Shown here one piece after another: positions 1 to 64,000 of a stretch of DNA of 64,000 bases. Source of the DNA: a virus (Duplodnaviria > Heunggongvirae > Uroviricota > Caudoviricetes); IMG/VR virus record IMGVR_UViG_3300044630_003672; one strand, written 5' to 3'. Positions within the stretch are counted from its first letter, which is position 1. Each line of letters opens with the position of its first letter. The notes under the pieces are model-generated. The model was not told the DNA's origin, made no database searches, and worked only from the letters and a program-made list of their open reading frames with translations. The translations under genes were made by a program, and so were the position numbers.

Positions 1-338
1 TGAAACAAATGGTAGGTAGTAATGGTGAAGTTGATTCATACTTCCTAAACATATCGGATGGTGAACCTTACTTTCATGGAAAGGGTATGAGTTATAGTGG
101 TAGTAATGCGGCTAAACATACTCGTAAGATGATGAAATCAATTGAAGGTATGGGTATCAAAGTATTGAGTTATTTCGTTAGTGATAGTAGTTACGAAATG
201 GATGAAAATAGTAGTGGTTCAGCTAGAACATTCAAAGAGTGTTATGGACCTGCTGCTAGTTATATTAACGTAACAAATGTTAATGAGGTAGCACGTACAA
301 TGAACCGATTATTTATGAGCAAACCACAAAATTCATAA
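1..338 (+). CDS. C-terminal fragment of a von Willebrand factor A (vWA) domain protein; the gene begins upstream of the window
   Basis: ORF is open from the window edge. vWA-like motifs 'ISDGEP', 'GIKVLSYFVSD' and a C-terminal 'ASYINVTNVNEVARTMNRLF'. Sits directly upstream of an AAA_5 ATPase, matching the CobT/MoxR-partner arrangement. Confidence 0.5.
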   Translation, partial: KQMVGSNGEVDSYFLNISDGEPYFHGKGMSYSGSNAAKHTRKMMKSIEGMGIKVLSYFVSDSSYEMDENSSGSARTFKECYGPAASYINVTNVNEVARTMNRLFMSKPQNS

Positions 339-415
339 CTGATTGATTATCAACGAGTTACGAAAATCACTCCTAACTCGTTGATTTTCAACCACTTATA
401 ACCCCAAAAAATAAA

Positions 416-448
416 TTTGGTAGATTCAAAAAGATTTCGTATCTTTAC
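416..448 (+). promoter_or_regulatory. Bacteroidota-type sigma-A promoter (TTTGG -33, TATCTTTA -7)
   Basis: 'AAATTTGGTAG-N19-TATCTTTAC', about 55 nt upstream of the 505 start. Confidence 0.6.
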
Positions 449-504
449 ATAGTAAGATTGATAAGAAAGAAACATTTATTATTATATATTAAAACCCCTT
501 AATT

Positions 505-1710
505 ATGGCAAAGCCTAATGTAGACAAAATGAGTAAACAAATCTTTAAAGTTGTAAAGATTGGCTCACATTTCAAACTAGCAAATACTGCTGGTAAAATA
601 GTAGGTACACAAGGAATTGGTACTCCTACTCGTAAAAAAGCTTATGAAGCAGGTAAAGCACTTCGTAAGGTAGTTGGTAGTGGTGGTAAGATTCAATACC
701 GCTTAACCGATATGACTGAATTTGATAACTTGGTTGCTCCATTGAAAAGTAACGCCGAAGTTAATGTAGAGAAGTTGGATAATCATAAAGAGATTACCGA
801 TTTTATCCATAACGAATCGGTTAAACTTAAACCTGAAGGATTGGTTATTTCTGACTTAAAGTGGAAATACCTTATTCGTTCAGCTGTTAGAGCTAAGAAT
901 ATTATGATGACAGGACCGGCTGGTTGTGGTAAGACATTAGCGGCTAAAGCACTTACCAAAGGCTTAAAGAGACCTGATTTCTATTTCAACCTTGGTGCAA
1001 CGCAAGATGCGAGAGCAACCCTAATTGGTAACACACACTTTGATAGTAAGAAAGGTACATTCTTCGCTGAATCTGCTTTCGTAAAAGCAATTAGTACTCC
1101 AAACGCTGTTATCCTATTGGATGAGTTGAGTAGAGCACATCCTGACGCTTGGAATATTCTAATGACTGTATTGGATTTGGGACAACGTTACCTTCGTTTA
1201 GATGAGGCTGTTGATTCTCCAATTGTTAAAGTAGCTGATGGTGTTACTTTTATCGCTACCGCTAACATTGGTGGTGAATATACTTCAACTAGAGTATTGG
1301 ATAGAGCGATATTAGACCGTTTCACTACAATTGAAATGGATGTGTTGAATGATGAGCAAGAGTTGAATCTCTTAAAGTATATGTATCCGCAAGTTAATGA
1401 AGAAGATTTGAAAGCAGTTGCTGAAATTGCTACTCACACTCGTGATATTGCAAAGACAGGTGATGGTAAACTTTCAACCGGTGTTTCAACTCGTGCTAGT
1501 GTAGAAACTGCTGGGTTGTTATACGATGGTTTCAGTTTGTTTGAAGCAGCTGAAATTAGTATGTTCCCATTCTTCTCTAACGATGGTGGTGTAGATAGTG
1601 AAAGAACGTATGTGAAGCAGTTGGTTCAAAAGTATATTAAGGATGATAAAGCTGATGAGGCATTATTCACCGAACCAACCGAAGATGATAGTGAGAAGAT
1701 TGTTTGGTAA
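505..1710 (+). CDS. AAA+ ATPase, AAA_5 / CobS-MoxR-like
   Basis: Walker A 'GPAGCGKT'. 'ILLDELSRAHPDAWNILMTVLD' is the Walker B/sensor region typical of the MoxR/CobS dynein-related AAA family. Confidence 0.85.
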   Translation: MAKPNVDKMSKQIFKVVKIGSHFKLANTAGKIVGTQGIGTPTRKKAYEAGKALRKVVGSGGKIQYRLTDMTEFDNLVAPLKSNAEVNVEKLDNHKEITDFIHNESVKLKPEGLVISDLKWKYLIRSAVRAKNIMMTGPAGCGKTLAAKALTKGLKRPDFYFNLGATQDARATLIGNTHFDSKKGTFFAESAFVKAISTPNAVILLDELSRAHPDAWNILMTVLDLGQRYLRLDEAVDSPIVKVADGVTFIATANIGGEYTSTRVLDRAILDRFTTIEMDVLNDEQELNLLKYMYPQVNEEDLKAVAEIATHTRDIAKTGDGKLSTGVSTRASVETAGLLYDGFSLFEAAEISMFPFFSNDGGVDSERTYVKQLVQKYIKDDKADEALFTEPTEDDSEKIVW

Positions 1711-1735
1711 TTTAAGGGGTTAAATCCAGACATAA

Positions 1736-1767
1736 GGTGGGTGGCTTCGGCCATCCACCATTTTTTG
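1736..1767 (+). terminator. Rho-independent terminator
   Basis: GGTGGGTGGC-TTCG-GCCATCCACC stem with a UUCG tetraloop followed by TTTTTT. Confidence 0.7.
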
Positions 1768-1884
1768 TAAATCCCAAACCCAAAAAAATGGAAAAGATTA
1801 TATTAGCAGATATGGAAAGTAATGGAATTTATTTTTCAGATGAAATTAAAAAAGAATTAGAAAAAGAAAGAGAGGAAATGTATT

Positions 1885-2550
1885 GTGAATACAGTGGATT
1901 ACTTTCGGTTAAAGCATACGAATATGTTAAAGAAGGCAAATGAAAATGAGGTAGTTGATTCCTTTGAGAAAAAGAAAAGGATTAGAGATGCCGCTAAATA
2001 CTATGGCTTATTTTTAGAATCATTGGGATTTGATTATGAGGCTGACCCACAAACAATAGAAACTCCTTTGAGGGTAGCTAAAGCTTGGGTAGATGATTTA
2101 GTAAAAGGTAGTATGACTGAAGCACCGAATATAACTACATTCCCAAATGAAGAAGGGTATGATGGTATTGTTATTCAGACGGGTATCAAAGTGAACTCAA
2201 TGTGCGCACACCACAACTTACCGTTCTATGGTTATGCAGCTGTGGCTTATCTTCCTGAAAAGAATGTGATTGGATTGAGTAAGTTGAATAGGGTTGTTGA
2301 TTGGTTTAGTAGAAGGCCACAAATGCAAGAATCACTAACTGCACAAATACATAAGTTCTTAACTGATAAGTTAGAGTGTGAAAGTGTAGCTGTATCAATT
2401 AGTGGACATCACCTTTGTTGTGGTATGAGAGGTATTCAACATCCTGATTCTTTAATGACTACAAACAAATTTAGTGGAAGATTTTTGGATAGTGATAACT
2501 TGATTAGAGAAGAATTTATGAACGCAATTAAAATGAATAATTTAAAGTAA
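1885..2550 (+). CDS. folE: GTP cyclohydrolase I (FolE)
   Basis: Collinear with FolE over the full length. Catalytic motifs 'SMCAHHNLPF', 'VIGLSKLNRVVDWFSRRPQMQE' and 'SGHHLCCGMRG'. The start could also be Met14 (1924). Confidence 0.9.
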   Translation: MNTVDYFRLKHTNMLKKANENEVVDSFEKKKRIRDAAKYYGLFLESLGFDYEADPQTIETPLRVAKAWVDDLVKGSMTEAPNITTFPNEEGYDGIVIQTGIKVNSMCAHHNLPFYGYAAVAYLPEKNVIGLSKLNRVVDWFSRRPQMQESLTAQIHKFLTDKLECESVAVSISGHHLCCGMRGIQHPDSLMTTNKFSGRFLDSDNLIREEFMNAIKMNNLK

Positions 2551-2554
2551 TAAT

Positions 2555-2797
2555 ATGAAAGTAAATTTAAGCTTACTTAGCAAGATGAGGTCATTCATCG
2601 GATTTGAAATTGGACATAGTGGTTATTTAAAGAAAAACGATGAGGGATATCCTGTATTAGTAAGAACCATTGAATTCAGTTTGGGATTTCTATTCGGATG
2701 GGTATCATTTGAATTTAATAGTGGAAGACAAATTAATTTAGATGAAATAAATCAACAATTAAGAGAAGAAGTATTAAAAGGTAAAAAAATCGGATAA
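2555..2797 (+). CDS. hypothetical protein
   Basis: 80-aa ORF packed immediately after folE. Confidence 0.4.
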   Translation: MKVNLSLLSKMRSFIGFEIGHSGYLKKNDEGYPVLVRTIEFSLGFLFGWVSFEFNSGRQINLDEINQQLREEVLKGKKIG

Positions 2798-2944
2798 TAT
2801 GAATAAGGATACAACAAAAGATTGGATGGATAAGTTAGTGAAAAATTATCGCATACCAGAAGAACAACCCAAAGAAAAGAAAGAACCTGTAAAGTTACTC
2901 AAAGAGTCCCAACTTCGTATCATTATGGAGAGGGATAAAAAAGA

Positions 2945-2978
2945 TTTGGTTAATAAGAAATAATTTCGTATATTTGTA
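2945..2978 (+). promoter_or_regulatory. Bacteroidota-type promoter
   Basis: 'GATTTGGTTAA-N19-TATATTTGTAT'. Confidence 0.6.
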
Positions 2979-2991
2979 TAAATTAATTAAG

Positions 2992-3255
2992 ATGAAAACA
3001 TTTAAAGATTTGGAATTCAACCCGCACCCTAATCACTTGGGTGGTGTTCAAGCTCGTATCTATTTTGATAATGGGTATGGTGCTAGTGTAGTTAAAACTC
3101 CACATACCTACGGTGGTGATATGGGATTGTATGAATTAGCGGTGTTTGGTAAGGATGGGCACATAGCATATGATACACCAGTTACTAATGATGTGGAAGG
3201 TTATTTGAGTGAAGATGATGTAACAAAAATATTGGAACAAATTCAAGAACTATAA
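2992..3255 (+). CDS. hypothetical protein
   Basis: The ORF track starts at a TTG (2974) that lies inside the -7 box. The first ATG (2992, 'MKTFKDLEF') just after the promoter is the more likely start. Confidence 0.5.
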   Translation: MKTFKDLEFNPHPNHLGGVQARIYFDNGYGASVVKTPHTYGGDMGLYELAVFGKDGHIAYDTPVTNDVEGYLSEDDVTKILEQIQEL

Positions 3256-3256
3256 A

Positions 3257-3673
3257 ATGAAGTTATACAACAATAGTGATATGAGATTTGCAGGAACTAA
3301 AAGACAACAATATACATCGGAGAGAGTTCGTAAAATGAGAATGGAACGAGCACTTGTTAAGGCTAAAAAAGATGGTGTGAGTGATTCACAAGTACAAACC
3401 TATTTGGGTAAGTTACAAGCTGCCGGACATATGAAAGTGAGTGGTTTTAAGAAAATGAGTATTGATAGTAAACCGATGGGTATAGGTGTTCAACCTGATA
3501 CGGCATATCTTAAAACTATGAATGTAGAATTTGAGATGTATAATCAGCAGGGTATGAACGATAGACCACATTTTGCAGGGTATCTTCGTTCAGCATCGGA
3601 ATCAGATAAACAATATCAATTAAAAGGATGGTTCAATGAAGATGGTACAATCAGAATTGAACTTGTAAACTAA
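3257..3673 (+). CDS. hypothetical protein
   Basis: 138-aa ORF, tightly packed with its neighbours. Confidence 0.5.
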   Translation: MKLYNNSDMRFAGTKRQQYTSERVRKMRMERALVKAKKDGVSDSQVQTYLGKLQAAGHMKVSGFKKMSIDSKPMGIGVQPDTAYLKTMNVEFEMYNQQGMNDRPHFAGYLRSASESDKQYQLKGWFNEDGTIRIELVN

Positions 3674-3677
3674 TATT

Positions 3678-3872
3678 ATGGCACAATGTAAATGTTGCAA
3701 AAGAGAAAAAGATTTAAGAATGGGTTATTGCTTTGATTGTGTTGAAGCCGAATCTATTATTGAAACAGGATTGGATATGTATGATTCCGAAATTGAAAAG
3801 GTGGATGGACTTACAAACGGAATGAGTAAGTTACAACATATTCTTAAAAATTATATTATTATTAATAAATAA
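3678..3872 (+). CDS. small Cys-rich (zinc-ribbon-like) protein
   Basis: 'CKCCKREKD...CFDC' cysteine pairs. Confidence 0.4.
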   Translation: MAQCKCCKREKDLRMGYCFDCVEAESIIETGLDMYDSEIEKVDGLTNGMSKLQHILKNYIIINK

Positions 3873-3875
3873 ATT

Positions 3876-4367
3876 ATGGGATATAATCCTTATAGATGGT
3901 GGACTAAGGGTAGACCTAACAAACCACTAAAAGCAGAAGCACCATTGTTATTAAAAATACGAAATGGTGATTTTGATTATTCGTATATGTTCGGTGAAGC
4001 TAAAGAGATGAGAGATACTTCTCAAAAAGCATACGAACAGGCTTATAAAAATTATGGTGGTACTGACGAGAAGAATAGAGAACAGGCTGCATTAGAAGCA
4101 AGTAGAATGAAACGTATCAAATCTATTAAGTTAGAGTTGGAAGCTGCCAGAGATGAGGAAATGATATTGTGGAAATTGAGAATGGAATTAAAAAAGGAAT
4201 TCGGAAAGGATTTATGGGATAAGGCAATGGAGAGAAGTAGGGGGAAGGGAACGTTGGAAGATTTATATGAATGGTATCGTAAGAATAGCAGAGTAAAGAA
4301 CCCACAATCAATACAGGATATTCAGTTGAGAAAACCGAATACCAAAGGATTGGAATATTTATTCTAA
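3876..4367 (+). CDS. hypothetical protein (charged, coiled-coil-like)
   Basis: 163-aa ORF. Confidence 0.5.
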   Translation: MGYNPYRWWTKGRPNKPLKAEAPLLLKIRNGDFDYSYMFGEAKEMRDTSQKAYEQAYKNYGGTDEKNREQAALEASRMKRIKSIKLELEAARDEEMILWKLRMELKKEFGKDLWDKAMERSRGKGTLEDLYEWYRKNSRVKNPQSIQDIQLRKPNTKGLEYLF

Positions 4368-4380
4368 ATGAAACGTTAAT

Positions 4381-4581
4381 ATGAAAAATTTGATAAAACT
4401 AGATTCAATTAATGTATGGGTTGGACCGTTGGGTATTATGAATTGTGATGATAACGGCTTACCAATATTAGAAGAATCAAAAAGTTGGGATAATATAGAG
4501 CCGGAATGGTTTCAACAATTATCTAACGAAGATAAAGAAAAAATAAACACAATTATTAATAACAAAAACAACAAAGATTAG
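4381..4581 (+). CDS. hypothetical protein
   Basis: 66-aa ORF. Confidence 0.4.
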   Translation: MKNLIKLDSINVWVGPLGIMNCDDNGLPILEESKSWDNIEPEWFQQLSNEDKEKINTIINNKNNKD

Positions 4582-4583
4582 TT

Positions 4584-4862
4584 ATGGAAATCACAAAGAG
4601 CAGATTCGGACAAGAAAGAAGTATTGAAAGAATTAATCTAAACAAAGTGAGAGTTTTAGGTGAATCACAATTTGTTCGTAAATCAACAAATAAGAATGGT
4701 GATGTAACCCTATTTGATTTTGAAGGTGGACCTGCTTACACGTTAGGCGGTAAGTTATCATTTGAAAAAATGTTATGGAAAATCAATGGAATTGAACCAA
4801 TGGAAAGTGGTTATAAAGACTTGTATGAAGTGAACCTTCATATAGAACCAATTTGGAGATAA
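4584..4862 (+). CDS. hypothetical protein
   Basis: 92-aa ORF. Confidence 0.45.
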   Translation: MEITKSRFGQERSIERINLNKVRVLGESQFVRKSTNKNGDVTLFDFEGGPAYTLGGKLSFEKMLWKINGIEPMESGYKDLYEVNLHIEPIWR

Positions 4863-4863
4863 T

Positions 4864-5055
4864 ATGGAATTAGACCCGATACAACAAGCGGAGTTGGACA
4901 GATTAAACAAAGCATTGGCTAATCAATCCATTCAGCCCGAAGATAAGAAGAAACTTACCCAAAAGAAATTCAATCCTAAAACGGGTGAATTGCAACTATT
5001 TGTTGATAATGGTAAGGGTGGTGTAAAGATGGCATCGGTGAATATCTTCGAATAA
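4864..5055 (+). CDS. hypothetical protein
   Basis: 63-aa ORF whose start overlaps the previous stop (ATAATG). Confidence 0.4.
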   Translation: MELDPIQQAELDRLNKALANQSIQPEDKKKLTQKKFNPKTGELQLFVDNGKGGVKMASVNIFE

Positions 5056-5229
5056 CGAAATCCGAAGGATGAGTCGTAAGGGGAAAAATTTTTGATAGTT
5101 CATACTTATTGGTATGAAACTATTATTACTAAAGATTGAAGCAGCCTTAATTACGTTTGGAATAGCGATGTATGAGTATTTCAAAGGTGGTAACAGGCCT
5201 TGGTATTAAGAAACTAAAAATACAATAAT

Positions 5230-5640
5230 ATGGCATACGGAGAAAAGGTAATAGACCATTACCAAAACCCGCGCAATGTTGGTACGTTGGATAAAAGTAA
5301 ATCAACAGTGGGGACTGGGTTAGTTGGAGCACCTGAATGTGGTGATGTAATGAGACTCCAAATAGAGATTGAAGATGGAATCATAACCGATGCGAAATTT
5401 AAAACGTTTGGATGTGGTTCGGCAATTGCTGCATCTTCCCTAGCAACTGAATGGTTAAAGGGTAAGAGTGTGGATGAGGCGGCAAAGTTAGATAATATGG
5501 ATTTGGTTGAGGAATTATCTCTACCACCTGTTAAGATACATTGTTCGGTTCTTGCTCAAGATGCGGTTCAAGCTGCTATTAACGATTATAGAACAAAGAA
5601 TGGTTTAGAGCCATTACAATTTGAAGAAAAACTACACTAA
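5230..5640 (+). CDS. iscU: Fe-S cluster assembly scaffold protein IscU/NifU-like
   Basis: Near-identical to bacterial IscU along its whole length: 'MAYGEKVIDHYQNPRNVG', 'GAPECGDVMRLQI', 'FKTFGCGSAIAASS' and 'LPPVKIHCSVLA', with the three conserved Cys and the His. Confidence 0.9.
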   Translation: MAYGEKVIDHYQNPRNVGTLDKSKSTVGTGLVGAPECGDVMRLQIEIEDGIITDAKFKTFGCGSAIAASSLATEWLKGKSVDEAAKLDNMDLVEELSLPPVKIHCSVLAQDAVQAAINDYRTKNGLEPLQFEEKLH

Positions 5641-5828
5641 TGAGAAGATTGTTTAGAAGCCGTTATGAGAAGAAAATAGCAGGTATATGTGGTGGGTTAG
5701 CACTTTATACAAATAGTGACCCATCGGTTTGGAGAATCGTTTTTCTAACCCTAATATTTGCACCCGTACCCGTTATTATGTTTTACTTTATAGCTTGGGC
5801 GATAATACCTAAACATCACGCATTATAA
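5640..5828 (+). CDS. PspC-domain membrane protein
   Basis: 'RSRYEKKIAGICGGLALYTNSDPSVWRIVF' followed by a TM helix, the canonical PspC domain signature. ATGA overlap with iscU. Confidence 0.7.
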   Translation: MRRLFRSRYEKKIAGICGGLALYTNSDPSVWRIVFLTLIFAPVPVIMFYFIAWAIIPKHHAL

Positions 5829-5838
5829 AATAAGAGAT

Positions 5839-6138
5839 ATGAAAGAGTTTATTCAAAAATACCAAAAAGCAATTGTAGGAACTGGCGCCGTAGCTGTGTT
5901 AGTACTATGTTACTTCCAACAAAAAGAACTGGCTAAATTAAGAAGTGAGCATGTAGAGGTATCAACCGTACCATATGTGATTGATTCTATACAACACGTA
6001 GTAGATAGTTTGGAAGATGAATTATTTATTAAACACATTACAAACGGAAGATACGAACTAACATTTGAGCACCTAAAAGAAGTGAATCCGAAATTGGGTC
6101 AAGAGATGGAAGATTGGATGTCTCACAATACTGAATAA
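5839..6138 (+). CDS. hypothetical protein (N-terminal TM)
   Basis: 99-aa ORF. Confidence 0.45.
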
Positions 6139-6140
6139 TT

Positions 6141-6473
6141 ATGGTAACACTACAACCTAAAGCATTAGAGCATGTAATTGAATTAATGGTGGAAGGTGGT
6201 TTAACACCTGATACGCATAACTTACGAGTTGGTGTGAAGGGTGGTGGGTGTAGTGGATTATCTTACACAATGGATTTTGATGATAAGATAGAACCAACCG
6301 ATGAAGTAGTTCAGGTGGATGGTGGATTGAAAGTAGTAATTGATAGAAAGAGTTTACTATATCTTTATGGTACTCAATTAACATATTCAGATGGATTAAA
6401 TGGTAAAGGATTCCAATGGGAAAATCCAAACGCTAGTAGAACCTGTGGATGTGGTGAATCATTCTCCCTATGA
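6141..6473 (+). CDS. A-type Fe-S cluster carrier (IscA/SufA/ErpA, HesB family)
   Basis: '[15 protein letters not shown]' and a C-terminal '[11 protein letters not shown]', which are the three conserved Cys of HesB/IscA. Confidence 0.85.
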
Positions 6474-6652
6474 TAAAAAATATACTGATTAAATTATTGA
6501 CCTATCTAATTATGTTACCGATAATTGCTATTGGTATAATTGTAGCTATTGTTTGGAATACATACTTAATTTTTAATTACATATTTTTTAGATTAAAAAG
6601 AAAATGGGCAGCGGGTATAAAAGAGGTCAAAAAAACGAGTCCTAAACAATAA
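6470..6652 (+). CDS. small membrane protein
   Basis: 60-aa hydrophobic ORF. Confidence 0.4.
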
Positions 6653-6663
6653 TCATACTTATA

Positions 6664-6786
6664 TGGGTAAAAAACCTAATAAGATGAGATTAACTAAAAA
6701 ACAAAAGAAGGCACGTATCCATAATAAGATAGCTAAAAAGAGTAGGGCAGTCCTTTACAAGAAGGGGTTATTTGGGAGAAAAACCT
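6664..6786 (+). CDS. small highly basic protein (41 aa)
   Basis: 'MGKKPNKMRLTKKQKKARIHNKIAKKSRAVLYKKGLFGRKT'. Below the ORF-track cutoff; K/R-rich, possibly nucleic-acid-binding. Confidence 0.3.
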
Positions 6787-6868
6787 AAAAACCTATAAGA
6801 TATTTAACTACTTGCATGCCATCCAAGAAACCACCACGAAATCGTTCTGGTGGGATTAAAAAACACCC

Positions 6869-6920
6869 ATAACCCATTGAAAATCAACTGATTATAAGTC
6901 ATTGAAAATCAATGGGTTAT
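6869..6920 (+). repeat. Stem-loop (ATAACCCATTG...CAATGGGTTAT) carrying two CATTGAAAATCAA motifs; member of the intergenic palindromic repeat family
   Basis: 11-bp perfect inverted repeat flanking an internal TTGAnnnTCAA palindrome. Confidence 0.6.
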
Positions 6921-6923
6921 TTA

Positions 6924-6957
6924 TTTGGTAGAATCGGTAAAATTTCGTATATTTGTA
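6924..6957 (+). promoter_or_regulatory. Bacteroidota-type promoter
   Basis: 'TTATTTGGTAG-N19-TATATTTGTAT'. Confidence 0.65.
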
Positions 6958-6972
6958 TATAAATAAAAAGTT

Positions 6973-7512
6973 ATGAGACGTAAGATTATTTTCATTGATG
7001 TAGATGGACCGTTGGCGTGGGGAACGTGGGGTGATGGCAGAGTTACCCTAAATGAAGCAACTAAAACTTTTACGATACCATACCCTTGGGTTGAAGAAGA
7101 TTGTCAAGCACTTGAAAAAATTTGTAATGAAACCAATGCAAGTTTGGTAGTGAGTTCAGATTGGAAAAAACATTTTAGTTTTATTCAGTTAAAGCGTATA
7201 TTTCAATACTATGGAATTACGGCACCAATTGTAGATATCACAACCCATATGAGTACCAGACAAATGGGAATTTGGAATAAGATGAGTAATTCAACTTTGG
7301 AATTTGATAGAGCACATCAAATTGTAAAATGGGCAAAGGATAATAAGATTAGTAATTGGATTGCAATTGATGATATGAAATTAAGTGCAGAGTTCAAATG
7401 GATGAAACCTCGTATTCCAATGTGGAGGCATGTGCAGGTTGATGGTGATTTTGGGATTGGTGGACGATTAAGAGATAAAATTGATGAATGTATTAATAAA
7501 TTAAACCGATAA
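6973..7512 (+). CDS. HAD-superfamily-like hydrolase (putative)
   Basis: 'IIFIDVDGPL' resembles HAD motif I (DxDG). Confidence 0.45.
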   Translation: MRRKIIFIDVDGPLAWGTWGDGRVTLNEATKTFTIPYPWVEEDCQALEKICNETNASLVVSSDWKKHFSFIQLKRIFQYYGITAPIVDITTHMSTRQMGIWNKMSNSTLEFDRAHQIVKWAKDNKISNWIAIDDMKLSAEFKWMKPRIPMWRHVQVDGDFGIGGRLRDKIDECINKLNR

Positions 7513-7514
7513 AA

Positions 7515-8795
7515 ATGAGTAAAAGACAGCAAGTTTTAGAAAACGAAAGAAAACTTATTGAGAAATTGCAGAGTGATATGTTGGATGAATTGAATCTTGA
7601 ATTAGATGGAGATGTTCCAGAAGAACTTCTTGATGCAATTAGAAATGCTCACGATGAAGCGGTTGGTAGTGGCGGTAGTGCTACTAATGAAGTAACAACC
7701 GGTCAACCATATCGTTTGAGTGATTCGGATGATTTTCCATTCGGTACTTATGTTCAAAATCAAACAGGTAGAATTGTAACAAAACATTTCCGAATTAGTG
7801 ATGAATACCAAATCAAACAGGCTCCGTTTCTTGCTATGGTTAAGGATATGGGTTTTAATAAAATTTATGTCAGAGAGTACTATGGGCACAATAATTATGG
7901 AGCAACAGAAGTGTGGGAAAAAAGAACAGGTGGTTCAGTTACATTGATTAATATATCCAATGTAATTCGTAAGTGGACGGCCAAAGTTAAGAAATCATTC
8001 AAAGATAGTATTGGTGTAGATGTACAAGTGTTTTCAAATGATGAATCTCAATTATATACCGAATTGGTTGAGAAGATTATCGGTTTAGGTAAGAAACGAA
8101 AGCACGAAAGTAATAATATCGCATTGGTTATCCAAACTCCAAGAGGATATGATACAACATCGTTTGAATTACCTGACCAGAAGTTAGATATTGAGTTGGG
8201 ATATGGTAAGGCATTTAAACCAATCCACGAAAAGATTATCAATACACTTAATAAAAAGAATGGTAAAGGATTAGTTCTATTGCATGGAACACCGGGTACT
8301 GGTAAGACTCACTACTTAAAGTATATCGCAAGTAAGATTAAGGATAAGAGAGTTCTATTCATCCCACCATACTTGGCAGATTTCATCACATCACCGGAGA
8401 TGACACCTTTCCTAATTCAAAATAGTAATTCAATTCTATTCATTGAAGATGCGGAAAGAGTAATTACGGATAGAAACAATGGTGGAGCTAATGGGGTATC
8501 AAACATCCTTAACATTACCGATGGTATATTAAGTGATATTCTAAAAATTCAAATTGTGGCAACATTCAATATGGATAAAGCTAAGATTGATTCGGCACTA
8601 TTAAGAAAGGGAAGATTGATTGCAGAACATAAATTCGATGCCTTACCAATTGATGATGCTAATAATCTAATTAAACATTTAGGTAAAGAGCATGTTGCAA
8701 CCAAACCAATGACATTAACTGAAATATATAATTTAGATGAGGCAGAATACAAATCGGAAGACAAGTATTCACCAATAGGATTTAATAGATATTAA
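7515..8795 (+). CDS. classical AAA ATPase (C-terminal AAA domain)
   Basis: Walker A 'LLHGTPGTGKTHYL', Walker B 'ILFIEDAE', second region of homology 'ALLRKGRL'. Confidence 0.8.
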   Translation: MSKRQQVLENERKLIEKLQSDMLDELNLELDGDVPEELLDAIRNAHDEAVGSGGSATNEVTTGQPYRLSDSDDFPFGTYVQNQTGRIVTKHFRISDEYQIKQAPFLAMVKDMGFNKIYVREYYGHNNYGATEVWEKRTGGSVTLINISNVIRKWTAKVKKSFKDSIGVDVQVFSNDESQLYTELVEKIIGLGKKRKHESNNIALVIQTPRGYDTTSFELPDQKLDIELGYGKAFKPIHEKIINTLNKKNGKGLVLLHGTPGTGKTHYLKYIASKIKDKRVLFIPPYLADFITSPEMTPFLIQNSNSILFIEDAERVITDRNNGGANGVSNILNITDGILSDILKIQIVATFNMDKAKIDSALLRKGRLIAEHKFDALPIDDANNLIKHLGKEHVATKPMTLTEIYNLDEAEYKSEDKYSPIGFNRY

Positions 8796-8796
8796 T

Positions 8797-9141
8797 ATGA
8801 ATTGGATTAAGACATATAAAATACATTTACTACTTGTGATAGCTACATTGGCTTTCTTTTCAACAATGGTTTATTATTTTAATTTAGTAGATGAAAACTA
8901 CGAGTTAAAAGAACGAATAATTACGTTGGAAGAAAAAGTTAATTTATTAGATAGTTATCCATACGAACATTCAAAAATAGAAAACAATGACAGAGTTACT
9001 GATTTTCCTAAACATAATGATTTTGGAAATTGTACTCAGCATAGACAATGCTGCTGTACTGGCTGCGATGGTAAAGGAACTGCCAAAAGACCAACAAAAG
9101 AAAGCACTAACATACGGTATAGCAGGAGCTTACCTTTTTAG
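8797..9141 (+). CDS. hypothetical membrane/coiled-coil protein; 3' end uncertain because it overlaps TerC
   Basis: N-terminal TM followed by a coiled coil. The last roughly 50 codons overlap the TerC frame and may not be translated. Confidence 0.35.
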   Translation: MNWIKTYKIHLLLVIATLAFFSTMVYYFNLVDENYELKERIITLEEKVNLLDSYPYEHSKIENNDRVTDFPKHNDFGNCTQHRQCCCTGCDGKGTAKRPTKESTNIRYSRSLPF

Positions 9142-9637
9142 AGGATTGGCCTTACTATTTGCATCGGTTCTTATCAAATTGGTATGGTTAAAAGTAGCAG
9201 GTGGCTTATATCTTATGTATTTAGCATATAACGCCCTATCATCAAAAGTTGAAACGGATGGTGGTAGTAAGATGACAATTAAGATACCATTCTTATCAGC
9301 ATTATGGTCTACAATCGTAGCAATTGAGATGATGGATTTGGTATTCAGTATTGATAATGTATTTGCCGCTGTTGCATTCACCCCTAACTTATGGTTGATA
9401 TGTGGTGGTGTGTTTATTGGTATCCTTGCTATGAGATTTGCAACAACAAAGTTTGTGAAAGTATTAGAGAAGAATCCAATATTGGAGAGAGTAGCATATT
9501 GGGTAATTGGAGCATTGGGATTGAAGTTAGTATCATCGTATTGGTTGCATGATTTGAATACGGAAGCGATTGATGCCGTATTTTCAATCTTAACCTTATT
9601 AGCATTTATAATTCCTTTAATAATAAAAAAGAAATAA
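8987..9637 (+). CDS. TerC-family integral membrane protein
   Basis: Repeated 'SIDNAAV' and 'FSIDNVFAAVAF' motifs with multiple TM helices. Confidence 0.8.
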   Translation: MTELLIFLNIMILEIVLSIDNAAVLAAMVKELPKDQQKKALTYGIAGAYLFRGLALLFASVLIKLVWLKVAGGLYLMYLAYNALSSKVETDGGSKMTIKIPFLSALWSTIVAIEMMDLVFSIDNVFAAVAFTPNLWLICGGVFIGILAMRFATTKFVKVLEKNPILERVAYWVIGALGLKLVSSYWLHDLNTEAIDAVFSILTLLAFIIPLIIKKK

Positions 9638-9640
9638 ATT

Positions 9641-9880
9641 ATGATTACCCCTTTTTGCTACATCGGGGCCCATAACTGGGAGTACCGAAAAGAAAAACAC
9701 GAATGTAAAGGACATCCACATGGTAGAGATGTTATTCGAGTTGTTGTTAGAGAATGTAAATGGTGTGGACATAGGGAACATCATACCCTTCCAAGAACAA
9801 ATAGGAAGTTTGGAAATTGGAAATCATTTGATGATATTGGTAAAGAAGATTGTATAGATATTAAAAGAATTTACGAATGA
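9641..9880 (+). CDS. Cys/His-rich small protein
   Basis: 'HECKGHPHG...CKWCGHREHH'. Confidence 0.45.
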   Translation: MITPFCYIGAHNWEYRKEKHECKGHPHGRDVIRVVVRECKWCGHREHHTLPRTNRKFGNWKSFDDIGKEDCIDIKRIYE

Positions 9881-10269
9881 TATTCAGAACGAGAAAATTA
9901 ATTAAGCCGGAAGATTTAAATGCCAGAGGTACACTATTTGGTGGACAGGTATTGAAGTGGATTGATGAAGAAGCATCCATATTTACAATTTGTCAATTAG
10001 GTGAACGTAGTATTGTTACAAAGGCAATGAGTGAAATCAACTTTGTAGCATCTGCAAAAACAGGTGATATCATTGAGATAGGTTGTCAGTTAGTACAATT
10101 TGGTACAACATCGGTAACAATAAGTTGTGAAGTACGAAACAAAGATACAAAACAAACAATTATCCGAATAGATAAAATTGTATTTGTTGCAGTAGATGAA
10201 AACGGAAGACCAAAGCCACACAACAAACCATCCGATGAAGATGATTTAAGATTTGAAACATATAATTAA
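9877..10269 (+). CDS. acyl-CoA thioesterase, hotdog fold (YciA-like)
   Basis: 'KPEDLNARGTLFGGQVLKWIDEEASI...GTTSVTISCEV', the hotdog thioesterase pattern. Confidence 0.8.
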   Translation: MIFRTRKLIKPEDLNARGTLFGGQVLKWIDEEASIFTICQLGERSIVTKAMSEINFVASAKTGDIIEIGCQLVQFGTTSVTISCEVRNKDTKQTIIRIDKIVFVAVDENGRPKPHNKPSDEDDLRFETYN

Positions 10270-10271
10270 TA

Positions 10272-10829
10272 ATGAAAAAAGAATGGGTATGTAGTAAATG
10301 TGGCCAATCAACTTTGGATGTTGATATAGATTATCTTATAGGATATGACCATATTTCATGTCTATTAAAAACGGGGTTACCTAAATTACAAAATTGGAAT
10401 AAGTTAGAAGGGCAAGAATTTGATGTAATGGGAGTCTCTATGAGAATGCAAAATGCCGAAGTTGATATTGAGATTGATAGATACACAGTTTGGTTAATTG
10501 ATAAGGAAGTAACAACCGAACCACTAATGAGAGTTGATATGTATTTGGCTGATAAAGAAATTGATATTAAAACATTCAGACCAGATACAATTTCACCACC
10601 ATTTCATACTCGTAAGCAAATAACCAAAGACCATATTAAAGACCCATCTATCTTTATACAAACAATTGGAATGATGATGATGGGTGACCCTGAAATAAGA
10701 AAGGTTTTGGACTACCTATCGGAAATGAATGGTAATATTGGTGCAAGAAGTGGAATGAGAGGTGGAATTGTGAATCACGTACTAAATAGTGGTATTACTA
10801 TAACATTTGGTTCAGCAAGTCTTTGGTAA
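10272..10829 (+). CDS. hypothetical protein
   Basis: 185-aa ORF. Confidence 0.5.
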   Translation: MKKEWVCSKCGQSTLDVDIDYLIGYDHISCLLKTGLPKLQNWNKLEGQEFDVMGVSMRMQNAEVDIEIDRYTVWLIDKEVTTEPLMRVDMYLADKEIDIKTFRPDTISPPFHTRKQITKDHIKDPSIFIQTIGMMMMGDPEIRKVLDYLSEMNGNIGARSGMRGGIVNHVLNSGITITFGSASLW

Positions 10830-10855
10830 TATCAATAATTTTTCGTATCTTTACA
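10822..10855 (+). promoter_or_regulatory. Bacteroidota-type promoter
   Basis: 'CTTTGGTAAT-N19-TATCTTTACATTATG'. ATG 10858 follows directly. Confidence 0.6.
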
Positions 10856-10857
10856 TT

Positions 10858-11196
10858 ATGAATTTATTAATAGGGTTTCTTTATGGATTAGTGGCACAGG
10901 TATTAACCTTTTTACAATTACAGGGTAGTATCAAATATGGTTGGTATGAAAAATATCCAATCATAATTATTTTAGCATCAATACCTTCGGGATGGTTGTT
11001 TCTAAAATCGGTACAACATTTTGTATTGGCATTTGATGGTGAGATTTGGCCATCTCGTCTTTTGGGATACGGTATTGGGGTTATTATATTTACCCTAATG
11101 AGTTGGCAATTGTTTGGTGAGCATTTAAATACTAAAACATTGGTTTGTTTGGGATTGAGTGTGGCGATAATATTGATTCAAATACTTTGGAAATGA
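10858..11196 (+). CDS. membrane protein
   Basis: Multi-TM ORF. Start moved to the ATG just after the promoter, because the track's Met 10807 precedes the promoter. Confidence 0.45.
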   Translation: MNLLIGFLYGLVAQVLTFLQLQGSIKYGWYEKYPIIIILASIPSGWLFLKSVQHFVLAFDGEIWPSRLLGYGIGVIIFTLMSWQLFGEHLNTKTLVCLGLSVAIILIQILWK

Positions 11197-11435
11197 TAAT
11201 AAACATTCTACCGGATGAATTGGAACCGGAATTTGTAAATAGTTGGAAGATGGGAGTTTTAAAAGAACCATCCATTGATTACGCTACAAACGCCATACAT
11301 TGTTGGTTTGAAGGTAATGATGTAATTATTTTCAGATTTCATAAATACGGGTGGATAAACGATAATAAGTACAATAAATATTTTGTAAACGCTGGGCCAG
11401 CGGGTATAACAATAAGAATAGAAAAAACGGCATAG
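11193..11435 (+). CDS. hypothetical protein
   Basis: ATGA overlap with the upstream stop. Confidence 0.4.
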   Translation: MIINILPDELEPEFVNSWKMGVLKEPSIDYATNAIHCWFEGNDVIIFRFHKYGWINDNKYNKYFVNAGPAGITIRIEKTA

Positions 11436-11436
11436 T

Positions 11437-12285
11437 ATGAATATAGTAGTAACAGGCGGAGTTGGTTTCGTAGGAACTAATTTAGTAAAAAGACTTCACA
11501 ACGAAGGACATAAAGTAATTGTAATTGATGATTATTCTACTGGTAAAGTAGAAAATCAAATAGAAGGAGTACGGTACTTACCAATGAATGTTGAACAAAT
11601 AGATTACATCAGCGGAGAAGAAGTTGATATATGTTTTCATTTAGCGGGATTGAGTAGAATTCAACCATCATTCGAAACCCCATCGGAGTTTTTCAGAGTT
11701 AATACATCTGGAACGGAAGCGGTTTGTGAGTGGGCTAGAAACTGGAATGTAAAGGTAGTATATTCGGGTTCATCTTCACAATGGCATGACCCATATCAAT
11801 CACCTTATGCCATGTATAAGAAGTTAGGTGAAGATATTTGTAAAATGTATCGTAAAGTATTTGGTACTAATATTGAGATAGCTCGTTTCTATAATGTGTA
11901 TGGCCCAACGGAAATAACCGAAGGTGAGTGGGCTGCTGTAATTGGATTATGGAGAGGGCAGATTACGGAAGGGAAACAGATTACAATAGTTGGTGATGGT
12001 GAGCAAAGGAGAGATTTTACGCATGTTGATGATATTGTTGATGGTTTAATTAAGATTGCATTTAGTGATGAAAAACACGAAGATGCTTGGGAATTGGGTA
12101 CTGGATTTAATTATTCAATTAATGAAGTGGCTGATATCTTTATTGAAAAATTTGGATGTGAGAAACTTTATATAGATAATCAAAAAGGAAATTACAAAGA
12201 AACACGTAGAGAGAATGATGATGCATTAAATAGGCTTGATTGGAGACCAAAGGATGTATTAAGAGAGTATATTGAAAATTTATAA
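11437..12285 (+). CDS. NAD-dependent epimerase/dehydratase (extended SDR)
   Basis: N-terminal Rossmann 'VVTGGVGFVGTNL', 'YSGSS...Y...K' catalytic region, typical of sugar-nucleotide epimerases and dehydratases. Confidence 0.8.
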   Translation: MNIVVTGGVGFVGTNLVKRLHNEGHKVIVIDDYSTGKVENQIEGVRYLPMNVEQIDYISGEEVDICFHLAGLSRIQPSFETPSEFFRVNTSGTEAVCEWARNWNVKVVYSGSSSQWHDPYQSPYAMYKKLGEDICKMYRKVFGTNIEIARFYNVYGPTEITEGEWAAVIGLWRGQITEGKQITIVGDGEQRRDFTHVDDIVDGLIKIAFSDEKHEDAWELGTGFNYSINEVADIFIEKFGCEKLYIDNQKGNYKETRRENDDALNRLDWRPKDVLREYIENL

Positions 12286-12296
12286 AAACAATAATT

Positions 12297-12455
12297 ATGA
12301 GTGCAATCGAAATTATCGGACTTTCTATGATAGCTAGTGGGTTGTTCATCGCTTACCATATGTGGAAAGCACCAATGATGGATGAGAAAACTGGAAAGAT
12401 TATAAAGGAAGGCAACAAATTATCAGACCTCTTTAAGAAAAAAAATAAGTTATGA
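12297..12455 (+). CDS. small membrane protein (52 aa)
   Basis: 'MSAIEIIGLSMIASGLFIAYHMW...'. Not in the ORF track. Confidence 0.3.
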   Translation: MSAIEIIGLSMIASGLFIAYHMWKAPMMDEKTGKIIKEGNKLSDLFKKKNKL

Positions 12456-13024
12456 AAGTAGAATTTAAAGACTCATTCTTTGAGAGCTTAGAGAAATTGG
12501 TATGGTATGATAGCAACCTATGGAAAGTTTGGTCTGCTATAAGATATGATATTCCATTGTTCTTTAAGAATGTATGGAGATTCAGAAAGGAGTTATACAA
12601 TCACCAGTGGTGGGATTATCGTTTCCATTTAGAAATGATGTATCGCTCTTTGAGTATTATGGAGAAGGGAATGAGTGAAAAAGGAATAGAAGTTGCTGAA
12701 ACCCGAAATATAAAGTTAATAAAGATGCGTAGAGCATTGGAGTTATTGAAGCATAAGTTGGATGATGATTATATCCAAAGAGCAGAGGATGAGTTGGGTA
12801 AGATAAATCGTAGTGAATTTGAGTTTGAGAAAACGGAAGATGGAAATTATAGATTGATAGATAACGATACGCCAGCTGAGAAGAAGCATGCTAGGAAAGT
12901 ATATAAGAGAGCAAGAGTTATAGAAGAAAAGGAGTGGAAGGAATTATGGGACATCTTCAAAGGGAAAAAATTTACTACTTGGGAGAAATACGATGGTAGT
13001 GATTTGAGAGGATGGTGGGACTAG
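12452..13024 (+). CDS. hypothetical protein
   Basis: 190-aa ORF. Confidence 0.5.
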   Translation: MKVEFKDSFFESLEKLVWYDSNLWKVWSAIRYDIPLFFKNVWRFRKELYNHQWWDYRFHLEMMYRSLSIMEKGMSEKGIEVAETRNIKLIKMRRALELLKHKLDDDYIQRAEDELGKINRSEFEFEKTEDGNYRLIDNDTPAEKKHARKVYKRARVIEEKEWKELWDIFKGKKFTTWEKYDGSDLRGWWD

Positions 13025-13060
13025 AAGTCCAATAGAGAGGTAAACAAACAAAAACAATAT

Positions 13061-13261
13061 ATGGTGGGAATTATTATTTTTGTTGTTGCCGCAACAGCGT
13101 TACTAAGCTGGTCATGGGTAAGAGGAATTGACCACATGAAAAAGAATCATCCTGATTACAAAGGAGAAGATTTTTTGGACTGGGGAGATGATGATGTGAC
13201 TAAAACCGCAGGTAGAGATGGTTGGGATGACAACATTGTACACACAGAAGGGGATTTTTAG
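13061..13261 (+). CDS. small membrane protein
   Basis: N-terminal TM. Confidence 0.4.
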   Translation: MVGIIIFVVAATALLSWSWVRGIDHMKKNHPDYKGEDFLDWGDDDVTKTAGRDGWDDNIVHTEGDF

Positions 13262-13340
13262 TATCAACTAAATCAATTCATTTAGGTTATGTTTAGACAT
13301 GACAAGGCAGAGTATTATCTAAAAATTAAATTATAAAAAT

Positions 13341-13904
13341 ATGTTACCATTAAAAGAAGCCATAGCTGAAAAGCACTCTTTGGCAGAAAAGATGACATTT
13401 AATCAAAGAATGTTTAAAGGAGAATTATCAAACGAAGAATACATTTTGTATTTGTGTCAGCAATTGGCAATATTTGATGCAATTGAAGTACATGAATTAC
13501 CACACCCAGCTTTAGATAGAGCTGGTAAGGTATTTGAGGACATTAAAGAATTGATGGGAGAAACTCAAATTCAAATTACACCATTGGTAGCAACGAATGA
13601 ATATCGTAAATACCTTCGTACATTGAGTAAAGAAGAAATACTTCCACACGTTTACCTAAACTACTTAGCAATTATGTTTGGTGGGCAGATGATGAAAAAG
13701 AATGTACCTGGAAGTGGTAAGATGTATGAGTTTGAGGGTGATGTTAGAGAAATTGCCGGAACGATTAGAGCAATTCAAAAAGATGAATGGGCAGATGAAG
13801 CAAACAAAGCATTGGATTACAACATAACTATATTAGATGAATTACAAAGAGTATCTGAATCAGCTAGCGTGGACGTTGAAGGAGATGGTGGAGAAGGCGC
13901 CTAA
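13341..13904 (+). CDS. heme oxygenase
   Basis: HO-family signatures 'EKHSLAEKMTF', 'YLNYLAIMFGGQMMKK' (cf. 'AHAYTRYMGDLSGGQVLKK') and 'ANKALDYNITILDEL'. Confidence 0.85.
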   Translation: MLPLKEAIAEKHSLAEKMTFNQRMFKGELSNEEYILYLCQQLAIFDAIEVHELPHPALDRAGKVFEDIKELMGETQIQITPLVATNEYRKYLRTLSKEEILPHVYLNYLAIMFGGQMMKKNVPGSGKMYEFEGDVREIAGTIRAIQKDEWADEANKALDYNITILDELQRVSESASVDVEGDGGEGA

Positions 13905-14466
13905 TTGCCAACCATTAGAAACCGAAGATTATGGATGGGATAATTTTAGATATGAATCAAAGTTATTTCGTATGGCTCACGTGGAAAGATATGGTGATGG
14001 TAAAATAGAAGTACTACACTTTACAACATTCCCACATAAAGATTCACCAGAGCCTATTTTTGGATTTGATGTTATATCAACTGAAAAAATGGTAACGGGT
14101 GCATATATGGATTTGAGTCCTGGTCTTAAAACATATCCTTTTGATGATGGTATGGATTTTAAACAAAGAAAAAAGATACCTGAATGGGCTACTGTTTTTT
14201 CCGATAGATTTATTATGTTAAAACCGGAATCCGATGAGGAATTGGTTCGTTTTTGTAATTGGGTAGTGGAAAAATACGATTGGTATCTTAATTCACTTCT
14301 TTGGTTGGAAAAGAAAACCGATAATATTGAAGGTGTAATAGAGAAACAAAATATTTATTGTCAAATACAGGCTACTAACCCAAGAACGTTTTCAGCATTG
14401 AAAGCACTAATTGGTGAGGAAAAAGCAAAGTATTTTATGGAAAACATATTATTCCCAAAGATATGA
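13837..14466 (+). CDS. ferredoxin-dependent bilin reductase (PcyA/PebS/PcyX family)
   Basis: 'FRMAHVERYGDGKIEVLHFTTFPHKDSPEPIFGFDVISTEKMVTGAYMDLSP' aligns with the FDBR core 'FRKMHLE...LDILHCVMFP...PMFGCDLVGG...ADLSP'. Start may be Met17 (13885). Confidence 0.8.
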   Translation: MNYKEYLNQLAWTLKEMVEKAPNCQPLETEDYGWDNFRYESKLFRMAHVERYGDGKIEVLHFTTFPHKDSPEPIFGFDVISTEKMVTGAYMDLSPGLKTYPFDDGMDFKQRKKIPEWATVFSDRFIMLKPESDEELVRFCNWVVEKYDWYLNSLLWLEKKTDNIEGVIEKQNIYCQIQATNPRTFSALKALIGEEKAKYFMENILFPKI

Positions 14467-14837
14467 CACCAAAAAGAATATACATAGATTTTGGCACTCC
14501 CATAGAACAATGGGCAGATGCGAATAAGGGAGTGATAATGGATTCGATATACTCTAACGTATTTGATTTTCTTCAATCAGATGAAGATGATAGAGTTATA
14601 TTACAAGTTACTCCTAAATTGGCACAAAAACCAAAAACACCACGAACATTTGAACCACCTATTAATGTTGATTTTATAATATCAAAAGATGATATAGATT
14701 TAACATTAAAGAAAATGATGGATTATTATATTGAAGTTGAGGAATATGAAAAATGTGCAGAAATACTTAAACTGCAAAATGAGAAAGATAATCCAAAACC
14801 AAAGAAAAAAAGAGGAAGAAAACCTAAAAATATTTAA
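14463..14837 (+). CDS. hypothetical protein (basic C-terminus)
   Basis: 124-aa ORF overlapping the upstream stop. Confidence 0.45.
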   Translation: MTPKRIYIDFGTPIEQWADANKGVIMDSIYSNVFDFLQSDEDDRVILQVTPKLAQKPKTPRTFEPPINVDFIISKDDIDLTLKKMMDYYIEVEEYEKCAEILKLQNEKDNPKPKKKRGRKPKNI

Positions 14838-14874
14838 ATTATATTTATATACACAAATAAATAAAGTTTAAATA

Positions 14875-15315
14875 ATGTTCGTACCAAACCATCTTCATCT
14901 TTTGGTAAAGGGTTATGTAAAGACTCCACCAAAAACAGACAAAGTGTTAAACATCTGGTTTACACAATTAGTACAAAATGTGGGAATGAAAGTAGTAGCC
15001 GGCCCCACTTCGGTTTATGTTAATGAACCGGGTAACGAAGGGATAACCGGAACTGTTACATTAGCTACATCACACGCATCAATTCACGTTTGGGATAATG
15101 AAAACCCAGCGATGTTTCAGTTTGATTTATATAGTTGTTCAAATTTTAAACCAAAAGATGTTTTAAATCATTTAGACGATTGGTTTGGATTAACCGAAGC
15201 TCATTGGCAATTTATTGACAGAAACGGGAATAATTTTAAAGTGATTGATTCTGGACACTTTAAGAAAAGTAAGATAAAACAAATAATAGATATATTTAAA
15301 AGAAAGCAGGTTTAA
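14875..15315 (+). CDS. speD: S-adenosylmethionine decarboxylase proenzyme (pyruvoyl type, SpeD/SpeH-like)
   Basis: 'GITGTVTLATSHASIHVWDNENPAMFQFDLYSCSNF' matches the SpeH core '...LLAESHISIHTWPE...DVFTCG', with the Ser at the cleavage site. Confidence 0.85.
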   Translation: MFVPNHLHLLVKGYVKTPPKTDKVLNIWFTQLVQNVGMKVVAGPTSVYVNEPGNEGITGTVTLATSHASIHVWDNENPAMFQFDLYSCSNFKPKDVLNHLDDWFGLTEAHWQFIDRNGNNFKVIDSGHFKKSKIKQIIDIFKRKQV

Positions 15316-15959
15316 TGAATTTGGATGATATTAAATATGGTAATACAACTAGAGAGCAAGAAGCTAAAGTTAAAGAGGATAGAGCCGGTATATTAAAGGC
15401 TGCTATTGAAACTGGTATTATCAAAGATGTATTAGAAAATCATCCATTTCCAGCTAACTCATCTGATGAAACAAAAAACGAATTAGAATATCTTACAAAG
15501 ATAACTAATAACGCAGATGAAGATGATATCCGTTTTTGTAAGTTGATAGAAACAAATCACTATGATTTTTTTGTTATTGTAGCAAAGAAATTGGGATTAG
15601 ATGTGAGTAAAGAAGAAATTCTAAAATGGGTTGGTGATATAGACCCTATAACGTTTTACTTAAAGGATAAATTCAATCGTCCAAGACCTTATCAATTAGC
15701 TAAAGAGTTAAGATTGGATTTACATCCGATTACCGCTACTGATGCAAATTCGGCAGCATATCCATCTGGACACACAATGGATTTTTTAGTTATACTTTAT
15801 CACTTTGGAAAGATGAATCCAGCATTAGCGGAAGAGCTTGATGATTTTTATCACGAGATAAAGAGAGCAAGAGAATTAAGTGGATTACACTATCCATCTG
15901 ATAGAAAAGTATCGGAATATATATTTAAACAATTGGTTAAACACAACCTAATAAAATAA
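15315..15959 (+). CDS. PAP2-superfamily phosphatase (putative)
   Basis: PAP2 tripartite motif 'KFNRPRP', 'YPSGHT' and 'SGLHYPSD'. Confidence 0.6.
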   Translation: MNLDDIKYGNTTREQEAKVKEDRAGILKAAIETGIIKDVLENHPFPANSSDETKNELEYLTKITNNADEDDIRFCKLIETNHYDFFVIVAKKLGLDVSKEEILKWVGDIDPITFYLKDKFNRPRPYQLAKELRLDLHPITATDANSAAYPSGHTMDFLVILYHFGKMNPALAEELDDFYHEIKRARELSGLHYPSDRKVSEYIFKQLVKHNLIK

Positions 15960-15998
15960 GTTACACACCTAAACGAAATAAACCACACATGGACGAAG

Positions 15999-16244
15999 GT
16001 GATAGTAAAAACAATAAACAAATTAAAGGACAAAAGCAATCGCTTAATGCTTTACAAAGACATGGCATTGATGTTGGCTCTATTCTTCAATCCGTTTGGA
16101 TTCGATGCCGTTCAGTATTCCCTAATACTACTGACGGGAAGTTTATGGAAAGCGAACTTCGTTTTGTATTGTATTGCGGGGTTATTTTTTGGACTTTATA
16201 TCTGGTTTACGAAGTGTTTAAATAAATTTGGTAATATCAAATAA
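15999..16244 (+). CDS. small membrane protein (alternative frame 15989..16225 less likely)
   Basis: Two TM segments. The 3' end overlaps the -33 of the next promoter. Confidence 0.35.
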   Translation: MIVKTINKLKDKSNRLMLYKDMALMLALFFNPFGFDAVQYSLILLTGSLWKANFVLYCIAGLFFGLYIWFTKCLNKFGNIK

Positions 16245-16260
16245 AATTCGTATATTTGTA
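16227..16260 (+). promoter_or_regulatory. Bacteroidota-type promoter
   Basis: 'AAATTTGGTAAT-N19-TATATTTGTAT'. Confidence 0.65.
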
Positions 16261-16265
16261 TAGAT

Positions 16266-16499
16266 ATGGAAATAAATGAGAAAATAGTAAAGCTAAAGAT
16301 TAGGGAAAAAGAATTGCAAGAACAACTTGCATATTGGGAAGCCTATCCACCTGTAAATAATATGGGAAAATGGGCTAGACAAACCAAACTTGATTCTTTA
16401 AAAGAAAAGCTAGCAAAGGTTCAGGAAAAGATTCATTTCCACGATTCTATATATTTATCTAATGAAATATATAAGGAATGGAAAAAGGATGTAAAATAG
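16266..16499 (+). CDS. hypothetical protein
   Basis: 77-aa coiled-coil-like ORF. Confidence 0.45.
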   Translation: MEINEKIVKLKIREKELQEQLAYWEAYPPVNNMGKWARQTKLDSLKEKLAKVQEKIHFHDSIYLSNEIYKEWKKDVK

Positions 16500-17203
16500 C
16501 ACAACTAACTGAAGCCTCACTGGGTAGGGTTCTCCAACACGTTCAAGGTAAAAAGAAGGTAAAAAGTTGGGGAGTTATAACTGCTTATAGATATGCAAAT
16601 ACTCCTGCTGAAAATAAAGCGGCTAACAAAATATTAGCGGATAAAATAAGAGCTAAAGGATTAGGATTTTTTGAGATGGAAGGTCATTGGCAAGAGTGTC
16701 AAGATAATAGAGTAAACTATTTTGATTGTCCAAAAGATAAATTAGTTGATTCAACCGAAATTTCCTTATTCGTTCCAAACATTTCAATTAAAGATATTCA
16801 CCAATTAGGAAATGAATTCACACAGGATTCAGTTTTGTATGGTGGCGAAGATACCAAAGGTAAAGGTGTTTTGGTTTATAAAAATGGTAGAGTAGAAAGT
16901 GTTGGGGATATGCATCCTGGTACAATGCAGCAAGCATATTCAAAAATGAGAAATACCAAACAAGTTTTCGCATTTCAAAGAAAAAAAGGTACACAAAGAA
17001 ATTTACAAAATTTACCAGGATCATCTGCAGAAAGAGATGATAAATTAATCAAAATGTTACCAAAGGATATTCTTAATAAAACTGTAAGAAATCCTGAAAC
17101 CGGTAGAGATATAAAAGTACAATCTGCGCTTAGATATCAAGATGATGCTCCTGTTAAAAAGAGTGCAATGTCATTGGTAAAGATTATGCAAAAATCTAAA
17201 TAA
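16478..17203 (+). CDS. hypothetical protein
   Basis: 241-aa ORF whose start overlaps the upstream gene. Confidence 0.5.
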   Translation: MEKGCKIAQLTEASLGRVLQHVQGKKKVKSWGVITAYRYANTPAENKAANKILADKIRAKGLGFFEMEGHWQECQDNRVNYFDCPKDKLVDSTEISLFVPNISIKDIHQLGNEFTQDSVLYGGEDTKGKGVLVYKNGRVESVGDMHPGTMQQAYSKMRNTKQVFAFQRKKGTQRNLQNLPGSSAERDDKLIKMLPKDILNKTVRNPETGRDIKVQSALRYQDDAPVKKSAMSLVKIMQKSK

Positions 17204-17206
17204 GAT

Positions 17207-17800
17207 ATGCCAGATAGGTTACGATATATAGTAGGCGGTACAATCGCAGCATCCGATATAAATACCGAATTCAATAGAGGTGGATACTTTACCATATGGG
17301 ACGCTAGAAATGGTAGTTATGGTGGTATAAATGATGCAAGTAGTTATAGACCAACTGCCAATGGGCAGAGTGGATATGCATTTTCTCATTGGTGGGGATA
17401 TACGCATAGTGCAAGTAGACCATACGTTTACATATTCAAATATGAAAGCCAAGCGAGTTGCAGTATCAGACTTTACAAATATAATGTGTATGGTGCAGCT
17501 GAGTGGAGTGAGAGATGGTATTTTTATAATATAGGCCCTTGGCATGACGCATCTAATGGTGGCGATGGTTCTAATGGTCCTGCGGCTCCTGCTAGAATGG
17601 ATGATAGAATTACTTTCTTATGGAATCATTTTGGATGGGGTAATTATTGGAAAACTACTTATAAAGCAGTATATAGTCCGATTCGCGGAAATATCATCTA
17701 TTGGGGATGTGACCCAGCTGGATACCAAAGATATGCAGAAGTAAATCCAATATGGAGTGGTGAACCTTTATATACTTATGCAGTAGAATACTATTGTTAA
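17207..17800 (+). CDS. hypothetical protein, Trp/Tyr/Gly-rich
   Basis: 197-aa ORF with an unusually aromatic composition (WWGY, WYFYN, YWGCD). Confidence 0.5.
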   Translation: MPDRLRYIVGGTIAASDINTEFNRGGYFTIWDARNGSYGGINDASSYRPTANGQSGYAFSHWWGYTHSASRPYVYIFKYESQASCSIRLYKYNVYGAAEWSERWYFYNIGPWHDASNGGDGSNGPAAPARMDDRITFLWNHFGWGNYWKTTYKAVYSPIRGNIIYWGCDPAGYQRYAEVNPIWSGEPLYTYAVEYYC

Positions 17801-17818
17801 AAAATTAATTAATATATT

Positions 17819-18094
17819 ATGAAAACTTATGTTGTAACCGGCGAAAGCCATATCTGCTTTGATGATGAAGAAAAAACGATAATTTCAATTACTAATTCAT
17901 CCAGAGTTGATAACTCTGCTATTGCATATACAAAAGACCCAATGGCATTTAGAGCTGTATATGAACACGCAATGTCTGAAATATCCGGTAGTGATAGACC
18001 GGTTGGTTCGGCGCCATTATTCCAAACTGATACGGAAGAACTTTTTAATTCAGTAAGAGAATTGGTACTTAATAAGCTGAACGCATTAGTTTAA
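17819..18094 (+). CDS. hypothetical protein
   Basis: 91-aa ORF. Confidence 0.45.
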   Translation: MKTYVVTGESHICFDDEEKTIISITNSSRVDNSAIAYTKDPMAFRAVYEHAMSEISGSDRPVGSAPLFQTDTEELFNSVRELVLNKLNALV

Positions 18095-18101
18095 AAATAA
18101 A

Positions 18102-18135
18102 TTTGGCGGATTCGTATATTTTTTGTATATTTACA
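18102..18135 (+). promoter_or_regulatory. Bacteroidota-type promoter
   Basis: 'ATTTGGCGGA-N20-TATATTTAC'. Confidence 0.5.
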
Positions 18136-18213
18136 TATACTTATAAATTCTTATGTGCGTAACTCATTGATAATCAATGAATTAAAAAAGTTATCCACAT
18201 TTTGAAAAAAAGA

Positions 18214-18247
18214 TTTGGCCGTTTCAAAAAAATGTACTATCTTTACA
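18214..18247 (+). promoter_or_regulatory. Bacteroidota-type promoter driving tRNA-Met
   Basis: 'GATTTGGCCG-N19-TATCTTTAC', 20 nt upstream of the tRNA. Confidence 0.6.
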
Positions 18248-18266
18248 AAGTTCTTTAAAATAATAT

Positions 18267-18338
18267 CGTGAGGTAGAGCAGTGGTAGCTCGCCAGGCTCA
18301 TAACCTGGAGGCCGGTGGTTCGAATCCATCCCTCGCAA
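18267..18338 (+). tRNA. tRNA-Met(CAT), initiator-like
   Basis: Cloverleaf by hand-folding: D 'GAGC/GCTC', anticodon loop 'CTCATAA', T-loop 'TTCGAAT'. C1:A72 mismatch as in bacterial initiator tRNA. Confidence 0.8.
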
Positions 18339-18449
18339 CAAAATCTATAATAGTGGTATCTGATACTGACAGCTCTTTGGGAGTGATGGGTGTGAAAGCA
18401 GATTGAAAAGGGTACAACCCAACCCCATTATAATAGATTTAAAAAAAGA

Positions 18450-18483
18450 TTTGGTAGTTTGAAAAAACTTTCGTATCTTTAAC
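18450..18483 (+). promoter_or_regulatory. Bacteroidota-type promoter (tandem unit 1)
   Basis: 'GATTTGGTAGTTTGAAAAAACTTTCGTATCTTTA'. Confidence 0.6.
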
Positions 18484-18570
18484 AAAGTTAAGGTTGAAGC
18501 CAACAATAATAAAACCGATTGTGTGAGGGGCGCAAGCTCCTAATAAAGCCGGATACCTTAATAACTTTTA
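18484..18570 (+). ncRNA. candidate short promoter-driven transcript (sRNA 1)
   Basis: 87-nt segment between tandem promoters containing a GNRA hairpin 'GGGGCGCAAGCTCC'. No ORF. Confidence 0.3.
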
Positions 18571-18588
18571 AAAAAAGATTTGGTAGTT

Positions 18589-18612
18589 TGAAAAAATTAT
18601 CGTATCTTTATG
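18589..18612 (+). promoter_or_regulatory. Bacteroidota-type promoter (tandem unit 2)
   Basis: Near-identical copy: 'GATTTGGTAGTTTGAAAAAATTATCGTATCTTTA'. Confidence 0.6.
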
Positions 18613-18669
18613 AAGATTCAAAAATAAAGTAGTTGATTGGTTTGACCAGAAAACAAAATTGAGAATCTT
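18613..18669 (+). ncRNA. candidate short transcript (sRNA 2)
   Basis: Flanked by the inverted repeat AAGATTC...GAATCTT, with an internal TGGTTTGACCA hairpin. Confidence 0.3.
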
Positions 18670-18679
18670 TAAAAATAAA

Positions 18680-18713
18680 TTTGGTAGTTTGAAAAAGATT
18701 TCGTATCTTTATA
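18680..18713 (+). promoter_or_regulatory. Bacteroidota-type promoter (tandem unit 3)
   Basis: 'AAATTTGGTAGTTTGAAAAAGATTTCGTATCTTTA'. Confidence 0.6.
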
Positions 18714-18749
18714 AAGTTATCAAATAACAAAGTTCTTTACATTATTGAA

Positions 18750-19700
18750 ATAATTTACACATAATAACTTCGTGTTATATAGTGTACAAAATGGCCGCCT
18801 ATGGTCATTAAATAAACTACGAAAGTAGGATAAAGTGAAATGTTTGGTTAAGCATTTTGCGGTTCATATCCCTGTAAGGTTATGAGCTTGAGTAGGCAAG
18901 TGAGATATCATTTGGGCTTTGTATGTGAGGGTAACACTGTAGCAGAAGAGTTTGGGTGACTGAGCAATTGTAGATTGTTCAGTTGAGTTCGGAAGAACGA
19001 TAAGAATAACTCATAGGATTATTGTAAGAAATAGAAAGCTAATCCCTTTTTATTATTGCGTGATTCAATACCAAAGTGGTCTTGACAATCAAGCTATCCG
19101 AAAGGACGTAAGATAAGACTGTGTACGGGTGGTGCCGTTACTATCCTTTAATATGGGACACCAATCCCTATTAATGAAGATGACTTGAAGTATGGCGTTG
19201 AGATAACGCATCGGGTAGTATAGTATTCTGTTCTTCAAAAGGGGACAGAGCTAGTGGTGAACCGCTACCTGAATCCATCTACGAACCAAAACTTTTATCA
19301 AATGCGGATTTGATTATTCAATTATAAATAAAAGCAAAAGTGTTCATCAGTTGTGACCGAAAGGTGCATACATAGTTGGGAGTTGTTCCCAGCCACAAAC
19401 GCCCGCAAGGCGAATGTGATATCTACGAAAAGCTTATAGACCCGCAAGGTTTAATCAGTTCGGCAGGATTGAATAAGGGGAGTAATAGGTGAGTAAGTTA
19501 CAACTTTAAGAGTGGTTAATCTATAATAACCTGCATTGACTGGTACATCTCAAAAGGATGTGGAAACGAAAGGAAACAAAATAATCTTTCTAAAGCTAGT
19601 TATCCCAACGTATATTCTCAGCGTTTTTACTTTCTCAATGGTTGCATATTGGTTCGATTCCAATAGAGAGAGCTACTAACAACTGAAAAGTTGTTCGTTT
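18750..19700 (+). ncRNA. candidate large structured non-coding RNA (ORF-free, GC-enriched, about 0.9 kb)
   Basis: No ORF longer than about 60 aa on the + strand. Locally higher GC than the genome. Repeated GNRA-closed hairpins (CCGCAAGG twice), a T-arm-like 'ATTGGTTCGATTCCAAT' near the 3' end, and a strong terminator at 20013. Confidence 0.4.
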
Positions 19701-20012
19701 CATATCTTAATTTTTATTACAACTTGAAAAGGGGGGCATATCAATATGTTCCCCAATTTAAGCCTGATAAAACTAACAAAGATTCGGAAAATAAAATTAT
19801 TATATACTTATATAAACAAACAGTGATGAAAACTTTAACACTACATACAAATTGTTCGCAACCTACATTGAGAAATGAGTGGGCTGGGATTCGTATGTTT
19901 AGTACGTTAAGTAATCCGGCAAACTTAAATTTAGGCAAGGTGGATTATATTAGTACGAAGCAGTTAGAGGACACTGATGTTGGGTAATTACATAACTTAA
20001 CTTAAATAGAAA

Positions 20013-20049
20013 GACCTCTAACTGAATAAAATCGGTTAGAGGTTTTTTC
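20013..20049 (+). terminator. Rho-independent terminator
   Basis: ACCTCTAAC-N12-GTTAGAGGT stem followed by TTTTTT. Confidence 0.75.
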
Positions 20050-20056
20050 GTTTTAA

Positions 20057-20128
20057 GCTCCTTTGGCGCAGCGGTAGCGCAGCAGACTGTTAATCTGTTG
20101 GTCCTTGGTTCGAATCCAAGAGGGAGCG
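20057..20128 (+). tRNA. tRNA-Asn(GTT)
   Basis: Acceptor GCTCCTT/AGGGAGC, anticodon loop CTGTTAA, T-arm CTTGG-TTCGAAT-CCAAG. Confidence 0.8.
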
Positions 20129-20161
20129 CAAGATTAAGTTCTTTGACATATTGGATAAGTA

Positions 20162-20236
20162 GGAAGTTTAGCTCAGTTGGTTTAGAGCATCACGTTTACA
20201 CCGTGAGGGTCATAGGTTCGAATCCTGTAACTTCCA
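20162..20236 (+). tRNA. tRNA-Val(TAC)
   Basis: Acceptor GGAAGTT/AACTTCC, anticodon loop TTTACAC. Confidence 0.85.
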
Positions 20237-20341
20237 CAACATGTTCCATACACATTCCTACAATCTCTCAGTTGAAAGCTGTTGTAGGATTGAGTGAGTA
20301 GCACGATAGGGCTATCAAATGTGAGTTATATGGAACGCCAT

Positions 20342-20423
20342 TGGGGTATCGCATAGTGGCAATTGCGGCTGACTGTAAATCAGCTCTCATTTGAGTTCGG
20401 CGGTTCGAGTCCGTCTACCCCAA
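20342..20423 (+). tRNA. tRNA-Tyr(GTA), long variable arm
   Basis: Acceptor TGGGGTA/TACCCCA, anticodon stem GCTGA/TCAGC, loop CTGTAAA. Confidence 0.75.
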
Positions 20424-20427
20424 CACC

Positions 20428-20500
20428 GGTGATGAAGCTAACTAGGTAGAAGCGAAAGACTGAAAATCTTTAGGAAGTGGTTCGATACCACTCATTACCA
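20428..20500 (+). tRNA. tRNA-Phe(GAA)
   Basis: Acceptor GGTGATG/CATTACC, anticodon stem AAAGA/TCTTT, loop CTGAAAA, T-arm AGTGG-TTCGATA-CCACT. Position 8 is atypical. Confidence 0.55.
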
Positions 20501-20522
20501 CTTAACAATTAAAAAAACAATT

Positions 20523-20732
20523 ATGGCAGATTTTAATCATGGAGTTGGTACATTAATAAAAGAGTTGGTGACACCAAAAGGAAAAATTGAAATGGGTAGT
20601 AAAGGAATAGTAACTGCGTATCTACCAGAAGATGGTAAGTTCGCAGTAGATTTTGGAAATGGACAATGGATAACATTTGATAAAATATCATTGGACGAAT
20701 ATTGTAAAATAGAATTAGAAGATAACAATTAA
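20523..20732 (+). CDS. hypothetical protein
   Basis: 69-aa ORF between tRNAs. Confidence 0.4.
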   Translation: MADFNHGVGTLIKELVTPKGKIEMGSKGIVTAYLPEDGKFAVDFGNGQWITFDKISLDEYCKIELEDNN

Positions 20733-20772
20733 AAACAAATACTATGGAAAGTGACAAGTATGACAAAAGTCA

Positions 20773-20846
20773 GACCTCTTAGCTCAGTTGGTTAGAGCAC
20801 TATACTTTTAATATAGGAGTCAATGGTTCGAATCCATTAGGGGTCA
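20773..20846 (+). tRNA. tRNA-Lys(TTT)
   Basis: Acceptor GACCTCT/AGGGGTC, anticodon loop CTTTTAA. Confidence 0.85.
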
Positions 20847-20921
20847 CAAAAAGTTCCGAACTTAATATTGAGTTAAAATAATGATGTACACATTATACGA
20901 TAGGATGGAAACTTATCACAT

Positions 20922-20995
20922 TGGGAATTAGCGTAGTCAGGTATCGCGCTAGCTTTGGGAGCTAGAGGCCGTAGGTTCGAATCCTGCATTCCCAA
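20922..20995 (+). tRNA. tRNA-Pro(TGG)
   Basis: Anticodon stem CTAGC/GCTAG, loop TTTGGGA, T-arm GTAGG-TTCGAAT-CCTGC. Confidence 0.75.
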
Positions 20996-21043
20996 CCGAT
21001 ATGGTTCGCACTACACAGCATTGGGAAATAGGAAGTGCAAAAT

Positions 21044-21117
21044 TGGAATATAGCTCAATTGGTTAGAGCATCCGTCTGATACGCGGAAGGTTAAAAGTTC
21101 GATTCTTTTTATTCCAA
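21044..21117 (+). tRNA. tRNA-Ile(GAT)
   Basis: Acceptor TGGAATA/TATTCCA, anticodon loop CTGATAC. Confidence 0.85.
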
Positions 21118-21123
21118 CAATAT

Positions 21124-21194
21124 ATCGGTGTAGTGTAATGGTAGCATACCAGTCTCCAAAACTGTTTGTGAGGGTTCGAGTCCTTCCACCGGTG
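21124..21194 (+). tRNA. tRNA-Trp(CCA)
   Basis: Anticodon loop CTCCAAA, T-loop TTCGAGT, acceptor ATCGGTG/CACCGGT. Confidence 0.7.
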
Positions 21195-21198
21195 CTAT

Positions 21199-21271
21199 GG
21201 CTCTTTGGTGTAATGGATTAGCACACGAAGCTACGGACTTCGGAGTATGGGTTCGAATCCTTTAGGGGCTA
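21199..21271 (+). tRNA. tRNA-Arg(ACG)
   Basis: Anticodon stem CGAAG/CTTCG, loop CTACGGA. The acceptor has several G-U pairs. Confidence 0.7.
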
Positions 21272-21277
21272 CAAAAT

Positions 21278-21348
21278 GGCGAGTTGTTAGAGTGGTTATA
21301 TGGAGCTCTGCAAAAGCTTTTACACAAGTTCGAATCTTGTACTCGCCT
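21278..21348 (+). tRNA. tRNA-Cys(GCA)
   Basis: Acceptor GGCGAGT/ACTCGCC, anticodon loop CTGCAAA, T-arm ACAAG-TTCGAAT-CTTGT. Confidence 0.7.
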
Positions 21349-21356
21349 CTTGATAT

Positions 21357-21428
21357 TGTGGGGAGATTAGGTAATCCGTTTGGTCTCATAAGCCAGATAT
21401 TCAGGTTCGATTCCTGGCCCCGCAACCA
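21357..21428 (+). tRNA. tRNA with CAT anticodon (elongator Met or Ile2-lysidine); encoded CCA; compact D-arm
   Basis: Acceptor TGTGGGG/CCCCGCA plus ACCA, anticodon loop CTCATAA, T-loop TTCGATT. The D region is short, so the fold is uncertain. Confidence 0.5.
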
Positions 21429-21431
21429 AAT

Positions 21432-21506
21432 GGTGTTTGAAGCATTAAGGTGATGCGCTAGTTTGTGGAGCTAGATAAGACGGTTCGATACCGTCCTTAC
21501 ACCCCA
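21432..21506 (+). tRNA. tRNA-His(GTG) with G-1
   Basis: Extra 5' G opposite discriminator C73. D-stem GCAT/ATGC, anticodon loop TTGTGGA, T-arm GACGG-TTCGATA-CCGTC, encoded CCA. Confidence 0.7.
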
Positions 21507-21508
21507 AC

Positions 21509-21597
21509 GGAGAATTGCCCGAGTGGACGATGGGGCCGGTTTGCTAAACCGTTGTACGATGAAAGTTGTACCGTTGGTTCGAATCCAACATTCTCCG
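21509..21597 (+). tRNA. tRNA-Ser(GCT), long variable arm
   Basis: Acceptor GGAGAAT/ATTCTCC, anticodon loop TTGCTAA, T-arm GTTGG-TTCGAAT-CCAAC. Confidence 0.8.
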
Positions 21598-21760
21598 CAT
21601 TAAATTGGACATTATGAAAAATGATAAGTTTGAAATTAATAGACGAAGTAATAAGTTATACCGAATAAGAAAAATAATAAGAGAAAACGGAGCTTGTATG
21701 ATATGTATAAGACGTTTGAAAGGTGGTATAAAAAAATATAAAACCTATTGTTAAAATAGA

Positions 21761-21794
21761 TTTGGTTATATCAGATATTATTCGTATATTTGTA
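21761..21794 (+). promoter_or_regulatory. Bacteroidota-type promoter driving the tRNA-Glu/Thr block
   Basis: 'GATTTGGTTATATCAGATATTATTCGTATATTTGTAT', 17 nt upstream of the tRNA. Confidence 0.65.
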
Positions 21795-21810
21795 TAACAT
21801 TAACATTAAC

Positions 21811-21882
21811 GCTCTGTTCGACTAAGGGTTAGGTCACATCCCTTTCACGGATGTAATACGGGTTCGAATCCCGTACAGAGTA
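21811..21882 (+). tRNA. tRNA-Glu(TTC)
   Basis: Acceptor GCTCTGT/ACAGAGT, anticodon stem CATCC/GGATG, loop CTTTCAC. Confidence 0.85.
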
Positions 21883-21982
21883 CAAAGGTTGATTGGGATA
21901 AGCATATTAGTATGCATAAATCGGTTAGAAATGCCAATCATAAAAGTAGATGTCCACGCACCCATCTTCTACTTTCCTAAAC

Positions 21983-22055
21983 GCCCGAGTAGCTCAGCAG
22001 GTAGAGCAACTGATTTGTAATCAGTAGGTCGCAAGTTCGATTCTTGTCTTGGGCT
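21983..22055 (+). tRNA. tRNA-Thr(TGT)
   Basis: Acceptor GCCCGAG/CTTGGGC, anticodon stem ACTGA/TCAGT, loop TTTGTAA. Confidence 0.85.
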
Positions 22056-22092
22056 CACATTATCGTTCTTTGACATATAGGAGAAATAAATT

Positions 22093-22350
22093 ATGGAAAT
22101 ATTATCATTCGTTTTAGGAATGTCTGTAGTGGTGGTTATCGCAGTGTCGATAGTTGCTGTTATTGGGCTTGTTAAGGCAAGAAAAATAGAAAAAGAATTA
22201 GAAAGCATCGGCGAAGATTTGTATCGTCAAGTTGATAGAAATCAAACTGACTTTAATCGTAGAGCAGATGAATTAGAAAATCACATCTTTTCTCAATTAG
22301 ATTCGAGATTGGATAAATTAGAACAAAAATTAACTAACAATAAAAAATAA
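22093..22350 (+). CDS. small membrane-anchored coiled-coil protein
   Basis: N-terminal TM (VVVVIAVSIVAVIGLV) followed by a charged coiled coil. Confidence 0.45.
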   Translation: MEILSFVLGMSVVVVIAVSIVAVIGLVKARKIEKELESIGEDLYRQVDRNQTDFNRRADELENHIFSQLDSRLDKLEQKLTNNKK

Positions 22351-22369
22351 AAATTAGTTAAAGAACGAT

Positions 22370-22440
22370 AATGTAATTTGGAGAGTTAGTTAATCGGTAT
22401 AATGTTGCCTTGTCACGGCAATGTGACGGGTTCGATTCCC
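22370..22440 (+). tRNA. tRNA-Asp(GTC)
   Basis: Acceptor GGAGAGT/ACTTTCC, anticodon stem TTGCC/GGCAA, loop TTGTCAC. Confidence 0.8.
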
Positions 22441-22442
22441 GT

Positions 22443-22544
22443 ACTTTCCGCAAGTAGTAAGAGCAGACGAAAGTTTAGTTTATGGTCAGTGCGCATATTC
22501 CATAGACGGCCGGTAGAAACATTGAGATATTAGACGTAGTATCT
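22443..22544 (+). ncRNA. structured inter-tRNA spacer (possible small RNA or processing element)
   Basis: 9-bp closing helix TAGTAAGAG...CTCTTACTA plus an inner hairpin GAGATA-N10-TATCTC. Confidence 0.3.
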
Positions 22545-22546
22545 CT

Positions 22547-22620
22547 CTTACTATATGGTTCGGTAGCTCAGCTGGATAGAGCACAAACCTTCTAAGTTTG
22601 GGGTCAAAGGTTCGAATCCT
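22547..22620 (+). tRNA. tRNA-Arg(TCT)
   Basis: Acceptor GGTTCGG/CCGAATC, anticodon stem CAAAC/GTTTG, loop CTTCTAA. Confidence 0.85.
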
Positions 22621-22648
22621 TTCCGAATCACTAAATAAAAAATAAGTT

Positions 22649-23098
22649 ATGAGAAAAGTTATTCTTTTATTCTTAACTGTTATTATGTTTATTCCACATA
22701 ATATGATTGACTCCGAAATGAGTGAGGAAGAAGTTGCGGATATAATGATAGAAAAGAAACACATACCTTATGATGTAGTTACGGTTACAACATATACGGT
22801 ATCCGCCGGCCAAACCGATTCAACTCCCTTAATTACCGCAAGTGGTTATAAGTTGGATAGTCTTAATCCAAAGAAACAAAAGGTAATAGCGATTAGTAGA
22901 GACCTGAAACGAAAGTATAAGTTTGGACAAAAAGTAAGAGTGAAGGGTGCTGGAAAATTAGATGGTGTTTATACTGTCAGAGATTTGATGGCAAAGAGGT
23001 GGAGAAAAAAAATTGATATATTAATTAATCCTGATGAGAGTGGAACTAAAATCAGAAGGGTTAAAATATATAATATAAAAAAGGATTTGGATAATTAA
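22649..23098 (+). CDS. 3D-domain protein (MltA/YuiC-like cell-wall-binding or lytic domain) with an N-terminal signal/TM
   Basis: 'TVTTYTVSAGQTDSTPLITASGYKL...VIAISRDL...GQKVRV...GVYTVRDLMAKRWRKKIDIL' matches the 3D-domain consensus. Confidence 0.65.
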   Translation: MRKVILLFLTVIMFIPHNMIDSEMSEEEVADIMIEKKHIPYDVVTVTTYTVSAGQTDSTPLITASGYKLDSLNPKKQKVIAISRDLKRKYKFGQKVRVKGAGKLDGVYTVRDLMAKRWRKKIDILINPDESGTKIRRVKIYNIKKDLDN

Positions 23099-23119
23099 AT
23101 TATTATTCGTATCTTTGTA
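23086..23119 (+). promoter_or_regulatory. Bacteroidota-type promoter driving the tRNA-Leu/Ala/Met/Gly block
   Basis: 'GATTTGGATAATTAAATTATTATTCGTATCTTTGTAT'. Confidence 0.6.
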
Positions 23120-23142
23120 TAGTTATTAAAAATAGTATCGCC

Positions 23143-23228
23143 GCCGGGGTGATGGAATGGTAGACATGAAAGACTTAAAATCTTTTGAGCAGAAATCGCT
23201 CGTGTGGGTTCGAATCCCATCCCCGGTA
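23143..23228 (+). tRNA. tRNA-Leu(TAA), long variable arm
   Basis: Acceptor GCCGGGG/CCCCGGT, D-loop GAATGGTAGA, anticodon stem AAAGA/TCTTT, loop CTTAAAA. Confidence 0.8.
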
Positions 23229-23239
23229 CGTTCACTTAT

Positions 23240-23313
23240 GGGGAAGTAGCTCAGTTGGCTAGAGCACCTGCCTTGCACGCAGGGGGTCATGGGTTCGAAT
23301 CCCTTCTTCTCCA
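23240..23313 (+). tRNA. tRNA-Ala(TGC)
   Basis: Acceptor GGGGAAG/CTTCTCC, anticodon stem CCTGC/GCAGG, loop CTTGCAC. Confidence 0.8.
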
Positions 23314-23317
23314 CATC

Positions 23318-23391
23318 GGACCTATAGCTCATTCGGTTAGAGCAAATGACTCATAATCATTAGGTGCTTGGTTCGATTCCAAGTGGGTCCA
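23318..23391 (+). tRNA. tRNA-Met(CAT), third CAT species
   Basis: Acceptor GGACCTA/TGGGTCC, anticodon stem AATGA/TCATT, loop CTCATAA. Confidence 0.8.
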
Positions 23392-23448
23392 CAATAGGTG
23401 TCTAAAGCATTAAAGACTTAATGATGGTAATAGCCTCACCTATTAATT

Positions 23449-23524
23449 GCGGAAGTAGCTCATTTGGTAGAGCATGACCTTGCCAAGGTCAGGGTGGCCA
23501 GTTCGAGCCTGGTCTTCCGCTCCA
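23449..23524 (+). tRNA. tRNA-Gly(GCC), encoded CCA
   Basis: Acceptor GCGGAAG/CTTCCGC, anticodon loop TTGCCAA, T-loop TTCGAGC. Confidence 0.8.
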
Positions 23525-23579
23525 AAGCAGATAAAACGTGTAGTAACTGCAGGAATGATATCTTCCACTACACTCTTTA

Positions 23580-23652
23580 GCGAGAGTAGCTCATTTGGTA
23601 GAGCGGTAGCCTTCCAAGCTTCAGGTGGCCAGTTCGAGCCTGGTCTCTCGCT
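23580..23652 (+). tRNA. tRNA-Gly(TCC)
   Basis: Acceptor GCGAGAG/CTCTCGC, anticodon loop CTTCCAA; paralogous to the GCC copy. Confidence 0.75.
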
Positions 23653-23788
23653 CAAGTGGGCCTGTTAGTATTAGGCCGCAAGAAGAATAGATGTTTTTCA
23701 ATTACTAAAACTCAAGTACCCATACCGCTAGCGATGGGCTAAGTAAGATACAATTTCGCACTGCGGGAAGTAGAATGCTTGAGATTAT

Positions 23789-23860
23789 TGCCCGATGATG
23801 TAATGGTTAGCATCACAGATTTTGATTCTGTTCGTATTGGTTCGAGTCCAGTTCGGGTAA
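23789..23860 (+). tRNA. tRNA-Gln(TTG)
   Basis: Acceptor TGCCCGA/TCGGGTA, anticodon stem ACAGA/TCTGT, loop TTTTGAT. Confidence 0.75.
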
Positions 23861-23879
23861 CTCATTAAAAACAAATGTT

Positions 23880-24143
23880 ATGTTTATTACTTATTATGTA
23901 ATGTGTTTCATCTATTGTGTTATAATGTCAATACGAAAATGGAATAGAGATGTAATGGCTGGTGGATTAGGTATTTCACCTGGATTAGATTCTATGGCTC
24001 TATTGATTATGTGTTGGATATTAGCGCCAGTAGATATATTCTTAACTTGGGTTAGAATATATAAAGAAGCAGAAGAAGCTAGAAGAAAGCATGCCGATAC
24101 CGAAAATAGTTTAGACGGTAAAAGCGAAGAAAAAGTATTCTAA
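23880..24143 (+). CDS. small membrane protein
   Basis: Two TM segments. 87-aa ORF between tRNAs. Confidence 0.4.
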   Translation: MFITYYVMCFIYCVIMSIRKWNRDVMAGGLGISPGLDSMALLIMCWILAPVDIFLTWVRIYKEAEEARRKHADTENSLDGKSEEKVF

Positions 24144-24160
24144 TTATTAGAGTACTTAAC

Positions 24161-24245
24161 GGAGAAATGGCAGAGTGGTTGAATGCACCGGTCTTGAAAA
24201 CCGGCAACTGTAACAGGTTCTGGGGTTCGAATCCCTGTTTCTCCG
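24161..24245 (+). tRNA. tRNA-Ser(TGA), long variable arm
   Basis: Acceptor GGAGAAA/TTTCTCC, anticodon stem CCGGT/ACCGG, loop CTTGAAA. Confidence 0.8.
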
Positions 24246-24436
24246 CAAAAATTGTTAGATGGTGAAATTGGTTATCTATGTTATAACCTGGCAAACACAC
24301 CCACTCGTCTCGTGGGCGAGGATAAAGAAATAGAAAAGTAATATGGGGTTGACCACCAGCTTGCAAGCACTAAATGTTACTTTTTGAATCTCCTCCTGTA
24401 TGGTTCGAATCCTACTCTAACAGCATACTTATTGTT

Positions 24437-24985
24437 ATGAACGTTATATTATTTGTTGCATTAGAAAATGAGTTTCCAAAGGAAAAAGCACCGGAAGGTG
24501 TTAAAGTTGTTTATACTGGTGTTGGAAAAGTAAATGCGGCTATAAAAGCAACTGAAACTCTTAAAGATTTAGACCCCAAAGATGTAGTAGTTATAAACTA
24601 CGGAAGTGCGGGTGGGCATGCCGTTATGGTTGGTAGTTTATTTAAGTGTAAAACATTTGTCCAAAACGATATGGACGCTAGACCATTTGCAGATAAAACA
24701 AAAACACCATTTGATAATGAAATATTGATGGGTAATATTGATTTCAATGGATTGGGATATAATATATGTTATACACAAGACCATTTTCAAACCACACCAT
24801 CTGTAATATGTGATATGGAAGCATACTCAATTGCAAAGGTATGTAAGATTTATGGATTTGATTTTACTGCATACAAATATGTAAGTGATAGCGGTAATCC
24901 GGATGATTGGGAAGCTAATCACAACAAAGGAATTGAATTATTTTTAAAATCATTACAAAAATATGCCCTGATGGTGGAACGGTAG
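24437..24985 (+). CDS. mtnN: 5'-methylthioadenosine/S-adenosylhomocysteine nucleosidase (MtnN/Pfs family)
   Basis: PNP_UDP_1 fold: 'VVYTGVGKVNAA', 'INYGSAGG', 'DMEAYSIAKVCKIYGFDFTAYKYVSDSGN'. Start set to 'MNVILFVALENEF', because the longer ORF overlaps a tRNA-like remnant. Confidence 0.8.
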   Translation: MNVILFVALENEFPKEKAPEGVKVVYTGVGKVNAAIKATETLKDLDPKDVVVINYGSAGGHAVMVGSLFKCKTFVQNDMDARPFADKTKTPFDNEILMGNIDFNGLGYNICYTQDHFQTTPSVICDMEAYSIAKVCKIYGFDFTAYKYVSDSGNPDDWEANHNKGIELFLKSLQKYALMVER

Positions 24986-25045
24986 ACACATCAGTTTTAG
25001 GAACTGATATCGAGAGGTGTGAGAGTTCGAATCTCTCTTGGGGCA
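24965..25045 (+). tRNA. tRNA-Leu(TAG), long variable arm
   Basis: Acceptor GCCCTGA/TTGGGGC, D-loop GAACGGTAGA, anticodon stem TCAGT/ACTGA, loop TTTAGGA. Overlaps the last codons of mtnN. Confidence 0.75.
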
Positions 25046-25061
25046 CAAACAACTTAATAAT

Positions 25062-25757
25062 ATGATAGTATTTTTTAAAGATTATAAACGAACTGATAGA
25101 ACTTATTTATCGGTTCAATCGGTGAGACATCTTTTTCCTAATATTGATATAAGATGTCTTTTTTTATATGATAATGATATAAGCGAATACATTCAATACA
25201 TACCAAAGTTTTTAGAATTAGGAGTATCAATTTATTTTGATAAGAAGAAATGGAATTTTGGAAATACATCTGCAGCAGGTTCTACATTAAATGGATTTTA
25301 CTTTACTGAAGGTATAAATAAAATACAGGCTCTAACTAGAGAATATGATAAAGTTCTAATATTAGATGAAGATTCATTTTTTACAAGCGGTGAAACAATT
25401 AGATTTCTTTTAGATAATACATTTGATTTAGCATGTGGAGATTGGCCCGCACCACCGTGGCCTCCAATTGCATATGCAACTAGACCATCGTATGAAGTTA
25501 ATGCTTGTACACTTGCAATAAATCCTAAAAAATTAAATCATCTATTTCCAATTCTCGAAAGAAATGAATCTATTGAAATATTATTAGGACATGAATTATA
25601 TGATAAAACAAAACAAATAGAAAATTCAATTATATTAGAACTTCCTACTAGAAAATATACGGATTATTGTGGGGATGGATTACATACAAATAATGTAATA
25701 GAAATTGAAGCAGAATTAAACAGAGTAAATATACCTTTTAAACGAATATATGAGTAA
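25062..25757 (+). CDS. hypothetical protein, possibly a nucleotide-sugar transferase
   Basis: 'VLILDEDSFF' is a DxD-like motif. First gene of an operon of seven consecutive CDSs with overlapping junctions. Confidence 0.45.
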   Translation: MIVFFKDYKRTDRTYLSVQSVRHLFPNIDIRCLFLYDNDISEYIQYIPKFLELGVSIYFDKKKWNFGNTSAAGSTLNGFYFTEGINKIQALTREYDKVLILDEDSFFTSGETIRFLLDNTFDLACGDWPAPPWPPIAYATRPSYEVNACTLAINPKKLNHLFPILERNESIEILLGHELYDKTKQIENSIILELPTRKYTDYCGDGLHTNNVIEIEAELNRVNIPFKRIYE

Positions 25758-26181
25758 AATATTATACACCGGTGGAACATTTGACATATTACATTATGGC
25801 CACATGAACTTTCTTAAACAATGTTCTAAAATAGCTGATAAAGTAATAGTATCACTAAACACAGATGAGTTTATTGAATACTATAAAGGTAAACCACCAA
25901 TTATGACTTACGAAGAACGAAAGAAGTCTTTGGAGTTTTGTAAGTTTGTTGATGAGGTTATTCCTAACATCGGGGGTGCAGATAGTAAACCATCAATATT
26001 ACAAGTTAAACCTGATATCATAGCAATTGGTGATGATTGGGCAAAGAAAGATTATTATACACAAATGCAATTCACACAGGATTGGCTGGATGAAAATGAT
26101 ATTGTATTAGTTTACCTATCATACACCAGAGGAATCAGTACAACCGAAATTAAAAAAAGAATAACAAATGGCACAATATAA
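25750..26181 (+). CDS. cytidylyltransferase-family nucleotidyltransferase (TagD / RfaE-domain-II-like)
   Basis: N-terminal 'YTGGTFDILHYGHMNFL', the (H/T)xGH nucleotidyltransferase motif. Confidence 0.8.
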   Translation: MSKILYTGGTFDILHYGHMNFLKQCSKIADKVIVSLNTDEFIEYYKGKPPIMTYEERKKSLEFCKFVDEVIPNIGGADSKPSILQVKPDIIAIGDDWAKKDYYTQMQFTQDWLDENDIVLVYLSYTRGISTTEIKKRITNGTI

Positions 26182-26980
26182 CGAAACATTAAATTACATT
26201 AATAAGTTTACATATACTAGACCAAAGATAGGATTGGTATTGGGTTCAGGATTAGGTGATGTGGCTAACGATATAGATATTACAGCTACAATACCATATA
26301 AAGATATTCCGGGTTTTATCACACCAACGATTGAAGGGCATAGTGGTAATTTAATATTTGGTACACTTGATGGAGTACCGGTAGTAGCACTTCAGGGTAG
26401 AAATCATTATTACGAAGGATATACAATGCAAGAAATTACATACCCAATACGAATACTGAAAATGTTAGGTATCGAAAGATTGATAACATCCAACGCAACG
26501 GGTGGTATGAATCCTAACTTTGAAATTGGTGATGTGATGTTTGTAAATGACCATATTAATCTAATGGGTGATAATCCATTGTTAGGTCCAAATGATGATT
26601 CAATGGGACCTCGTTTTTTAGATGTTAGTGCGGCATATGATAAGGAAATGATTGAAGTAGCGAAACAATGTGAAGTTGATATTAGAACGCATGAAGGAGT
26701 ATTGATAGCAGTATCCGGTCCAAACTATGAAACGCCAGCAGAGTATAGATATATGAGTATAATAGGTGGAGATGCAGTTGGGATGTCAACTATACCTGAA
26801 GTATTAGTTGCTAGACATATGGGGGTTAAAGTATTCTCAATGTCTTTGATTACTGATTTAGGAGTTGCAGGTAAGATAGTAGAAATAACGCACGAAGAAG
26901 TGCAAAGAGTAGCAAATGAAAGTGCAGATAAAATGAGTTTAATAGTAAAACACATAGTATCTCACTTTGGTAAAAAATAA
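26168..26980 (+). CDS. purine nucleoside phosphorylase (PunA/XapA type)
   Basis: 'GSGLGDVA', 'IPGFITPTIEGHSGNLIFG', 'LQGRNHYYEGY', 'GPNYETPAEYRYMSIIGGDAVGMSTIPEVLVARHMG': a full-length PNP. Confidence 0.9.
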   Translation: MAQYNETLNYINKFTYTRPKIGLVLGSGLGDVANDIDITATIPYKDIPGFITPTIEGHSGNLIFGTLDGVPVVALQGRNHYYEGYTMQEITYPIRILKMLGIERLITSNATGGMNPNFEIGDVMFVNDHINLMGDNPLLGPNDDSMGPRFLDVSAAYDKEMIEVAKQCEVDIRTHEGVLIAVSGPNYETPAEYRYMSIIGGDAVGMSTIPEVLVARHMGVKVFSMSLITDLGVAGKIVEITHEEVQRVANESADKMSLIVKHIVSHFGKK

Positions 26981-26985
26981 AATAT

Positions 26986-27441
26986 ATGAAGTACAAAAAA
27001 TTGTATGGTAAAGAAGAATTTGAACTTATCCCTTATGTTAAAAATTATTTGGAAAACAATGATGGAATTGAAATTCTTATTGGATGCGATTCCCAAAACT
27101 TTGCAGATAAAACAATATATGCGGTTGTTGTGGCTTTGTACACTACCGGAAAAGGTGCGCATGTACTTTATAGAAGATGGAAAGCAGATAGAGAGTTTAC
27201 TCGTTCAGTTAGATTATTGAATGAAGTTTGGTATGCAATTGAAACTGCGGAATTTTTAAAAGAAGCTGGTATTCCAAAACCAAAATGGATTGATATTGAT
27301 TTAAATCCAGACCCACGCTTTAAATCAAATGAAGTGTTTAGACAAGCGGTTGGTTTAGTAGAAGGTATGGGATATGAAGTTAGATATAAAACATTAGGTC
27401 CAATTGCAACTTATGCGGCTGACCATTTAGTTAAAATATAA
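26986..27441 (+). CDS. hypothetical protein (DUF458/YkuK-like 'IGCDSQ' motif)
   Basis: 151-aa ORF with the motif 'EILIGCDSQ'. Confidence 0.4.
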   Translation: MKYKKLYGKEEFELIPYVKNYLENNDGIEILIGCDSQNFADKTIYAVVVALYTTGKGAHVLYRRWKADREFTRSVRLLNEVWYAIETAEFLKEAGIPKPKWIDIDLNPDPRFKSNEVFRQAVGLVEGMGYEVRYKTLGPIATYAADHLVKI

Positions 27442-27442
27442 T

Positions 27443-28168
27443 ATGAAAGTAGCAATTGTATTAACAGGACATTGTAGAGATTTTGAATTAGTATTTGCTA
27501 ATTTAGAAGAACATTTATTTAAAAAATATAATGCAGATGTTTATTTTAATACTTGGGATGTCAATCAACATTCTATCAATAGTGTTGGTAAGTTTAATTT
27601 AGCATATCATCCAGTTGATAAAGATAGTTTAATATCAAAATTAAAACCATATCTTAAAAATTATAACTTTGAATCTTGGGAAAATTATGAAAAAAATAGA
27701 TTCCCTAATATTTCATTTTTAGATAGAGATGATGATGTGTTTAAAGTAAATCCAAGAGCAATATATCATGGAACTTATTATGTTGAAAGAATAAGAGACC
27801 AATGGTGGATGGTTAAGCGTGCTTGGGATTTAATAGAAAATCCACATCAGTACGATGTTATAATGAGAGTAAGATTTGACATGTTATTCCATCAGATTGA
27901 ACTCAAAAAAGCTAAATTCGTAGTTCCAAAAAGTAACATTGAATTCTATAAAATAGAAACACATTGGAGCGATTATTTTGCGTATGGTGAACCCGATGCG
28001 ATGTACAAATATTTTCATATGTTTGATTCAATAGAAAATATGTATGTTGATTATAATATAGATATTACACATGCAGAACAAATGCATGAGTGGTATATGA
28101 AAGAGTATGGTGACAAAGTGCAATCTTTTATTGATTGGGAAATTTTATATGAAAAGGTTAAAAAATAA
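27443..28168 (+). CDS. hypothetical protein
   Basis: 241-aa ORF, translationally coupled. Confidence 0.5.
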   Translation: MKVAIVLTGHCRDFELVFANLEEHLFKKYNADVYFNTWDVNQHSINSVGKFNLAYHPVDKDSLISKLKPYLKNYNFESWENYEKNRFPNISFLDRDDDVFKVNPRAIYHGTYYVERIRDQWWMVKRAWDLIENPHQYDVIMRVRFDMLFHQIELKKAKFVVPKSNIEFYKIETHWSDYFAYGEPDAMYKYFHMFDSIENMYVDYNIDITHAEQMHEWYMKEYGDKVQSFIDWEILYEKVKK

Positions 28169-28171
28169 AAT

Positions 28172-28888
28172 ATGATAAATGATTTAACAATTATAATACA
28201 AGGAAGATGTGAAGATGAGCCATTGAAAATGTGGATTGAAAATTATTCAAATCATAAAGTTATCATATCAACTTGGAATGATTATACTATACCATTTGAA
28301 ATACCATCAAATTGGAAAGTGGTAAAAGCAGATGGAGTTGATTTTGAATTCGCCGGACAGGGACATATGCAAAACTTAGAATATCAATTGGTATCAACTT
28401 TAAATGGATTGAATTTAACTGAAACAAAATATGCTATTAAAGTTAGAGGTGATGAATACTGGACCGATATTGATAAGATGTTCCATTCATTAAAGTCAGA
28501 TGAAAAACTATTATGTAGTTCTATGTTTTTTAGACCATTGAATTGTCCATATCCATTTCACATAGGAGACCATATAATATGTGGTACTGTTGAGAATATG
28601 AAAATCATGTTTAATAAAACAAAAGACAATCTAATTAACAATTTAAGGAATAATAATACACCTGAATCAAGTCTTGGTATGGCATATGTTCAACAAAAAG
28701 AAAACTATTCAATTGAAAAAATGTTTGATATATGTAACACTATATCTTGGGATAGTTATATGAAAAAATGGTTTGACATATTTGATATTAATGAACTTAA
28801 ACCATACATAGCAACTCAAAAAGACAGAGGTATTCGGGTTCATTATAGAAGTAATTTCAAAAATACAGGATGTATAACTGAATTTTAA
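28172..28888 (+). CDS. hypothetical protein
   Basis: 238-aa ORF. Confidence 0.5.
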   Translation: MINDLTIIIQGRCEDEPLKMWIENYSNHKVIISTWNDYTIPFEIPSNWKVVKADGVDFEFAGQGHMQNLEYQLVSTLNGLNLTETKYAIKVRGDEYWTDIDKMFHSLKSDEKLLCSSMFFRPLNCPYPFHIGDHIICGTVENMKIMFNKTKDNLINNLRNNNTPESSLGMAYVQQKENYSIEKMFDICNTISWDSYMKKWFDIFDINELKPYIATQKDRGIRVHYRSNFKNTGCITEF

Positions 28889-28899
28889 ACAAATGATAT

Positions 28900-29109
28900 A
28901 TGCCAGAAAATGAAACAAAAATTAATGATGGACACTATTTAGAATTGATGGACAGATTGCATGTTATAATGTGTACCCTAAATGACCATTGTGTAGAACA
29001 TCCATTAACGGAAACTGATAGTGAACTTAAATTTCAATTGGAATACGCATTAGGAAGATTATGGGATGTATATCAATATGTTGGTAATATGGAAGAAACT
29101 AAAAAATAA
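28900..29109 (+). CDS. hypothetical protein
   Basis: 69-aa ORF. Confidence 0.4.
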   Translation: MPENETKINDGHYLELMDRLHVIMCTLNDHCVEHPLTETDSELKFQLEYALGRLWDVYQYVGNMEETKK

Positions 29110-29114
29110 AATAT

Positions 29115-30650
29115 ATGAAAATTGTTATAGTAGGTGGGGGAACAGCGGGTTGGTTGACTGCGGCATTCTTTGCAAATCAAAACCAATTATACAAACAGGA
29201 TAGATTAGAGCAAATAGATATTACTGTAATTGAAAGTTCCGATATACCAATTATCGGGGCCGGAGAAGGAACTACTGCGTTAATGCAACAAATGGTAGCT
29301 ACTCGTTTTTCTGCTTTGAAAAAAACTGAATTTAACTTTTTTAAAGGGTCACGTGCAGTGCCAAAATACGGAATACGTTTTAAAGATTGGAATGGGGTTG
29401 GTACTGAATTTTTAAGTCCCATACAACCGTCTGAAACCGCGGGATATAACGTAGATAGTGAATTTCTTGCTTCCTGTATGCAGGGTAATTTTTATGATTC
29501 ATCCATAGCGGGACATTTTATGTCCAGAGGAATATCGGATTATCACATTAACGGTAAAGAAAATATGGGTATACATGGTTATCACTTTGATGCCCATAAA
29601 GTTGGTGAATATTTTAAAAGTGTTTGTATAGAAAACGGTGTAAAACACATAGATGCTAAAGTTGATGATGTTAATATAAATCCAATAACAGGTGAATGTG
29701 ATAGCGTAAAATTGGAAGGTAACTTAATTCCGTTAGAGGCAGACTTTTGGATAGATTGTACTGGATTTCATAAGAAGTTAATTAATAAAATGGGTGCAAA
29801 ATGGATAAGTTATTCAAATGAACTTCCCGTAAATTCCGCATTACCTTATATACATCAATACGAAAAAGGACCGGAAGAAGCTAAATTAGAAACTTTGGCT
29901 TGGTCAATGCCGAATGGTTGGATGTGGCAAATACCAACGCAAGAAAGATATGGATGTGGTTATGTATATTGCGATAAATTTGTAAGTGATGATAAGGCGC
30001 TTGAAGAATTGGAAAAAACAACTGGTAGGAAAATACAACCGATAAGAAAATTAAGTTTTGATCCAGGTAGATTAGATAAATTTTGGATTAAAAATGTTGT
30101 AGCGATAGGATTATCATCTTCATTTTTAGAACCACTTCAAGCTACGTCAATTCATACAACGTTATTACAAGTTGATACGTTATTCAGTAATTTCTTTTCT
30201 TTAAATAAAAAAGAATTTTTTTTAGAACAAAATTTAAAACGATACAATGAGGTTATGGGAACTCTGGTAGATGAGTATAAAGACCTAATACGAATCCATT
30301 ACTATAATAAACGAAATGATTCAGAATTTTGGAAGTTTTGTAATAACGAATTACCAATGAGTGATTTTGTAAAAAATATCATAGAAATTTGTAAATATAG
30401 AAGTCCTTCTACATTTGATTTTTCCAGTTACAATGGTTCATCTGGTTGGGGTGTTTGGTGTTGGACATTGTACGGATTGGAAACTCTATCTAAACCCGCA
30501 GTATTTAATACATTAAAAAAATATTCTCTTATACATTATACAAAACAACTACACACTAAAATTATAAGACGTGCGGATGAAGGAGCTAAGTTATTACAAA
30601 CACAGGAACAATTTATAAAGAATTTAATGTCAGGAAAATTTTATAGTTAA
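29115..30650 (+). CDS. flavin-dependent halogenase (tryptophan halogenase family)
   Basis: N-terminal FAD motif 'MKIVIVGGGTAGWLTAAFF'. Halogenase-specific 'GWMWQIP' (WxWxIP) and 'FWIDCTGF'. Length 511 aa, typical of PrnA/RebH/VirX1-type enzymes. Confidence 0.85.
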   Translation: MKIVIVGGGTAGWLTAAFFANQNQLYKQDRLEQIDITVIESSDIPIIGAGEGTTALMQQMVATRFSALKKTEFNFFKGSRAVPKYGIRFKDWNGVGTEFLSPIQPSETAGYNVDSEFLASCMQGNFYDSSIAGHFMSRGISDYHINGKENMGIHGYHFDAHKVGEYFKSVCIENGVKHIDAKVDDVNINPITGECDSVKLEGNLIPLEADFWIDCTGFHKKLINKMGAKWISYSNELPVNSALPYIHQYEKGPEEAKLETLAWSMPNGWMWQIPTQERYGCGYVYCDKFVSDDKALEELEKTTGRKIQPIRKLSFDPGRLDKFWIKNVVAIGLSSSFLEPLQATSIHTTLLQVDTLFSNFFSLNKKEFFLEQNLKRYNEVMGTLVDEYKDLIRIHYYNKRNDSEFWKFCNNELPMSDFVKNIIEICKYRSPSTFDFSSYNGSSGWGVWCWTLYGLETLSKPAVFNTLKKYSLIHYTKQLHTKIIRRADEGAKLLQTQEQFIKNLMSGKFYS

Positions 30651-31081
30651 TGAATACAAATATACAAAAGGTTATAGACCATTTAGAAATGAATGTGAAA
30701 AGCAAAATTGCACCATCACCAATTCACGGGATAGGTGTATTTGCAATTAAAGATATAAAAAAAGGAGAGCAAGTATTTCCACAATGGGATGGAGAAACGG
30801 GTGTGTATATGCTTCCCAAAGATAAATTAAAAAATTTACCAGAAGGGGTACAAGACCTTTTGGATATGTATTTTATAAACGAAGATTGTGGTTATAAATT
30901 ATTTAGATTGTTTAAAGGGATAAATTTCATTTGTCATTCGGTATCGTATTGTAATTCGGCATATCCAAATGAAGAAAATATTAATATAACAACAGATGGA
31001 GTTGCAACTAGGGATATAATAGCAGGTGAAGAAATATTAGAATGGTACACTGCCAATTTAGATTTGGAAAATTCAAAATAG
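30650..31081 (+). CDS. SET-domain-like protein (putative methyltransferase)
   Basis: 'IHGIGVFAIKDIKKGEQVF' (GxG region), 'ICHSVSYCNSAYPN' (NHSC-like) and 'GEEILEWY' (ELxxDY-like). The stop of the halogenase overlaps the start. Confidence 0.45.
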   Translation: MNTNIQKVIDHLEMNVKSKIAPSPIHGIGVFAIKDIKKGEQVFPQWDGETGVYMLPKDKLKNLPEGVQDLLDMYFINEDCGYKLFRLFKGINFICHSVSYCNSAYPNEENINITTDGVATRDIIAGEEILEWYTANLDLENSK

Positions 31082-31117
31082 AACTATATATTTATATAAA
31101 CAATAAATATTAATACT

Positions 31118-31444
31118 ATGGGAGAACATCACGTAACATTACAAATTGGAGAAGATAATTTAGTAACAGGAATTAATCCTGCATTTACTACAATTAAAGA
31201 TGACGTTCAATATGATAATTGTGTAATTTGTGGAAAGAAAACACAATATAAAACAAGCACACATATTGATATAAGAACTGGATATGTAGAAGGAGTTGGA
31301 CAACTTTGTGGTATTTGTTATACCAAAGGAAGTTCAGCGGGTAGAGAACTTATTTCAATACCTAAATACCTAGTTGAACAATATCCTAATGATATGGAAT
31401 TGGGTGGAGCTGTAAGGCAATATTATTGGGAAAATTATGGATAA
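31118..31444 (+). CDS. hypothetical Cys-containing protein
   Basis: 'CVICGKK...CGICY'. Confidence 0.45.
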   Translation: MGEHHVTLQIGEDNLVTGINPAFTTIKDDVQYDNCVICGKKTQYKTSTHIDIRTGYVEGVGQLCGICYTKGSSAGRELISIPKYLVEQYPNDMELGGAVRQYYWENYG

Positions 31445-31445
31445 T

Positions 31446-31546
31446 TCATAACTCATTGATTTTCAACACATTCATAACTCATTGATTTTCAATGGGTTAT
31501 TTTTTGCCCAAAAATTCTTGATTGAGAATCAATTAGTTACGCTTTT
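31446..31546 (+). repeat. Intergenic repeat block: 2x 'TTCATAACTCATTGATTTTCAA', then the conserved 37-bp element 'AAAAATTCTTGATTGAGAATCAATTAGTTACGCTTTT'
   Basis: The 37-bp element recurs at 35575 and 63035. It contains TTGAnnnTCAA palindromes. Confidence 0.7.
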
Positions 31547-31571
31547 AGGGGTAAAAATAGTCCCTTAAATA

Positions 31572-31605
31572 TTTGGTAGATTGGTAACTATTTTGTAGTT
31601 TTAGG
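31572..31605 (+). promoter_or_regulatory. Class-2 promoter (TTTGGTAG -33 / TAGTTTTA -7) within a conserved roughly 75-bp leader
   Basis: 'CCCTTAAATATTTGGTAG-N19-TAGTTTTAGG'. Same architecture at 35639 and 40284. Confidence 0.55.
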
Positions 31606-31624
31606 TATAATAAAGATTGAAAAT

Positions 31625-31879
31625 ATGAGTAGTTTTGAAACAAATTTAGGTATTATAGTGGGTTCACATTTGAACGATGCTATGATTGAAGTAAGTATTA
31701 ACCCGCAATTAGCTAAACGAAGATTGAAGTTTGTTAAAGCAATAACATTCTTTAATGAAGATTTGACTAAAGGTGTAACCGATGACTATTGTGATTGGTT
31801 ATGGAATGAATTATTTGAATATCAAAGATGGGGTGGTCCTTATGTTAAAGGTACAATTTACTTAATTGATAATAAATAA
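31625..31879 (+). CDS. hypothetical protein
   Basis: 84 aa. Confidence 0.4.
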   Translation: MSSFETNLGIIVGSHLNDAMIEVSINPQLAKRRLKFVKAITFFNEDLTKGVTDDYCDWLWNELFEYQRWGGPYVKGTIYLIDNK

Positions 31880-31885
31880 TAAAAT

Positions 31886-32164
31886 ATGAATAAGCTAGTT
31901 TTTAAAGTTAATGAGAAGGCTTGTGTAGCTTTCCTTAAAAAGTATCCTTTGGTATGTAACCTTATGGAAAATTCGGATGGTAAAGATTTGATGTCCGGTT
32001 ATAAGAAGTTCTTAAAGTTAAAGGATATGAACGAATCAAAGTTAGGCGGTAGACCTGAATGTATCGGTTCAGTATCATTTGGTACAAAAACATTCTATAA
32101 GTACGATTGGGATGCTTGTAGTGGTTGGGCTGAATTATTTCAATATTATAAAAGTAAAAAATAA
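31886..32164 (+). CDS. hypothetical protein
   Basis: 92 aa. Confidence 0.45.
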   Translation: MNKLVFKVNEKACVAFLKKYPLVCNLMENSDGKDLMSGYKKFLKLKDMNESKLGGRPECIGSVSFGTKTFYKYDWDACSGWAELFQYYKSKK

Positions 32165-32168
32165 GAAT

Positions 32169-32900
32169 ATGAATTTAAGTATTAAAGAGATTAACGAACT
32201 CATTTATTCGTTGGGTATTACCTACCATAATGGTAACTTTGTTAATAAAGAAGTTAATGAATCTTTGTTAGAAAAATTATATGGTGAATTGAATTCTAAA
32301 ATAGCCGAAGAAGCTATTGATGAAGAAGTTAGTGAATCAGATTGGTTTGATGAACCAACTCAATCACAATTGGATGCTATTCAAAGATGGCTTAAAAATG
32401 GTGATGATTATGAAGATTGGGATTGGGATGGAAAGACCTTAACTATATACAACTGTAATGGTGGTATTGAAAAATATACCTATCAGGACCTTTTAGATGT
32501 GAATGTGTTTGATAATACGAATTCACATTTTGTAAGTAACGAAGAAGCCGATGAAGATTATCGTTCAACGTTGCAACAAGATTCAGATAGATATGAATCA
32601 TCGGTTAGTAAAGATTACGATAACCACTTAAAAAATATAAGAGAACGTGGATATATTACACAAGCTCTTTTAGATTATGTGGATAGGAAAGGTGCAGTAT
32701 CGCATGGTGAATTGGAAACATACTACAAACAACTTACCGGTTCTAATAGTTTCTCACACATTTTACAATCATTGAGAACTCCTTATAAGAATCGTAAAAC
32801 ACAAAGATATATAGCTAAAGAAGGTAAAAGATATACCGATGCTAAATATATCATTAAGGTAGCGAATCCATCAAATTGGGTAGTAGTTGAAATTGATTAA
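32169..32900 (+). CDS. hypothetical acidic protein
   Basis: Start moved to Met31 (MNLSIKEINE) to avoid overlapping the upstream gene. Confidence 0.5.
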   Translation: MNLSIKEINELIYSLGITYHNGNFVNKEVNESLLEKLYGELNSKIAEEAIDEEVSESDWFDEPTQSQLDAIQRWLKNGDDYEDWDWDGKTLTIYNCNGGIEKYTYQDLLDVNVFDNTNSHFVSNEEADEDYRSTLQQDSDRYESSVSKDYDNHLKNIRERGYITQALLDYVDRKGAVSHGELETYYKQLTGSNSFSHILQSLRTPYKNRKTQRYIAKEGKRYTDAKYIIKVANPSNWVVVEID

Positions 32901-32941
32901 TTAAAACAATAAAAATAGTAATAAATAAAAACGATAAAGAT

Positions 32942-33154
32942 ATGAATGTTACAAAAATAAGTAGTTTGACCGGTAAAGAAAATACATTAAACATTGATGT
33001 TACGCCGGAGCAATTGCTTAGAATTGAAAGTAGACGGAATACTTCTGAATTAATTCAGAATATTGTTCCCAACTTATCTATGGAAGATAGAGAGTTTCTT
33101 ATGACGGGAATTACACACGAGGAATGGATTAGAATGTTTGGAGAAATTGATTAA
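32942..33154 (+). CDS. hypothetical protein
   Basis: 70 aa. Confidence 0.4.
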   Translation: MNVTKISSLTGKENTLNIDVTPEQLLRIESRRNTSELIQNIVPNLSMEDREFLMTGITHEEWIRMFGEID

Positions 33155-33176
33155 TTAAAACAATAAAAATAAAGTT

Positions 33177-33440
33177 ATGGATATTAGAGAACAATGTAGA
33201 GAGCGAGCTACTCAATTCGCTATTGATTATGGGTTCACAAATGTAAGTGAACATATTTTGGATGTTATGGTTTCTATTATGTGTACACGTGATAAGAGTT
33301 CCTACGCCGGTGGCGGGTTTGTACAGGCCGTAGTTGATAACAACTTGTACCTTGCTATGAGTAGAGCAGATGTCGATTGTAGAAACAACATTTATTTATT
33401 AACAATGTGTAAAGCTAATTGCTTTGTTGGTGGGTTTTAA
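33177..33440 (+). CDS. hypothetical protein
   Basis: 87 aa. Confidence 0.4.
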   Translation: MDIREQCRERATQFAIDYGFTNVSEHILDVMVSIMCTRDKSSYAGGGFVQAVVDNNLYLAMSRADVDCRNNIYLLTMCKANCFVGGF

Positions 33441-33458
33441 AAATTAAAAATAAAAATT

Positions 33459-33728
33459 ATGAGTAACGAAAAATTTAATTTCTACATTGATAAGAAAATA
33501 ACAATGTGGGTAAGGGAACATCACACAATTGAATGTGAGACATTGGATGAAGCTAAAACTAAAATGATTGAGTGTTTCAAAAATGATAATTTTGATAATA
33601 CCTATGAAGATAGTGAAAGTTTATATGGTACTGAAACCGATATGGAACCCGGTGATAATGGTGGCGAATCAACTGCTGAATTATTTTATAGTGATACCGA
33701 TGAATTATTAACAACAAACATATCATAA
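33459..33728 (+). CDS. hypothetical acidic protein
   Basis: 89 aa. Confidence 0.4.
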   Translation: MSNEKFNFYIDKKITMWVREHHTIECETLDEAKTKMIECFKNDNFDNTYEDSESLYGTETDMEPGDNGGESTAELFYSDTDELLTTNIS

Positions 33729-33729
33729 A

Positions 33730-33945
33730 ATGAAAGCATTAGAAGCATTTTTAATTGTAGTAGGATTGCTGTTATTATCAGCAATCATTTTGGCATTTCC
33801 AACAATGTGGTTATGGAATTGGTTGATGCCTAATATATTTGGTGTAACGCAAATTACATTATATCAAGCTATGGGTATAAACTTTTTGGCAAATATTCTT
33901 TTCAAATCAAATGTAACTATTAAAAGAGAAAACAATGACAAATAG
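33730..33945 (+). CDS. small membrane protein
   Basis: Two TM segments. Confidence 0.4.
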   Translation: MKALEAFLIVVGLLLLSAIILAFPTMWLWNWLMPNIFGVTQITLYQAMGINFLANILFKSNVTIKRENNDK

Positions 33946-34111
33946 TATTACAATAGATGAACAAATGGATATTGAATTGATATTAGAAGAAGCATCTGCA
34001 TATGGATTGAGAGTAGAAGTTGAGGAATACGCACAAAGATATATTAGTGAAGGTTTTACACCCGTAGAGGCATACCAACATGCATATTATGAATGGATTA
34101 AATAATAAATT

Positions 34112-34426
34112 ATGTTAATAGAAAATTGGAATAAAATTTATGGTGAACATCTTTATACTAACAATGTAATGTATGAAGTTTGTAAAGATACTATGACAGT
34201 TGCACCACAATCACATACATTAAGACTGAATCCTGTTAGTGGTGGTAATCAGGATAATAAAGCATTTACTATTGTTATTACGATGTTGGATAAACGTATT
34301 GCATGCGGTGTCTATATAGATAACCAATGGAATCCAATTGAGATATTTGATATGTCTAAATTAGACCTAAAAAGAATGGATACATTTAAAAAGCTGTTAT
34401 CAGCTAAAATACAAAATTATGAATAA
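34112..34426 (+). CDS. hypothetical protein
   Basis: 104 aa. Confidence 0.45.
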   Translation: MLIENWNKIYGEHLYTNNVMYEVCKDTMTVAPQSHTLRLNPVSGGNQDNKAFTIVITMLDKRIACGVYIDNQWNPIEIFDMSKLDLKRMDTFKKLLSAKIQNYE

Positions 34427-34787
34427 AAAAGAAGTGGAGAGATTGGCTGAATTATATTTTGATAGGACTGTTGAACTTTTGGGTGAAAGTAAATACCATA
34501 CACATACGCCGTATTTAGTTATAGAAAAAACTCCGGAATCGGAAGGTATAGATAACGAATGGCATGGTGAGTATGACCCAGAAGAAAACGAAATTATAAT
34601 CTATTCAAAAAATATAACATCAAAAAGTGATTTGGCAAAAACAATAGTGCACGAATACACACATTATTTACAGGATCCTAGATGGATGACACGCTATTAT
34701 AATATGGGATACAAATACAATAATCACCCATACGAAAAACAGGCATTTATAATGGAAGATTTAAATTGGTATAAAGTATGCAAATAG
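34419..34787 (+). CDS. small HExxH-motif protein (putative metallopeptidase-like), paralogous to 61906
   Basis: 'TIVHEYTHYLQD...NNHPYEKQAFIME' compared with 61906 'TILHEWTHAQQS...NNPYEIQAREN'. Confidence 0.5.
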   Translation: MNKKEVERLAELYFDRTVELLGESKYHTHTPYLVIEKTPESEGIDNEWHGEYDPEENEIIIYSKNITSKSDLAKTIVHEYTHYLQDPRWMTRYYNMGYKYNNHPYEKQAFIMEDLNWYKVCK

Positions 34788-34990
34788 AATTTTTAAACGC
34801 TAACAACTCTTTGTGGATAGTGAAAAGAAAGTTCAAAGCAGATAGTTGGTTTGTGCAAGGTTTATTCTCAAACAAATTCAATGCACAAGAAGTATGTGAA
34901 TACTATTGTGTAGAAAAACTATTGAGAGGACCGGATGATACCCACTATTTAGTAAACGAAGTATCCGAAGCTGAAATAGTAAATGATTAA
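34778..34990 (+). CDS. hypothetical protein
   Basis: 70 aa. Confidence 0.4.
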   Translation: MQIEFLNANNSLWIVKRKFKADSWFVQGLFSNKFNAQEVCEYYCVEKLLRGPDDTHYLVNEVSEAEIVND

Positions 34991-35008
34991 CTTAATATTT
35001 ATACACTT

Positions 35009-35335
35009 ATGAAATATAATCCTGAACAAGAATTAACCGATGAGCAAATGAAGGAATTATCCGAAGATGCTTTCTTTGAATATTTGGATAGTAAATCGGC
35101 ATACCTAAAAGAACAATCAGTACCTTTGGACCAGTATCACGTTAAGAAGTTCGCATCAGTAACTATGGGTGGGAATCTGTCAACAAAGCAATTAAAAAGA
35201 GCAAAAGAAATTGGTAGAGAAGGTGAGATGGTTCGTAATGATAAGTTAAAAGAAGCGGCTAAACATATTACCGCAAAAGTTCCTGAATTAAATGTGAGGG
35301 GACATAAAACACATCGTTCACAGTGGATAGATTAA
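35009..35335 (+). CDS. hypothetical protein
   Basis: 108 aa. Confidence 0.45.
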   Translation: MKYNPEQELTDEQMKELSEDAFFEYLDSKSAYLKEQSVPLDQYHVKKFASVTMGGNLSTKQLKRAKEIGREGEMVRNDKLKEAAKHITAKVPELNVRGHKTHRSQWID

Positions 35336-35352
35336 TTAATAAATTATAACCT

Positions 35353-35520
35353 ATGGGTAAGTTTTATGAGAATTTAGATGACCTAATAAATTTGGTTAAG
35401 AAATTAGAAAAAAAAGATGAAGTTGCTATATTCATTTTAAGAGTAATAGCTTATGCAAAGGAGCACCCGGAATTATCAGTTCATCAGATAATAAAGGACG
35501 TTAAAAAGGAGAGATTCTAA
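35353..35520 (+). CDS. small hypothetical protein (55 aa)
   Basis: Not in the track. Fills a gap before a repeat block. Confidence 0.3.
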   Translation: MGKFYENLDDLINLVKKLEKKDEVAIFILRVIAYAKEHPELSVHQIIKDVKKERF

Positions 35521-35612
35521 CTCGTTGATAATCAATGAGTTATAAATCATTGAAAATCAATCAGTTACGCCCCCTAAAAAATTCTTGATTGAGAATCAAT
35601 TAGTTACGTCTT
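35515..35612 (+). repeat. Intergenic repeat block: AACTCGTTGATAATCAATGAGTT palindrome, CATTGAAAATCAAT palindrome, conserved 37-bp element
   Basis: Near-perfect dyad AACTCGTTGAT-AA-TCAATGAGTT. The 37-bp element is identical to the one at 31510 except for one base. Confidence 0.7.
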
Positions 35613-35638
35613 TACCCCTAAAAATAACCCCTAAAATA

Positions 35639-35672
35639 TTTGGTAGTTTCATGCCTTTTTTGTAGTTTTACG
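35639..35672 (+). promoter_or_regulatory. Class-2 promoter
   Basis: 'CCCCTAAAATATTTGGTAG-N19-TAGTTTTACGATGTAATAAAA'. Confidence 0.55.
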
Positions 35673-35693
35673 ATGTAATAAAACTTAAAAATT

Positions 35694-36224
35694 ATGGCTA
35701 CAAGCAATTTCCACAATGTAAACGCTACCCACATTTTCGCGTGTTCATTAGAGAACGAATGGGATTATGAAGATTTAGTAGATAATCTTACTTATGAATT
35801 TAAAAACCACGCCGATTGGTACGATGGTAACAAAAGTGACCCGCACGAATGTAGAAGTTTTCCTTCACGTGTTTTGGGTTCATTAACAAAAGAGTTTTCA
35901 TACAACGATTTCAGTTTAGAAGTTTGGGTTTCACCTGTTATTCGTAGTGGTTACTATGAAGGTGTGAATTTGGATTGGAACGCTCATTATTTTATCAATG
36001 GTGATGAATATGAGATTGGTGAATTAGAAAATGGTATTGGATACAATACAGCTTTATCAAATTCTAAAATCAAAGCTTACGCTTTATTGGCTGAGAAAAA
36101 AGCTGAGAAGTTAAGGAATGAATTAGTTGAAGTAACTGAAAATATATTCAAAGATTATTCTATGAAGTTAGGAGTTACCGCTAGATTCTCTAATGGTGAA
36201 ACAATTTATCATAAAGTTGCCTAA
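35694..36224 (+). CDS. hypothetical protein
   Basis: 176 aa. Confidence 0.5.
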   Translation: MATSNFHNVNATHIFACSLENEWDYEDLVDNLTYEFKNHADWYDGNKSDPHECRSFPSRVLGSLTKEFSYNDFSLEVWVSPVIRSGYYEGVNLDWNAHYFINGDEYEIGELENGIGYNTALSNSKIKAYALLAEKKAEKLRNELVEVTENIFKDYSMKLGVTARFSNGETIYHKVA

Positions 36225-36225
36225 T

Positions 36226-36393
36226 ATGAATTACAAAACAACACATGATATTGAAATAGTATCACAGTCAGGTGATAAGATTATAATTAAAGGATTGAGT
36301 TATTCGACTATTATGATAATAGCAAATAGTAATCCTGAATTAAAATCAATCACAATTACAAAACAATACGAAAAGAAAATTAGTAAATATTAA
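36226..36393 (+). CDS. hypothetical protein
   Basis: Start adjusted to the Met that follows the upstream stop. Confidence 0.35.
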   Translation: MNYKTTHDIEIVSQSGDKIIIKGLSYSTIMIIANSNPELKSITITKQYEKKISKY

Positions 36394-36396
36394 GTT

Positions 36397-36609
36397 ATGA
36401 ATAAGATAGAAGAATTAAAATCGGTTATTGGGAAAGATACTTCTCAAAATCAATCACCAACTTGTAGAGCAAGATTGGTTAAAGTAAACAAAGTGAATTC
36501 AACATTTGAATCAGTTCCATCACCTTACAATAAGTTTCCTAAACCGGAGTTTGTTGGTGTTAAGTACAAAGTACCGAATTGGATTGCTTGGAATAGTTTC
36601 TTTTATTAA
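36397..36609 (+). CDS. hypothetical protein
   Basis: 70 aa. Confidence 0.4.
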   Translation: MNKIEELKSVIGKDTSQNQSPTCRARLVKVNKVNSTFESVPSPYNKFPKPEFVGVKYKVPNWIAWNSFFY

Positions 36610-36626
36610 TCGTTAAAAATTAAGTT

Positions 36627-36842
36627 ATGATAAAAAGTAAAAAACAAAGTTTAGGAATTGAAATTGATTTGACGGGACCTGATGGTAACGCGTTTATGTT
36701 AATTGGTAGAGCTAGTAATTTGGCTAAACAATTGGGATTAGATAGTAAAGCTATCCAAGCCGAAATGATGAAAGGTGACTATGAACATTTAGTAGCAACC
36801 TTTGATAAACACTTCGGACATTTTGTAACCCTATATAGATAA
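36627..36842 (+). CDS. hypothetical protein
   Basis: 71 aa. Confidence 0.4.
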   Translation: MIKSKKQSLGIEIDLTGPDGNAFMLIGRASNLAKQLGLDSKAIQAEMMKGDYEHLVATFDKHFGHFVTLYR

Positions 36843-36846
36843 TACA

Positions 36847-37188
36847 ATGAGAAGATTTCGTTCACACTTTCCACCGGTATCCTTTCAAGGTATATTCAGT
36901 AAACAATGGTATATCATATGTAGTTCCGCTGGTGATGGTTGGGTAAAAGTAGATAGAAGTTATAGATGGGATGAGTTGGAAAAACTTTGGGATAAAATTG
37001 AGTATGGTGTTAAAGATAAAGTAAAACCTGTTAAGAAAGAACGTAAGGAATACGAAGTAGCAGGTAGTAAAGGTAATACCTACAAAGTGATAAATGATGA
37101 AGGTGTTTGGAATTGTAGTTGTCCTGCGCATAGTTTCGGACGTGGTAAAGATTGTAAACATATTATATTAATAAAAAATAAAAAGTAA
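36847..37188 (+). CDS. SWIM-type zinc-finger protein
   Basis: 'CSCPAHSFGRGKDCKHI' fits the CxCx(n)CxH SWIM motif. Confidence 0.55.
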   Translation: MRRFRSHFPPVSFQGIFSKQWYIICSSAGDGWVKVDRSYRWDELEKLWDKIEYGVKDKVKPVKKERKEYEVAGSKGNTYKVINDEGVWNCSCPAHSFGRGKDCKHIILIKNKK

Positions 37189-37191
37189 GTT

Positions 37192-37638
37192 ATGGGATTT
37201 TTTAGTTGGAAAACGCAAGATACCGATAAGAGTATCGCTAACAAATATTCTATTCGTAGAACGTTTAGAGTACAAATGATGGATAACAAAGGTAATGTAT
37301 GGACCGAAGATGATTACGATGGTTATGGTGTATTTGGTGGTAAGGATTATTATGAATTACTTGCTGAAATGAATGGAGTAACATCGGTTTATGAGGGTGG
37401 TGAAAAATATACCTTTGATATGAGACAAGAGGGTATTAGTTTAGCATTTGGTAAAAACAATGGCAGTGGAGTTGGAACGGATGGTGTGTACTATCCTAAT
37501 TTAGTGGAGCAAGCTGATGGTTGGGTTTATCAAATGAGTGGACCTGATAGTTGTGATGAGCAGGGATTCTTTTATGGTGATGATGATGAAGATGAGAATA
37601 ATGATATGTGGGATGATGAAGAAGATTATGAATCATAA
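37192..37638 (+). CDS. hypothetical protein with an acidic C-terminal tail
   Basis: 'GDDDEDENNDMWDDEEDYES'. Confidence 0.5.
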   Translation: MGFFSWKTQDTDKSIANKYSIRRTFRVQMMDNKGNVWTEDDYDGYGVFGGKDYYELLAEMNGVTSVYEGGEKYTFDMRQEGISLAFGKNNGSGVGTDGVYYPNLVEQADGWVYQMSGPDSCDEQGFFYGDDDEDENNDMWDDEEDYES

Positions 37639-37676
37639 AAATAAATTATTAATAAACAAAAATAAAAATTAAAGTT

Positions 37677-38135
37677 ATGGGATTAGACATGTATTTGTAC
37701 AAAAAGAATTACATTTGGCAAGGTGAATGGGTAAAGCCGGAAATTAAGCAAGAAGTTCTTGTAAAGAAAGGTGGTGATGTAGATACCACAATTAAACCTA
37801 ATAGGGTTAAGTATGTAGTTGAGGAAGTTGGTTATTGGAGAAAAGCTAATCAAATTCACAATTGGTTTGTTGACAATGTGCAGGATGGTAAAGATGAGTG
37901 TCAAGAATCTTATGTGAGTAGAGAGAAGTTAGAAGAATTGCTTGGGATATGTAGGATTGTAAAGATTGATAAAAGAAAAGCTGAACAATTGTTACCTACA
38001 CAAAGCGGTTTCTTTTTTGGTAGTACTGGATACGATGAGTATTACTACCAAGATATTGATAACACAATTGAAATTTTAGAAGAAGCGCTTAGTGATGAAT
38101 CGGCTGACGATTTCGCATATAGGGCAAGTTGGTAA
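37677..38135 (+). CDS. hypothetical protein
   Basis: 152 aa. Confidence 0.5.
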   Translation: MGLDMYLYKKNYIWQGEWVKPEIKQEVLVKKGGDVDTTIKPNRVKYVVEEVGYWRKANQIHNWFVDNVQDGKDECQESYVSREKLEELLGICRIVKIDKRKAEQLLPTQSGFFFGSTGYDEYYYQDIDNTIEILEEALSDESADDFAYRASW

Positions 38136-38154
38136 ACAAATTAAATTATAAGTT

Positions 38155-38646
38155 ATGGGAGTTGATATTTCAGGCAGAAAGCCTACAACAAACGAAGGTG
38201 ATTATTTTAGGGCTAATTGGTGGGGTTGGAGACCTATCAATTACATTTGCCAATTAGCAGCTGAACAATCAAAGTTAAAGATTGATTTCTCTTATTGGGG
38301 TTCAAACGATGGTAAAGGATTGAGAACACAAAAGCAATGTGATAAGTTGGCAGATGCTATTGAACTACTTATATCTAATAGTGCCACTTACAATGAATAT
38401 ATGGTTGATAATGATGACCGTATTCAAATAGTATTGGGTGCTTGGTGCGAAGCCGGTACTGGTAAATTTATTGGTTCTGAAAAGGAAACCGAATTAAATC
38501 AGCAGTATGAGTATGGTAGTATCCTTTTTAGTTCGGTTGTAACTAAAGATGGTATGGTAGTAGAATCGGCACATAGTACATCATTAGGTAGAATAAAAGA
38601 GTTCGTTACGTTCTTGAGAGGATGTGGTGGATTTGAAATTTGGTAA
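38155..38646 (+). CDS. hypothetical protein
   Basis: 163 aa. Confidence 0.5.
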   Translation: MGVDISGRKPTTNEGDYFRANWWGWRPINYICQLAAEQSKLKIDFSYWGSNDGKGLRTQKQCDKLADAIELLISNSATYNEYMVDNDDRIQIVLGAWCEAGTGKFIGSEKETELNQQYEYGSILFSSVVTKDGMVVESAHSTSLGRIKEFVTFLRGCGGFEIW

Positions 38647-38649
38647 GTT

Positions 38650-39069
38650 ATGGGAAAAGTATTTGAAAGTGAATTTCATAAAGGAGTGATTGTAGCGGTT
38701 GTTGATAAGGGTGATTATCAATATCAACAACTCGCACCACTATTCAATGAGTATGGTTATGGGTTTGTAGCACCTGACCAAAAGTTGATATTCATTGATG
38801 GTGACCAATCTGCTTCAACACAAAAGATAGTAGAGGCACATGAAGTTGGGCATATAGTATTCAATCATACGGGTATTAAAGGTCCAAATGATGAAGCTGA
38901 AGCTGATAGTTGGGCAATTCTAACTTTAAGAAAGTATGGATATTCGGTAGAAGCTGATAAGTTGATTATTGAATTCAGAAAAAGACATGGTTATTCATAT
39001 AATCATGCTCAAAACAAAAGAAACAAAATAAAAGTATTGAGTACGATTTTTGTGAATCAAATAGTATAG
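38650..39069 (+). CDS. HExxH-motif protein (ImmA/IrrE-like metallopeptidase motif)
   Basis: 'IVEAHEVGHIVFNH'. Confidence 0.45.
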   Translation: MGKVFESEFHKGVIVAVVDKGDYQYQQLAPLFNEYGYGFVAPDQKLIFIDGDQSASTQKIVEAHEVGHIVFNHTGIKGPNDEAEADSWAILTLRKYGYSVEADKLIIEFRKRHGYSYNHAQNKRNKIKVLSTIFVNQIV

Positions 39070-39070
39070 A

Positions 39071-39104
39071 TTTGGTAGATTCAAAATAATTTCGTATATT
39101 TGTA
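39071..39104 (+). promoter_or_regulatory. Bacteroidota-type promoter
   Basis: 'GATTTGGTAGATTCAAAATAATTTCGTATATTTGTAA' followed by 'AAACCCCTTAATATG'. Confidence 0.65.
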
Positions 39105-39117
39105 AAAACCCCTTAAT

Positions 39118-39738
39118 ATGAAACGTTATACAAAAAATGATAAAGCATTCATTCAGTTCGTAAAGGATGAGTGTAAACGCTTGGGTGTAAAGAACCACAT
39201 TAAAGATGTGGCTTATGTAAAGTTATCACCTACAATTAGATGTAGTGGATACTTTGATGAGGCGGATCCTGAAAAAGGTGCTATACTGGCAGCTTCAATG
39301 GGTAAGCCGGATGGATTGGAAATATTGGTTCACGAATATTGTCACCTTACACAATGGCAAGATGGATTTCATTTGTGGAAAAAAGCAGGTAGAGCATTAC
39401 CTGTTATTGATGAGTGGTTGGAAGGTAAGTACAAAAGACCTCAAACATTGAACAAAGCATTTGAAATTGCTATTGGTTTGGAAAGGGATAATGAGATGAG
39501 AAGTGTACGAATGATTAACGAATGGGGATTGAGTATTGATACCGATAAGTACATTAAGAGAGCTAATGCATATTTGATGTTCTACAATTGGTTAAAACAA
39601 TCTAGAAAATGGAGTAAACCAGGTAACCAGCCATATAACAACAAACGTTTAGTGGCAGCAATGCCGGCTAACTTTAAAATGGATTATAGTAAGTTACCCA
39701 AAAAGTTTGAAAGAATTTATAGGGAAGAAAATATTTAA
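39118..39738 (+). CDS. HExxH-motif protein
   Basis: 'LEILVHEYCHLTQW'. Confidence 0.5.
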   Translation: MKRYTKNDKAFIQFVKDECKRLGVKNHIKDVAYVKLSPTIRCSGYFDEADPEKGAILAASMGKPDGLEILVHEYCHLTQWQDGFHLWKKAGRALPVIDEWLEGKYKRPQTLNKAFEIAIGLERDNEMRSVRMINEWGLSIDTDKYIKRANAYLMFYNWLKQSRKWSKPGNQPYNNKRLVAAMPANFKMDYSKLPKKFERIYREENI

Positions 39739-39739
39739 T

Positions 39740-40084
39740 ATGGGAAAACTAAAAGAAACGTTACTCAATAACTTAACGCCGGAAGAAATGGATGAACGAT
39801 TTGAAATTTCGGCATTTGAATATGTAGAATATATGGAAAATTATAAACAACAAAGTGAACAATTACCCGATGAGGTGGTTGGACAATTAATTCAGGAACA
39901 AACTGAATTGGAAAACGAATTTTATGCTCAATCTGAAATTGATGACATAAACGATAGTATAAAGTTAAAGTACACAGATAACGATATTTTATATGTGTTG
40001 GATGGGTTAGCAGGGCCTGTTTTAACCAGTATGATAATGGGTAAATTGAACGATGTTTGGAATACCAAAAATGGTGTAGAATAA
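39740..40084 (+). CDS. hypothetical acidic protein
   Basis: Start adjusted to Met12, which follows the upstream stop. Confidence 0.45.
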   Translation: MGKLKETLLNNLTPEEMDERFEISAFEYVEYMENYKQQSEQLPDEVVGQLIQEQTELENEFYAQSEIDDINDSIKLKYTDNDILYVLDGLAGPVLTSMIMGKLNDVWNTKNGVE

Positions 40085-40185
40085 CCTATTTTTAACGAAT
40101 CCTGAAGGGTTTCTTGGTGTTGGTAGGGTTAGACATCCTTTATTGGAAAATAACCCCTAAAATTACCTAGAAACCCTTTAATATG

Positions 40186-40256
40186 TAATCCGTTGATTAT
40201 CAATGAGTTACGAATATTTGATTTTATTACCCATAAGTCATTGATTTTCAATGAAC
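40186..40256 (+). repeat. Intergenic repeat block (CGTTGATTATCAATGAGTTACG; CATTGATTTTCAATG)
   Basis: Two TTGAnnnTCAA dyads. Confidence 0.65.
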
Positions 40257-40283
40257 TTTTTTTAAAGATTTTACCCTAAAAAT

Positions 40284-40316
40284 TTGGTGGTCTCAATGTA
40301 ATTTTGTAGTTTTACT
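40284..40316 (+). promoter_or_regulatory. Class-2 promoter
   Basis: 'ACCCTAAAAATTTGGTGG-N18-TAGTTTTACTATGTAATAAAA'. Confidence 0.5.
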
Positions 40317-40336
40317 ATGTAATAAAATTTAAAATT

Positions 40337-40564
40337 ATGATGAATTCTCAAAATCCAATTATCAACCGAATGAATGTTGATAACATTAATGTTCTTCTTG
40401 CCGAACTTCAAAAGTATCCAATCGCTATTCAAAATTGTATTGATGATTTGTGTGATTCGGATAGTTGGTTAAATTTGAAGTACGATACAGTATGTACTTT
40501 GAATGATGTGTTCAAATGTGGATATACCCCAACACAAATTTCTAATTTATTCAATAACAAATAA
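40337..40564 (+). CDS. hypothetical protein
   Basis: 75 aa. Confidence 0.4.
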   Translation: MMNSQNPIINRMNVDNINVLLAELQKYPIAIQNCIDDLCDSDSWLNLKYDTVCTLNDVFKCGYTPTQISNLFNNK

Positions 40565-40579
40565 TTAAAACCCCTTATT

Positions 40580-40939
40580 ATGAGTTTACCTTTCAATTTG
40601 AATTCAGTATTAGCAACCGCTTCTTTGGTAGAAGGGTTCGATGTAGTTAGAAACACTTTCCCGGTTGAGGGAAGATATTCTAAAAGAATTATAACTTACG
40701 CCGATGCGGTGTATGAAGCACTTAATGATGTAGCCGAAGATTACCAAGATTGGCCGAGTGACCAGGGATTTGGTTCATCTGATATGACCTATGTTCGTAA
40801 ATCATTTATTGATACGATGATTAGTTTGGCTAACCTTAATGGTTACTATATGACCGATTTCAAACCTTACTTAAAAGTAGTTGAGTATAACGAAATTGAG
40901 AAGGAAGAATATGACCTTCGTAGAGAGCAAGGAATTTAA
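40580..40939 (+). CDS. hypothetical protein
   Basis: Preceded by 'AAACCCCTTATTATG'. Confidence 0.45.
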   Translation: MSLPFNLNSVLATASLVEGFDVVRNTFPVEGRYSKRIITYADAVYEALNDVAEDYQDWPSDQGFGSSDMTYVRKSFIDTMISLANLNGYYMTDFKPYLKVVEYNEIEKEEYDLRREQGI

Positions 40940-41101
40940 TTAAAATAAAATATAAGATATGAAAAGTATATGGTATAAAAATTGGGAAGGTAAATGGACT
41001 AAATCTGACCTTAAACCTACCAAAGCTAATTTAGAGTATGTTCGTAAGAATTTAGCTCTTAACGGTCAATGTGAAATATTTGTAAAATAAAAAATAAAGT
41101 T

Positions 41102-41338
41102 ATGAATTTATATGAAGTAAATGGATTTTATGGTACCCGAAATAGAGGTACTATTTTTGTATATGAAACAAACAGCGGCAAACGTTGGTATTGTGTAGAA
41201 GGTAGTTGTAATATCAATTGTACCTATGATGAGATTAACGAAGGTTGTAATGTTGAAAGACTTTCGGACATTGATACAATGAGTAGTAGAGATGGAATTT
41301 ATTCAGTAAGAGATTTATACGATTTTGTAATTAGTTAA
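41102..41338 (+). CDS. hypothetical protein
   Basis: 78 aa. Confidence 0.4.
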   Translation: MNLYEVNGFYGTRNRGTIFVYETNSGKRWYCVEGSCNINCTYDEINEGCNVERLSDIDTMSSRDGIYSVRDLYDFVIS

Positions 41339-41348
41339 AAATAAAATT

Positions 41349-41514
41349 ATGGCACAGCCAAAAGCAAGTAATGCAAAAAGTCACTTTTACATTTCACTGT
41401 TTAAAAGTGTATTAAGATTAGGAGCATGTTATTTCCTATTCAATCAACAATTTGGTAATTCAGCAATCACATTTGGATTGGCTGAGATATTAGGAATCAT
41501 TGAAGAATTGTAAA
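41349..41514 (+). CDS. small membrane protein (55 aa)
   Basis: Not in the track; hydrophobic. Confidence 0.3.
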
Positions 41515-41524
41515 CTTTTAGAAA

Positions 41525-41719
41525 ATGAAAAGTACATTAAAGAATCACACTTATCAATGTAAATGTGGAGCACTAACAAAAGAATTGGTTTGGGATAAAG
41601 AACTACCTACCGCGAAGTTTAAATGTATTGAATGTGGAAAGGTACTTAATAGTGATAATTTATTGACGGTAAGTAAAGCTCAGGTGACGAGTATTAGGAC
41701 ACCAACAAAAAATAGATAG
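41525..41719 (+). CDS. zinc-ribbon protein
   Basis: 'CKCG...CIECG'. Confidence 0.4.
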   Translation: MKSTLKNHTYQCKCGALTKELVWDKELPTAKFKCIECGKVLNSDNLLTVSKAQVTSIRTPTKNR

Positions 41720-41720
41720 T

Positions 41721-42440
41721 ATGAAAATAGATTATAAAATAACCGAAGTTAGAGATAGAGTATTCGCTGTAACTATTGAAGATGCCTATGATAGAGCTAT
41801 GACCTTTTGTAGAGTTCAAGAGTTTTATGAATCACCTAACCCTGATTTTAGAGGTAAGCACTTTAACATTTGGGATTATATTGAATGGTATAGCCGTACA
41901 AAGAAAGGTGCTTTTACTTACGCGTTTGATTGGGGTGGGTTTAATATTCCATTGAAAACTGCATGGGAATGTTATGAAGGTAAAGAAAACCGAAACCCAA
42001 AAAATAGTTACAATGGTGTTCGTTCAATGCCTGATACTTGGAAAAGTAAATGGGATGAAACGATGAGCGATATTGTAGGTACTATTGAATTAAAGATGTT
42101 CAATAAAAAGAATACTCGTAACTGGAACGCTTATATTATCGGAGCTAAGGATATGGAAGGTGATACATTTCAGCACGAAGTTGCACATGGTTTGTATTAC
42201 ACTAACAAAGAGTATAAGGAGTTAATGAATGAAATTACTCAAACAATTCCTTTGAAAGATTATACGAAATTCCGTCAAAATTTATTGGATATGGGATATA
42301 CTGAAAGTGTGATTGATGATGAGATTCAAGCATATTTAAGTTGGGGATGGGACTACGCTAAATTTAGTAAGGGTGTGAGTAAAAAACTTTGTAAACAATT
42401 GAATAAAGAGTACCGAAAGGTATTCAGTAGATATTTATAG
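41721..42440 (+). CDS. hypothetical protein with an HExxH motif
   Basis: 'FQHEVAHGLYY'. Confidence 0.5.
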   Translation: MKIDYKITEVRDRVFAVTIEDAYDRAMTFCRVQEFYESPNPDFRGKHFNIWDYIEWYSRTKKGAFTYAFDWGGFNIPLKTAWECYEGKENRNPKNSYNGVRSMPDTWKSKWDETMSDIVGTIELKMFNKKNTRNWNAYIIGAKDMEGDTFQHEVAHGLYYTNKEYKELMNEITQTIPLKDYTKFRQNLLDMGYTESVIDDEIQAYLSWGWDYAKFSKGVSKKLCKQLNKEYRKVFSRYL

Positions 42441-42630
42441 GTATGGATGGATTAACAATTTTATTAGTATGGATTCTTCTAAGCTTTCCTATTGTTAGAC
42501 ATGTTAATAGGAAAATGGAAGAAACGGATGATGAGCTTAGATATAAGACATCATTTCAATTAGTACTATTTATTAGAGCTCAATTTGAAGTACCAAAATG
42601 GTATTTAATTCAGCTCACAAAACTTTTAAA

Positions 42631-43011
42631 ATGAGAAAAAAGAAATTAACCGCAGGTGAAAAAAATATGAGAATAAACGAGCAAAGATTTGCTTTGATTA
42701 TTCTATTATGTAATGTATTGGATAGTGAAAAAGGTGTTAGTGGAAGTATCAAATCTGCTATGTGTGCATCTTTACTCAATATGATGGAAGTTAGTTTTAT
42801 AGATGGTGATGATGAACCACTTGCAAATCTTATCAACAATTCTATTGATAGATTTTGTTTAGAAATTGAGGAAAAGAAGGGTGTTGAAAACTATCGTGCA
42901 CAATTAATGGAAAGTGTAAAAGAAGCTAGAGTATTGGTTGATAAACTAAATGAGAAAGTAAAAAGAATTAAGGATGGTGAAGATATCCTTAAAAATATTT
43001 GTTTAAATTAA
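42631..43011 (+). CDS. hypothetical protein
   Basis: Start adjusted to Met12. Confidence 0.4.
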   Translation: MRKKKLTAGEKNMRINEQRFALIILLCNVLDSEKGVSGSIKSAMCASLLNMMEVSFIDGDDEPLANLINNSIDRFCLEIEEKKGVENYRAQLMESVKEARVLVDKLNEKVKRIKDGEDILKNICLN

Positions 43012-43033
43012 TACTTATATAAAAATAAAAACT

Positions 43034-43297
43034 ATGGAAAAACAAACAGCAAGAATAGTAAATATCGGCTTGGCAGGACAACCAGAACACGCAGTTCTTC
43101 AAATTACTGAAAACTTAAAGTGTGTTCAATTTTCTGAAATTAAGTATGTAAGCGAAAATGAAGGAGCTAATATAAGACAAGTTTCATTAGTTGATGCAGT
43201 TTTAGACCAACCTGAAATTTTGTACATACTTAATGTGTTAAAGCATACGGTTGAAGTTTCTATTAATGAAAACAATGAAGCAACTATTTACTTTTAA
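43034..43297 (+). CDS. hypothetical protein
   Basis: 87 aa. Confidence 0.4.
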   Translation: MEKQTARIVNIGLAGQPEHAVLQITENLKCVQFSEIKYVSENEGANIRQVSLVDAVLDQPEILYILNVLKHTVEVSINENNEATIYF

Positions 43298-43426
43298 TTA
43301 GAAAAAATGTTACGAAAATTAGAATGGTGGTTTGATTACTACTTTGCTTGGATGTTCTATAACGGAATGCAACAAGACCGATATGTACAATATATGAGGG
43401 ATAAATGGCCCGATAAAATAAAAGAT

Positions 43427-43459
43427 TTTGAAAATTAAAATTAATTTCGTATCTTTGTT
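43427..43459 (+). promoter_or_regulatory. Bacteroidota-type promoter
   Basis: 'GATTTTGAAAATTAAAATTAATTTCGTATCTTTGTTA'. Confidence 0.55.
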
Positions 43460-43473
43460 ACAACTAATATGTT

Positions 43474-44235
43474 ATGAGAATTACGCACATTTCGGATACA
43501 CACAATAAGCATAATCAACTTAATGGTAAATTGCCTGGTGGACAACTATTAATCCATTCAGGCGATTTCACGTCTATTGGTAGAAAGCACGAAGTGGAAA
43601 AGTTTATTGAATGGTTTGATAAGCAGGATTATACACACAAAGTGTTTATAGCTGGTAACCACGACCTTACATTTCAAAGTGAACGAATGTACGAAGAAAA
43701 ATCTGCATACTTTGAGAGAAGGGTATTTGATACGCCGGGTAGTGAAGGTAAACCCGATTGGTTAATTGAGTTATTAGATAATTTACCCGATAACGTTTAT
43801 TATTTAGAGAATAGTTCTATTAAGTTAGAAGGTATTAACATTTGGGGTTCACCACATTCACCGTCTTTTGGATATGGGTGGGCATTTAATAAAGATAGGG
43901 GGCATGATATAACACAATGTTGGAATGAAATACCAATGGATACCGATATTGTTATTACACATACTCCAATATACGGATACAATGATAGGGCATCTAATAC
44001 GAATCAAAATGTAGGATGTTCAGATTTATATCACCGATTAAGAGAAGTGCAACCACACTTACATTTTGCGGGACATATACATGAGGCATATGGTTGGAAA
44101 ACTATGGGATTGACTAAGTGGCATGATTTGCATACTTTTAATGGATGTAGTTGCAATTTAAGATATGAGGCTGAAAATAATCCGATTAGCTTCAATTATA
44201 ATTTTGAAACTGGTGAGATTGAATTTTTAATGTAG
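43474..44235 (+). CDS. calcineurin-like metallophosphoesterase
   Basis: Full MPP motif series: 'HISDTH', 'HSGDFT', 'AGNHD', 'ITHTP', 'AGHIHE'. Confidence 0.8.
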   Translation: MRITHISDTHNKHNQLNGKLPGGQLLIHSGDFTSIGRKHEVEKFIEWFDKQDYTHKVFIAGNHDLTFQSERMYEEKSAYFERRVFDTPGSEGKPDWLIELLDNLPDNVYYLENSSIKLEGINIWGSPHSPSFGYGWAFNKDRGHDITQCWNEIPMDTDIVITHTPIYGYNDRASNTNQNVGCSDLYHRLREVQPHLHFAGHIHEAYGWKTMGLTKWHDLHTFNGCSCNLRYEAENNPISFNYNFETGEIEFLM

Positions 44236-44239
44236 AGTT

Positions 44240-44677
44240 ATGAAAAAACAAAAAATAAGATTGTATTTGGATGATATTAGAACTCCAATTGCAGAAGATT
44301 GGACAATTGTCAGAAGTTATGATGACTTTGTAGCACATATTAGATTGAATGGTTTAGAAAATTATGAAGTGATTTCATTAGACCACGATTTAGGTGAACA
44401 AGCTACAGATGAATTTTATAACAATGCACTTCCAAATTACAAATTGAATTACGATAATATAGTAAATGAAAAAACTGGATATGATTGTGCTAAATGGTTG
44501 GTGGCTGAAAGTATGACTAAAAATATACCTTTACCACAAATCTATGTACATTCGGCTAACCCAATTGGTTCAGCTAATATAATGGGGTATGTAAACAATT
44601 ATTTAATGAGTTGTAAGTTACCTCAAACCTGTATAAGAATAAGAGTAGAAAATAAAATAGAAGAAAACAATTTATAA
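44240..44677 (+). CDS. hypothetical protein
   Basis: 145 aa. Confidence 0.45.
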   Translation: MKKQKIRLYLDDIRTPIAEDWTIVRSYDDFVAHIRLNGLENYEVISLDHDLGEQATDEFYNNALPNYKLNYDNIVNEKTGYDCAKWLVAESMTKNIPLPQIYVHSANPIGSANIMGYVNNYLMSCKLPQTCIRIRVENKIEENNL

Positions 44678-44694
44678 AAACAAAAACAAATGTT

Positions 44695-45075
44695 ATGGGA
44701 CTTAAAAAACAATTTTTAGCTAAAATTAAAGAGTATTATCCTGATTTCAATTCAGAAACTTCGGAAGTTGAAATTGAGTTTTGTGGTGGTGGTGATAACT
44801 TTGATTCATTTCATTCAATTCACGTATCCGATTATAAAGACGGAAAGTGGTCAGAGGTAAAAGGTGATTGGGATATGAGTGAAGGCGATGATATTGATTT
44901 CTTATTTGAAATTATTGATGCAACCGGTGTGGTGTATAATTTCAATAATGCCGGTACAACAGGCCGTATTCGTTATGAAGATGGTGAGTTGACTTGTGAA
45001 ACAACTGTATCCGATGATTACTATGGTGAGTTGGAAGAAGATGAAGATGACGATATTGTAGAAACTCAAAACTAA
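44695..45075 (+). CDS. hypothetical acidic protein
   Basis: 126 aa. Confidence 0.45.
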   Translation: MGLKKQFLAKIKEYYPDFNSETSEVEIEFCGGGDNFDSFHSIHVSDYKDGKWSEVKGDWDMSEGDDIDFLFEIIDATGVVYNFNNAGTTGRIRYEDGELTCETTVSDDYYGELEEDEDDDIVETQN

Positions 45076-45081
45076 TTTAAA

Positions 45082-45486
45082 GTGGCAAATCCCTTAAAAC
45101 ATTCTCAATCATCCGTTAAGTTATGGGGTGGCAAGGTAGAAGATTACTTACCACTTCATAACAAAATGGATAGTAGTAAAAAATACTTTTCCGATAATAG
45201 ACATCGTGCATTGACACATAATATGTTTTTTATCTTCGAAGTTATGATACCAATTTTTGGCGAGTATATCCATAATTCAGATGGTAAATTAGTTTCGGTA
45301 AAAGATATATGTGAGTGGCATATATTAGAAGATTTTGGTAAAAAATATATTCCAAACGTATCCGATTATTTGGGTGAGATGGAAATAAAAAGCTGGATGG
45401 CTAACGGCATAGGTGAACCACCGGCTTCACAAAAGAAAATGAAAATGGTAACCGGACGTGTTACTAGAGTTATAAAAATAGATTAA
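45082..45486 (+). CDS. hypothetical protein
   Basis: 134 aa. Confidence 0.45.
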   Translation: MANPLKHSQSSVKLWGGKVEDYLPLHNKMDSSKKYFSDNRHRALTHNMFFIFEVMIPIFGEYIHNSDGKLVSVKDICEWHILEDFGKKYIPNVSDYLGEMEIKSWMANGIGEPPASQKKMKMVTGRVTRVIKID

Positions 45487-45487
45487 T

Positions 45488-45793
45488 ATGACAAAGAAAG
45501 AACGTGAATTATATTTAGGTGGTGGTGCTAATATAAATGTAAAAGCCGCCAAAGTAGTAACTATTCACAATAACTTAAAATTAACTACAATTGGTGATGG
45601 TGCTATTAGTTTAGATGTAAAAATTGAAGCTGACTTTGATAATATTCCTGAAAAATATCAAGAGGTATTCTTGAATATGATGAGTGCTAAATACTTGGAT
45701 ACGGTTTCATTTGGAGATAATCCGTTCTCACAATGTGTACCACCGCCAAAGAAAAAATGGTGGCAGTTTTGGAAAGCTAATGTAAATATTTAA
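45488..45793 (+). CDS. hypothetical protein
   Basis: 101 aa. Confidence 0.45.
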   Translation: MTKKERELYLGGGANINVKAAKVVTIHNNLKLTTIGDGAISLDVKIEADFDNIPEKYQEVFLNMMSAKYLDTVSFGDNPFSQCVPPPKKKWWQFWKANVNI

Positions 45794-45794
45794 T

Positions 45795-46754
45795 ATGAAA
45801 GTAACCGTAGTAGTACGAACATGCAATAGACCAGAGTTTTTAAAAGAGGCATTGGCGTCAATTGAATTACAATCACATACTGATTGGGAAGTATTAATGT
45901 TTGATGATTCTGCATCTGATATTAATTTTTCAATTTATAAATGGTTTAAGCAAAGAAATTCTGATAAGAGAGTTTTGTATATGAGTACTAAATCTAGTTA
46001 TGATTTATTTCAAAATAGCTGGATTCTATCACCAGAACTTTCATTGGGAGAAATAATGATTAGATTAGATGATGATGATATTCTATTAAATGATTCTTTG
46101 AAATTTTTAGTAGATGTTTATACTACTAATAGTGAATTAGATTTTACATATGGTTCATCTATATTTTTTAATGATAATAAACTAACATCATTAGTTGAAA
46201 CCAAAAATCCATTTGAGCACGAAAAAACAAGAGCTATGTGGGCAGGTTATACTATTCCAAACAATAGTCCGTGGACAAATCCGTGGCAATTTATAGATAA
46301 TTACTTTGAAACCCCGCAACATTATACTTCAATAATTCATGCGGCAAAAGCAAATCAATTATCAATTTATCATTCATATTCAATGAGAACTTCTTCGGTA
46401 AAAAGAGTTAAAGATAAAATAAATCTAACATCTTTTTTTGTTGATGATCTTGAATTTTTGGGAAGTTTAGATTATTTAGGATTGGGACATAATTCAATAA
46501 AAAAGATTTTGTGTTTTGTAAGAACGCATAATCAAGGTAGAGTTTCCGATTATAATAAAGAAGTAAACGGACAAACTATGTATCAGGAAAATTTTAGAAT
46601 ACGTGATAAAGTTGATTATTTGAGACCTTCTGGATTTTTATCAAAAATAATTCCTATTCAAAATTCCGAAAATTATAACAATGGTATTTGTCAGGATATA
46701 ACTAATAAATTTATAGACCTGAATCAAAAAATACATGCCATCATAACTGATTGA
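45795..46754 (+). CDS. glycosyltransferase family 2 (GT-A fold)
   Basis: N-terminal 'VTVVVRTCNRPEFLKEALASIELQSHTDWEVLMFDDSASD' and a DDDD acidic motif. Confidence 0.75.
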   Translation: MKVTVVVRTCNRPEFLKEALASIELQSHTDWEVLMFDDSASDINFSIYKWFKQRNSDKRVLYMSTKSSYDLFQNSWILSPELSLGEIMIRLDDDDILLNDSLKFLVDVYTTNSELDFTYGSSIFFNDNKLTSLVETKNPFEHEKTRAMWAGYTIPNNSPWTNPWQFIDNYFETPQHYTSIIHAAKANQLSIYHSYSMRTSSVKRVKDKINLTSFFVDDLEFLGSLDYLGLGHNSIKKILCFVRTHNQGRVSDYNKEVNGQTMYQENFRIRDKVDYLRPSGFLSKIIPIQNSENYNNGICQDITNKFIDLNQKIHAIITD

Positions 46755-46795
46755 TAATCAATGACTTATAACTTATTGGTTCTCAATGAGTTATA
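46745..46795 (+). repeat. Intergenic repeat block (TGATTGATAATCAATGACTTAT ... CTCAATGAGTTAT)
   Basis: TTGAnnnTCAA dyad family. Confidence 0.6.
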
Positions 46796-46925
46796 CATAT
46801 AAACTGGCCTAATATGGTGGGTGGTATATTCACCTTACTTGTGTATTTTAGGGGAAATTTGGGGTGTTTCTGTACGTTTTATCACCTTAAATTACCCTAA
46901 TTCCCCAAAAAAACTTCAAAATAAA

Positions 46926-46959
46926 TTTGGCCGTTTCAGGCTTTTTTCGTATCTTTACG
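46926..46959 (+). promoter_or_regulatory. Bacteroidota-type promoter
   Basis: 'AAATTTGGCCGTTTCAGGCTTTTTTCGTATCTTTAC'. Confidence 0.6.
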
Positions 46960-46980
46960 TTGTATTAAAAATTTAAAGAT

Positions 46981-47451
46981 ATGAAACAATTACCTATTCA
47001 GTTGCCGGATTCCTTTATTAAGGGATTGGTATGTAAAGTTCACGTTTCCCTTAATGGTAAAACCGGAACAAAAGAATTAAAAGTATGTAGTGTAAAAGCT
47101 CGTTCAATTACTTTTATAGAAGTTGATAGAGAAAATCGCCAAAACATTTTCCGTAAAGTAGATAGAAAAGATATTGTTAATTTCAAACCTACAGCGATTT
47201 GTGAAATTACTGTTAGGGATGGTATCTTACCTGTTAAGTGGGAAAGTGCTTGGGATAGTATCGGACAACCTACACAACAAATTAGAGGTAGAGGTTTAGC
47301 ATCACAATTCAGTAAACATTTTAGTACCCATTCAAAAGGTTGGGCCCCAACAATAAAAGCCCCTATGGGTTCATCAATTGATGCTCTTGCAGCTAATCCA
47401 TCTTGGAAAAACTCAACAACAAATTCAGCTGCTGGTTTTCCAATGGTATAA
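46981..47451 (+). CDS. hypothetical protein
   Basis: 156 aa. Confidence 0.45.
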   Translation: MKQLPIQLPDSFIKGLVCKVHVSLNGKTGTKELKVCSVKARSITFIEVDRENRQNIFRKVDRKDIVNFKPTAICEITVRDGILPVKWESAWDSIGQPTQQIRGRGLASQFSKHFSTHSKGWAPTIKAPMGSSIDALAANPSWKNSTTNSAAGFPMV

Positions 47452-47463
47452 AAATTATAAGAT

Positions 47464-47727
47464 ATGAATATGAAAGTAAATGTAAACAAATTAGAAATGA
47501 CTAGTTGTGTTAAATGTGGTAATGATATGCCACTTTTACGATTCACAAAGTATGGTTATAGAAGTTGTGTGAATTGTAGTACAACACAAAGAGTTGGTGG
47601 GGTAGCAATAGCTAACCACAAAACTGGTAATGAAATTCAGATAATGCCGATGGAAGATGCAAATAGATTGTATAAGTTATCACAAAGGCAGGGATATGGT
47701 GTTTGTAAAGGTATGAAACATAATTAG
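47464..47727 (+). CDS. C4-type zinc-finger protein (TraR/DksA-like)
   Basis: 'CVKCGNDMPLLRFTKYGYRSCVNCS'. Confidence 0.45.
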   Translation: MNMKVNVNKLEMTSCVKCGNDMPLLRFTKYGYRSCVNCSTTQRVGGVAIANHKTGNEIQIMPMEDANRLYKLSQRQGYGVCKGMKHN

Positions 47728-47728
47728 C

Positions 47729-48070
47729 ATGGTTAAGAAAATAGAAAATTTTGAAAAATTATATCGTTCCGAACTCTTTGCTAAGAATGGTGATGTGTTT
47801 GTGATAGCCCCTAATAATATTATTCGTACAAGTAGTGAGCCGGAACTGATTGAATACTTTGATATAAAAAGAGTAGTTGCTCCTGTTTCAAATGTGAAAT
47901 ATTCAGTAGGTATATTCGCGGATAATATAAACAAAATGAATAAGGTTTGTGTTTATAAAAAAGGTGAATCTACGCCGGCATTAATAGAAGATTATGTTAG
48001 TAAAGTTCATTTTAGAAAAAAGGATTACTTTAAAACTTATGTAGTAACCCTAATAAATAAATTATTATGA
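47729..48070 (+). CDS. hypothetical protein
   Basis: 113 aa. Confidence 0.45.
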   Translation: MVKKIENFEKLYRSELFAKNGDVFVIAPNNIIRTSSEPELIEYFDIKRVVAPVSNVKYSVGIFADNINKMNKVCVYKKGESTPALIEDYVSKVHFRKKDYFKTYVVTLINKLL

Positions 48071-48429
48071 TAGTAGGTATAGAAAAAATAAAAGGAAGTG
48101 AGTTTAATTTTCCAATAGCCCATGCAAATGAAGCTGTATATAAAGTTGAGAGTGTAAATACTTTGGATAAAGTAGGTTCATCAAACGGTAATTGGGGAGC
48201 AGTTGTATTAGCTAAATTTGAAAACAAAGGTACAAACTATCTTGTTCCGCCGCATGTTGTATTTAGCATTGAATATGATACTGAAATAGTACCAACATAT
48301 AAAATAACGGCTATGACCAATGAAGGGCATAATGGTAAGGTAGAAGTTAATAATGGTGCACTCAAAACACCTGAATTATTTTTTAAAGTATTAAAAAGTT
48401 TGGCTGAAATTATTAATCAAAAAATGTAA
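48067..48429 (+). CDS. hypothetical protein
   Basis: 120 aa. Confidence 0.45.
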   Translation: MIVGIEKIKGSEFNFPIAHANEAVYKVESVNTLDKVGSSNGNWGAVVLAKFENKGTNYLVPPHVVFSIEYDTEIVPTYKITAMTNEGHNGKVEVNNGALKTPELFFKVLKSLAEIINQKM

Positions 48430-48440
48430 AAAAATAAGAT

Positions 48441-49553
48441 ATGAAGTTAGAAACAATTTACAAAAAAACAAAGACAGGCGCTACTCAAGAGTGGACAATT
48501 GAAGTAGTGAGTAACAAATACCGAACCCATAGTGGACAAGTTGGTGGGGCAATCACTACAAACGAATGGACAGTAGTGTATGGTAAGAATGTAGGTAAAG
48601 CAAATGGTACTACCGATAATGAACAAGCTCTTAAAGAAGCTGAAGCTAAACGTACAAAGAAATTAGAGAGTGGTTACTTTGAGAATATCAAACACATCAA
48701 TAAGACTCAATACTTTGAACCAATGTTAGCGGCTAAGTGGGATGATTATAAAGATAAGGTTACATATCCAATATTCTCACAGCCAAAGCTAGATGGTATT
48801 CGTTGTATAGTTACAAAGGATGGTATGTTTAGTAGAAATGGTAAACCAATCATTTCAGCACCACACATTAGAGAGAGTTTGAATAGTGTATTTGAAACGC
48901 ACCCTACATTGATATTGGATGGTGAGTTATATGCTGATAAGTTCGCTAACGATTTCAATGCAATTGTATCGTTGGTTAAGAAAACAAAACCAACCGATGC
49001 TGATTTGCTTGAAAGTAAAAAGAATATTCAGTATTGGATTTATGATATACCAAGTAATAGTTCAAACTTTGGTGAACGTTGTTATGCATTGGACCAGTTA
49101 TTTGATGTTGAACTTGATTCGTTTGAAAAACATTGTGTATTAGTTGAAACCGATACGTGTAATAGCGAAGATGAAGTTATGGAATTGTATGGTGAGTATG
49201 TAGATAAAGGATTCGAAGGCCAGATGTTACGATTGGATAGTAAGTATGAGAATAAGAGAAGCAAATCTTTATTGAAACATAAATCATTTGTGGACGAAGA
49301 ATATATCATTAAAGATATTTGTGAGGGTGAGGGTAATAGAACTGGAACTGCCGGTTATATGGTATTTGAAACCGCAGATGGTAAACCTTTCAAATCAAAT
49401 GTAAAGGGGACATGGGAAGAAACTGCTGAAATGTTAAAGAGTAAAAAGAAACTAATAGGTAAACAAGCAACGATTAAGTATTTCAATTTAACACCGGATG
49501 GTATTCCTCGTTTTCCTTTTGTAATTAATATTGATAGAGCAAGTTATGAGTAA
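48441..49553 (+). CDS. ATP-dependent DNA ligase (phage T7-type)
   Basis: Motif I 'QPKLDGIRCIV' (KxDG), 'LILDGELYA' and 'EGQMLRLDSKY...KSLLKHK', the nucleotidyltransferase plus OB-fold motif order. Confidence 0.9.
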   Translation: MKLETIYKKTKTGATQEWTIEVVSNKYRTHSGQVGGAITTNEWTVVYGKNVGKANGTTDNEQALKEAEAKRTKKLESGYFENIKHINKTQYFEPMLAAKWDDYKDKVTYPIFSQPKLDGIRCIVTKDGMFSRNGKPIISAPHIRESLNSVFETHPTLILDGELYADKFANDFNAIVSLVKKTKPTDADLLESKKNIQYWIYDIPSNSSNFGERCYALDQLFDVELDSFEKHCVLVETDTCNSEDEVMELYGEYVDKGFEGQMLRLDSKYENKRSKSLLKHKSFVDEEYIIKDICEGEGNRTGTAGYMVFETADGKPFKSNVKGTWEETAEMLKSKKKLIGKQATIKYFNLTPDGIPRFPFVINIDRASYE

Positions 49554-49941
49554 AAAGAAACCCGATTTAGTTGTATGGGATGAGGAACGCGGTTACTATC
49601 CAAGAGAATTAGTCTATGGTAGTAACAATGGAGCACCTGCTATTAAATTAGAAGATGTTGGTGGTTGGAAACAAATACAAGCTCAAAACGCTAATAAGAT
49701 ATTCACTAAAAAGTATGAGGAAATAAAAGATGAATTCAAAAAATTAGTGGATGAAGTTAGTTGGAATGAATTTGTATATTCAGTAACTTACAACTTTATA
49801 CCTGTAATAGGTGAAACATATTATCTATACGAAAAAAATGATGGTAGTCCATTCCTTTCATTAATAGCACCTGATGAATGGAATATGAAATTTATAGGTG
49901 CAACAAGATTAGAATCCAATAACAAATGGATAAAGTTATGA
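49531..49941 (+). CDS. hypothetical protein
   Basis: 136 aa. Confidence 0.45.
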   Translation: MIEQVMSKKKPDLVVWDEERGYYPRELVYGSNNGAPAIKLEDVGGWKQIQAQNANKIFTKKYEEIKDEFKKLVDEVSWNEFVYSVTYNFIPVIGETYYLYEKNDGSPFLSLIAPDEWNMKFIGATRLESNNKWIKL

Positions 49942-50504
49942 AAAATTTAATAGTAATTGGGCATCCAAACAAAGAAAGTTTTTGCACCAATGGTATTGCA
50001 AAGACAATCAAAGAAACTCTTGAGAAAAATAAGCAAGAAGTATTTGTAATTGATTTGTATGCAGAAAACAAAACGTTTGAATTCCATAAAGATAAAGTTA
50101 GTGAATACAAACAATTAATTACTTGGGCTGATAAGATTTACTTCGTATCACCGGTATATTGGTTTAGATGTTCGCCGGCTATGGAATCATTCTTTGACCA
50201 AATCTTTACACCTGGATTTGCATATAAGTTTACGCCTGTTACAAAGGTGTATGGATATCCAACTCCTTTGTTAAGTGACAAAAAAGTAAGAACTTATTTA
50301 ACACATGGTGCACCTGCTTTACCTGTTATGACACTTTATTTGAATTCGGTAAAATTAAGATTGGTGATGGGTGTATATTCATTTGTGTTCGGTTGGTTCA
50401 AAACAAAGACAAGACAATTTTGGAGTGTGCCATTTGTTTCTCACAATGACAGATTAGTTTATTTGGAAAAAGTAAAAGAAGATGTTAAAAAAGATTTAAA
50501 GTAA
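49938..50504 (+). CDS. flavodoxin-like-fold NAD(P)H-dependent oxidoreductase (Flavodoxin_2 family)
   Basis: 'MKNLIVIGHPNKESF...ELITWADKIYFVSPVYWFRCSPAMESFFDQIF'. ATGA overlap with the upstream gene. Confidence 0.7.
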   Translation: MKNLIVIGHPNKESFCTNGIAKTIKETLEKNKQEVFVIDLYAENKTFEFHKDKVSEYKQLITWADKIYFVSPVYWFRCSPAMESFFDQIFTPGFAYKFTPVTKVYGYPTPLLSDKKVRTYLTHGAPALPVMTLYLNSVKLRLVMGVYSFVFGWFKTKTRQFWSVPFVSHNDRLVYLEKVKEDVKKDLK

Positions 50505-50839
50505 TGAAATACATAATCACATATATTGTATTCCTATTCGCTTTGTATTTAGGAATTGGAATTAAAAAAATATTCAAACGTTATAAAATGTTCTTGGACA
50601 AAAATTATTGGACAGATTATAATGTGATTGAATTCTTTGCATGGTTTGCCAAAGCAATCATTATCATTCCAGGTTTAATATTTGGCATTGAGATTTGGCA
50701 ATTTCATTTCTTAACATTGATTACATCCTCTTTGTTAATTTGGGCATCAATGAGAAAGGATTTACCTACATTGATTGCATTCAATACGATATGGATAGTG
50801 ATTTCATTAACAATATTAGTAAGACATTTAATACCTTAA
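50504..50839 (+). CDS. membrane protein
   Basis: Three or four TM helices. Confidence 0.45.
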   Translation: MKYIITYIVFLFALYLGIGIKKIFKRYKMFLDKNYWTDYNVIEFFAWFAKAIIIIPGLIFGIEIWQFHFLTLITSSLLIWASMRKDLPTLIAFNTIWIVISLTILVRHLIP

Positions 50840-50840
50840 T

Positions 50841-51125
50841 ATGAATCCAACACAAATAGCACAACAAATGGTAGCTCAATTAAATCAGCAACCAATGATG
50901 TTTTCTACAAAAGCAAAACCTATATTTGTAATTAGAGTACCACAAGCTATGAGCAGTACCGAAATTAGACAAGTTAGGGATAGTATGTTTAAAGACGATA
51001 TTAAAGATGATTATCACATATTAGTAGTACCGGCCAACGTTGATGAATTTGAGTTTGAAATGTATAACGCCGATAAGATTGAAGTGCAAGAGTGGAATAA
51101 GTTAGTTAATAAGATTCTTAAATAA
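50841..51125 (+). CDS. hypothetical protein
   Basis: 94 aa. Confidence 0.45.
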   Translation: MNPTQIAQQMVAQLNQQPMMFSTKAKPIFVIRVPQAMSSTEIRQVRDSMFKDDIKDDYHILVVPANVDEFEFEMYNADKIEVQEWNKLVNKILK

Positions 51126-51126
51126 A

Positions 51127-51160
51127 TTTGGTATATTCAAAATAATTTCGTATATTTGTA
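51127..51160 (+). promoter_or_regulatory. Bacteroidota-type promoter
   Basis: 'AAATTTGGTATATTCAAAATAATTTCGTATATTTGTAA'. Confidence 0.65.
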
Positions 51161-51179
51161 AAATAAAACATAAAATAAA

Positions 51180-51467
51180 ATGATAGATTTTTTAAAAAAG
51201 TACAAAACGCAAATCTTTAATATCATTACGATATTTTTGATTTTAGAATTCGTAATTTATCCTGGTCTTACAAAGGCCGATACCGTATCAAACATATTAG
51301 CAGGTATTGGATTTTTGTTATTGATTGTATGGGGTGGATTAGCACTTTACAGCTATATAACATCGGATAAAGGTGGTATAGTTGATAAAGAGGAATTGAA
51401 GGAAGCTCAAAAAATATTAGATGAGCAAAGTAAACCAAAACGTAAGTACACTAAAAAAACAAAGTAA
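51180..51467 (+). CDS. membrane protein
   Basis: Two TM segments and a basic C-terminus. Confidence 0.4.
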   Translation: MIDFLKKYKTQIFNIITIFLILEFVIYPGLTKADTVSNILAGIGFLLLIVWGGLALYSYITSDKGGIVDKEELKEAQKILDEQSKPKRKYTKKTK

Positions 51468-51468
51468 T

Positions 51469-52395
51469 ATGGCATTCGAATCGTTTGAAGAAAGGTATGC
51501 TCGCCAACAAAAAGAGCGTGAAGAACAATTACAACAATATAAATTAGAACAACAATTAAAAATTAAAAAGATGACAAAGATTATCGGTGGTAGTATCGTT
51601 GGATTATTTCTAATGGTATTTTTATTTAAGTCTTGCGAAAGAATTGATGCAGGACACGTGGGTGTTAAAGTAAACCTTTATGGTGATAACAAAGGTGTAA
51701 GTGATGTGACTGAAGTAACTGGTATGGTATTCTATAATCCAATTACACATTCAATCTATGAGTTCCCTACATTCATTCAACACAAAGAATATACAGGTGA
51801 AAATTCATTTGTAGTAAATAGTAAAGATGGTAGTGAGTTTCACGTTTCACCAATCATTAACTATTCAGTAAAGAGAGAGAAAGTTCCATCAATCTTCGCT
51901 AAATATCGTAGAAGTTTGGACCAAATAGAAGAAGGGTTTTTGAAAACATCCGTATTTGACGCATTCAGATTGGCAACCAACAAATATACAGCTGATGAAT
52001 TAATTGGTAATAGACAAGCATATGAAGTTGAGGTTCGTAAGATATTAGAAGGGCAACTATTAGCAGAAGGATTTATTGTTAATCAGTTTACATCAAATTT
52101 AGTATATCCTGAAACATTCAAAACGGCAATTGAGGCTAAGAATAACGCAGTTCAGGCGGCATTGATGGCTGAAAATAAAGTAAAAACTGCCGAAGCTGAA
52201 GCAAAGATTAAAGTAGCAACTGCGGAAGGTAACGCACAAGCATTACTTACATCGGCAAAAGCTGAAGCTGAAGCAAATAGAATGAAGCAACAAACATTGA
52301 CACCATTACTTATTCAATTAGAATATGTACAAAAGTGGGATGGTAAATTGCCAGTATATGGTACTGTACCGCAGTTGTTTAAAAGCATTCAATAA
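51469..52395 (+). CDS. SPFH/Band-7 (prohibitin/HflK-like) membrane protein
   Basis: TM followed by 'IDAGHVGVKVNLYG...', an SPFH core and an Ala/Glu-rich coiled coil 'AEAEAKIKVATAEGNAQALL'. Confidence 0.8.
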   Translation: MAFESFEERYARQQKEREEQLQQYKLEQQLKIKKMTKIIGGSIVGLFLMVFLFKSCERIDAGHVGVKVNLYGDNKGVSDVTEVTGMVFYNPITHSIYEFPTFIQHKEYTGENSFVVNSKDGSEFHVSPIINYSVKREKVPSIFAKYRRSLDQIEEGFLKTSVFDAFRLATNKYTADELIGNRQAYEVEVRKILEGQLLAEGFIVNQFTSNLVYPETFKTAIEAKNNAVQAALMAENKVKTAEAEAKIKVATAEGNAQALLTSAKAEAEANRMKQQTLTPLLIQLEYVQKWDGKLPVYGTVPQLFKSIQ

Positions 52396-52410
52396 TAAAA
52401 TAATTACATA

Positions 52411-52438
52411 AAGTCTTGGTAATTCCAAGACTTTTTTG
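52411..52438 (+). terminator. Rho-independent terminator
   Basis: AAGTCTTGG-TAATT-CCAAGACTT followed by TTTTTT, directly abutting the next promoter's -7 box. Confidence 0.8.
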
Positions 52439-52448
52439 TATATTTGTA
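52415..52448 (+). promoter_or_regulatory. Bacteroidota-type promoter overlapping the terminator
   Basis: -7 'TATATTTGTAT' at 52439; -33-like 'CTTGG' 19 nt upstream. Confidence 0.5.
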
Positions 52449-52487
52449 TAAATTAACAAACAAAAATAAGCATGGAGGCTTAAACCA

Positions 52488-52748
52488 ATGAAGTGTATTA
52501 AATGTATTAAACAAACAAAGAGCTACGATTTGGATGAAATTCGTAGAACCGATGACCAGGACGCAGAAGAAAAAGTAAGGAGTGGCGTTTGGAAATTTAT
52601 TCCTAAACAAGAATGGAAGGGAACATTGAAAACCGCAATAGTAAAGAATGATACGATTGTATCACCGGATGAAACCGATGAATTAACTATTGCCGAAAAA
52701 CAATTGAAAGGTAAAAAGAAAAAAGTAAAAGATGACAAAGGAAAATAG
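52488..52748 (+). CDS. hypothetical protein
   Basis: 86 aa, N-terminal 'CIKCIK'. Confidence 0.4.
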   Translation: MKCIKCIKQTKSYDLDEIRRTDDQDAEEKVRSGVWKFIPKQEWKGTLKTAIVKNDTIVSPDETDELTIAEKQLKGKKKKVKDDKGK

Positions 52749-52749
52749 T

Positions 52750-53313
52750 ATGAAGATTGTTGAATTGTATCCAGAAATGTTTACATTCACAGTTAGAGGA
52801 TATGAGCACAATATGTTTGAAAAAACATACAATAAAGCGTTAGCGTATATCCATAAAAATATAAAGTGGACTCGTAAAATTGATTACATCCAACAAACAA
52901 ATCCGTATAGATATGAGTTTGAAGTTGGTAATGGTTGGTTTAAAATTATTTACGAATTAGTGGATGGTATCAAAGTTAATGACTTAAAAAAAGGTGACTG
53001 GATTACAAAGGTTACACAATGCAAAGAAAAATTCGGTGGGTTACGTTTCTATGTGACAGGTACATCCGATAAAAATTGGGCATTGATTAGAAACGCCGAA
53101 CAAAAATCATATGGAGTATGTGAGGAAAGCGGTTCAGAAGTTGAAGTTGGAATTTGGAATAACGGATGGGTTCGAACTATTTGCCGTAATTACGCTTTAA
53201 AAATGTATTATGACATGGTTGATAGGGGTGAAGCTAAAAAAAGTTTTGATGAATATTGGAAACCACGCGAAGCATCTGCAACTATTGAAACACCAAAGAA
53301 AAAAAGAAAATAA
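52750..53313 (+). CDS. hypothetical protein
   Basis: Start adjusted to 'MKIVELYPEM'. Confidence 0.45.
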   Translation: MKIVELYPEMFTFTVRGYEHNMFEKTYNKALAYIHKNIKWTRKIDYIQQTNPYRYEFEVGNGWFKIIYELVDGIKVNDLKKGDWITKVTQCKEKFGGLRFYVTGTSDKNWALIRNAEQKSYGVCEESGSEVEVGIWNNGWVRTICRNYALKMYYDMVDRGEAKKSFDEYWKPREASATIETPKKKRK

Positions 53314-53576
53314 TGAGTTTAGCTCAAAGAGAAGTTTGGGACAAAGGATTAAAAGAAACACAAATGAGTAATAAACACATTGAAATAGTACGATATGATA
53401 ATGCTAAGATTCATATTAGAGAATATGTAGGTGAAAGAGTTTTATCACCGGTTACATATCAGCCGGCAATTATCAAAATGATTGGAGCAAGATTATTGGT
53501 TATTAATCCTGATAATCAAGAAGAGTACTATGACTGTAGATATGAGGATTGTACTATTAAAAGAGTGAATGGATAA
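53313..53576 (+). CDS. hypothetical protein
   Basis: 87 aa. Confidence 0.4.
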   Translation: MSLAQREVWDKGLKETQMSNKHIEIVRYDNAKIHIREYVGERVLSPVTYQPAIIKMIGARLLVINPDNQEEYYDCRYEDCTIKRVNG

Positions 53577-53722
53577 TAAAATAATAAATTATGAAAGAAA
53601 AATTAACAAAAGCATTAGAAACATTCGGATACCTAGCTGTAATAGGGTTAGGATTTTATATTCTATATTTTGGATTTAGAATGTTCTGGATACTTTTACA
53701 ATCAATTTTAAAATAAAACAAT

Positions 53723-54337
53723 ATGTTAGCATGGATTTTCCTATTCGTAGTATTAGCATTCGTTGGTAAGCTAGTTTACGATGTACAACAAAAGAAAAAC
53801 AAACCAACAAAAAACGAAGATGGATTTGATAAGGATGCACTTCAAAAGTTAGCAGGTATTATACCAACGAATCCTAATGATGAAGTTCGCCAATTTTTAG
53901 TTAATAACAATATTATTGACGAGGAAAAACTTAAAGAGGAATTAAGGAAGGGAGAATTTCCAGCACCAGACCCATCAATACCGGTAACTACGGCAAAACT
54001 AACTACAATTGGTGGCAGTTATGGGGATAGTGACCCATTGGCACAGGTTCCAATGAGTAGAGTATCGGACGAAGGTAAAAAGAAAATGGCTGAAATTGCT
54101 AAGCAAGATATTTCCGATAGATTGGATGCACAAACTAAACAAATGATTGAATCAGAATTAGGTCCTGTTATTGACCAATTAGCAAAAGATGTATTAGTAG
54201 AATCGGCTGATAAGGACAGAGTTTCAATTGTTAATAAAATCCAACCTAAAAAGAAAAACCCTAAACAAATGGACGGAATTAAAACCGATGCACCATTTGT
54301 AAAAACAAAAAAGAAAACAACAAAACCAAAAGCATAA
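53723..54337 (+). CDS. hypothetical protein (N-terminal TM, Lys-rich tail)
   Basis: 204 aa. Confidence 0.45.
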   Translation: MLAWIFLFVVLAFVGKLVYDVQQKKNKPTKNEDGFDKDALQKLAGIIPTNPNDEVRQFLVNNNIIDEEKLKEELRKGEFPAPDPSIPVTTAKLTTIGGSYGDSDPLAQVPMSRVSDEGKKKMAEIAKQDISDRLDAQTKQMIESELGPVIDQLAKDVLVESADKDRVSIVNKIQPKKKNPKQMDGIKTDAPFVKTKKKTTKPKA

Positions 54338-54930
54338 TGATTGACGATATAATTGTGATTGACGATTTTTTACCAAAATCTACCCAAGACAAATTAGAAG
54401 AACTTTTTAGTTCTACAAGATTGTCATGGATATTTTTTAAAGATATCGCTTTACCTTTATCTGAAATAAAAAGATTGGGTATTAAACAATTAACACCTGG
54501 TATAGCATGTTACATCAAACAGGATAATCCGCGTTTTGTAAATGATTCATTATTAAATGAAGTGAAAATTATACCAAATGAAGCTTGTAAAAAAATTGGA
54601 AAAGAATGTAAAGAAATTTATAACGCAAGAAGTTTTATGCATTTTCCATTGGCAAGTGAATTACGAAAGGAATATGACAATCCGCATATTGATATTGGTT
54701 ACGAACATCTTGTTTGTTTATATTATGTAAACGATACCGATGGGGATACGTTTATATTCAATAGAACAAAAAATGATGGACCGATTTCAAAAGATGCAAA
54801 GCCTGAAATACTAAAAAGAGTAAGTCCAAAAAAAGGTAGAGTAGTGTTATTCAATGGAAATAGATACCATTCAAGCTCTGGACCTTCAAAGGATACTCGA
54901 TGTATTATAAACTTTAATGTAAAAATTTAA
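54337..54930 (+). CDS. 2OG-Fe(II) oxygenase superfamily protein (putative)
   Basis: HxD...H...R arrangement: 'PHIDIGYEH', 'GNRYHSSS', 'TRCII'. Confidence 0.55.
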   Translation: MIDDIIVIDDFLPKSTQDKLEELFSSTRLSWIFFKDIALPLSEIKRLGIKQLTPGIACYIKQDNPRFVNDSLLNEVKIIPNEACKKIGKECKEIYNARSFMHFPLASELRKEYDNPHIDIGYEHLVCLYYVNDTDGDTFIFNRTKNDGPISKDAKPEILKRVSPKKGRVVLFNGNRYHSSSGPSKDTRCIINFNVKI

Positions 54931-54941
54931 CAAAAACAATA

Positions 54942-55253
54942 ATGAGCAAAGAAACATTTCAATTAGCAAAGCCGTTAGCGGACAGAGTACTTATTGAGAA
55001 AGAAGAAGTACAAACAAAAACAACAGGTGGTATTATCATTCCAGAAACCGCTAGAGCAGAAGATACAAAGATTGGAGTTGTAGTTTCAGTTGGTGAAGGT
55101 ATATACACAAACGATGGGGTTAAAATTCCAATGAGTGTGAAAGTAGGCGATAAGGTTATGATGCCACAAATCGGGACTGCACAAATTGTGAAACTAGAAA
55201 ACAAAGAATATTATTTATTCAGAGAACAAGAATTATTAATGATTATAAAATAA
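54942..55253 (+). CDS. groES: co-chaperonin GroES (Hsp10)
   Basis: Collinear with GroES: 'AKPLADRVLIEKEE...TTGGIIIPETA...GVVVSVGEG...VKVGDKV...EYYLFREQELLMIIK'. Confidence 0.9.
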   Translation: MSKETFQLAKPLADRVLIEKEEVQTKTTGGIIIPETARAEDTKIGVVVSVGEGIYTNDGVKIPMSVKVGDKVMMPQIGTAQIVKLENKEYYLFREQELLMIIK

Positions 55254-55258
55254 AAATT

Positions 55259-55705
55259 ATGGCAACAAAAGTATTATTTAAAACAGCAAAAGGTAACATG
55301 GTAGTCGAACTATATGACGAGACACCAATTGCATCTGGTAACTTTAAAAAATTAGTTGAAAAAGGATTTTACAATGGATTAAACTTTCATAGAGTTATTC
55401 CAAACTTTATGGTTCAAGGTGGATGTCCGAACGGTAGAGGTGATGGCGGACCTGGTTATACAATTCCGTGTGAGGTGAATGCACCAAAGCAATTTCATGA
55501 TAGGGGTGTATTAAGTATGGCACACGCCGGTCGAAATACTGGTGGTTCACAATTCTTTATTTGTCACAATAGAGCAGGAGTTGCACATTTGGACGGCAAT
55601 CACACTTGCTTCGGTAAAGTAATTGAAGGGGTTGAAGTGGTTGATTTTATCAGACAAGGTGATTCTATTATTTCAATTGAAGTGATTAATGAAACAAACA
55701 TTTAA
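55259..55705 (+). CDS. peptidyl-prolyl cis-trans isomerase, cyclophilin type
   Basis: 'FHRVIPNFMVQGGCP', 'GVLSMAHAGRNTGGSQFFI' and 'LDGNHTCFGKVIEG', the canonical cyclophilin core. Confidence 0.9.
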   Translation: MATKVLFKTAKGNMVVELYDETPIASGNFKKLVEKGFYNGLNFHRVIPNFMVQGGCPNGRGDGGPGYTIPCEVNAPKQFHDRGVLSMAHAGRNTGGSQFFICHNRAGVAHLDGNHTCFGKVIEGVEVVDFIRQGDSIISIEVINETNI

Positions 55706-55708
55706 TTT

Positions 55709-55912
55709 ATGAATGCATACCACATTTTAGTTATAACAGGCGAATCTTATATGAATCGTAAAGTTGAAGCAGATGGAATATCTTGGTCAGACTCCGGTCT
55801 TTACGAATTTTGGAAACGAAATGAGCAGGGTAAAGCAATTGGAATTGCATATTATCCAGTTAGTAGAACAATTATTGACAATATAGAATTTAACATTGAA
55901 GAAAATGATTGA
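55709..55912 (+). CDS. hypothetical protein
   Basis: 67 aa. Confidence 0.4.
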   Translation: MNAYHILVITGESYMNRKVEADGISWSDSGLYEFWKRNEQGKAIGIAYYPVSRTIIDNIEFNIEEND

Positions 55913-56147
55913 GTTAAAAGAATGGATTAAAGACGGGATTGATATTCGTAAAACAAACGAGGGGTATGTAGTATTCACAATACCAACACAGCATTTCAAT
56001 ATCAAAGAGTTGGACGAATTAACACCTGAAAGATTCAGTAAGGAAGTTGAAAGGCAAGATAAAGCTAATGAACTTACAATTGAATTATTAGGTGAAGCAT
56101 TTGGTAAAAGAGTTGAAGCCGGATTATTTAAAGATTTATTTGATTAG
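55896..56147 (+). CDS. hypothetical protein
   Basis: 83 aa. Confidence 0.4.
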   Translation: MKKMIELKEWIKDGIDIRKTNEGYVVFTIPTQHFNIKELDELTPERFSKEVERQDKANELTIELLGEAFGKRVEAGLFKDLFD

Positions 56148-56149
56148 TT

Positions 56150-56371
56150 ATGAATTGGGATATATTCGGATACATAGGAACTGTAGTGGTCCTTTATTCG
56201 TTCACAATAGAAAACATTTACCGATTGCGTTTAATAAATTCAATCGGTTCTATGTTTTGGATAGTTTACGGATTGGGTATTATGGCGGGACCTACAATTG
56301 TAGTTAATGCTTGTGTATTAATGATTCACATTTATTGGTTTATAAAACATCGTAAAGAATGGCAAAAATAA
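56150..56371 (+). CDS. small membrane protein
   Basis: Two TM segments. Confidence 0.4.
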   Translation: MNWDIFGYIGTVVVLYSFTIENIYRLRLINSIGSMFWIVYGLGIMAGPTIVVNACVLMIHIYWFIKHRKEWQK

Positions 56372-56586
56372 TTTATTTAGAGGACACAATTGCTTTGATG
56401 GCGAATACCGGAAAAATGAATGTAGTAAAACAAATAGCGAAGTTGGGCGAGTTTACTCAAACAAAAGATGGGTATCGTTATATAGTTTTGGACGAAGATA
56501 AACGAAACGATATCTGTCCAATACATAGTACATTATTGAATGAGGACGGAAGTTGTAACAAATGTTTAGATGATAATAACAAATAA
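56359..56586 (+). CDS. hypothetical protein
   Basis: 75 aa. Confidence 0.4.
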   Translation: MAKIIYLEDTIALMANTGKMNVVKQIAKLGEFTQTKDGYRYIVLDEDKRNDICPIHSTLLNEDGSCNKCLDDNNK

Positions 56587-56587
56587 A

Positions 56588-56932
56588 ATGATATTAAAAA
56601 ATCCTGAAAAGTTATTAAAAACAATTATACCAAGTGCAACCGGTAATTTGATTTGGTGTGTAACAAACGTCAATGTAACGATGGATGACGAAATTACATA
56701 TGTATTTCAATTCCAAACGCAAGTGCCTGTTATAAGTTCACCTAATCAGCAATACTATTCTATGACTCGTGCAAGAATTGAGGAAGCTAAGTTAAGTTTT
56801 TATAGAGTTCAACATGAAAATACATATGAATTGTTTTGTTATGGACAAGTACAACGTGGATATTGTACCGATATAGACACAATGGATAAATTTATTGATG
56901 TATTAAGATATATGCTACCAAACACTTATTAA
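56588..56932 (+). CDS. hypothetical protein
   Basis: Start adjusted to 'MILKNPEKL'. Confidence 0.4.
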   Translation: MILKNPEKLLKTIIPSATGNLIWCVTNVNVTMDDEITYVFQFQTQVPVISSPNQQYYSMTRARIEEAKLSFYRVQHENTYELFCYGQVQRGYCTDIDTMDKFIDVLRYMLPNTY

Positions 56933-56933
56933 G

Positions 56934-57230
56934 ATGCTAACAATAGAAAACGAAAAAAAGTTATTAGGTACTATATTGCATGGTAGCGGAAGTGCCGGTC
57001 CAATGGAATGGGTTGTAACTTCAATAAGACCACATTTGAATCACTATGTAATTTTTATTGAGCAAACTGAAAATGGTTGGGACAAGAAAATAGTTTTGGA
57101 CAGAAGTTTTTCACCGTTTAAACTTGGACACCAATACAAATTAGAATGTGGAAATGAAAAAAAGTATATACACAGAGACGATATGAAAAATATTGATATA
57201 TTCAGTAATCATTTAGAATCATTTATTTAG
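56934..57230 (+). CDS. 'MLTIENI' family paralog 1
   Basis: Starts with the conserved 'ATGCTAACAATAGAAAAC'. N-terminal 'MLTIEN', then W-V-V...Y-I-I...G pattern. Confidence 0.55.
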   Translation: MLTIENEKKLLGTILHGSGSAGPMEWVVTSIRPHLNHYVIFIEQTENGWDKKIVLDRSFSPFKLGHQYKLECGNEKKYIHRDDMKNIDIFSNHLESFI

Positions 57231-57231
57231 T

Positions 57232-57540
57232 ATGCTAACAATAGTAAACATAGAAAAACTTTACAAACAGGATGTAGGTGAATGGAGAATAGGTAAAGTA
57301 GTAACATTGGATAGTGCATACCTAATTGAATTAAGAAAATCCAATGGCCTACGATTGCAAGTTAATTTAGAACGAACCGCAATAGGTAAGAGTGATTCGG
57401 CACTTTATGAATTATGGTTTTGGTCTAATCAATCGGGAAGTGGAATACCAATTAGAAGGATATTAAATAAACCGGATTTGAAGTTAGGCACTGTATATGT
57501 GACTGATTTGATAAAAGATATGTTAGAATCTTTAAAATAA
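57232..57540 (+). CDS. 'MLTIENI' family paralog 2
   Basis: 'MLTIVNIEKLYKQDVGEWRIGKVV...'. Confidence 0.55.
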   Translation: MLTIVNIEKLYKQDVGEWRIGKVVTLDSAYLIELRKSNGLRLQVNLERTAIGKSDSALYELWFWSNQSGSGIPIRRILNKPDLKLGTVYVTDLIKDMLESLK

Positions 57541-57545
57541 AAAAT

Positions 57546-57674
57546 ATGAGTATAGAATTTCAATTTATTTGGGGCTTCTTAATAGGAGCCGGAGTTGGTG
57601 CACTAATTGCATTATTTGTGGCACAACGAATGGTAAAAAGAGTAATTAAAAAAGTATTAAATAGTTTCGGATGA
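57546..57674 (+). CDS. small membrane protein (42 aa)
   Basis: 'MSIEFQFIWGFLIGAGVGALIALFVAQRMVKR'. Not in the track. Confidence 0.3.
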   Translation: MSIEFQFIWGFLIGAGVGALIALFVAQRMVKRVIKKVLNSFG

Positions 57675-57979
57675 GTATAAACATTTCAACGGATAGTAGA
57701 CACCTTACAATGAAGGGTAATGGTAAAGTACAAATCAAAACTTCAATACAAATATACGGAACAGGTACTAAAATGCCTGTAACTGTTGAAGCTGATTTTA
57801 CAAACATCCCGCATCACTTACATCAAATCTATTATCAATCCTTAATAAGTCAATACAATACATCCGTCAATGTATATAACAATACAAAGGATGACGAACC
57901 GAAAACAATAAGAGAAAAAAAGAGTGAATGGCGGTTGAATAGGATTGTGGACATAATTAGTAAAGCAATATCTAAATAA
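57671..57979 (+). CDS. hypothetical protein
   Basis: 102 aa; interrupts the paralog array. Confidence 0.4.
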   Translation: MSINISTDSRHLTMKGNGKVQIKTSIQIYGTGTKMPVTVEADFTNIPHHLHQIYYQSLISQYNTSVNVYNNTKDDEPKTIREKKSEWRLNRIVDIISKAISK

Positions 57980-57988
57980 ATAAATCGT

Positions 57989-58186
57989 ATGAATGTTACA
58001 ATAGACGATATCAAAGGAATAGAGCAAGAATTAGACGTAGAATTAACAAAGGAGCAAAGGGATACGATATTAAAGCAATATCAAAGAGTAGTAATGGACA
58101 ATGCGGATAATTGGAATGTTATTTTAAAAGACCTAATAAACGGAATGAATGTTGACAATAGAAAACATACAAAATATAGACGGTAA
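57989..58186 (+). CDS. hypothetical protein
   Basis: 65 aa. Confidence 0.35.
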   Translation: MNVTIDDIKGIEQELDVELTKEQRDTILKQYQRVVMDNADNWNVILKDLINGMNVDNRKHTKYRR

Positions 58187-58475
58187 GGAATTCCAATTGA
58201 GTAGCGGACGGAAGTTTATAATTGGTATCGCAAGAGCATATTATGACCATTATAGTTTTGGGGTATTTCCTTTGATGGAAAACAATGTGGCAAGTATAAA
58301 CGATGGTATTGTATATAAATTGATGCGAACTATAAGGAATAGTAGGGGATATGAAATGACATCGGCAAAACTAAAACAAAATGTTTATGTAACGCCGGAA
58401 AACCTTACAATGAAAAACTTCATATTAGAGTTACACATACAAACTGGAATGATATATGCTCACAATAGAAAATAG
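58149..58475 (+). CDS. 'MLTIENI' family paralog 3
   Basis: 'MLTIENIQNIDGKEFQLSSGRKFIIGI'. Confidence 0.5.
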   Translation: MLTIENIQNIDGKEFQLSSGRKFIIGIARAYYDHYSFGVFPLMENNVASINDGIVYKLMRTIRNSRGYEMTSAKLKQNVYVTPENLTMKNFILELHIQTGMIYAHNRK

Positions 58476-58779
58476 AGGACGGTTAATAAGTGATTCGTTT
58501 TATGATAAGATGGGTATGTATTGGGTAGTGGACAAAATTATAGATGACACCGATGAATACCTAATCTTAATTGAAAATAGAAAAGGCCCAAAAGAAATAT
58601 TTGCTTTGAATAAACAAAACCTACATGGAATTGGATATGAATTTGGAATATCAGCAGGTGGGCCGGGTATGCAAAGAATGTATAAGATTAAAACATACAT
58701 ACCAATTGAAACTATAAGTGATAAGAGGTTATTGATAAAACGAATGACTGAAATGATTGATACCTCATACGATATATAA
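58456..58779 (+). CDS. 'MLTIENI' family paralog 4
   Basis: 'MLTIENRGRLISDSFYDKMGMYWVVDKIIDDTDEYLILIENRKG'. Confidence 0.55.
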   Translation: MLTIENRGRLISDSFYDKMGMYWVVDKIIDDTDEYLILIENRKGPKEIFALNKQNLHGIGYEFGISAGGPGMQRMYKIKTYIPIETISDKRLLIKRMTEMIDTSYDI

Positions 58780-58789
58780 AAAATAATAT

Positions 58790-59113
58790 ATGCTAAAAAT
58801 AAAAAACATACAAAAGATAGTAGGAAAAAAAATACATACACCACATGCACATTGGGTAGTAATGAGTATAGAGGAACAAAAGCATGATTATATTATTAAA
58901 GTAAGATTTGAGTATGGTACTACATTTGGCGTAAAGCATCCAAAGTATGTAAACTTTAAACTATTAAGATATAATGAATTTAGTAGTACGTTAGGTGAGT
59001 GGAAAATGTATAATGACCAAGATAATGGTTATACAATACTAACAAAAGGTTACTTACAATTGAAAATGTTTGTTGGTATATTGGGTGGTCAATTGCATAG
59101 TTTCAGTAATTAA
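58790..59113 (+). CDS. 'MLTIENI' family paralog 5 (divergent N-terminus, MLKIKNI)
   Basis: 'HWVVMSIEEQKHDYIIKVRFEYG'. Confidence 0.5.
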   Translation: MLKIKNIQKIVGKKIHTPHAHWVVMSIEEQKHDYIIKVRFEYGTTFGVKHPKYVNFKLLRYNEFSSTLGEWKMYNDQDNGYTILTKGYLQLKMFVGILGGQLHSFSN

Positions 59114-59123
59114 AACAAATAAT

Positions 59124-59447
59124 ATGCTAACAATAGAAAATACATATAAGATATTAGATGTACCAATAGTTAAGAATCGTGTTGTAGAATATTATATAAG
59201 AAATACTACTCAATATGAAAGAGCATATCAAATACATTTAAGATGTCCGCGTAAATCAAAATCTGACGAGTTATTAGTTTTACTTAGAACTTCGGACGTA
59301 TTTGGTCCTAATATGGAAACAACCTACGCGATGTATGATAATAGTAATCCTACGAGTAGAATATATTTAAGAACAAAGGATATATCGGACATGAGACAGT
59401 TTGTAAGCTCAATAGAATTTTTAGTAAACAAATATATACTATGCTAA
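59124..59447 (+). CDS. 'MLTIENI' family paralog 6
   Basis: Start set to the internal 'MLTIENTYKILDV' (ATGCTAACAATAGAAAAT). The track's longer start overlaps paralog 5. Confidence 0.5.
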   Translation: MLTIENTYKILDVPIVKNRVVEYYIRNTTQYERAYQIHLRCPRKSKSDELLVLLRTSDVFGPNMETTYAMYDNSNPTSRIYLRTKDISDMRQFVSSIEFLVNKYILC

Positions 59448-59749
59448 CAATACAAAACATAGATAAAATAATAAATGTGGGTTCATCTATTAACATATGG
59501 TATATAAGTGAAGCGATAGAAACAACCGATGTTTATAAGGATGTATATGCATTTGCTGTTTCTGTAAACGGTAAGGTACAAAATGTATTTTATTTGAATA
59601 GAGAGAGCCAATATGTAAGTGGCAGAAACGAACCCGTTTATAGGTTATATAAAGATTTTGACCAAAGTAAAGTAAATAGATGGTTGAGTATGCATCAAAT
59701 AACGCCGTATTTTATAGGAAACTTAATTGATAAAATGTTAAAAGAATAG
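59441..59749 (+). CDS. 'MLTIENI' family paralog 7
   Basis: 'MLTIQNIDKIINVGSSINIWYISEAIE'. Confidence 0.55.
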   Translation: MLTIQNIDKIINVGSSINIWYISEAIETTDVYKDVYAFAVSVNGKVQNVFYLNRESQYVSGRNEPVYRLYKDFDQSKVNRWLSMHQITPYFIGNLIDKMLKE

Positions 59750-59750
59750 T

Positions 59751-60077
59751 ATGCTAACAATAGAAAACATAAACATACTCAATAGTAAGTTTGCCGGTAC
59801 ACCCGAATGGCGGATAGGTGAAATGTTTATAGGTGAACAAAACTATATATTTGTAATCCATAAACGGGTAGGTTATTGGACAATCGGGGGTTTTAGGCGT
59901 GATGAGTTGACTATAAAATTGAATAGAGTAAAAACAATAGGTGGGTATGTAATGGAGACCGGACTAGTAAAACAAAGCTTTCATGGACGTTCGGCATGGG
60001 ATATAGAGTATATGAGGACCATAAGTAGTTTTACTTTTTGCTTGGACACTCATATAAAAAATATAGTAAATCAATAA
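59751..60077 (+). CDS. 'MLTIENI' family paralog 8
   Basis: 'MLTIENINILNSKFAGTPEWRIGEMFIGEQNYIFVIHKRVG'. Confidence 0.55.
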   Translation: MLTIENINILNSKFAGTPEWRIGEMFIGEQNYIFVIHKRVGYWTIGGFRRDELTIKLNRVKTIGGYVMETGLVKQSFHGRSAWDIEYMRTISSFTFCLDTHIKNIVNQ

Positions 60078-60080
60078 AAT

Positions 60081-60236
60081 ATGAATAACGAACTAAAAAC
60101 AAAAGATATATTAGAGGGGATAACCTTTATATTAATGATAGTAGCTACAATAGGTATGTTTTGCCTGTTATATGAAGTAAAGGAATTGAGGGAACTAACA
60201 AAGGGTGCAAGTAATTTCCGAACTATAAGAAAATAA
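60081..60236 (+). CDS. small membrane protein (51 aa)
   Basis: 'MNNELKTKDILEGITFILMIVATIGMFCLLYEV...'. Not in the track. Confidence 0.3.
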   Translation: MNNELKTKDILEGITFILMIVATIGMFCLLYEVKELRELTKGASNFRTIRK

Positions 60237-60435
60237 AATCGGACAATAGTAATACATAGTATAATACATATAGTATATTCAGTACTTGTAGTATATATCG
60301 TATCGGTGAATCGGTGTTCGGGTCGATAGGGAAAATTTTTGATAGTGTCTGCCTTGATTAATAGAGAATGGATTAATAGGAAATAAAAATAAGATTTGAA
60401 TATATATTTATAACAAACAATTAAAAACAAATAGT

Positions 60436-60708
60436 ATGGCAATAGATTTTAGTACAAACACGGATACATGGTGGCAAGAATCATTTGAAAGGTATATCAC
60501 TGGTGGTGGGGGTTTTGGAGTTACTGCTGGTATGGGGTTTGAAGCAATAGAGAAACATTACAAGGCGTGTATACCAGCGGATTTTGTAGATAGGGAATTG
60601 ATAACTACTCCAACCGAATGGGTTATAAGAGGGACACATCCAAGAGTTGGTCCATTTCGTTTAAGTGTTCAAAGAGCTGATAGGAGTTGGGAGTTTGTTT
60701 GGGAATAA
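60436..60708 (+). CDS. hypothetical protein (Gly-rich, locally GC-rich)
   Basis: 90 aa. Confidence 0.4.
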   Translation: MAIDFSTNTDTWWQESFERYITGGGGFGVTAGMGFEAIEKHYKACIPADFVDRELITTPTEWVIRGTHPRVGPFRLSVQRADRSWEFVWE

Positions 60709-61012
60709 GAGCGGACGTAGATAAAAATAATTATAGTACAGATGTTAATAGTAGTAATAGTAATAGGAATGTTAGTAGGGTATGGAATAGGTCAGTATAT
60801 AGTAGACAGATACATAAACGAAAATCATAAGGATATAAACAAAGACTAATAGATAATGGGATTAATAACGTTAATAGTAGTAATACTGATATATAGGGAA
60901 ATAAGGAGACAAAATAAAAACAAATAAGTTATGGGAATAGTAATAGGGTTAATAGGTATAATGACTGTATGGTGTGTAATAGACCTAATAAAACAAATCA
61001 ATAGAATAGAAG

Positions 61013-61204
61013 ATGCCGAGTAATGAAATAAACCTCTTTGATATCCTTGCTCTAATAGGTTTTATAGGGTTCTACATAACCTTAAAGATATTGGTATATA
61101 GTAAGGAATACGGTACAAAAGAAAACAAAAAAGATATCGTAATCCGTAGGGGAACTGAATGGGATTACGAACATAAACCAAATGAAAACAAAAAGAATAA
61201 ATAA
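61013..61204 (+). CDS. small membrane protein
   Basis: N-terminal TM. Confidence 0.35.
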   Translation: MPSNEINLFDILALIGFIGFYITLKILVYSKEYGTKENKKDIVIRRGTEWDYEHKPNENKKNK

Positions 61205-61264
61205 GGGGCGTATTAAAGGTAATGGGTCCGAGCTCCTATTGATAACCGCATTAATTACAATGTT

Positions 61265-61459
61265 ATGGATACTAATCACACACACGGTTTAACACAAAGG
61301 GAACGCCTTGAACTTCAACATAAAATACAACGTCTCCAATGGTTATTAAAAGAATGTATTGGGATTGAGGAATACGAGCTTTGTACCCAAATACGAAACC
61401 TAATCAATAAAAAATACGAGTTACTCGCTACCAATAGTACAACAAACGAAATAGAATAG
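61265..61459 (+). CDS. hypothetical protein
   Basis: 64 aa. Confidence 0.35.
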   Translation: MDTNHTHGLTQRERLELQHKIQRLQWLLKECIGIEEYELCTQIRNLINKKYELLATNSTTNEIE

Positions 61460-61835
61460 GGATACTTAAATGGTCCCTTTTTTGTGTCCGAATATTGATA
61501 GTACGATGGTGAGCAAAAGGGTGTTGGGACTTGCGTTGAAACTTGATAAAACCCTATTTTGATACTACTAAAATTTAATTACGTTTTAAGGGGTAAGTGT
61601 CACAATTTTTAATGAAATGTAATTTGATAGTACAAAGTAATTGAAAACCGATGGGTGTCAATGAAAACACACTTTAACACAAAATCCCACTTTTTACCAC
61701 TTCACAATAAAAACGATGTCAAAATTAGTATATGTCAGTCATAATGTGAGGTATATACGAATTCTTTTCCACGCAAAAAAATTTTTTTATATGAATTTAA
61801 TACACTATACTACTGTAACCCTTACTGGCATTAGA

Positions 61836-61869
61836 TTTGGTGGAATGGATTTTTTTTCGTATATTTGTA
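61836..61869 (+). promoter_or_regulatory. Bacteroidota-type promoter
   Basis: 'GATTTGGTGGAATGGATTTTTTTTCGTATATTTGTAT'. Confidence 0.65.
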
Positions 61870-61905
61870 TATCTAATTAATCTATTTAAAATCTAAAAGA
61901 TATTT

Positions 61906-62262
61906 ATGCGTGTAAGTAATAAAATAGGAATGAAGTTTGATTGTAACCGTTTATGGAATTGGGCTCATGAAAAACTGGGTGAAAGCAGATGTGGAGCAAT
62001 TGCTTTTTACTGGGATACCAAAGAGGATGCCGAATGTGGTTACTACGATTGGGAAAAAACAATTTGGATTAATTTAGCACAATGTAAACGAATGGTGGCG
62101 GTTCAGAAAACAATTCTACACGAATGGACACATGCACAACAGTCATACCGCTGGTACAATCATTATCAAATTAAATACGGGTACAAAAATAACCCATACG
62201 AAATACAAGCAAGGGAAAACGAAAAACTTGTCAAACGTGCATACAGAAAGAAAGGAAAGTAA
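61906..62262 (+). CDS. small HExxH-motif protein, paralog of 34419
   Basis: 'ILHEWTHAQQSYRWYNHYQIKYGYKNNPYEIQAREN'. Confidence 0.5.
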   Translation: MRVSNKIGMKFDCNRLWNWAHEKLGESRCGAIAFYWDTKEDAECGYYDWEKTIWINLAQCKRMVAVQKTILHEWTHAQQSYRWYNHYQIKYGYKNNPYEIQARENEKLVKRAYRKKGK

Positions 62263-62326
62263 AGAAAAAAAGACTCATAAAAATACTCATGTCAAACCAG
62301 GTGAGCAAGTGGCATCAAATCGTGCC

Positions 62327-62602
62327 ATGCATAACGATATGAGGTTAATGGAAAATGGTGAGGGTGAATACGATGCGGTTGTCATAAGAGGTGACAGGTA
62401 TGCATTGATAAGAGGTGAATACATCCCTATTGGTTCAAATTTCCATTATCCGAAAGTCTGGGGTAGGAAATACGCCGCCACTACATTGGTCCAAACGATT
62501 ATGGCGGACAAACGTAAACAAATAGAGGATGCCGAAAGGGAACTTCTAAAACTACAAAGGTGTTTAGATAAAATAAATGAGTGGTCCGATACTGACCTAT
62601 AA
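62327..62602 (+). CDS. hypothetical protein
   Basis: Start set to the first Met after the upstream stop. The track's 62132 start overlaps 61906 out of frame. Confidence 0.35.
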   Translation: MHNDMRLMENGEGEYDAVVIRGDRYALIRGEYIPIGSNFHYPKVWGRKYAATTLVQTIMADKRKQIEDAERELLKLQRCLDKINEWSDTDL

Positions 62603-62885
62603 TGTTATATATGCTTACAGAACTTCAAATGATTCAACGGGCTGTCCAATTAGGTATGGACGAAGAGTTAGTTAGTTATGCCAAACAAATAAAAAGACAA
62701 CTGGAAACCGATGGTGACACGGCAGACTGGTTGGATTGTTTAGAGATGGCATATAACGAATTGATTATCAACTAATTAAAAAGTTATCCACACCTGTTGG
62801 AAATATCAGGTATTTTTCGTAACTTTAGGGAGTGGAGGGCGGGGTACGTCCTTTGAGTGAGACCCCCAATAACGGATATTATGTT

Positions 62886-63066
62886 AAGTCCACAACTCGT
62901 TGATAATCAATGTGTTACGATGGAAAAACCCCTAAATCGCCTATAAATTATATTATGTTAAGTCCGGCTGCCGCAAGTGGTTGATAATCAATGACTTACC
63001 AAGATCCAGCTTTTTACCAAAAAATTCTTGATTGAGTATCAACGAGTTACGCTTTGGGGACCAAAA
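62886..63066 (+). repeat. Intergenic repeat block: tandem 'ATTATGTTAAGTCC...GTTGATAATCAATG(T/A)(G/C)TTAC' units plus the conserved element 'AAAAAATTCTTGATTGAGTATCAACGAGTTACGCTTTGGGG'
   Basis: Two direct copies about 77 bp apart, each containing a TTGAnnnTCAA dyad. Third copy of the 37-bp element. Confidence 0.7.
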
Positions 63067-63132
63067 AAAGTGGATAAAAAGCTTGGATATATTAAAAAAT
63101 AGGTGTAGTTTTGGTATATAAGATTAAGAGAT

Positions 63133-63240
63133 ATGACACACATTACAATTTTAGAGTTCGTCCTTATAAGTGGAGTTTCACTTTTTGGATATGTTTTAGG
63201 TAAAACCGTTTATGAGTACTATTTCAAAACTTCTAAATAA
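63133..63240 (+). CDS. tiny membrane peptide (35 aa)
   Basis: Not in the track; single TM. Confidence 0.25.
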   Translation: MTHITILEFVLISGVSLFGYVLGKTVYEYYFKTSK

Positions 63241-63245
63241 CCCCT

Positions 63246-63362
63246 ATGTTAAAGACAATCCTTTGGTTTGGTATCGTTTTCGTTGCTTTTGTTATTAGAG
63301 AGCCGAACATCGGGTATCCAAAAGTTGTGGATGACCAGAATGGTGTTCACATTAAGTATTAA
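63246..63362 (+). CDS. tiny membrane peptide (38 aa)
   Basis: Not in the track; single TM. Confidence 0.25.
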   Translation: MLKTILWFGIVFVAFVIREPNIGYPKVVDDQNGVHIKY

Positions 63363-63381
63363 AATTTAAACCCCTTATTAT

Positions 63382-63660
63382 ATGATTAGTTCAAAAATGC
63401 GTGCAGAAATTCAAAAAATGAGTTCACTTGACTTGAAGTTGTTGAATTCCTATGTAGTATCCCTATTAAAAGAATCTCGATTAGATAGGGCGTATGAAGT
63501 TAAAAACCAATTAAGAGTTGGTGACAACGTTAAAGTGAATTCACCCAGAGTACAAGGTTCGACTGGTTCAGTAATTGAAATCAATCGTACCCGTTGTAAA
63601 GTCCGATTTGGTATTGGTACATTTAACGTACCTTTGAGTATGGTTGAAATTGTTAAGTAA
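63382..63660 (+). CDS. hypothetical protein
   Basis: Preceded by 'AAACCCCTTATTATATG'. Confidence 0.45.
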   Translation: MISSKMRAEIQKMSSLDLKLLNSYVVSLLKESRLDRAYEVKNQLRVGDNVKVNSPRVQGSTGSVIEINRTRCKVRFGIGTFNVPLSMVEIVK

Positions 63661-63678
63661 TCCGTTAAACCCCTTATT

Positions 63679-63978
63679 ATGAGAAAAATCACAAAAGAAT
63701 CTATTGACAAGTTTTTAAGTAAAGAGACCTTCCGCAAATCTAATATGAGTGTAGAAGAGTCCTATGGTATATATAAGCTCAGATTGCATGGTAATACTAT
63801 TGCAACTATTGACGAGCTAGGAGTATTGAGTATAACAAACGCTGGATGGTCCTCAAACACTACAAAAGAACGTCTGAATGGTATACCCGGCGTACACATC
63901 AAACAAAAGAATTGGAATTGGTACCTGAATGGTGAGGAATGGAATGGTAGTTGGAAGCGTATTGGTATGGTGAAGTAA
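63679..63978 (+). CDS. hypothetical protein
   Basis: Preceded by 'AAACCCCTTATTATG'. Confidence 0.45.
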   Translation: MRKITKESIDKFLSKETFRKSNMSVEESYGIYKLRLHGNTIATIDELGVLSITNAGWSSNTTKERLNGIPGVHIKQKNWNWYLNGEEWNGSWKRIGMVK

Positions 63979-64000
63979 TTTAATAACCCCTTTAATTTAA

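Follow-up and report, generated by a model that had tools for sequence, protein, structure and literature searches.

The internal proteins IPI, IPII and IPIII of phage T4 carry an N-terminal capsid targeting sequence (CTS, MKTYQEFIAE), whose conservation extends to the DNA; the leader has a prohead-protease site, (L/I)-x-E, at its end and is removed. In T-even phages, the internal proteins are described as defence proteins of great diversity that have only the conserved CTS in common, and one of them, IPI*, is dedicated to inhibiting a host restriction enzyme (PMC3012670). A second system of T4-type phages are the promoter-early stem-loops (PeSLs), through which modules are shuffled in hyperplastic genome regions (Arbiol et al. 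2010, PMC2839356; Comeau et al. 2014, PMC4122927). The locus described here is, like IPI, IPII and IPIII and the polymorphic IP locus of the T-even phages, a cluster of diverse small proteins with around 10-12 conserved N-terminal residues, and its genes are gained and lost as units.

The window, i.e., the whole 64-kb stretch of phage DNA that was analysed, encodes nine tandem paralogs of around 100 residues each on the + strand between positions 56588 and 60077. The original prediction had listed eight ORFs, all of which were found on the + strand at the proposed starts (98-108 aa each); the count, however, has to be raised by a ninth paralog at 56588-56932. An HMM search found no more family members elsewhere in the window. 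The additional paralog, member 0 (+ strand; alternative upstream ATG at 56570), belongs to a divergent subfamily and starts with MILKNPEKLL, and its database relatives start with MILKNPD/E. It is recognized by the family HMM (E=2.5e-22) and by an HMM lacking the N-terminus (E=5e-5), and its orthologs in the related loci L009 (98% aa identity) and L005 (74%) show dN/dS values of 0.12-0.23. Member 1 (56934-57230, +, 98 aa) begins with the cassette ATGCTAACAATAGAAAAC at 56934-56951 and has orthologs in L009 and L005 (dN/dS 0.05-0.14). Member 2 (57232-57540, +, 102 aa) begins with ATGCTAACAATAGTAAAC at 57232-57249 and has an ortholog in L009 (dN/dS 0.36); none was found in L005.

As proposed, the array is then interrupted at 57546-58186 by unrelated genes, namely three small non-family ORFs on the + strand. 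The first (57546-57674, 42 aa) is hydrophobic and probably forms a single membrane helix; its ortholog in L009 is 79% identical at the amino acid level, and a profile search yielded just one sub-threshold YtxH-like match. The second (57671-57979, 102 aa) has no match to the family HMM and is conserved in L009 and L005 (dN/dS 0.08-0.15), and the third (57989-58186, 65 aa) is variable and overlaps the start of member 3 by 38 nt. Member 3 (c58149; 58149-58475, +, 108 aa; L009 ortholog dN/dS 0.11) and member 4 (c58456; 58456-58779, +, 107 aa; dN/dS 0.19) overlap by 20 nt and start with the cassette variants ATGTTGACAATAGAAAAC and ATGCTCACAATAGAAAAT, respectively. Member 5 (c58790; 58790-59113, +, 107 aa) represents the most widely conserved orthogroup, with distant relatives that are 86-91% identical at the nucleotide level. 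All copies had been described as starting with MLTI; this does not hold for member 5, which starts with MLKIKN, while the similarity of the gene starts at the DNA level was borne out. Member 6 (59124-59447, +, 107 aa; cassette ATGCTAACAATAGAAAAT; dN/dS 0.32) starts at an ATG internal to a longer TTG-start ORF and terminates at a TAA within the cassette of member 7 (ATGCTAA overlap). Member 7 (c59441; 59441-59749, +, 102 aa; cassette ATGCTAACAATACAAAAC) has orthologs in L001 at another array position, and member 8 (59751-60077, +, 108 aa) again carries ATGCTAACAATAGAAAAC and has orthologs in L009 and L005 (dN/dS 0.34-0.51).

Pairwise identity between the paralogs is just 15-28%; nevertheless, their similarity extends beyond the first six residues. 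A profile was made solely from database sequences that share less than 40% identity with each window member, and its first 12 columns were dropped; it matched 9/9 members from which the N-terminal 12 residues had been removed (E 4e-19 to 5e-5) and 0/573 background ORFs. Two members were modelled with AlphaFold, and both models, c58149 (pLDDT 93.7, pTM 0.86) and c58790 (pLDDT 89.1, pTM 0.82), have the same small alpha/beta sandwich topology, with residues 1-10 predicted confidently (pLDDT 94 and 87, respectively). According to these models, each copy is a single domain that combines the N-terminal segment M-L-T-I-x-N-I-x-K-L/I-x-G with a sheet of six antiparallel strands and a long helix at the C-terminus. 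The conserved residues alternate along the strands, as is expected for one side of a sheet, and the opposite side and four loops are hypervariable. Judged from this alternation, the conserved side probably faces the core and the other side is probably exposed.

The family comprises 395 proteins after clustering at 90% and at least 267 clusters at 50% identity, none of which is annotated. Nearly all of these proteins are 95-120 aa long, and their match begins at residue 1. The contigs that carry them derive from uncultured phages, are up to 247 kb long and contain arrays of 3-13 copies per 20-kb locus. That no known family could be recognized was confirmed by profile searches: scans of the array members against Pfam and NCBIfam gave nothing significant, the best matches in PHROGs (E 0.018) and PADLOC (E 0.011) each concerned one member only and differing families, and the best match in a PDB profile search (E 0.026) was to unrelated proteins. 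Across the fold libraries searched, neither AlphaFold model had a significant match. Two-layer alpha/beta sandwiches such as type III secretion chaperones (ExsC, SycH, ShcA), YbjN/DUF2170-like proteins, frataxin/CyaY and NdhV were considered for comparison; no sequence-profile match to the type III secretion chaperone or YbjN-like families was obtained with Pfam, NCBIfam or PDB profiles. Among 50,697 INPHARED phage records, none matched the region 54.9-62.3 kb (megablast) or c58790 (tblastn), and thus, at that sensitivity, there is no cultured relative with the array family.

The conservation of the gene starts has a second, nucleotide layer. The sequence ATGCTAACAATA occurs five times in the window, every time at the start of an array gene, and the first 12 nt are identical in five copies. 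Leu2 is encoded by CTA in 6/8 window copies compared to a genome background of 9.2% (P=1.4e-5), the exceptions being TTG in c58149 and CTC in c58456; Ile4 is encoded by ATA in 8/8 and Asn6 by AAC in 6/8 copies. In a wider test with 30 genes less than 60% identical, taken from the window and ten related loci, CTA was used for Leu2 in 17/29 non-redundant genes (background 0.17, P=5e-7) and ACA for Thr3 in 21/23 (background 0.45, P=4e-6). This synonymous bias, ATG-CTA-ACA-ATA-nnn-AAC, is limited to codons 2-7 and is absent from codon 8 onwards. The 5' DNA conservation therefore exceeds what is expected from codon usage. Other window genes show no general preference for CTA or AAC at their 5' ends; in their first codons, ACA is also preferred, and ATA less so. 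In the cassette, C is preferred at +4 and +18 (CTA over TTA, AAC over AAT). A selection of CTA for the overlapping TAA stop (ATGCTAA) was rejected, since TTA would give the identical stop, and an adaptation to the phage tRNA-Leu(UAG) was dropped as not specific because the 26 phage tRNAs, to which it belongs, cover most codons.

In three relatives, the motif is located internally in a fused protein. LTIxN is kept in all of them; however, Thr is encoded by ACT, ACG and ACT, i.e., 0/3 internal copies use ACA compared to 21/23 at gene starts (Fisher P=0.004; three internal genes only). The models and the fused relatives thus show that the amino acid motif belongs to the predicted fold and persists when it is internal, and the nucleotide bias is present only where the motif starts a gene, the internal sample comprising three genes. 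The original prediction had offered a conserved initiation or regulatory RNA element as one explanation. Since the codon bias disappears when the motif is internal, a nucleotide function linked to the gene start is supported indirectly; the part of the proposal that invokes a structured RNA found no support. A leader, riboswitch or attenuator overlapping each start would account for nucleotide conservation around the start codon, but the region is A-rich, conservation ends at +21 and is weak upstream, Rfam 15 gave zero matches at E<=1 over 56000-60600, and RNAalifold predicted zero base pairs over 22 start regions, so that such an RNA is very improbable. The 200-nt intergenic region after the array also folded no better than shuffled sequences.

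A conserved N-terminus on diverse small proteins could also be a packaging signal like the CTS, in which case the paralogs would be packaged into the virion and injected as diversified anti-restriction or anti-defence proteins. A distant relationship of the phage to the T4 superfamily is seen in its ligase, which is nearest to those of Cr30 and phiM12 among isolates, and as in the T4 system the shared N-terminus of around 12 residues is fixed at residue 1 and conserved in the DNA as well. However, the T4 CTS proteins are otherwise unrelated, whereas the array proteins are homologous over their full length (9/9 trimmed members, same fold in two), and the CTS lies outside the mature fold, whereas the N-terminus of the array family is predicted to lie within the domain, with LTIxN kept when internal. 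The two N-termini do not resemble each other in sequence. Residues 1-12 of the array family show no conserved prohead-protease site and no conserved Glu (position 5 is K/Q/E/V/T and N6 is nearly invariant), and IPI* is not among the listed structural similarities of the family. A role in capsid targeting is consequently regarded as quite improbable.

The conserved 5' ends had further been attributed to recent duplication or gene conversion. The five copies with identical first 12 nt would be consistent with such an origin; however, the paralogs are far too divergent for a recent duplication (15-28% identity), and separate orthologs of c56588, c56934, c59751, c58790 and c59441 are found in phages whose neighbouring genes show dS>1 or are unalignable, which indicates that the duplications are old. 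Ongoing gene conversion is not indicated either, as the minority TTG codon for Leu2 of c58149 has been retained in the L009 ortholog and not been homogenised. Furthermore, the same codon bias extends across the 30 divergent genes from the window and the ten related loci. Recent duplication is thereby refuted, and neither process has more than a very slight probability of keeping the 5' ends alike. Most orthologs have dN/dS values of 0.04-0.36 and are under purifying rather than evident positive selection, so the array members are real genes. The pair of c58790 and its L009 counterpart deviates, with a dN/dS of 1.19 and changes concentrated in residues 65-97 (other pairs 0.15-0.57), which looks like a mosaic allele. 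A swapping of N-termini between paralogs was considered for the c58790 orthogroup and rejected, as entropy was 0.61 for residues 1-13 and 0.52 for residues 14-64, without clear excess. The suggestion that the family is rapidly diversifying and serves host takeover or anti-defence is plausible, and the diversification is visible mainly as gene turnover and variable surface positions.

Gene turnover was evident when related phages were compared, and the copy-number variation suggested for them was found as whole family genes that are gained, lost or moved. Junction J1 is an indel of a single gene with a 24-nt direct repeat and the cassette on its flanks, and at J2 one gene is inserted exactly from its ATG to the next ATG. 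At J3, a gene with 89% nt identity occupies a position in the array of L008 that differs from that in L001 and L010; the breakpoints coincide with its ATG and stop codon. J4 is a slot that holds a non-family ORF in the window and a family gene in the close relative L009: the homology between both stops at 57979 and restarts at 58134, and L009 carries a tenth family member at 9042-9359. Exact ATG-to-ATG units have thus been gained, lost and relocated between related phages, and we infer recombination at the cassette as the cause. Interior synteny blocks end within 25 nt of a family ATG in 84/96 cases compared to 12% expected; block ends at gene starts may in part stem from divergence rates that differ between genes and from selection to keep genes intact, rather than from a preference of recombination for the cassette, and BLAST alignments tend to extend into the shared cassette.

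Promoter motifs of the type TTTG-N20-TAnnTTTG are enriched (13 found, 3.9 expected), and TAnnTTTG is the consensus of the flavobacterial sigmaA -7 box (PMC9723704). The nearest strong motif upstream of the array, TTTGG-N15-TTCGTATATTTG at 51127-51158 (+), is the presumed start of its transcription unit, and a -7 box with one mismatch is located at 52435-52446. Between 52446 and 61836, the + strand contains only a two-mismatch match inside a coding region; the next motif downstream of the array, at 61836-61867 (+), marks the following transcription unit. Sigma70-type promoters are not enriched (35 found, 49 expected), the T4 late promoter TATAAATA, a T4 consensus which may not be that of this phage, does not occur on the + strand in the array, and no terminator-like site was detected on the + strand at 54-62 kb, the sole site being on the - strand. 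From the promoter-like motifs and the missing Shine-Dalgarno (SD) sequences, the host is probably a member of the Bacteroidota. A search with the cassette probe ATGCTAACAATANNNAAC in viral and genome contigs (596 Gb) returned mostly single chance matches and gave no host information, since its 15 specified bases are too few for a collection of this size.

In Bacteroidetes, translation starts without SD sequences, with A favoured at -3 and with local sequence and low structure as determinants (PMC6847099). The array genes are 1-10 nt apart or overlap and lack SD sequences, which makes it probable that they are co-transcribed and translated by coupled, SD-independent initiation; the common junction TAA/TAG-T-ATG places an A at -3. 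The cassette could accordingly be purely an SD-independent enhancer of initiation or re-initiation, or an operator at which a shared repressor of translation acts, with the breakpoints arising as a by-product of selection for intact genes. The tight spacing, the initiation mode of Bacteroidetes, the restriction of the bias to codons 2-7, its loss in internal copies and the early preference for ACA and, less so, ATA in other window genes all fit this explanation. CTA and AAC, however, are not generally favoured at other gene starts of the genome, so that a family-specific signal would still be required; moreover, direct repeats or microhomology including the cassette flank real indels (J1, J2), and the gene of J3 has changed its place in the array, its ATG and stop codon being the breakpoints. 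A function in translation only is thus possible, though on the unlikely side.

The reading that we prefer, with about even confidence, is that of nine ancient paralogs which act as diversifying binding modules, are expressed from a host-type promoter as an operon and carry a cassette with a function at the gene start. Since the conserved side of the sheet appears to face the core and the opposite side and four loops are hypervariable, the family may represent one stable scaffold that presents diversified binding surfaces. Early in infection, each paralog would most likely have its own binding partner among host or defence proteins. The array has no promoter or terminator of its own; it lies in a block of ~10 kb behind a host-sigmaA-type (Bacteroidota-like) promoter. 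The nucleotide layer probably serves as a context for SD-free initiation or re-initiation, as short homology for the recombination of whole-gene cassettes, or both.

The array proteins represent a large, previously undescribed and wholly unannotated family with a confidently predicted fold, concentrated in the plastic region of a clade of large, uncultured phages that probably infect Bacteroidota, for which the molecular warfare between phage and host is little understood. Should the paralogs prove to be target-specific binders, their arrays would form a catalogue of host-takeover or anti-defence factors ready for screening; if none of these readings is true, this is simply another family of unknown function. 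The two-layer conservation of the gene starts provides a tractable case for studying initiation in densely packed phage operons without SD sequences and for asking whether short repeats embedded in coding sequence can be exchange sites for gene cassettes.

For the latter question, the PeSLs are a close comparison. PeSLs are intergenic and combine a promoter with a terminator, whereas the motif of the array consists of the first ~20 coding nucleotides. Each PeSL holds a strong early promoter, whereas the array shows no sigma70-type enrichment and no internal Bacteroidota-type motif, and each PeSL holds a stem-loop terminator, whereas the array starts lack consensus pairing and the + strand lacks a terminator at 54-62 kb. 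Unlike PeSL-flanked genes, the array genes also appear to be co-transcribed. In both systems, a plastic region gains, loses or exchanges small non-essential genes whose function is unknown, each as a unit (PMC2839356), and the breakpoints coincide with a short motif at every gene boundary, as seen in J1-J4 and the 84/96 block ends. By analogy, the first ~20 coding nucleotides might be a dedicated in-frame exchange site without a dedicated recombinase, which we consider unlikely. If this were true, the phage population could shuffle, amplify and trade genes for target-specific inhibitors, e.g., anti-defence proteins against Bacteroidota immunity, each insertion would automatically restore a working start context, and the cassette would be a functional, coding counterpart of PeSLs or of the integron attC site.

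We are highly confident that the tandem array at 56588-60077 represents a real, undescribed protein family whose gene starts are conserved at two layers. All eight open reading frames (ORFs) of the original prediction were found on the + strand where it had placed them; the count of eight, however, overlooked a ninth, more divergent paralog at 56588-56932, which adjoins the array upstream, starts with MILKNPEKLL and is detected by HMM with E=2.5e-22. A six-frame profile scan of the entire 64-kb window revealed no additional members outside the array. The proposed break at 57546-58186 by three small unrelated ORFs is real. The 65-aa ORF at 57989-58186 overlaps the start of the next family gene by 38 nt, and its own start, ATGAATGTTACAATAGAC (MNVTIDDIKGI), is similar to the cassette, the conserved first ~20 coding nucleotides of the family genes. 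Pairs of the nine paralogs share only 15-28% identity, and BLASTP significance between them is mainly confined to the first ~45 residues. Nevertheless, a profile built only from database sequences less than 40% identical to any window member, with its first 12 columns removed, matched 9/9 N-terminally trimmed members (E 4e-19 to 5e-5) and 0/573 other window ORFs. The similarity therefore extends beyond the first six residues, and the family is homologous across its full length.

In agreement with the original prediction, no relation to a known protein family emerged from searches of the curated libraries Pfam, PHROGs, NCBIfam and PADLOC or of PDB sequences. When 5.8 billion protein clusters were searched with a profile, 395 proteins scored E<=0.01; all are named 'hypothetical protein' or carry an uninformative label, none has a Pfam domain, and some come from contigs as large as 240-247 kb. 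HMMER, run exhaustively against 1.84 billion representatives at 50% identity, found 267 clusters with E<=1e-3; in nearly all cases the length is 95-120 aa and the alignment begins at residue 1. The best conserved segment is the N-terminal M-L-T-I-(K/E/Q)-N-(I/Y)-x-K-(L/I)-x-G; among 136 representatives of 85-125 aa, L2 is found in 113, I4 in 118, N6 in 113 and K9 in 92. Isoelectric points are mixed (5.2-9.7), so the members cannot all be DNA mimics, nor can they all be basic internal proteins. N-terminal extensions are seen in relatives (L001 5994-6467 and the proteins P0017, P0024 and P0063): some possess a 37-residue, zinc-ribbon-like extension (CxxC...CxxC), which is joined in frame straight onto the family initiator Met, and others have helical extensions.

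AlphaFold2 predicts an identical topology for two distant members, c58790 (pLDDT 89.1, pTM 0.82) and c58149 (pLDDT 93.7, pTM 0.86), named by their start positions. A short helix at the N-terminus is followed by six antiparallel strands and then by a long C-terminal helix, with the first ten residues modelled confidently in both. The prediction shares only its architecture with type III secretion chaperone and frataxin-like sandwiches. Across 141 diverse sequences, conserved residues alternate along the strands and the C-terminal helix bears a hydrophobic stripe; the conserved positions are L2, I4, N6, K9, W23, V25, Y35 (invariant), I37, L58, R60, Y68 and L70. Near-maximal entropy and many indels are seen at the in-between strand positions and in loops 17-21, 43-53, 62-66 and 72-80. 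This column pattern suggests a conserved core and a diversifying, putatively exposed sheet face.

Conservation of the gene starts at the DNA level, also proposed originally, was borne out by codon bias exceeding background. The window has five occurrences of ATGCTAACAATA, every one at a family start. Among the window copies, Leu2 is CTA in 6/8 compared to 9.2% of Leu codons (P=1.4e-5), Asn6 is AAC in 6/8 compared to a background of 27%, Ile4 is ATA in 8/8 and Thr3 is ACA in 7/7. In a wider, not fully independent set of 30 family genes less than 60% identical, taken from ten related loci as well as the window, CTA was found in 17/29 (0.17 across these genes; P=5e-7), ACA in 21/23 (0.45; P=4e-6), ATA in 25/28 (0.63) and AAC in 15/29 (0.30), and no bias was detected from codon 8 on. 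The first codons of other window genes also favour ACA and, to a lesser degree, ATA, but show no preference for CTA or AAC; thus, part of the signal is family-specific. Neither a consensus RNA structure nor an Rfam match was found at family starts. Three distant relatives with an N-terminal extension have another residue in place of the initiator Met (GVLTIKN, RILTIQN, KYLTIKN); these keep LTIxN, with ACT, ACG and ACT as Thr codons and a mixture of codons for Leu, Ile and Asn. ACA is thus used in 0/3 internal copies versus 21/23 gene-start copies (Fisher P=0.004, with only three internal genes). In this small sample, the amino-acid motif therefore acts like a structural element of the domain, and the nucleotide bias tracks the gene-start position.

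Recent duplication, one of the options in the original prediction, is contradicted by the related phage loci. L005, whose flanking genes have dS>1, has separate orthologues of c56588, c56934 and c59751, and orthologues of c58790 and c59441 persist in L001, L008 and L010, where adjoining genes are no longer alignable; these orthologues indicate that the duplications are old. Compared to the closest relative, L009 (~94% nucleotide identity), most members have dN/dS of 0.04-0.36, and are therefore real genes under constraint, with purifying selection on most copies. The exception is c58790 with 1.19, whereas other pairs in its orthogroup range from 0.15 to 0.57. Its 25 non-synonymous and ~5 synonymous changes are concentrated between residues 65 and 97; the non-synonymous ones are similar to the L010 allele, suggesting a mosaic. 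The c58790 orthogroup (58790-59113; L001, L004, L008, L009 and L010) is unusually conserved, with 86-91% nucleotide identity across distant relatives, and contains a His-rich stretch, KIHTPHAHW...KHDY.

Copy number varies strongly across related phages, from 3 to 13: the window has nine members, L009 ten, L005 three and a weak fourth match, and 8-13 members lie within 20 kb or less in each of L001, L002, L004, L008 and L010. Turnover occurs in gene units, with breakpoints at gene starts. One gene of L001 is missing from L002, the extra segment running exactly from ATG to the next ATG, and another one-gene indel between these loci has, on the L001 side, a 24-nt direct repeat and the cassette at its flanks. 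One gene (89% nucleotide identity) occupies one sub-array in L001 and L010 and another in L008, its homology beginning 2 nt upstream of the ATG and stopping at the stop codon. In L009, the tenth family gene takes the place of the 65-aa ORF, and the c59441-type gene lies upstream of the c58790-type gene in L001 and downstream of it in L008 and the window. Overall, where alignable blocks end in the interior, a family ATG is no more than 25 nt away in 84/96 cases, versus 12% for random positions, although these ends are not independent and BLAST alignments tend to run on into the shared cassette.

All window genes are on the + strand, with a GC content of ~32%. A block of 26 tRNA genes at 18267-25046 (+) covers most amino acids; it has Leu(UAG) at 24965-25046, Leu(UAA), Thr(UGU) and three CAU-anticodon tRNAs. 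The window also encodes AAA ATPases and Pfam-matched NAD-dependent epimerase (11437-12285), nucleoside phosphorylase (26168-26980), tryptophan halogenase (29115-30650; ~36% identical to cyanomyovirus homologues), ATP-dependent DNA ligase (48441-49553; nearest isolates are the T4-superfamily phages Cr30 and phiM12, 39-46% identity) and Band-7/SPFH protein (51421-52395). These Pfam-matched genes, together with the ORFs at 54942-55705, make up an auxiliary-gene-rich region. Directly upstream of the array, GroES- and cyclophilin-like products are likely for the ORFs at 54942-55253 and 55259-55705, judged from the Cpn10 and Pro_isomerase domains of their L005 orthologues (74% and 86% identical). 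Heme oxygenase, bilin reductase, UvdE and Cpn10-PPIase genes lie beside arrays on related contigs. Heme oxygenase and ferredoxin-dependent bilin reductase (L001 7607-8720, L004 260-1373) are replaced at the same array-side position by a flavodoxin-like FMN reductase in L002 (9099-9671) and L003 (3696-4268), an auxiliary-gene replacement.

An intergenic, promoter-like repeat of ~42 nt (AATAnATTTGGTAGnTTCAAAAnnATTTCGTATATTTGTATA) includes TTTG-N20-TATATTTG (TTTG-N20-TAnnTTTG) and lies on the + strand at 2945, 6924, 16227, 21761, 23086, 39071, 43427, 51127 and 61836, with variants at 406-446 and 18665-18715. TTTG-N18-22-TAnnTTTG occurs 13 times in the window versus 3.9 expected by chance, 12/13 on the + strand. 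These motifs probably mark early transcription units. TAnnTTTG agrees with the flavobacterial sigmaA -7 box consensus (PMC9723704), and Shine-Dalgarno sequences are absent at the array genes (for initiation without them, PMC6847099), which together suggests a Bacteroidota host. The nearest motif upstream of the array lies at 51127-51158 (a -7 box with one mismatch follows at 52435), and the next downstream at 61836; inside the array, promoters and terminators are not enriched and T4-type late promoters are absent, and its genes are spaced 1-10 nt from stop to start or overlap. The array therefore probably belongs to a ~10-kb polycistronic unit under a host-type promoter, a layout that would imply early expression. 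Another repeat, which includes an internal palindrome (CATTGAnnATCAATnnGTTAT), is found at 6870-6913, 35576-35642 and 46748-46795 and in intergenic regions of L009 and L005; it might act as a hairpin terminator or bind a protein.

Taken together, the proteins might be a diversified set of binding modules directed at host or defence targets and expressed within an early operon transcribed by the host, and the cassette might serve Shine-Dalgarno-independent initiation or re-initiation, provide short homology for cassette exchange, or both; our confidence in this combined reading is evenly balanced. Functionally, the shared N-terminus comes closest, by analogy, to the capsid targeting sequence (CTS) carried by T4 internal proteins (PMC3012670). 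However, T4 CTS proteins are unrelated outside the leader, which ends in a protease site and is separate from the fold, whereas the family members are related beyond the N-terminus, which has no such site and lies within the predicted fold. T4 CTS proteins are also expressed late and occur in the virion; the array has no T4-type late promoter, but this phage may use another late-promoter consensus. For turnover, the nearest analogy is the modular shuffling mediated by promoter-early stem-loop (PeSL) cassettes (PMC2839356), with which the breakpoint behaviour agrees, although the family element is coding and has neither promoter nor stem-loop. On these comparisons, we rate the array as a plastic-region multigene family with cassette-style shuffling.
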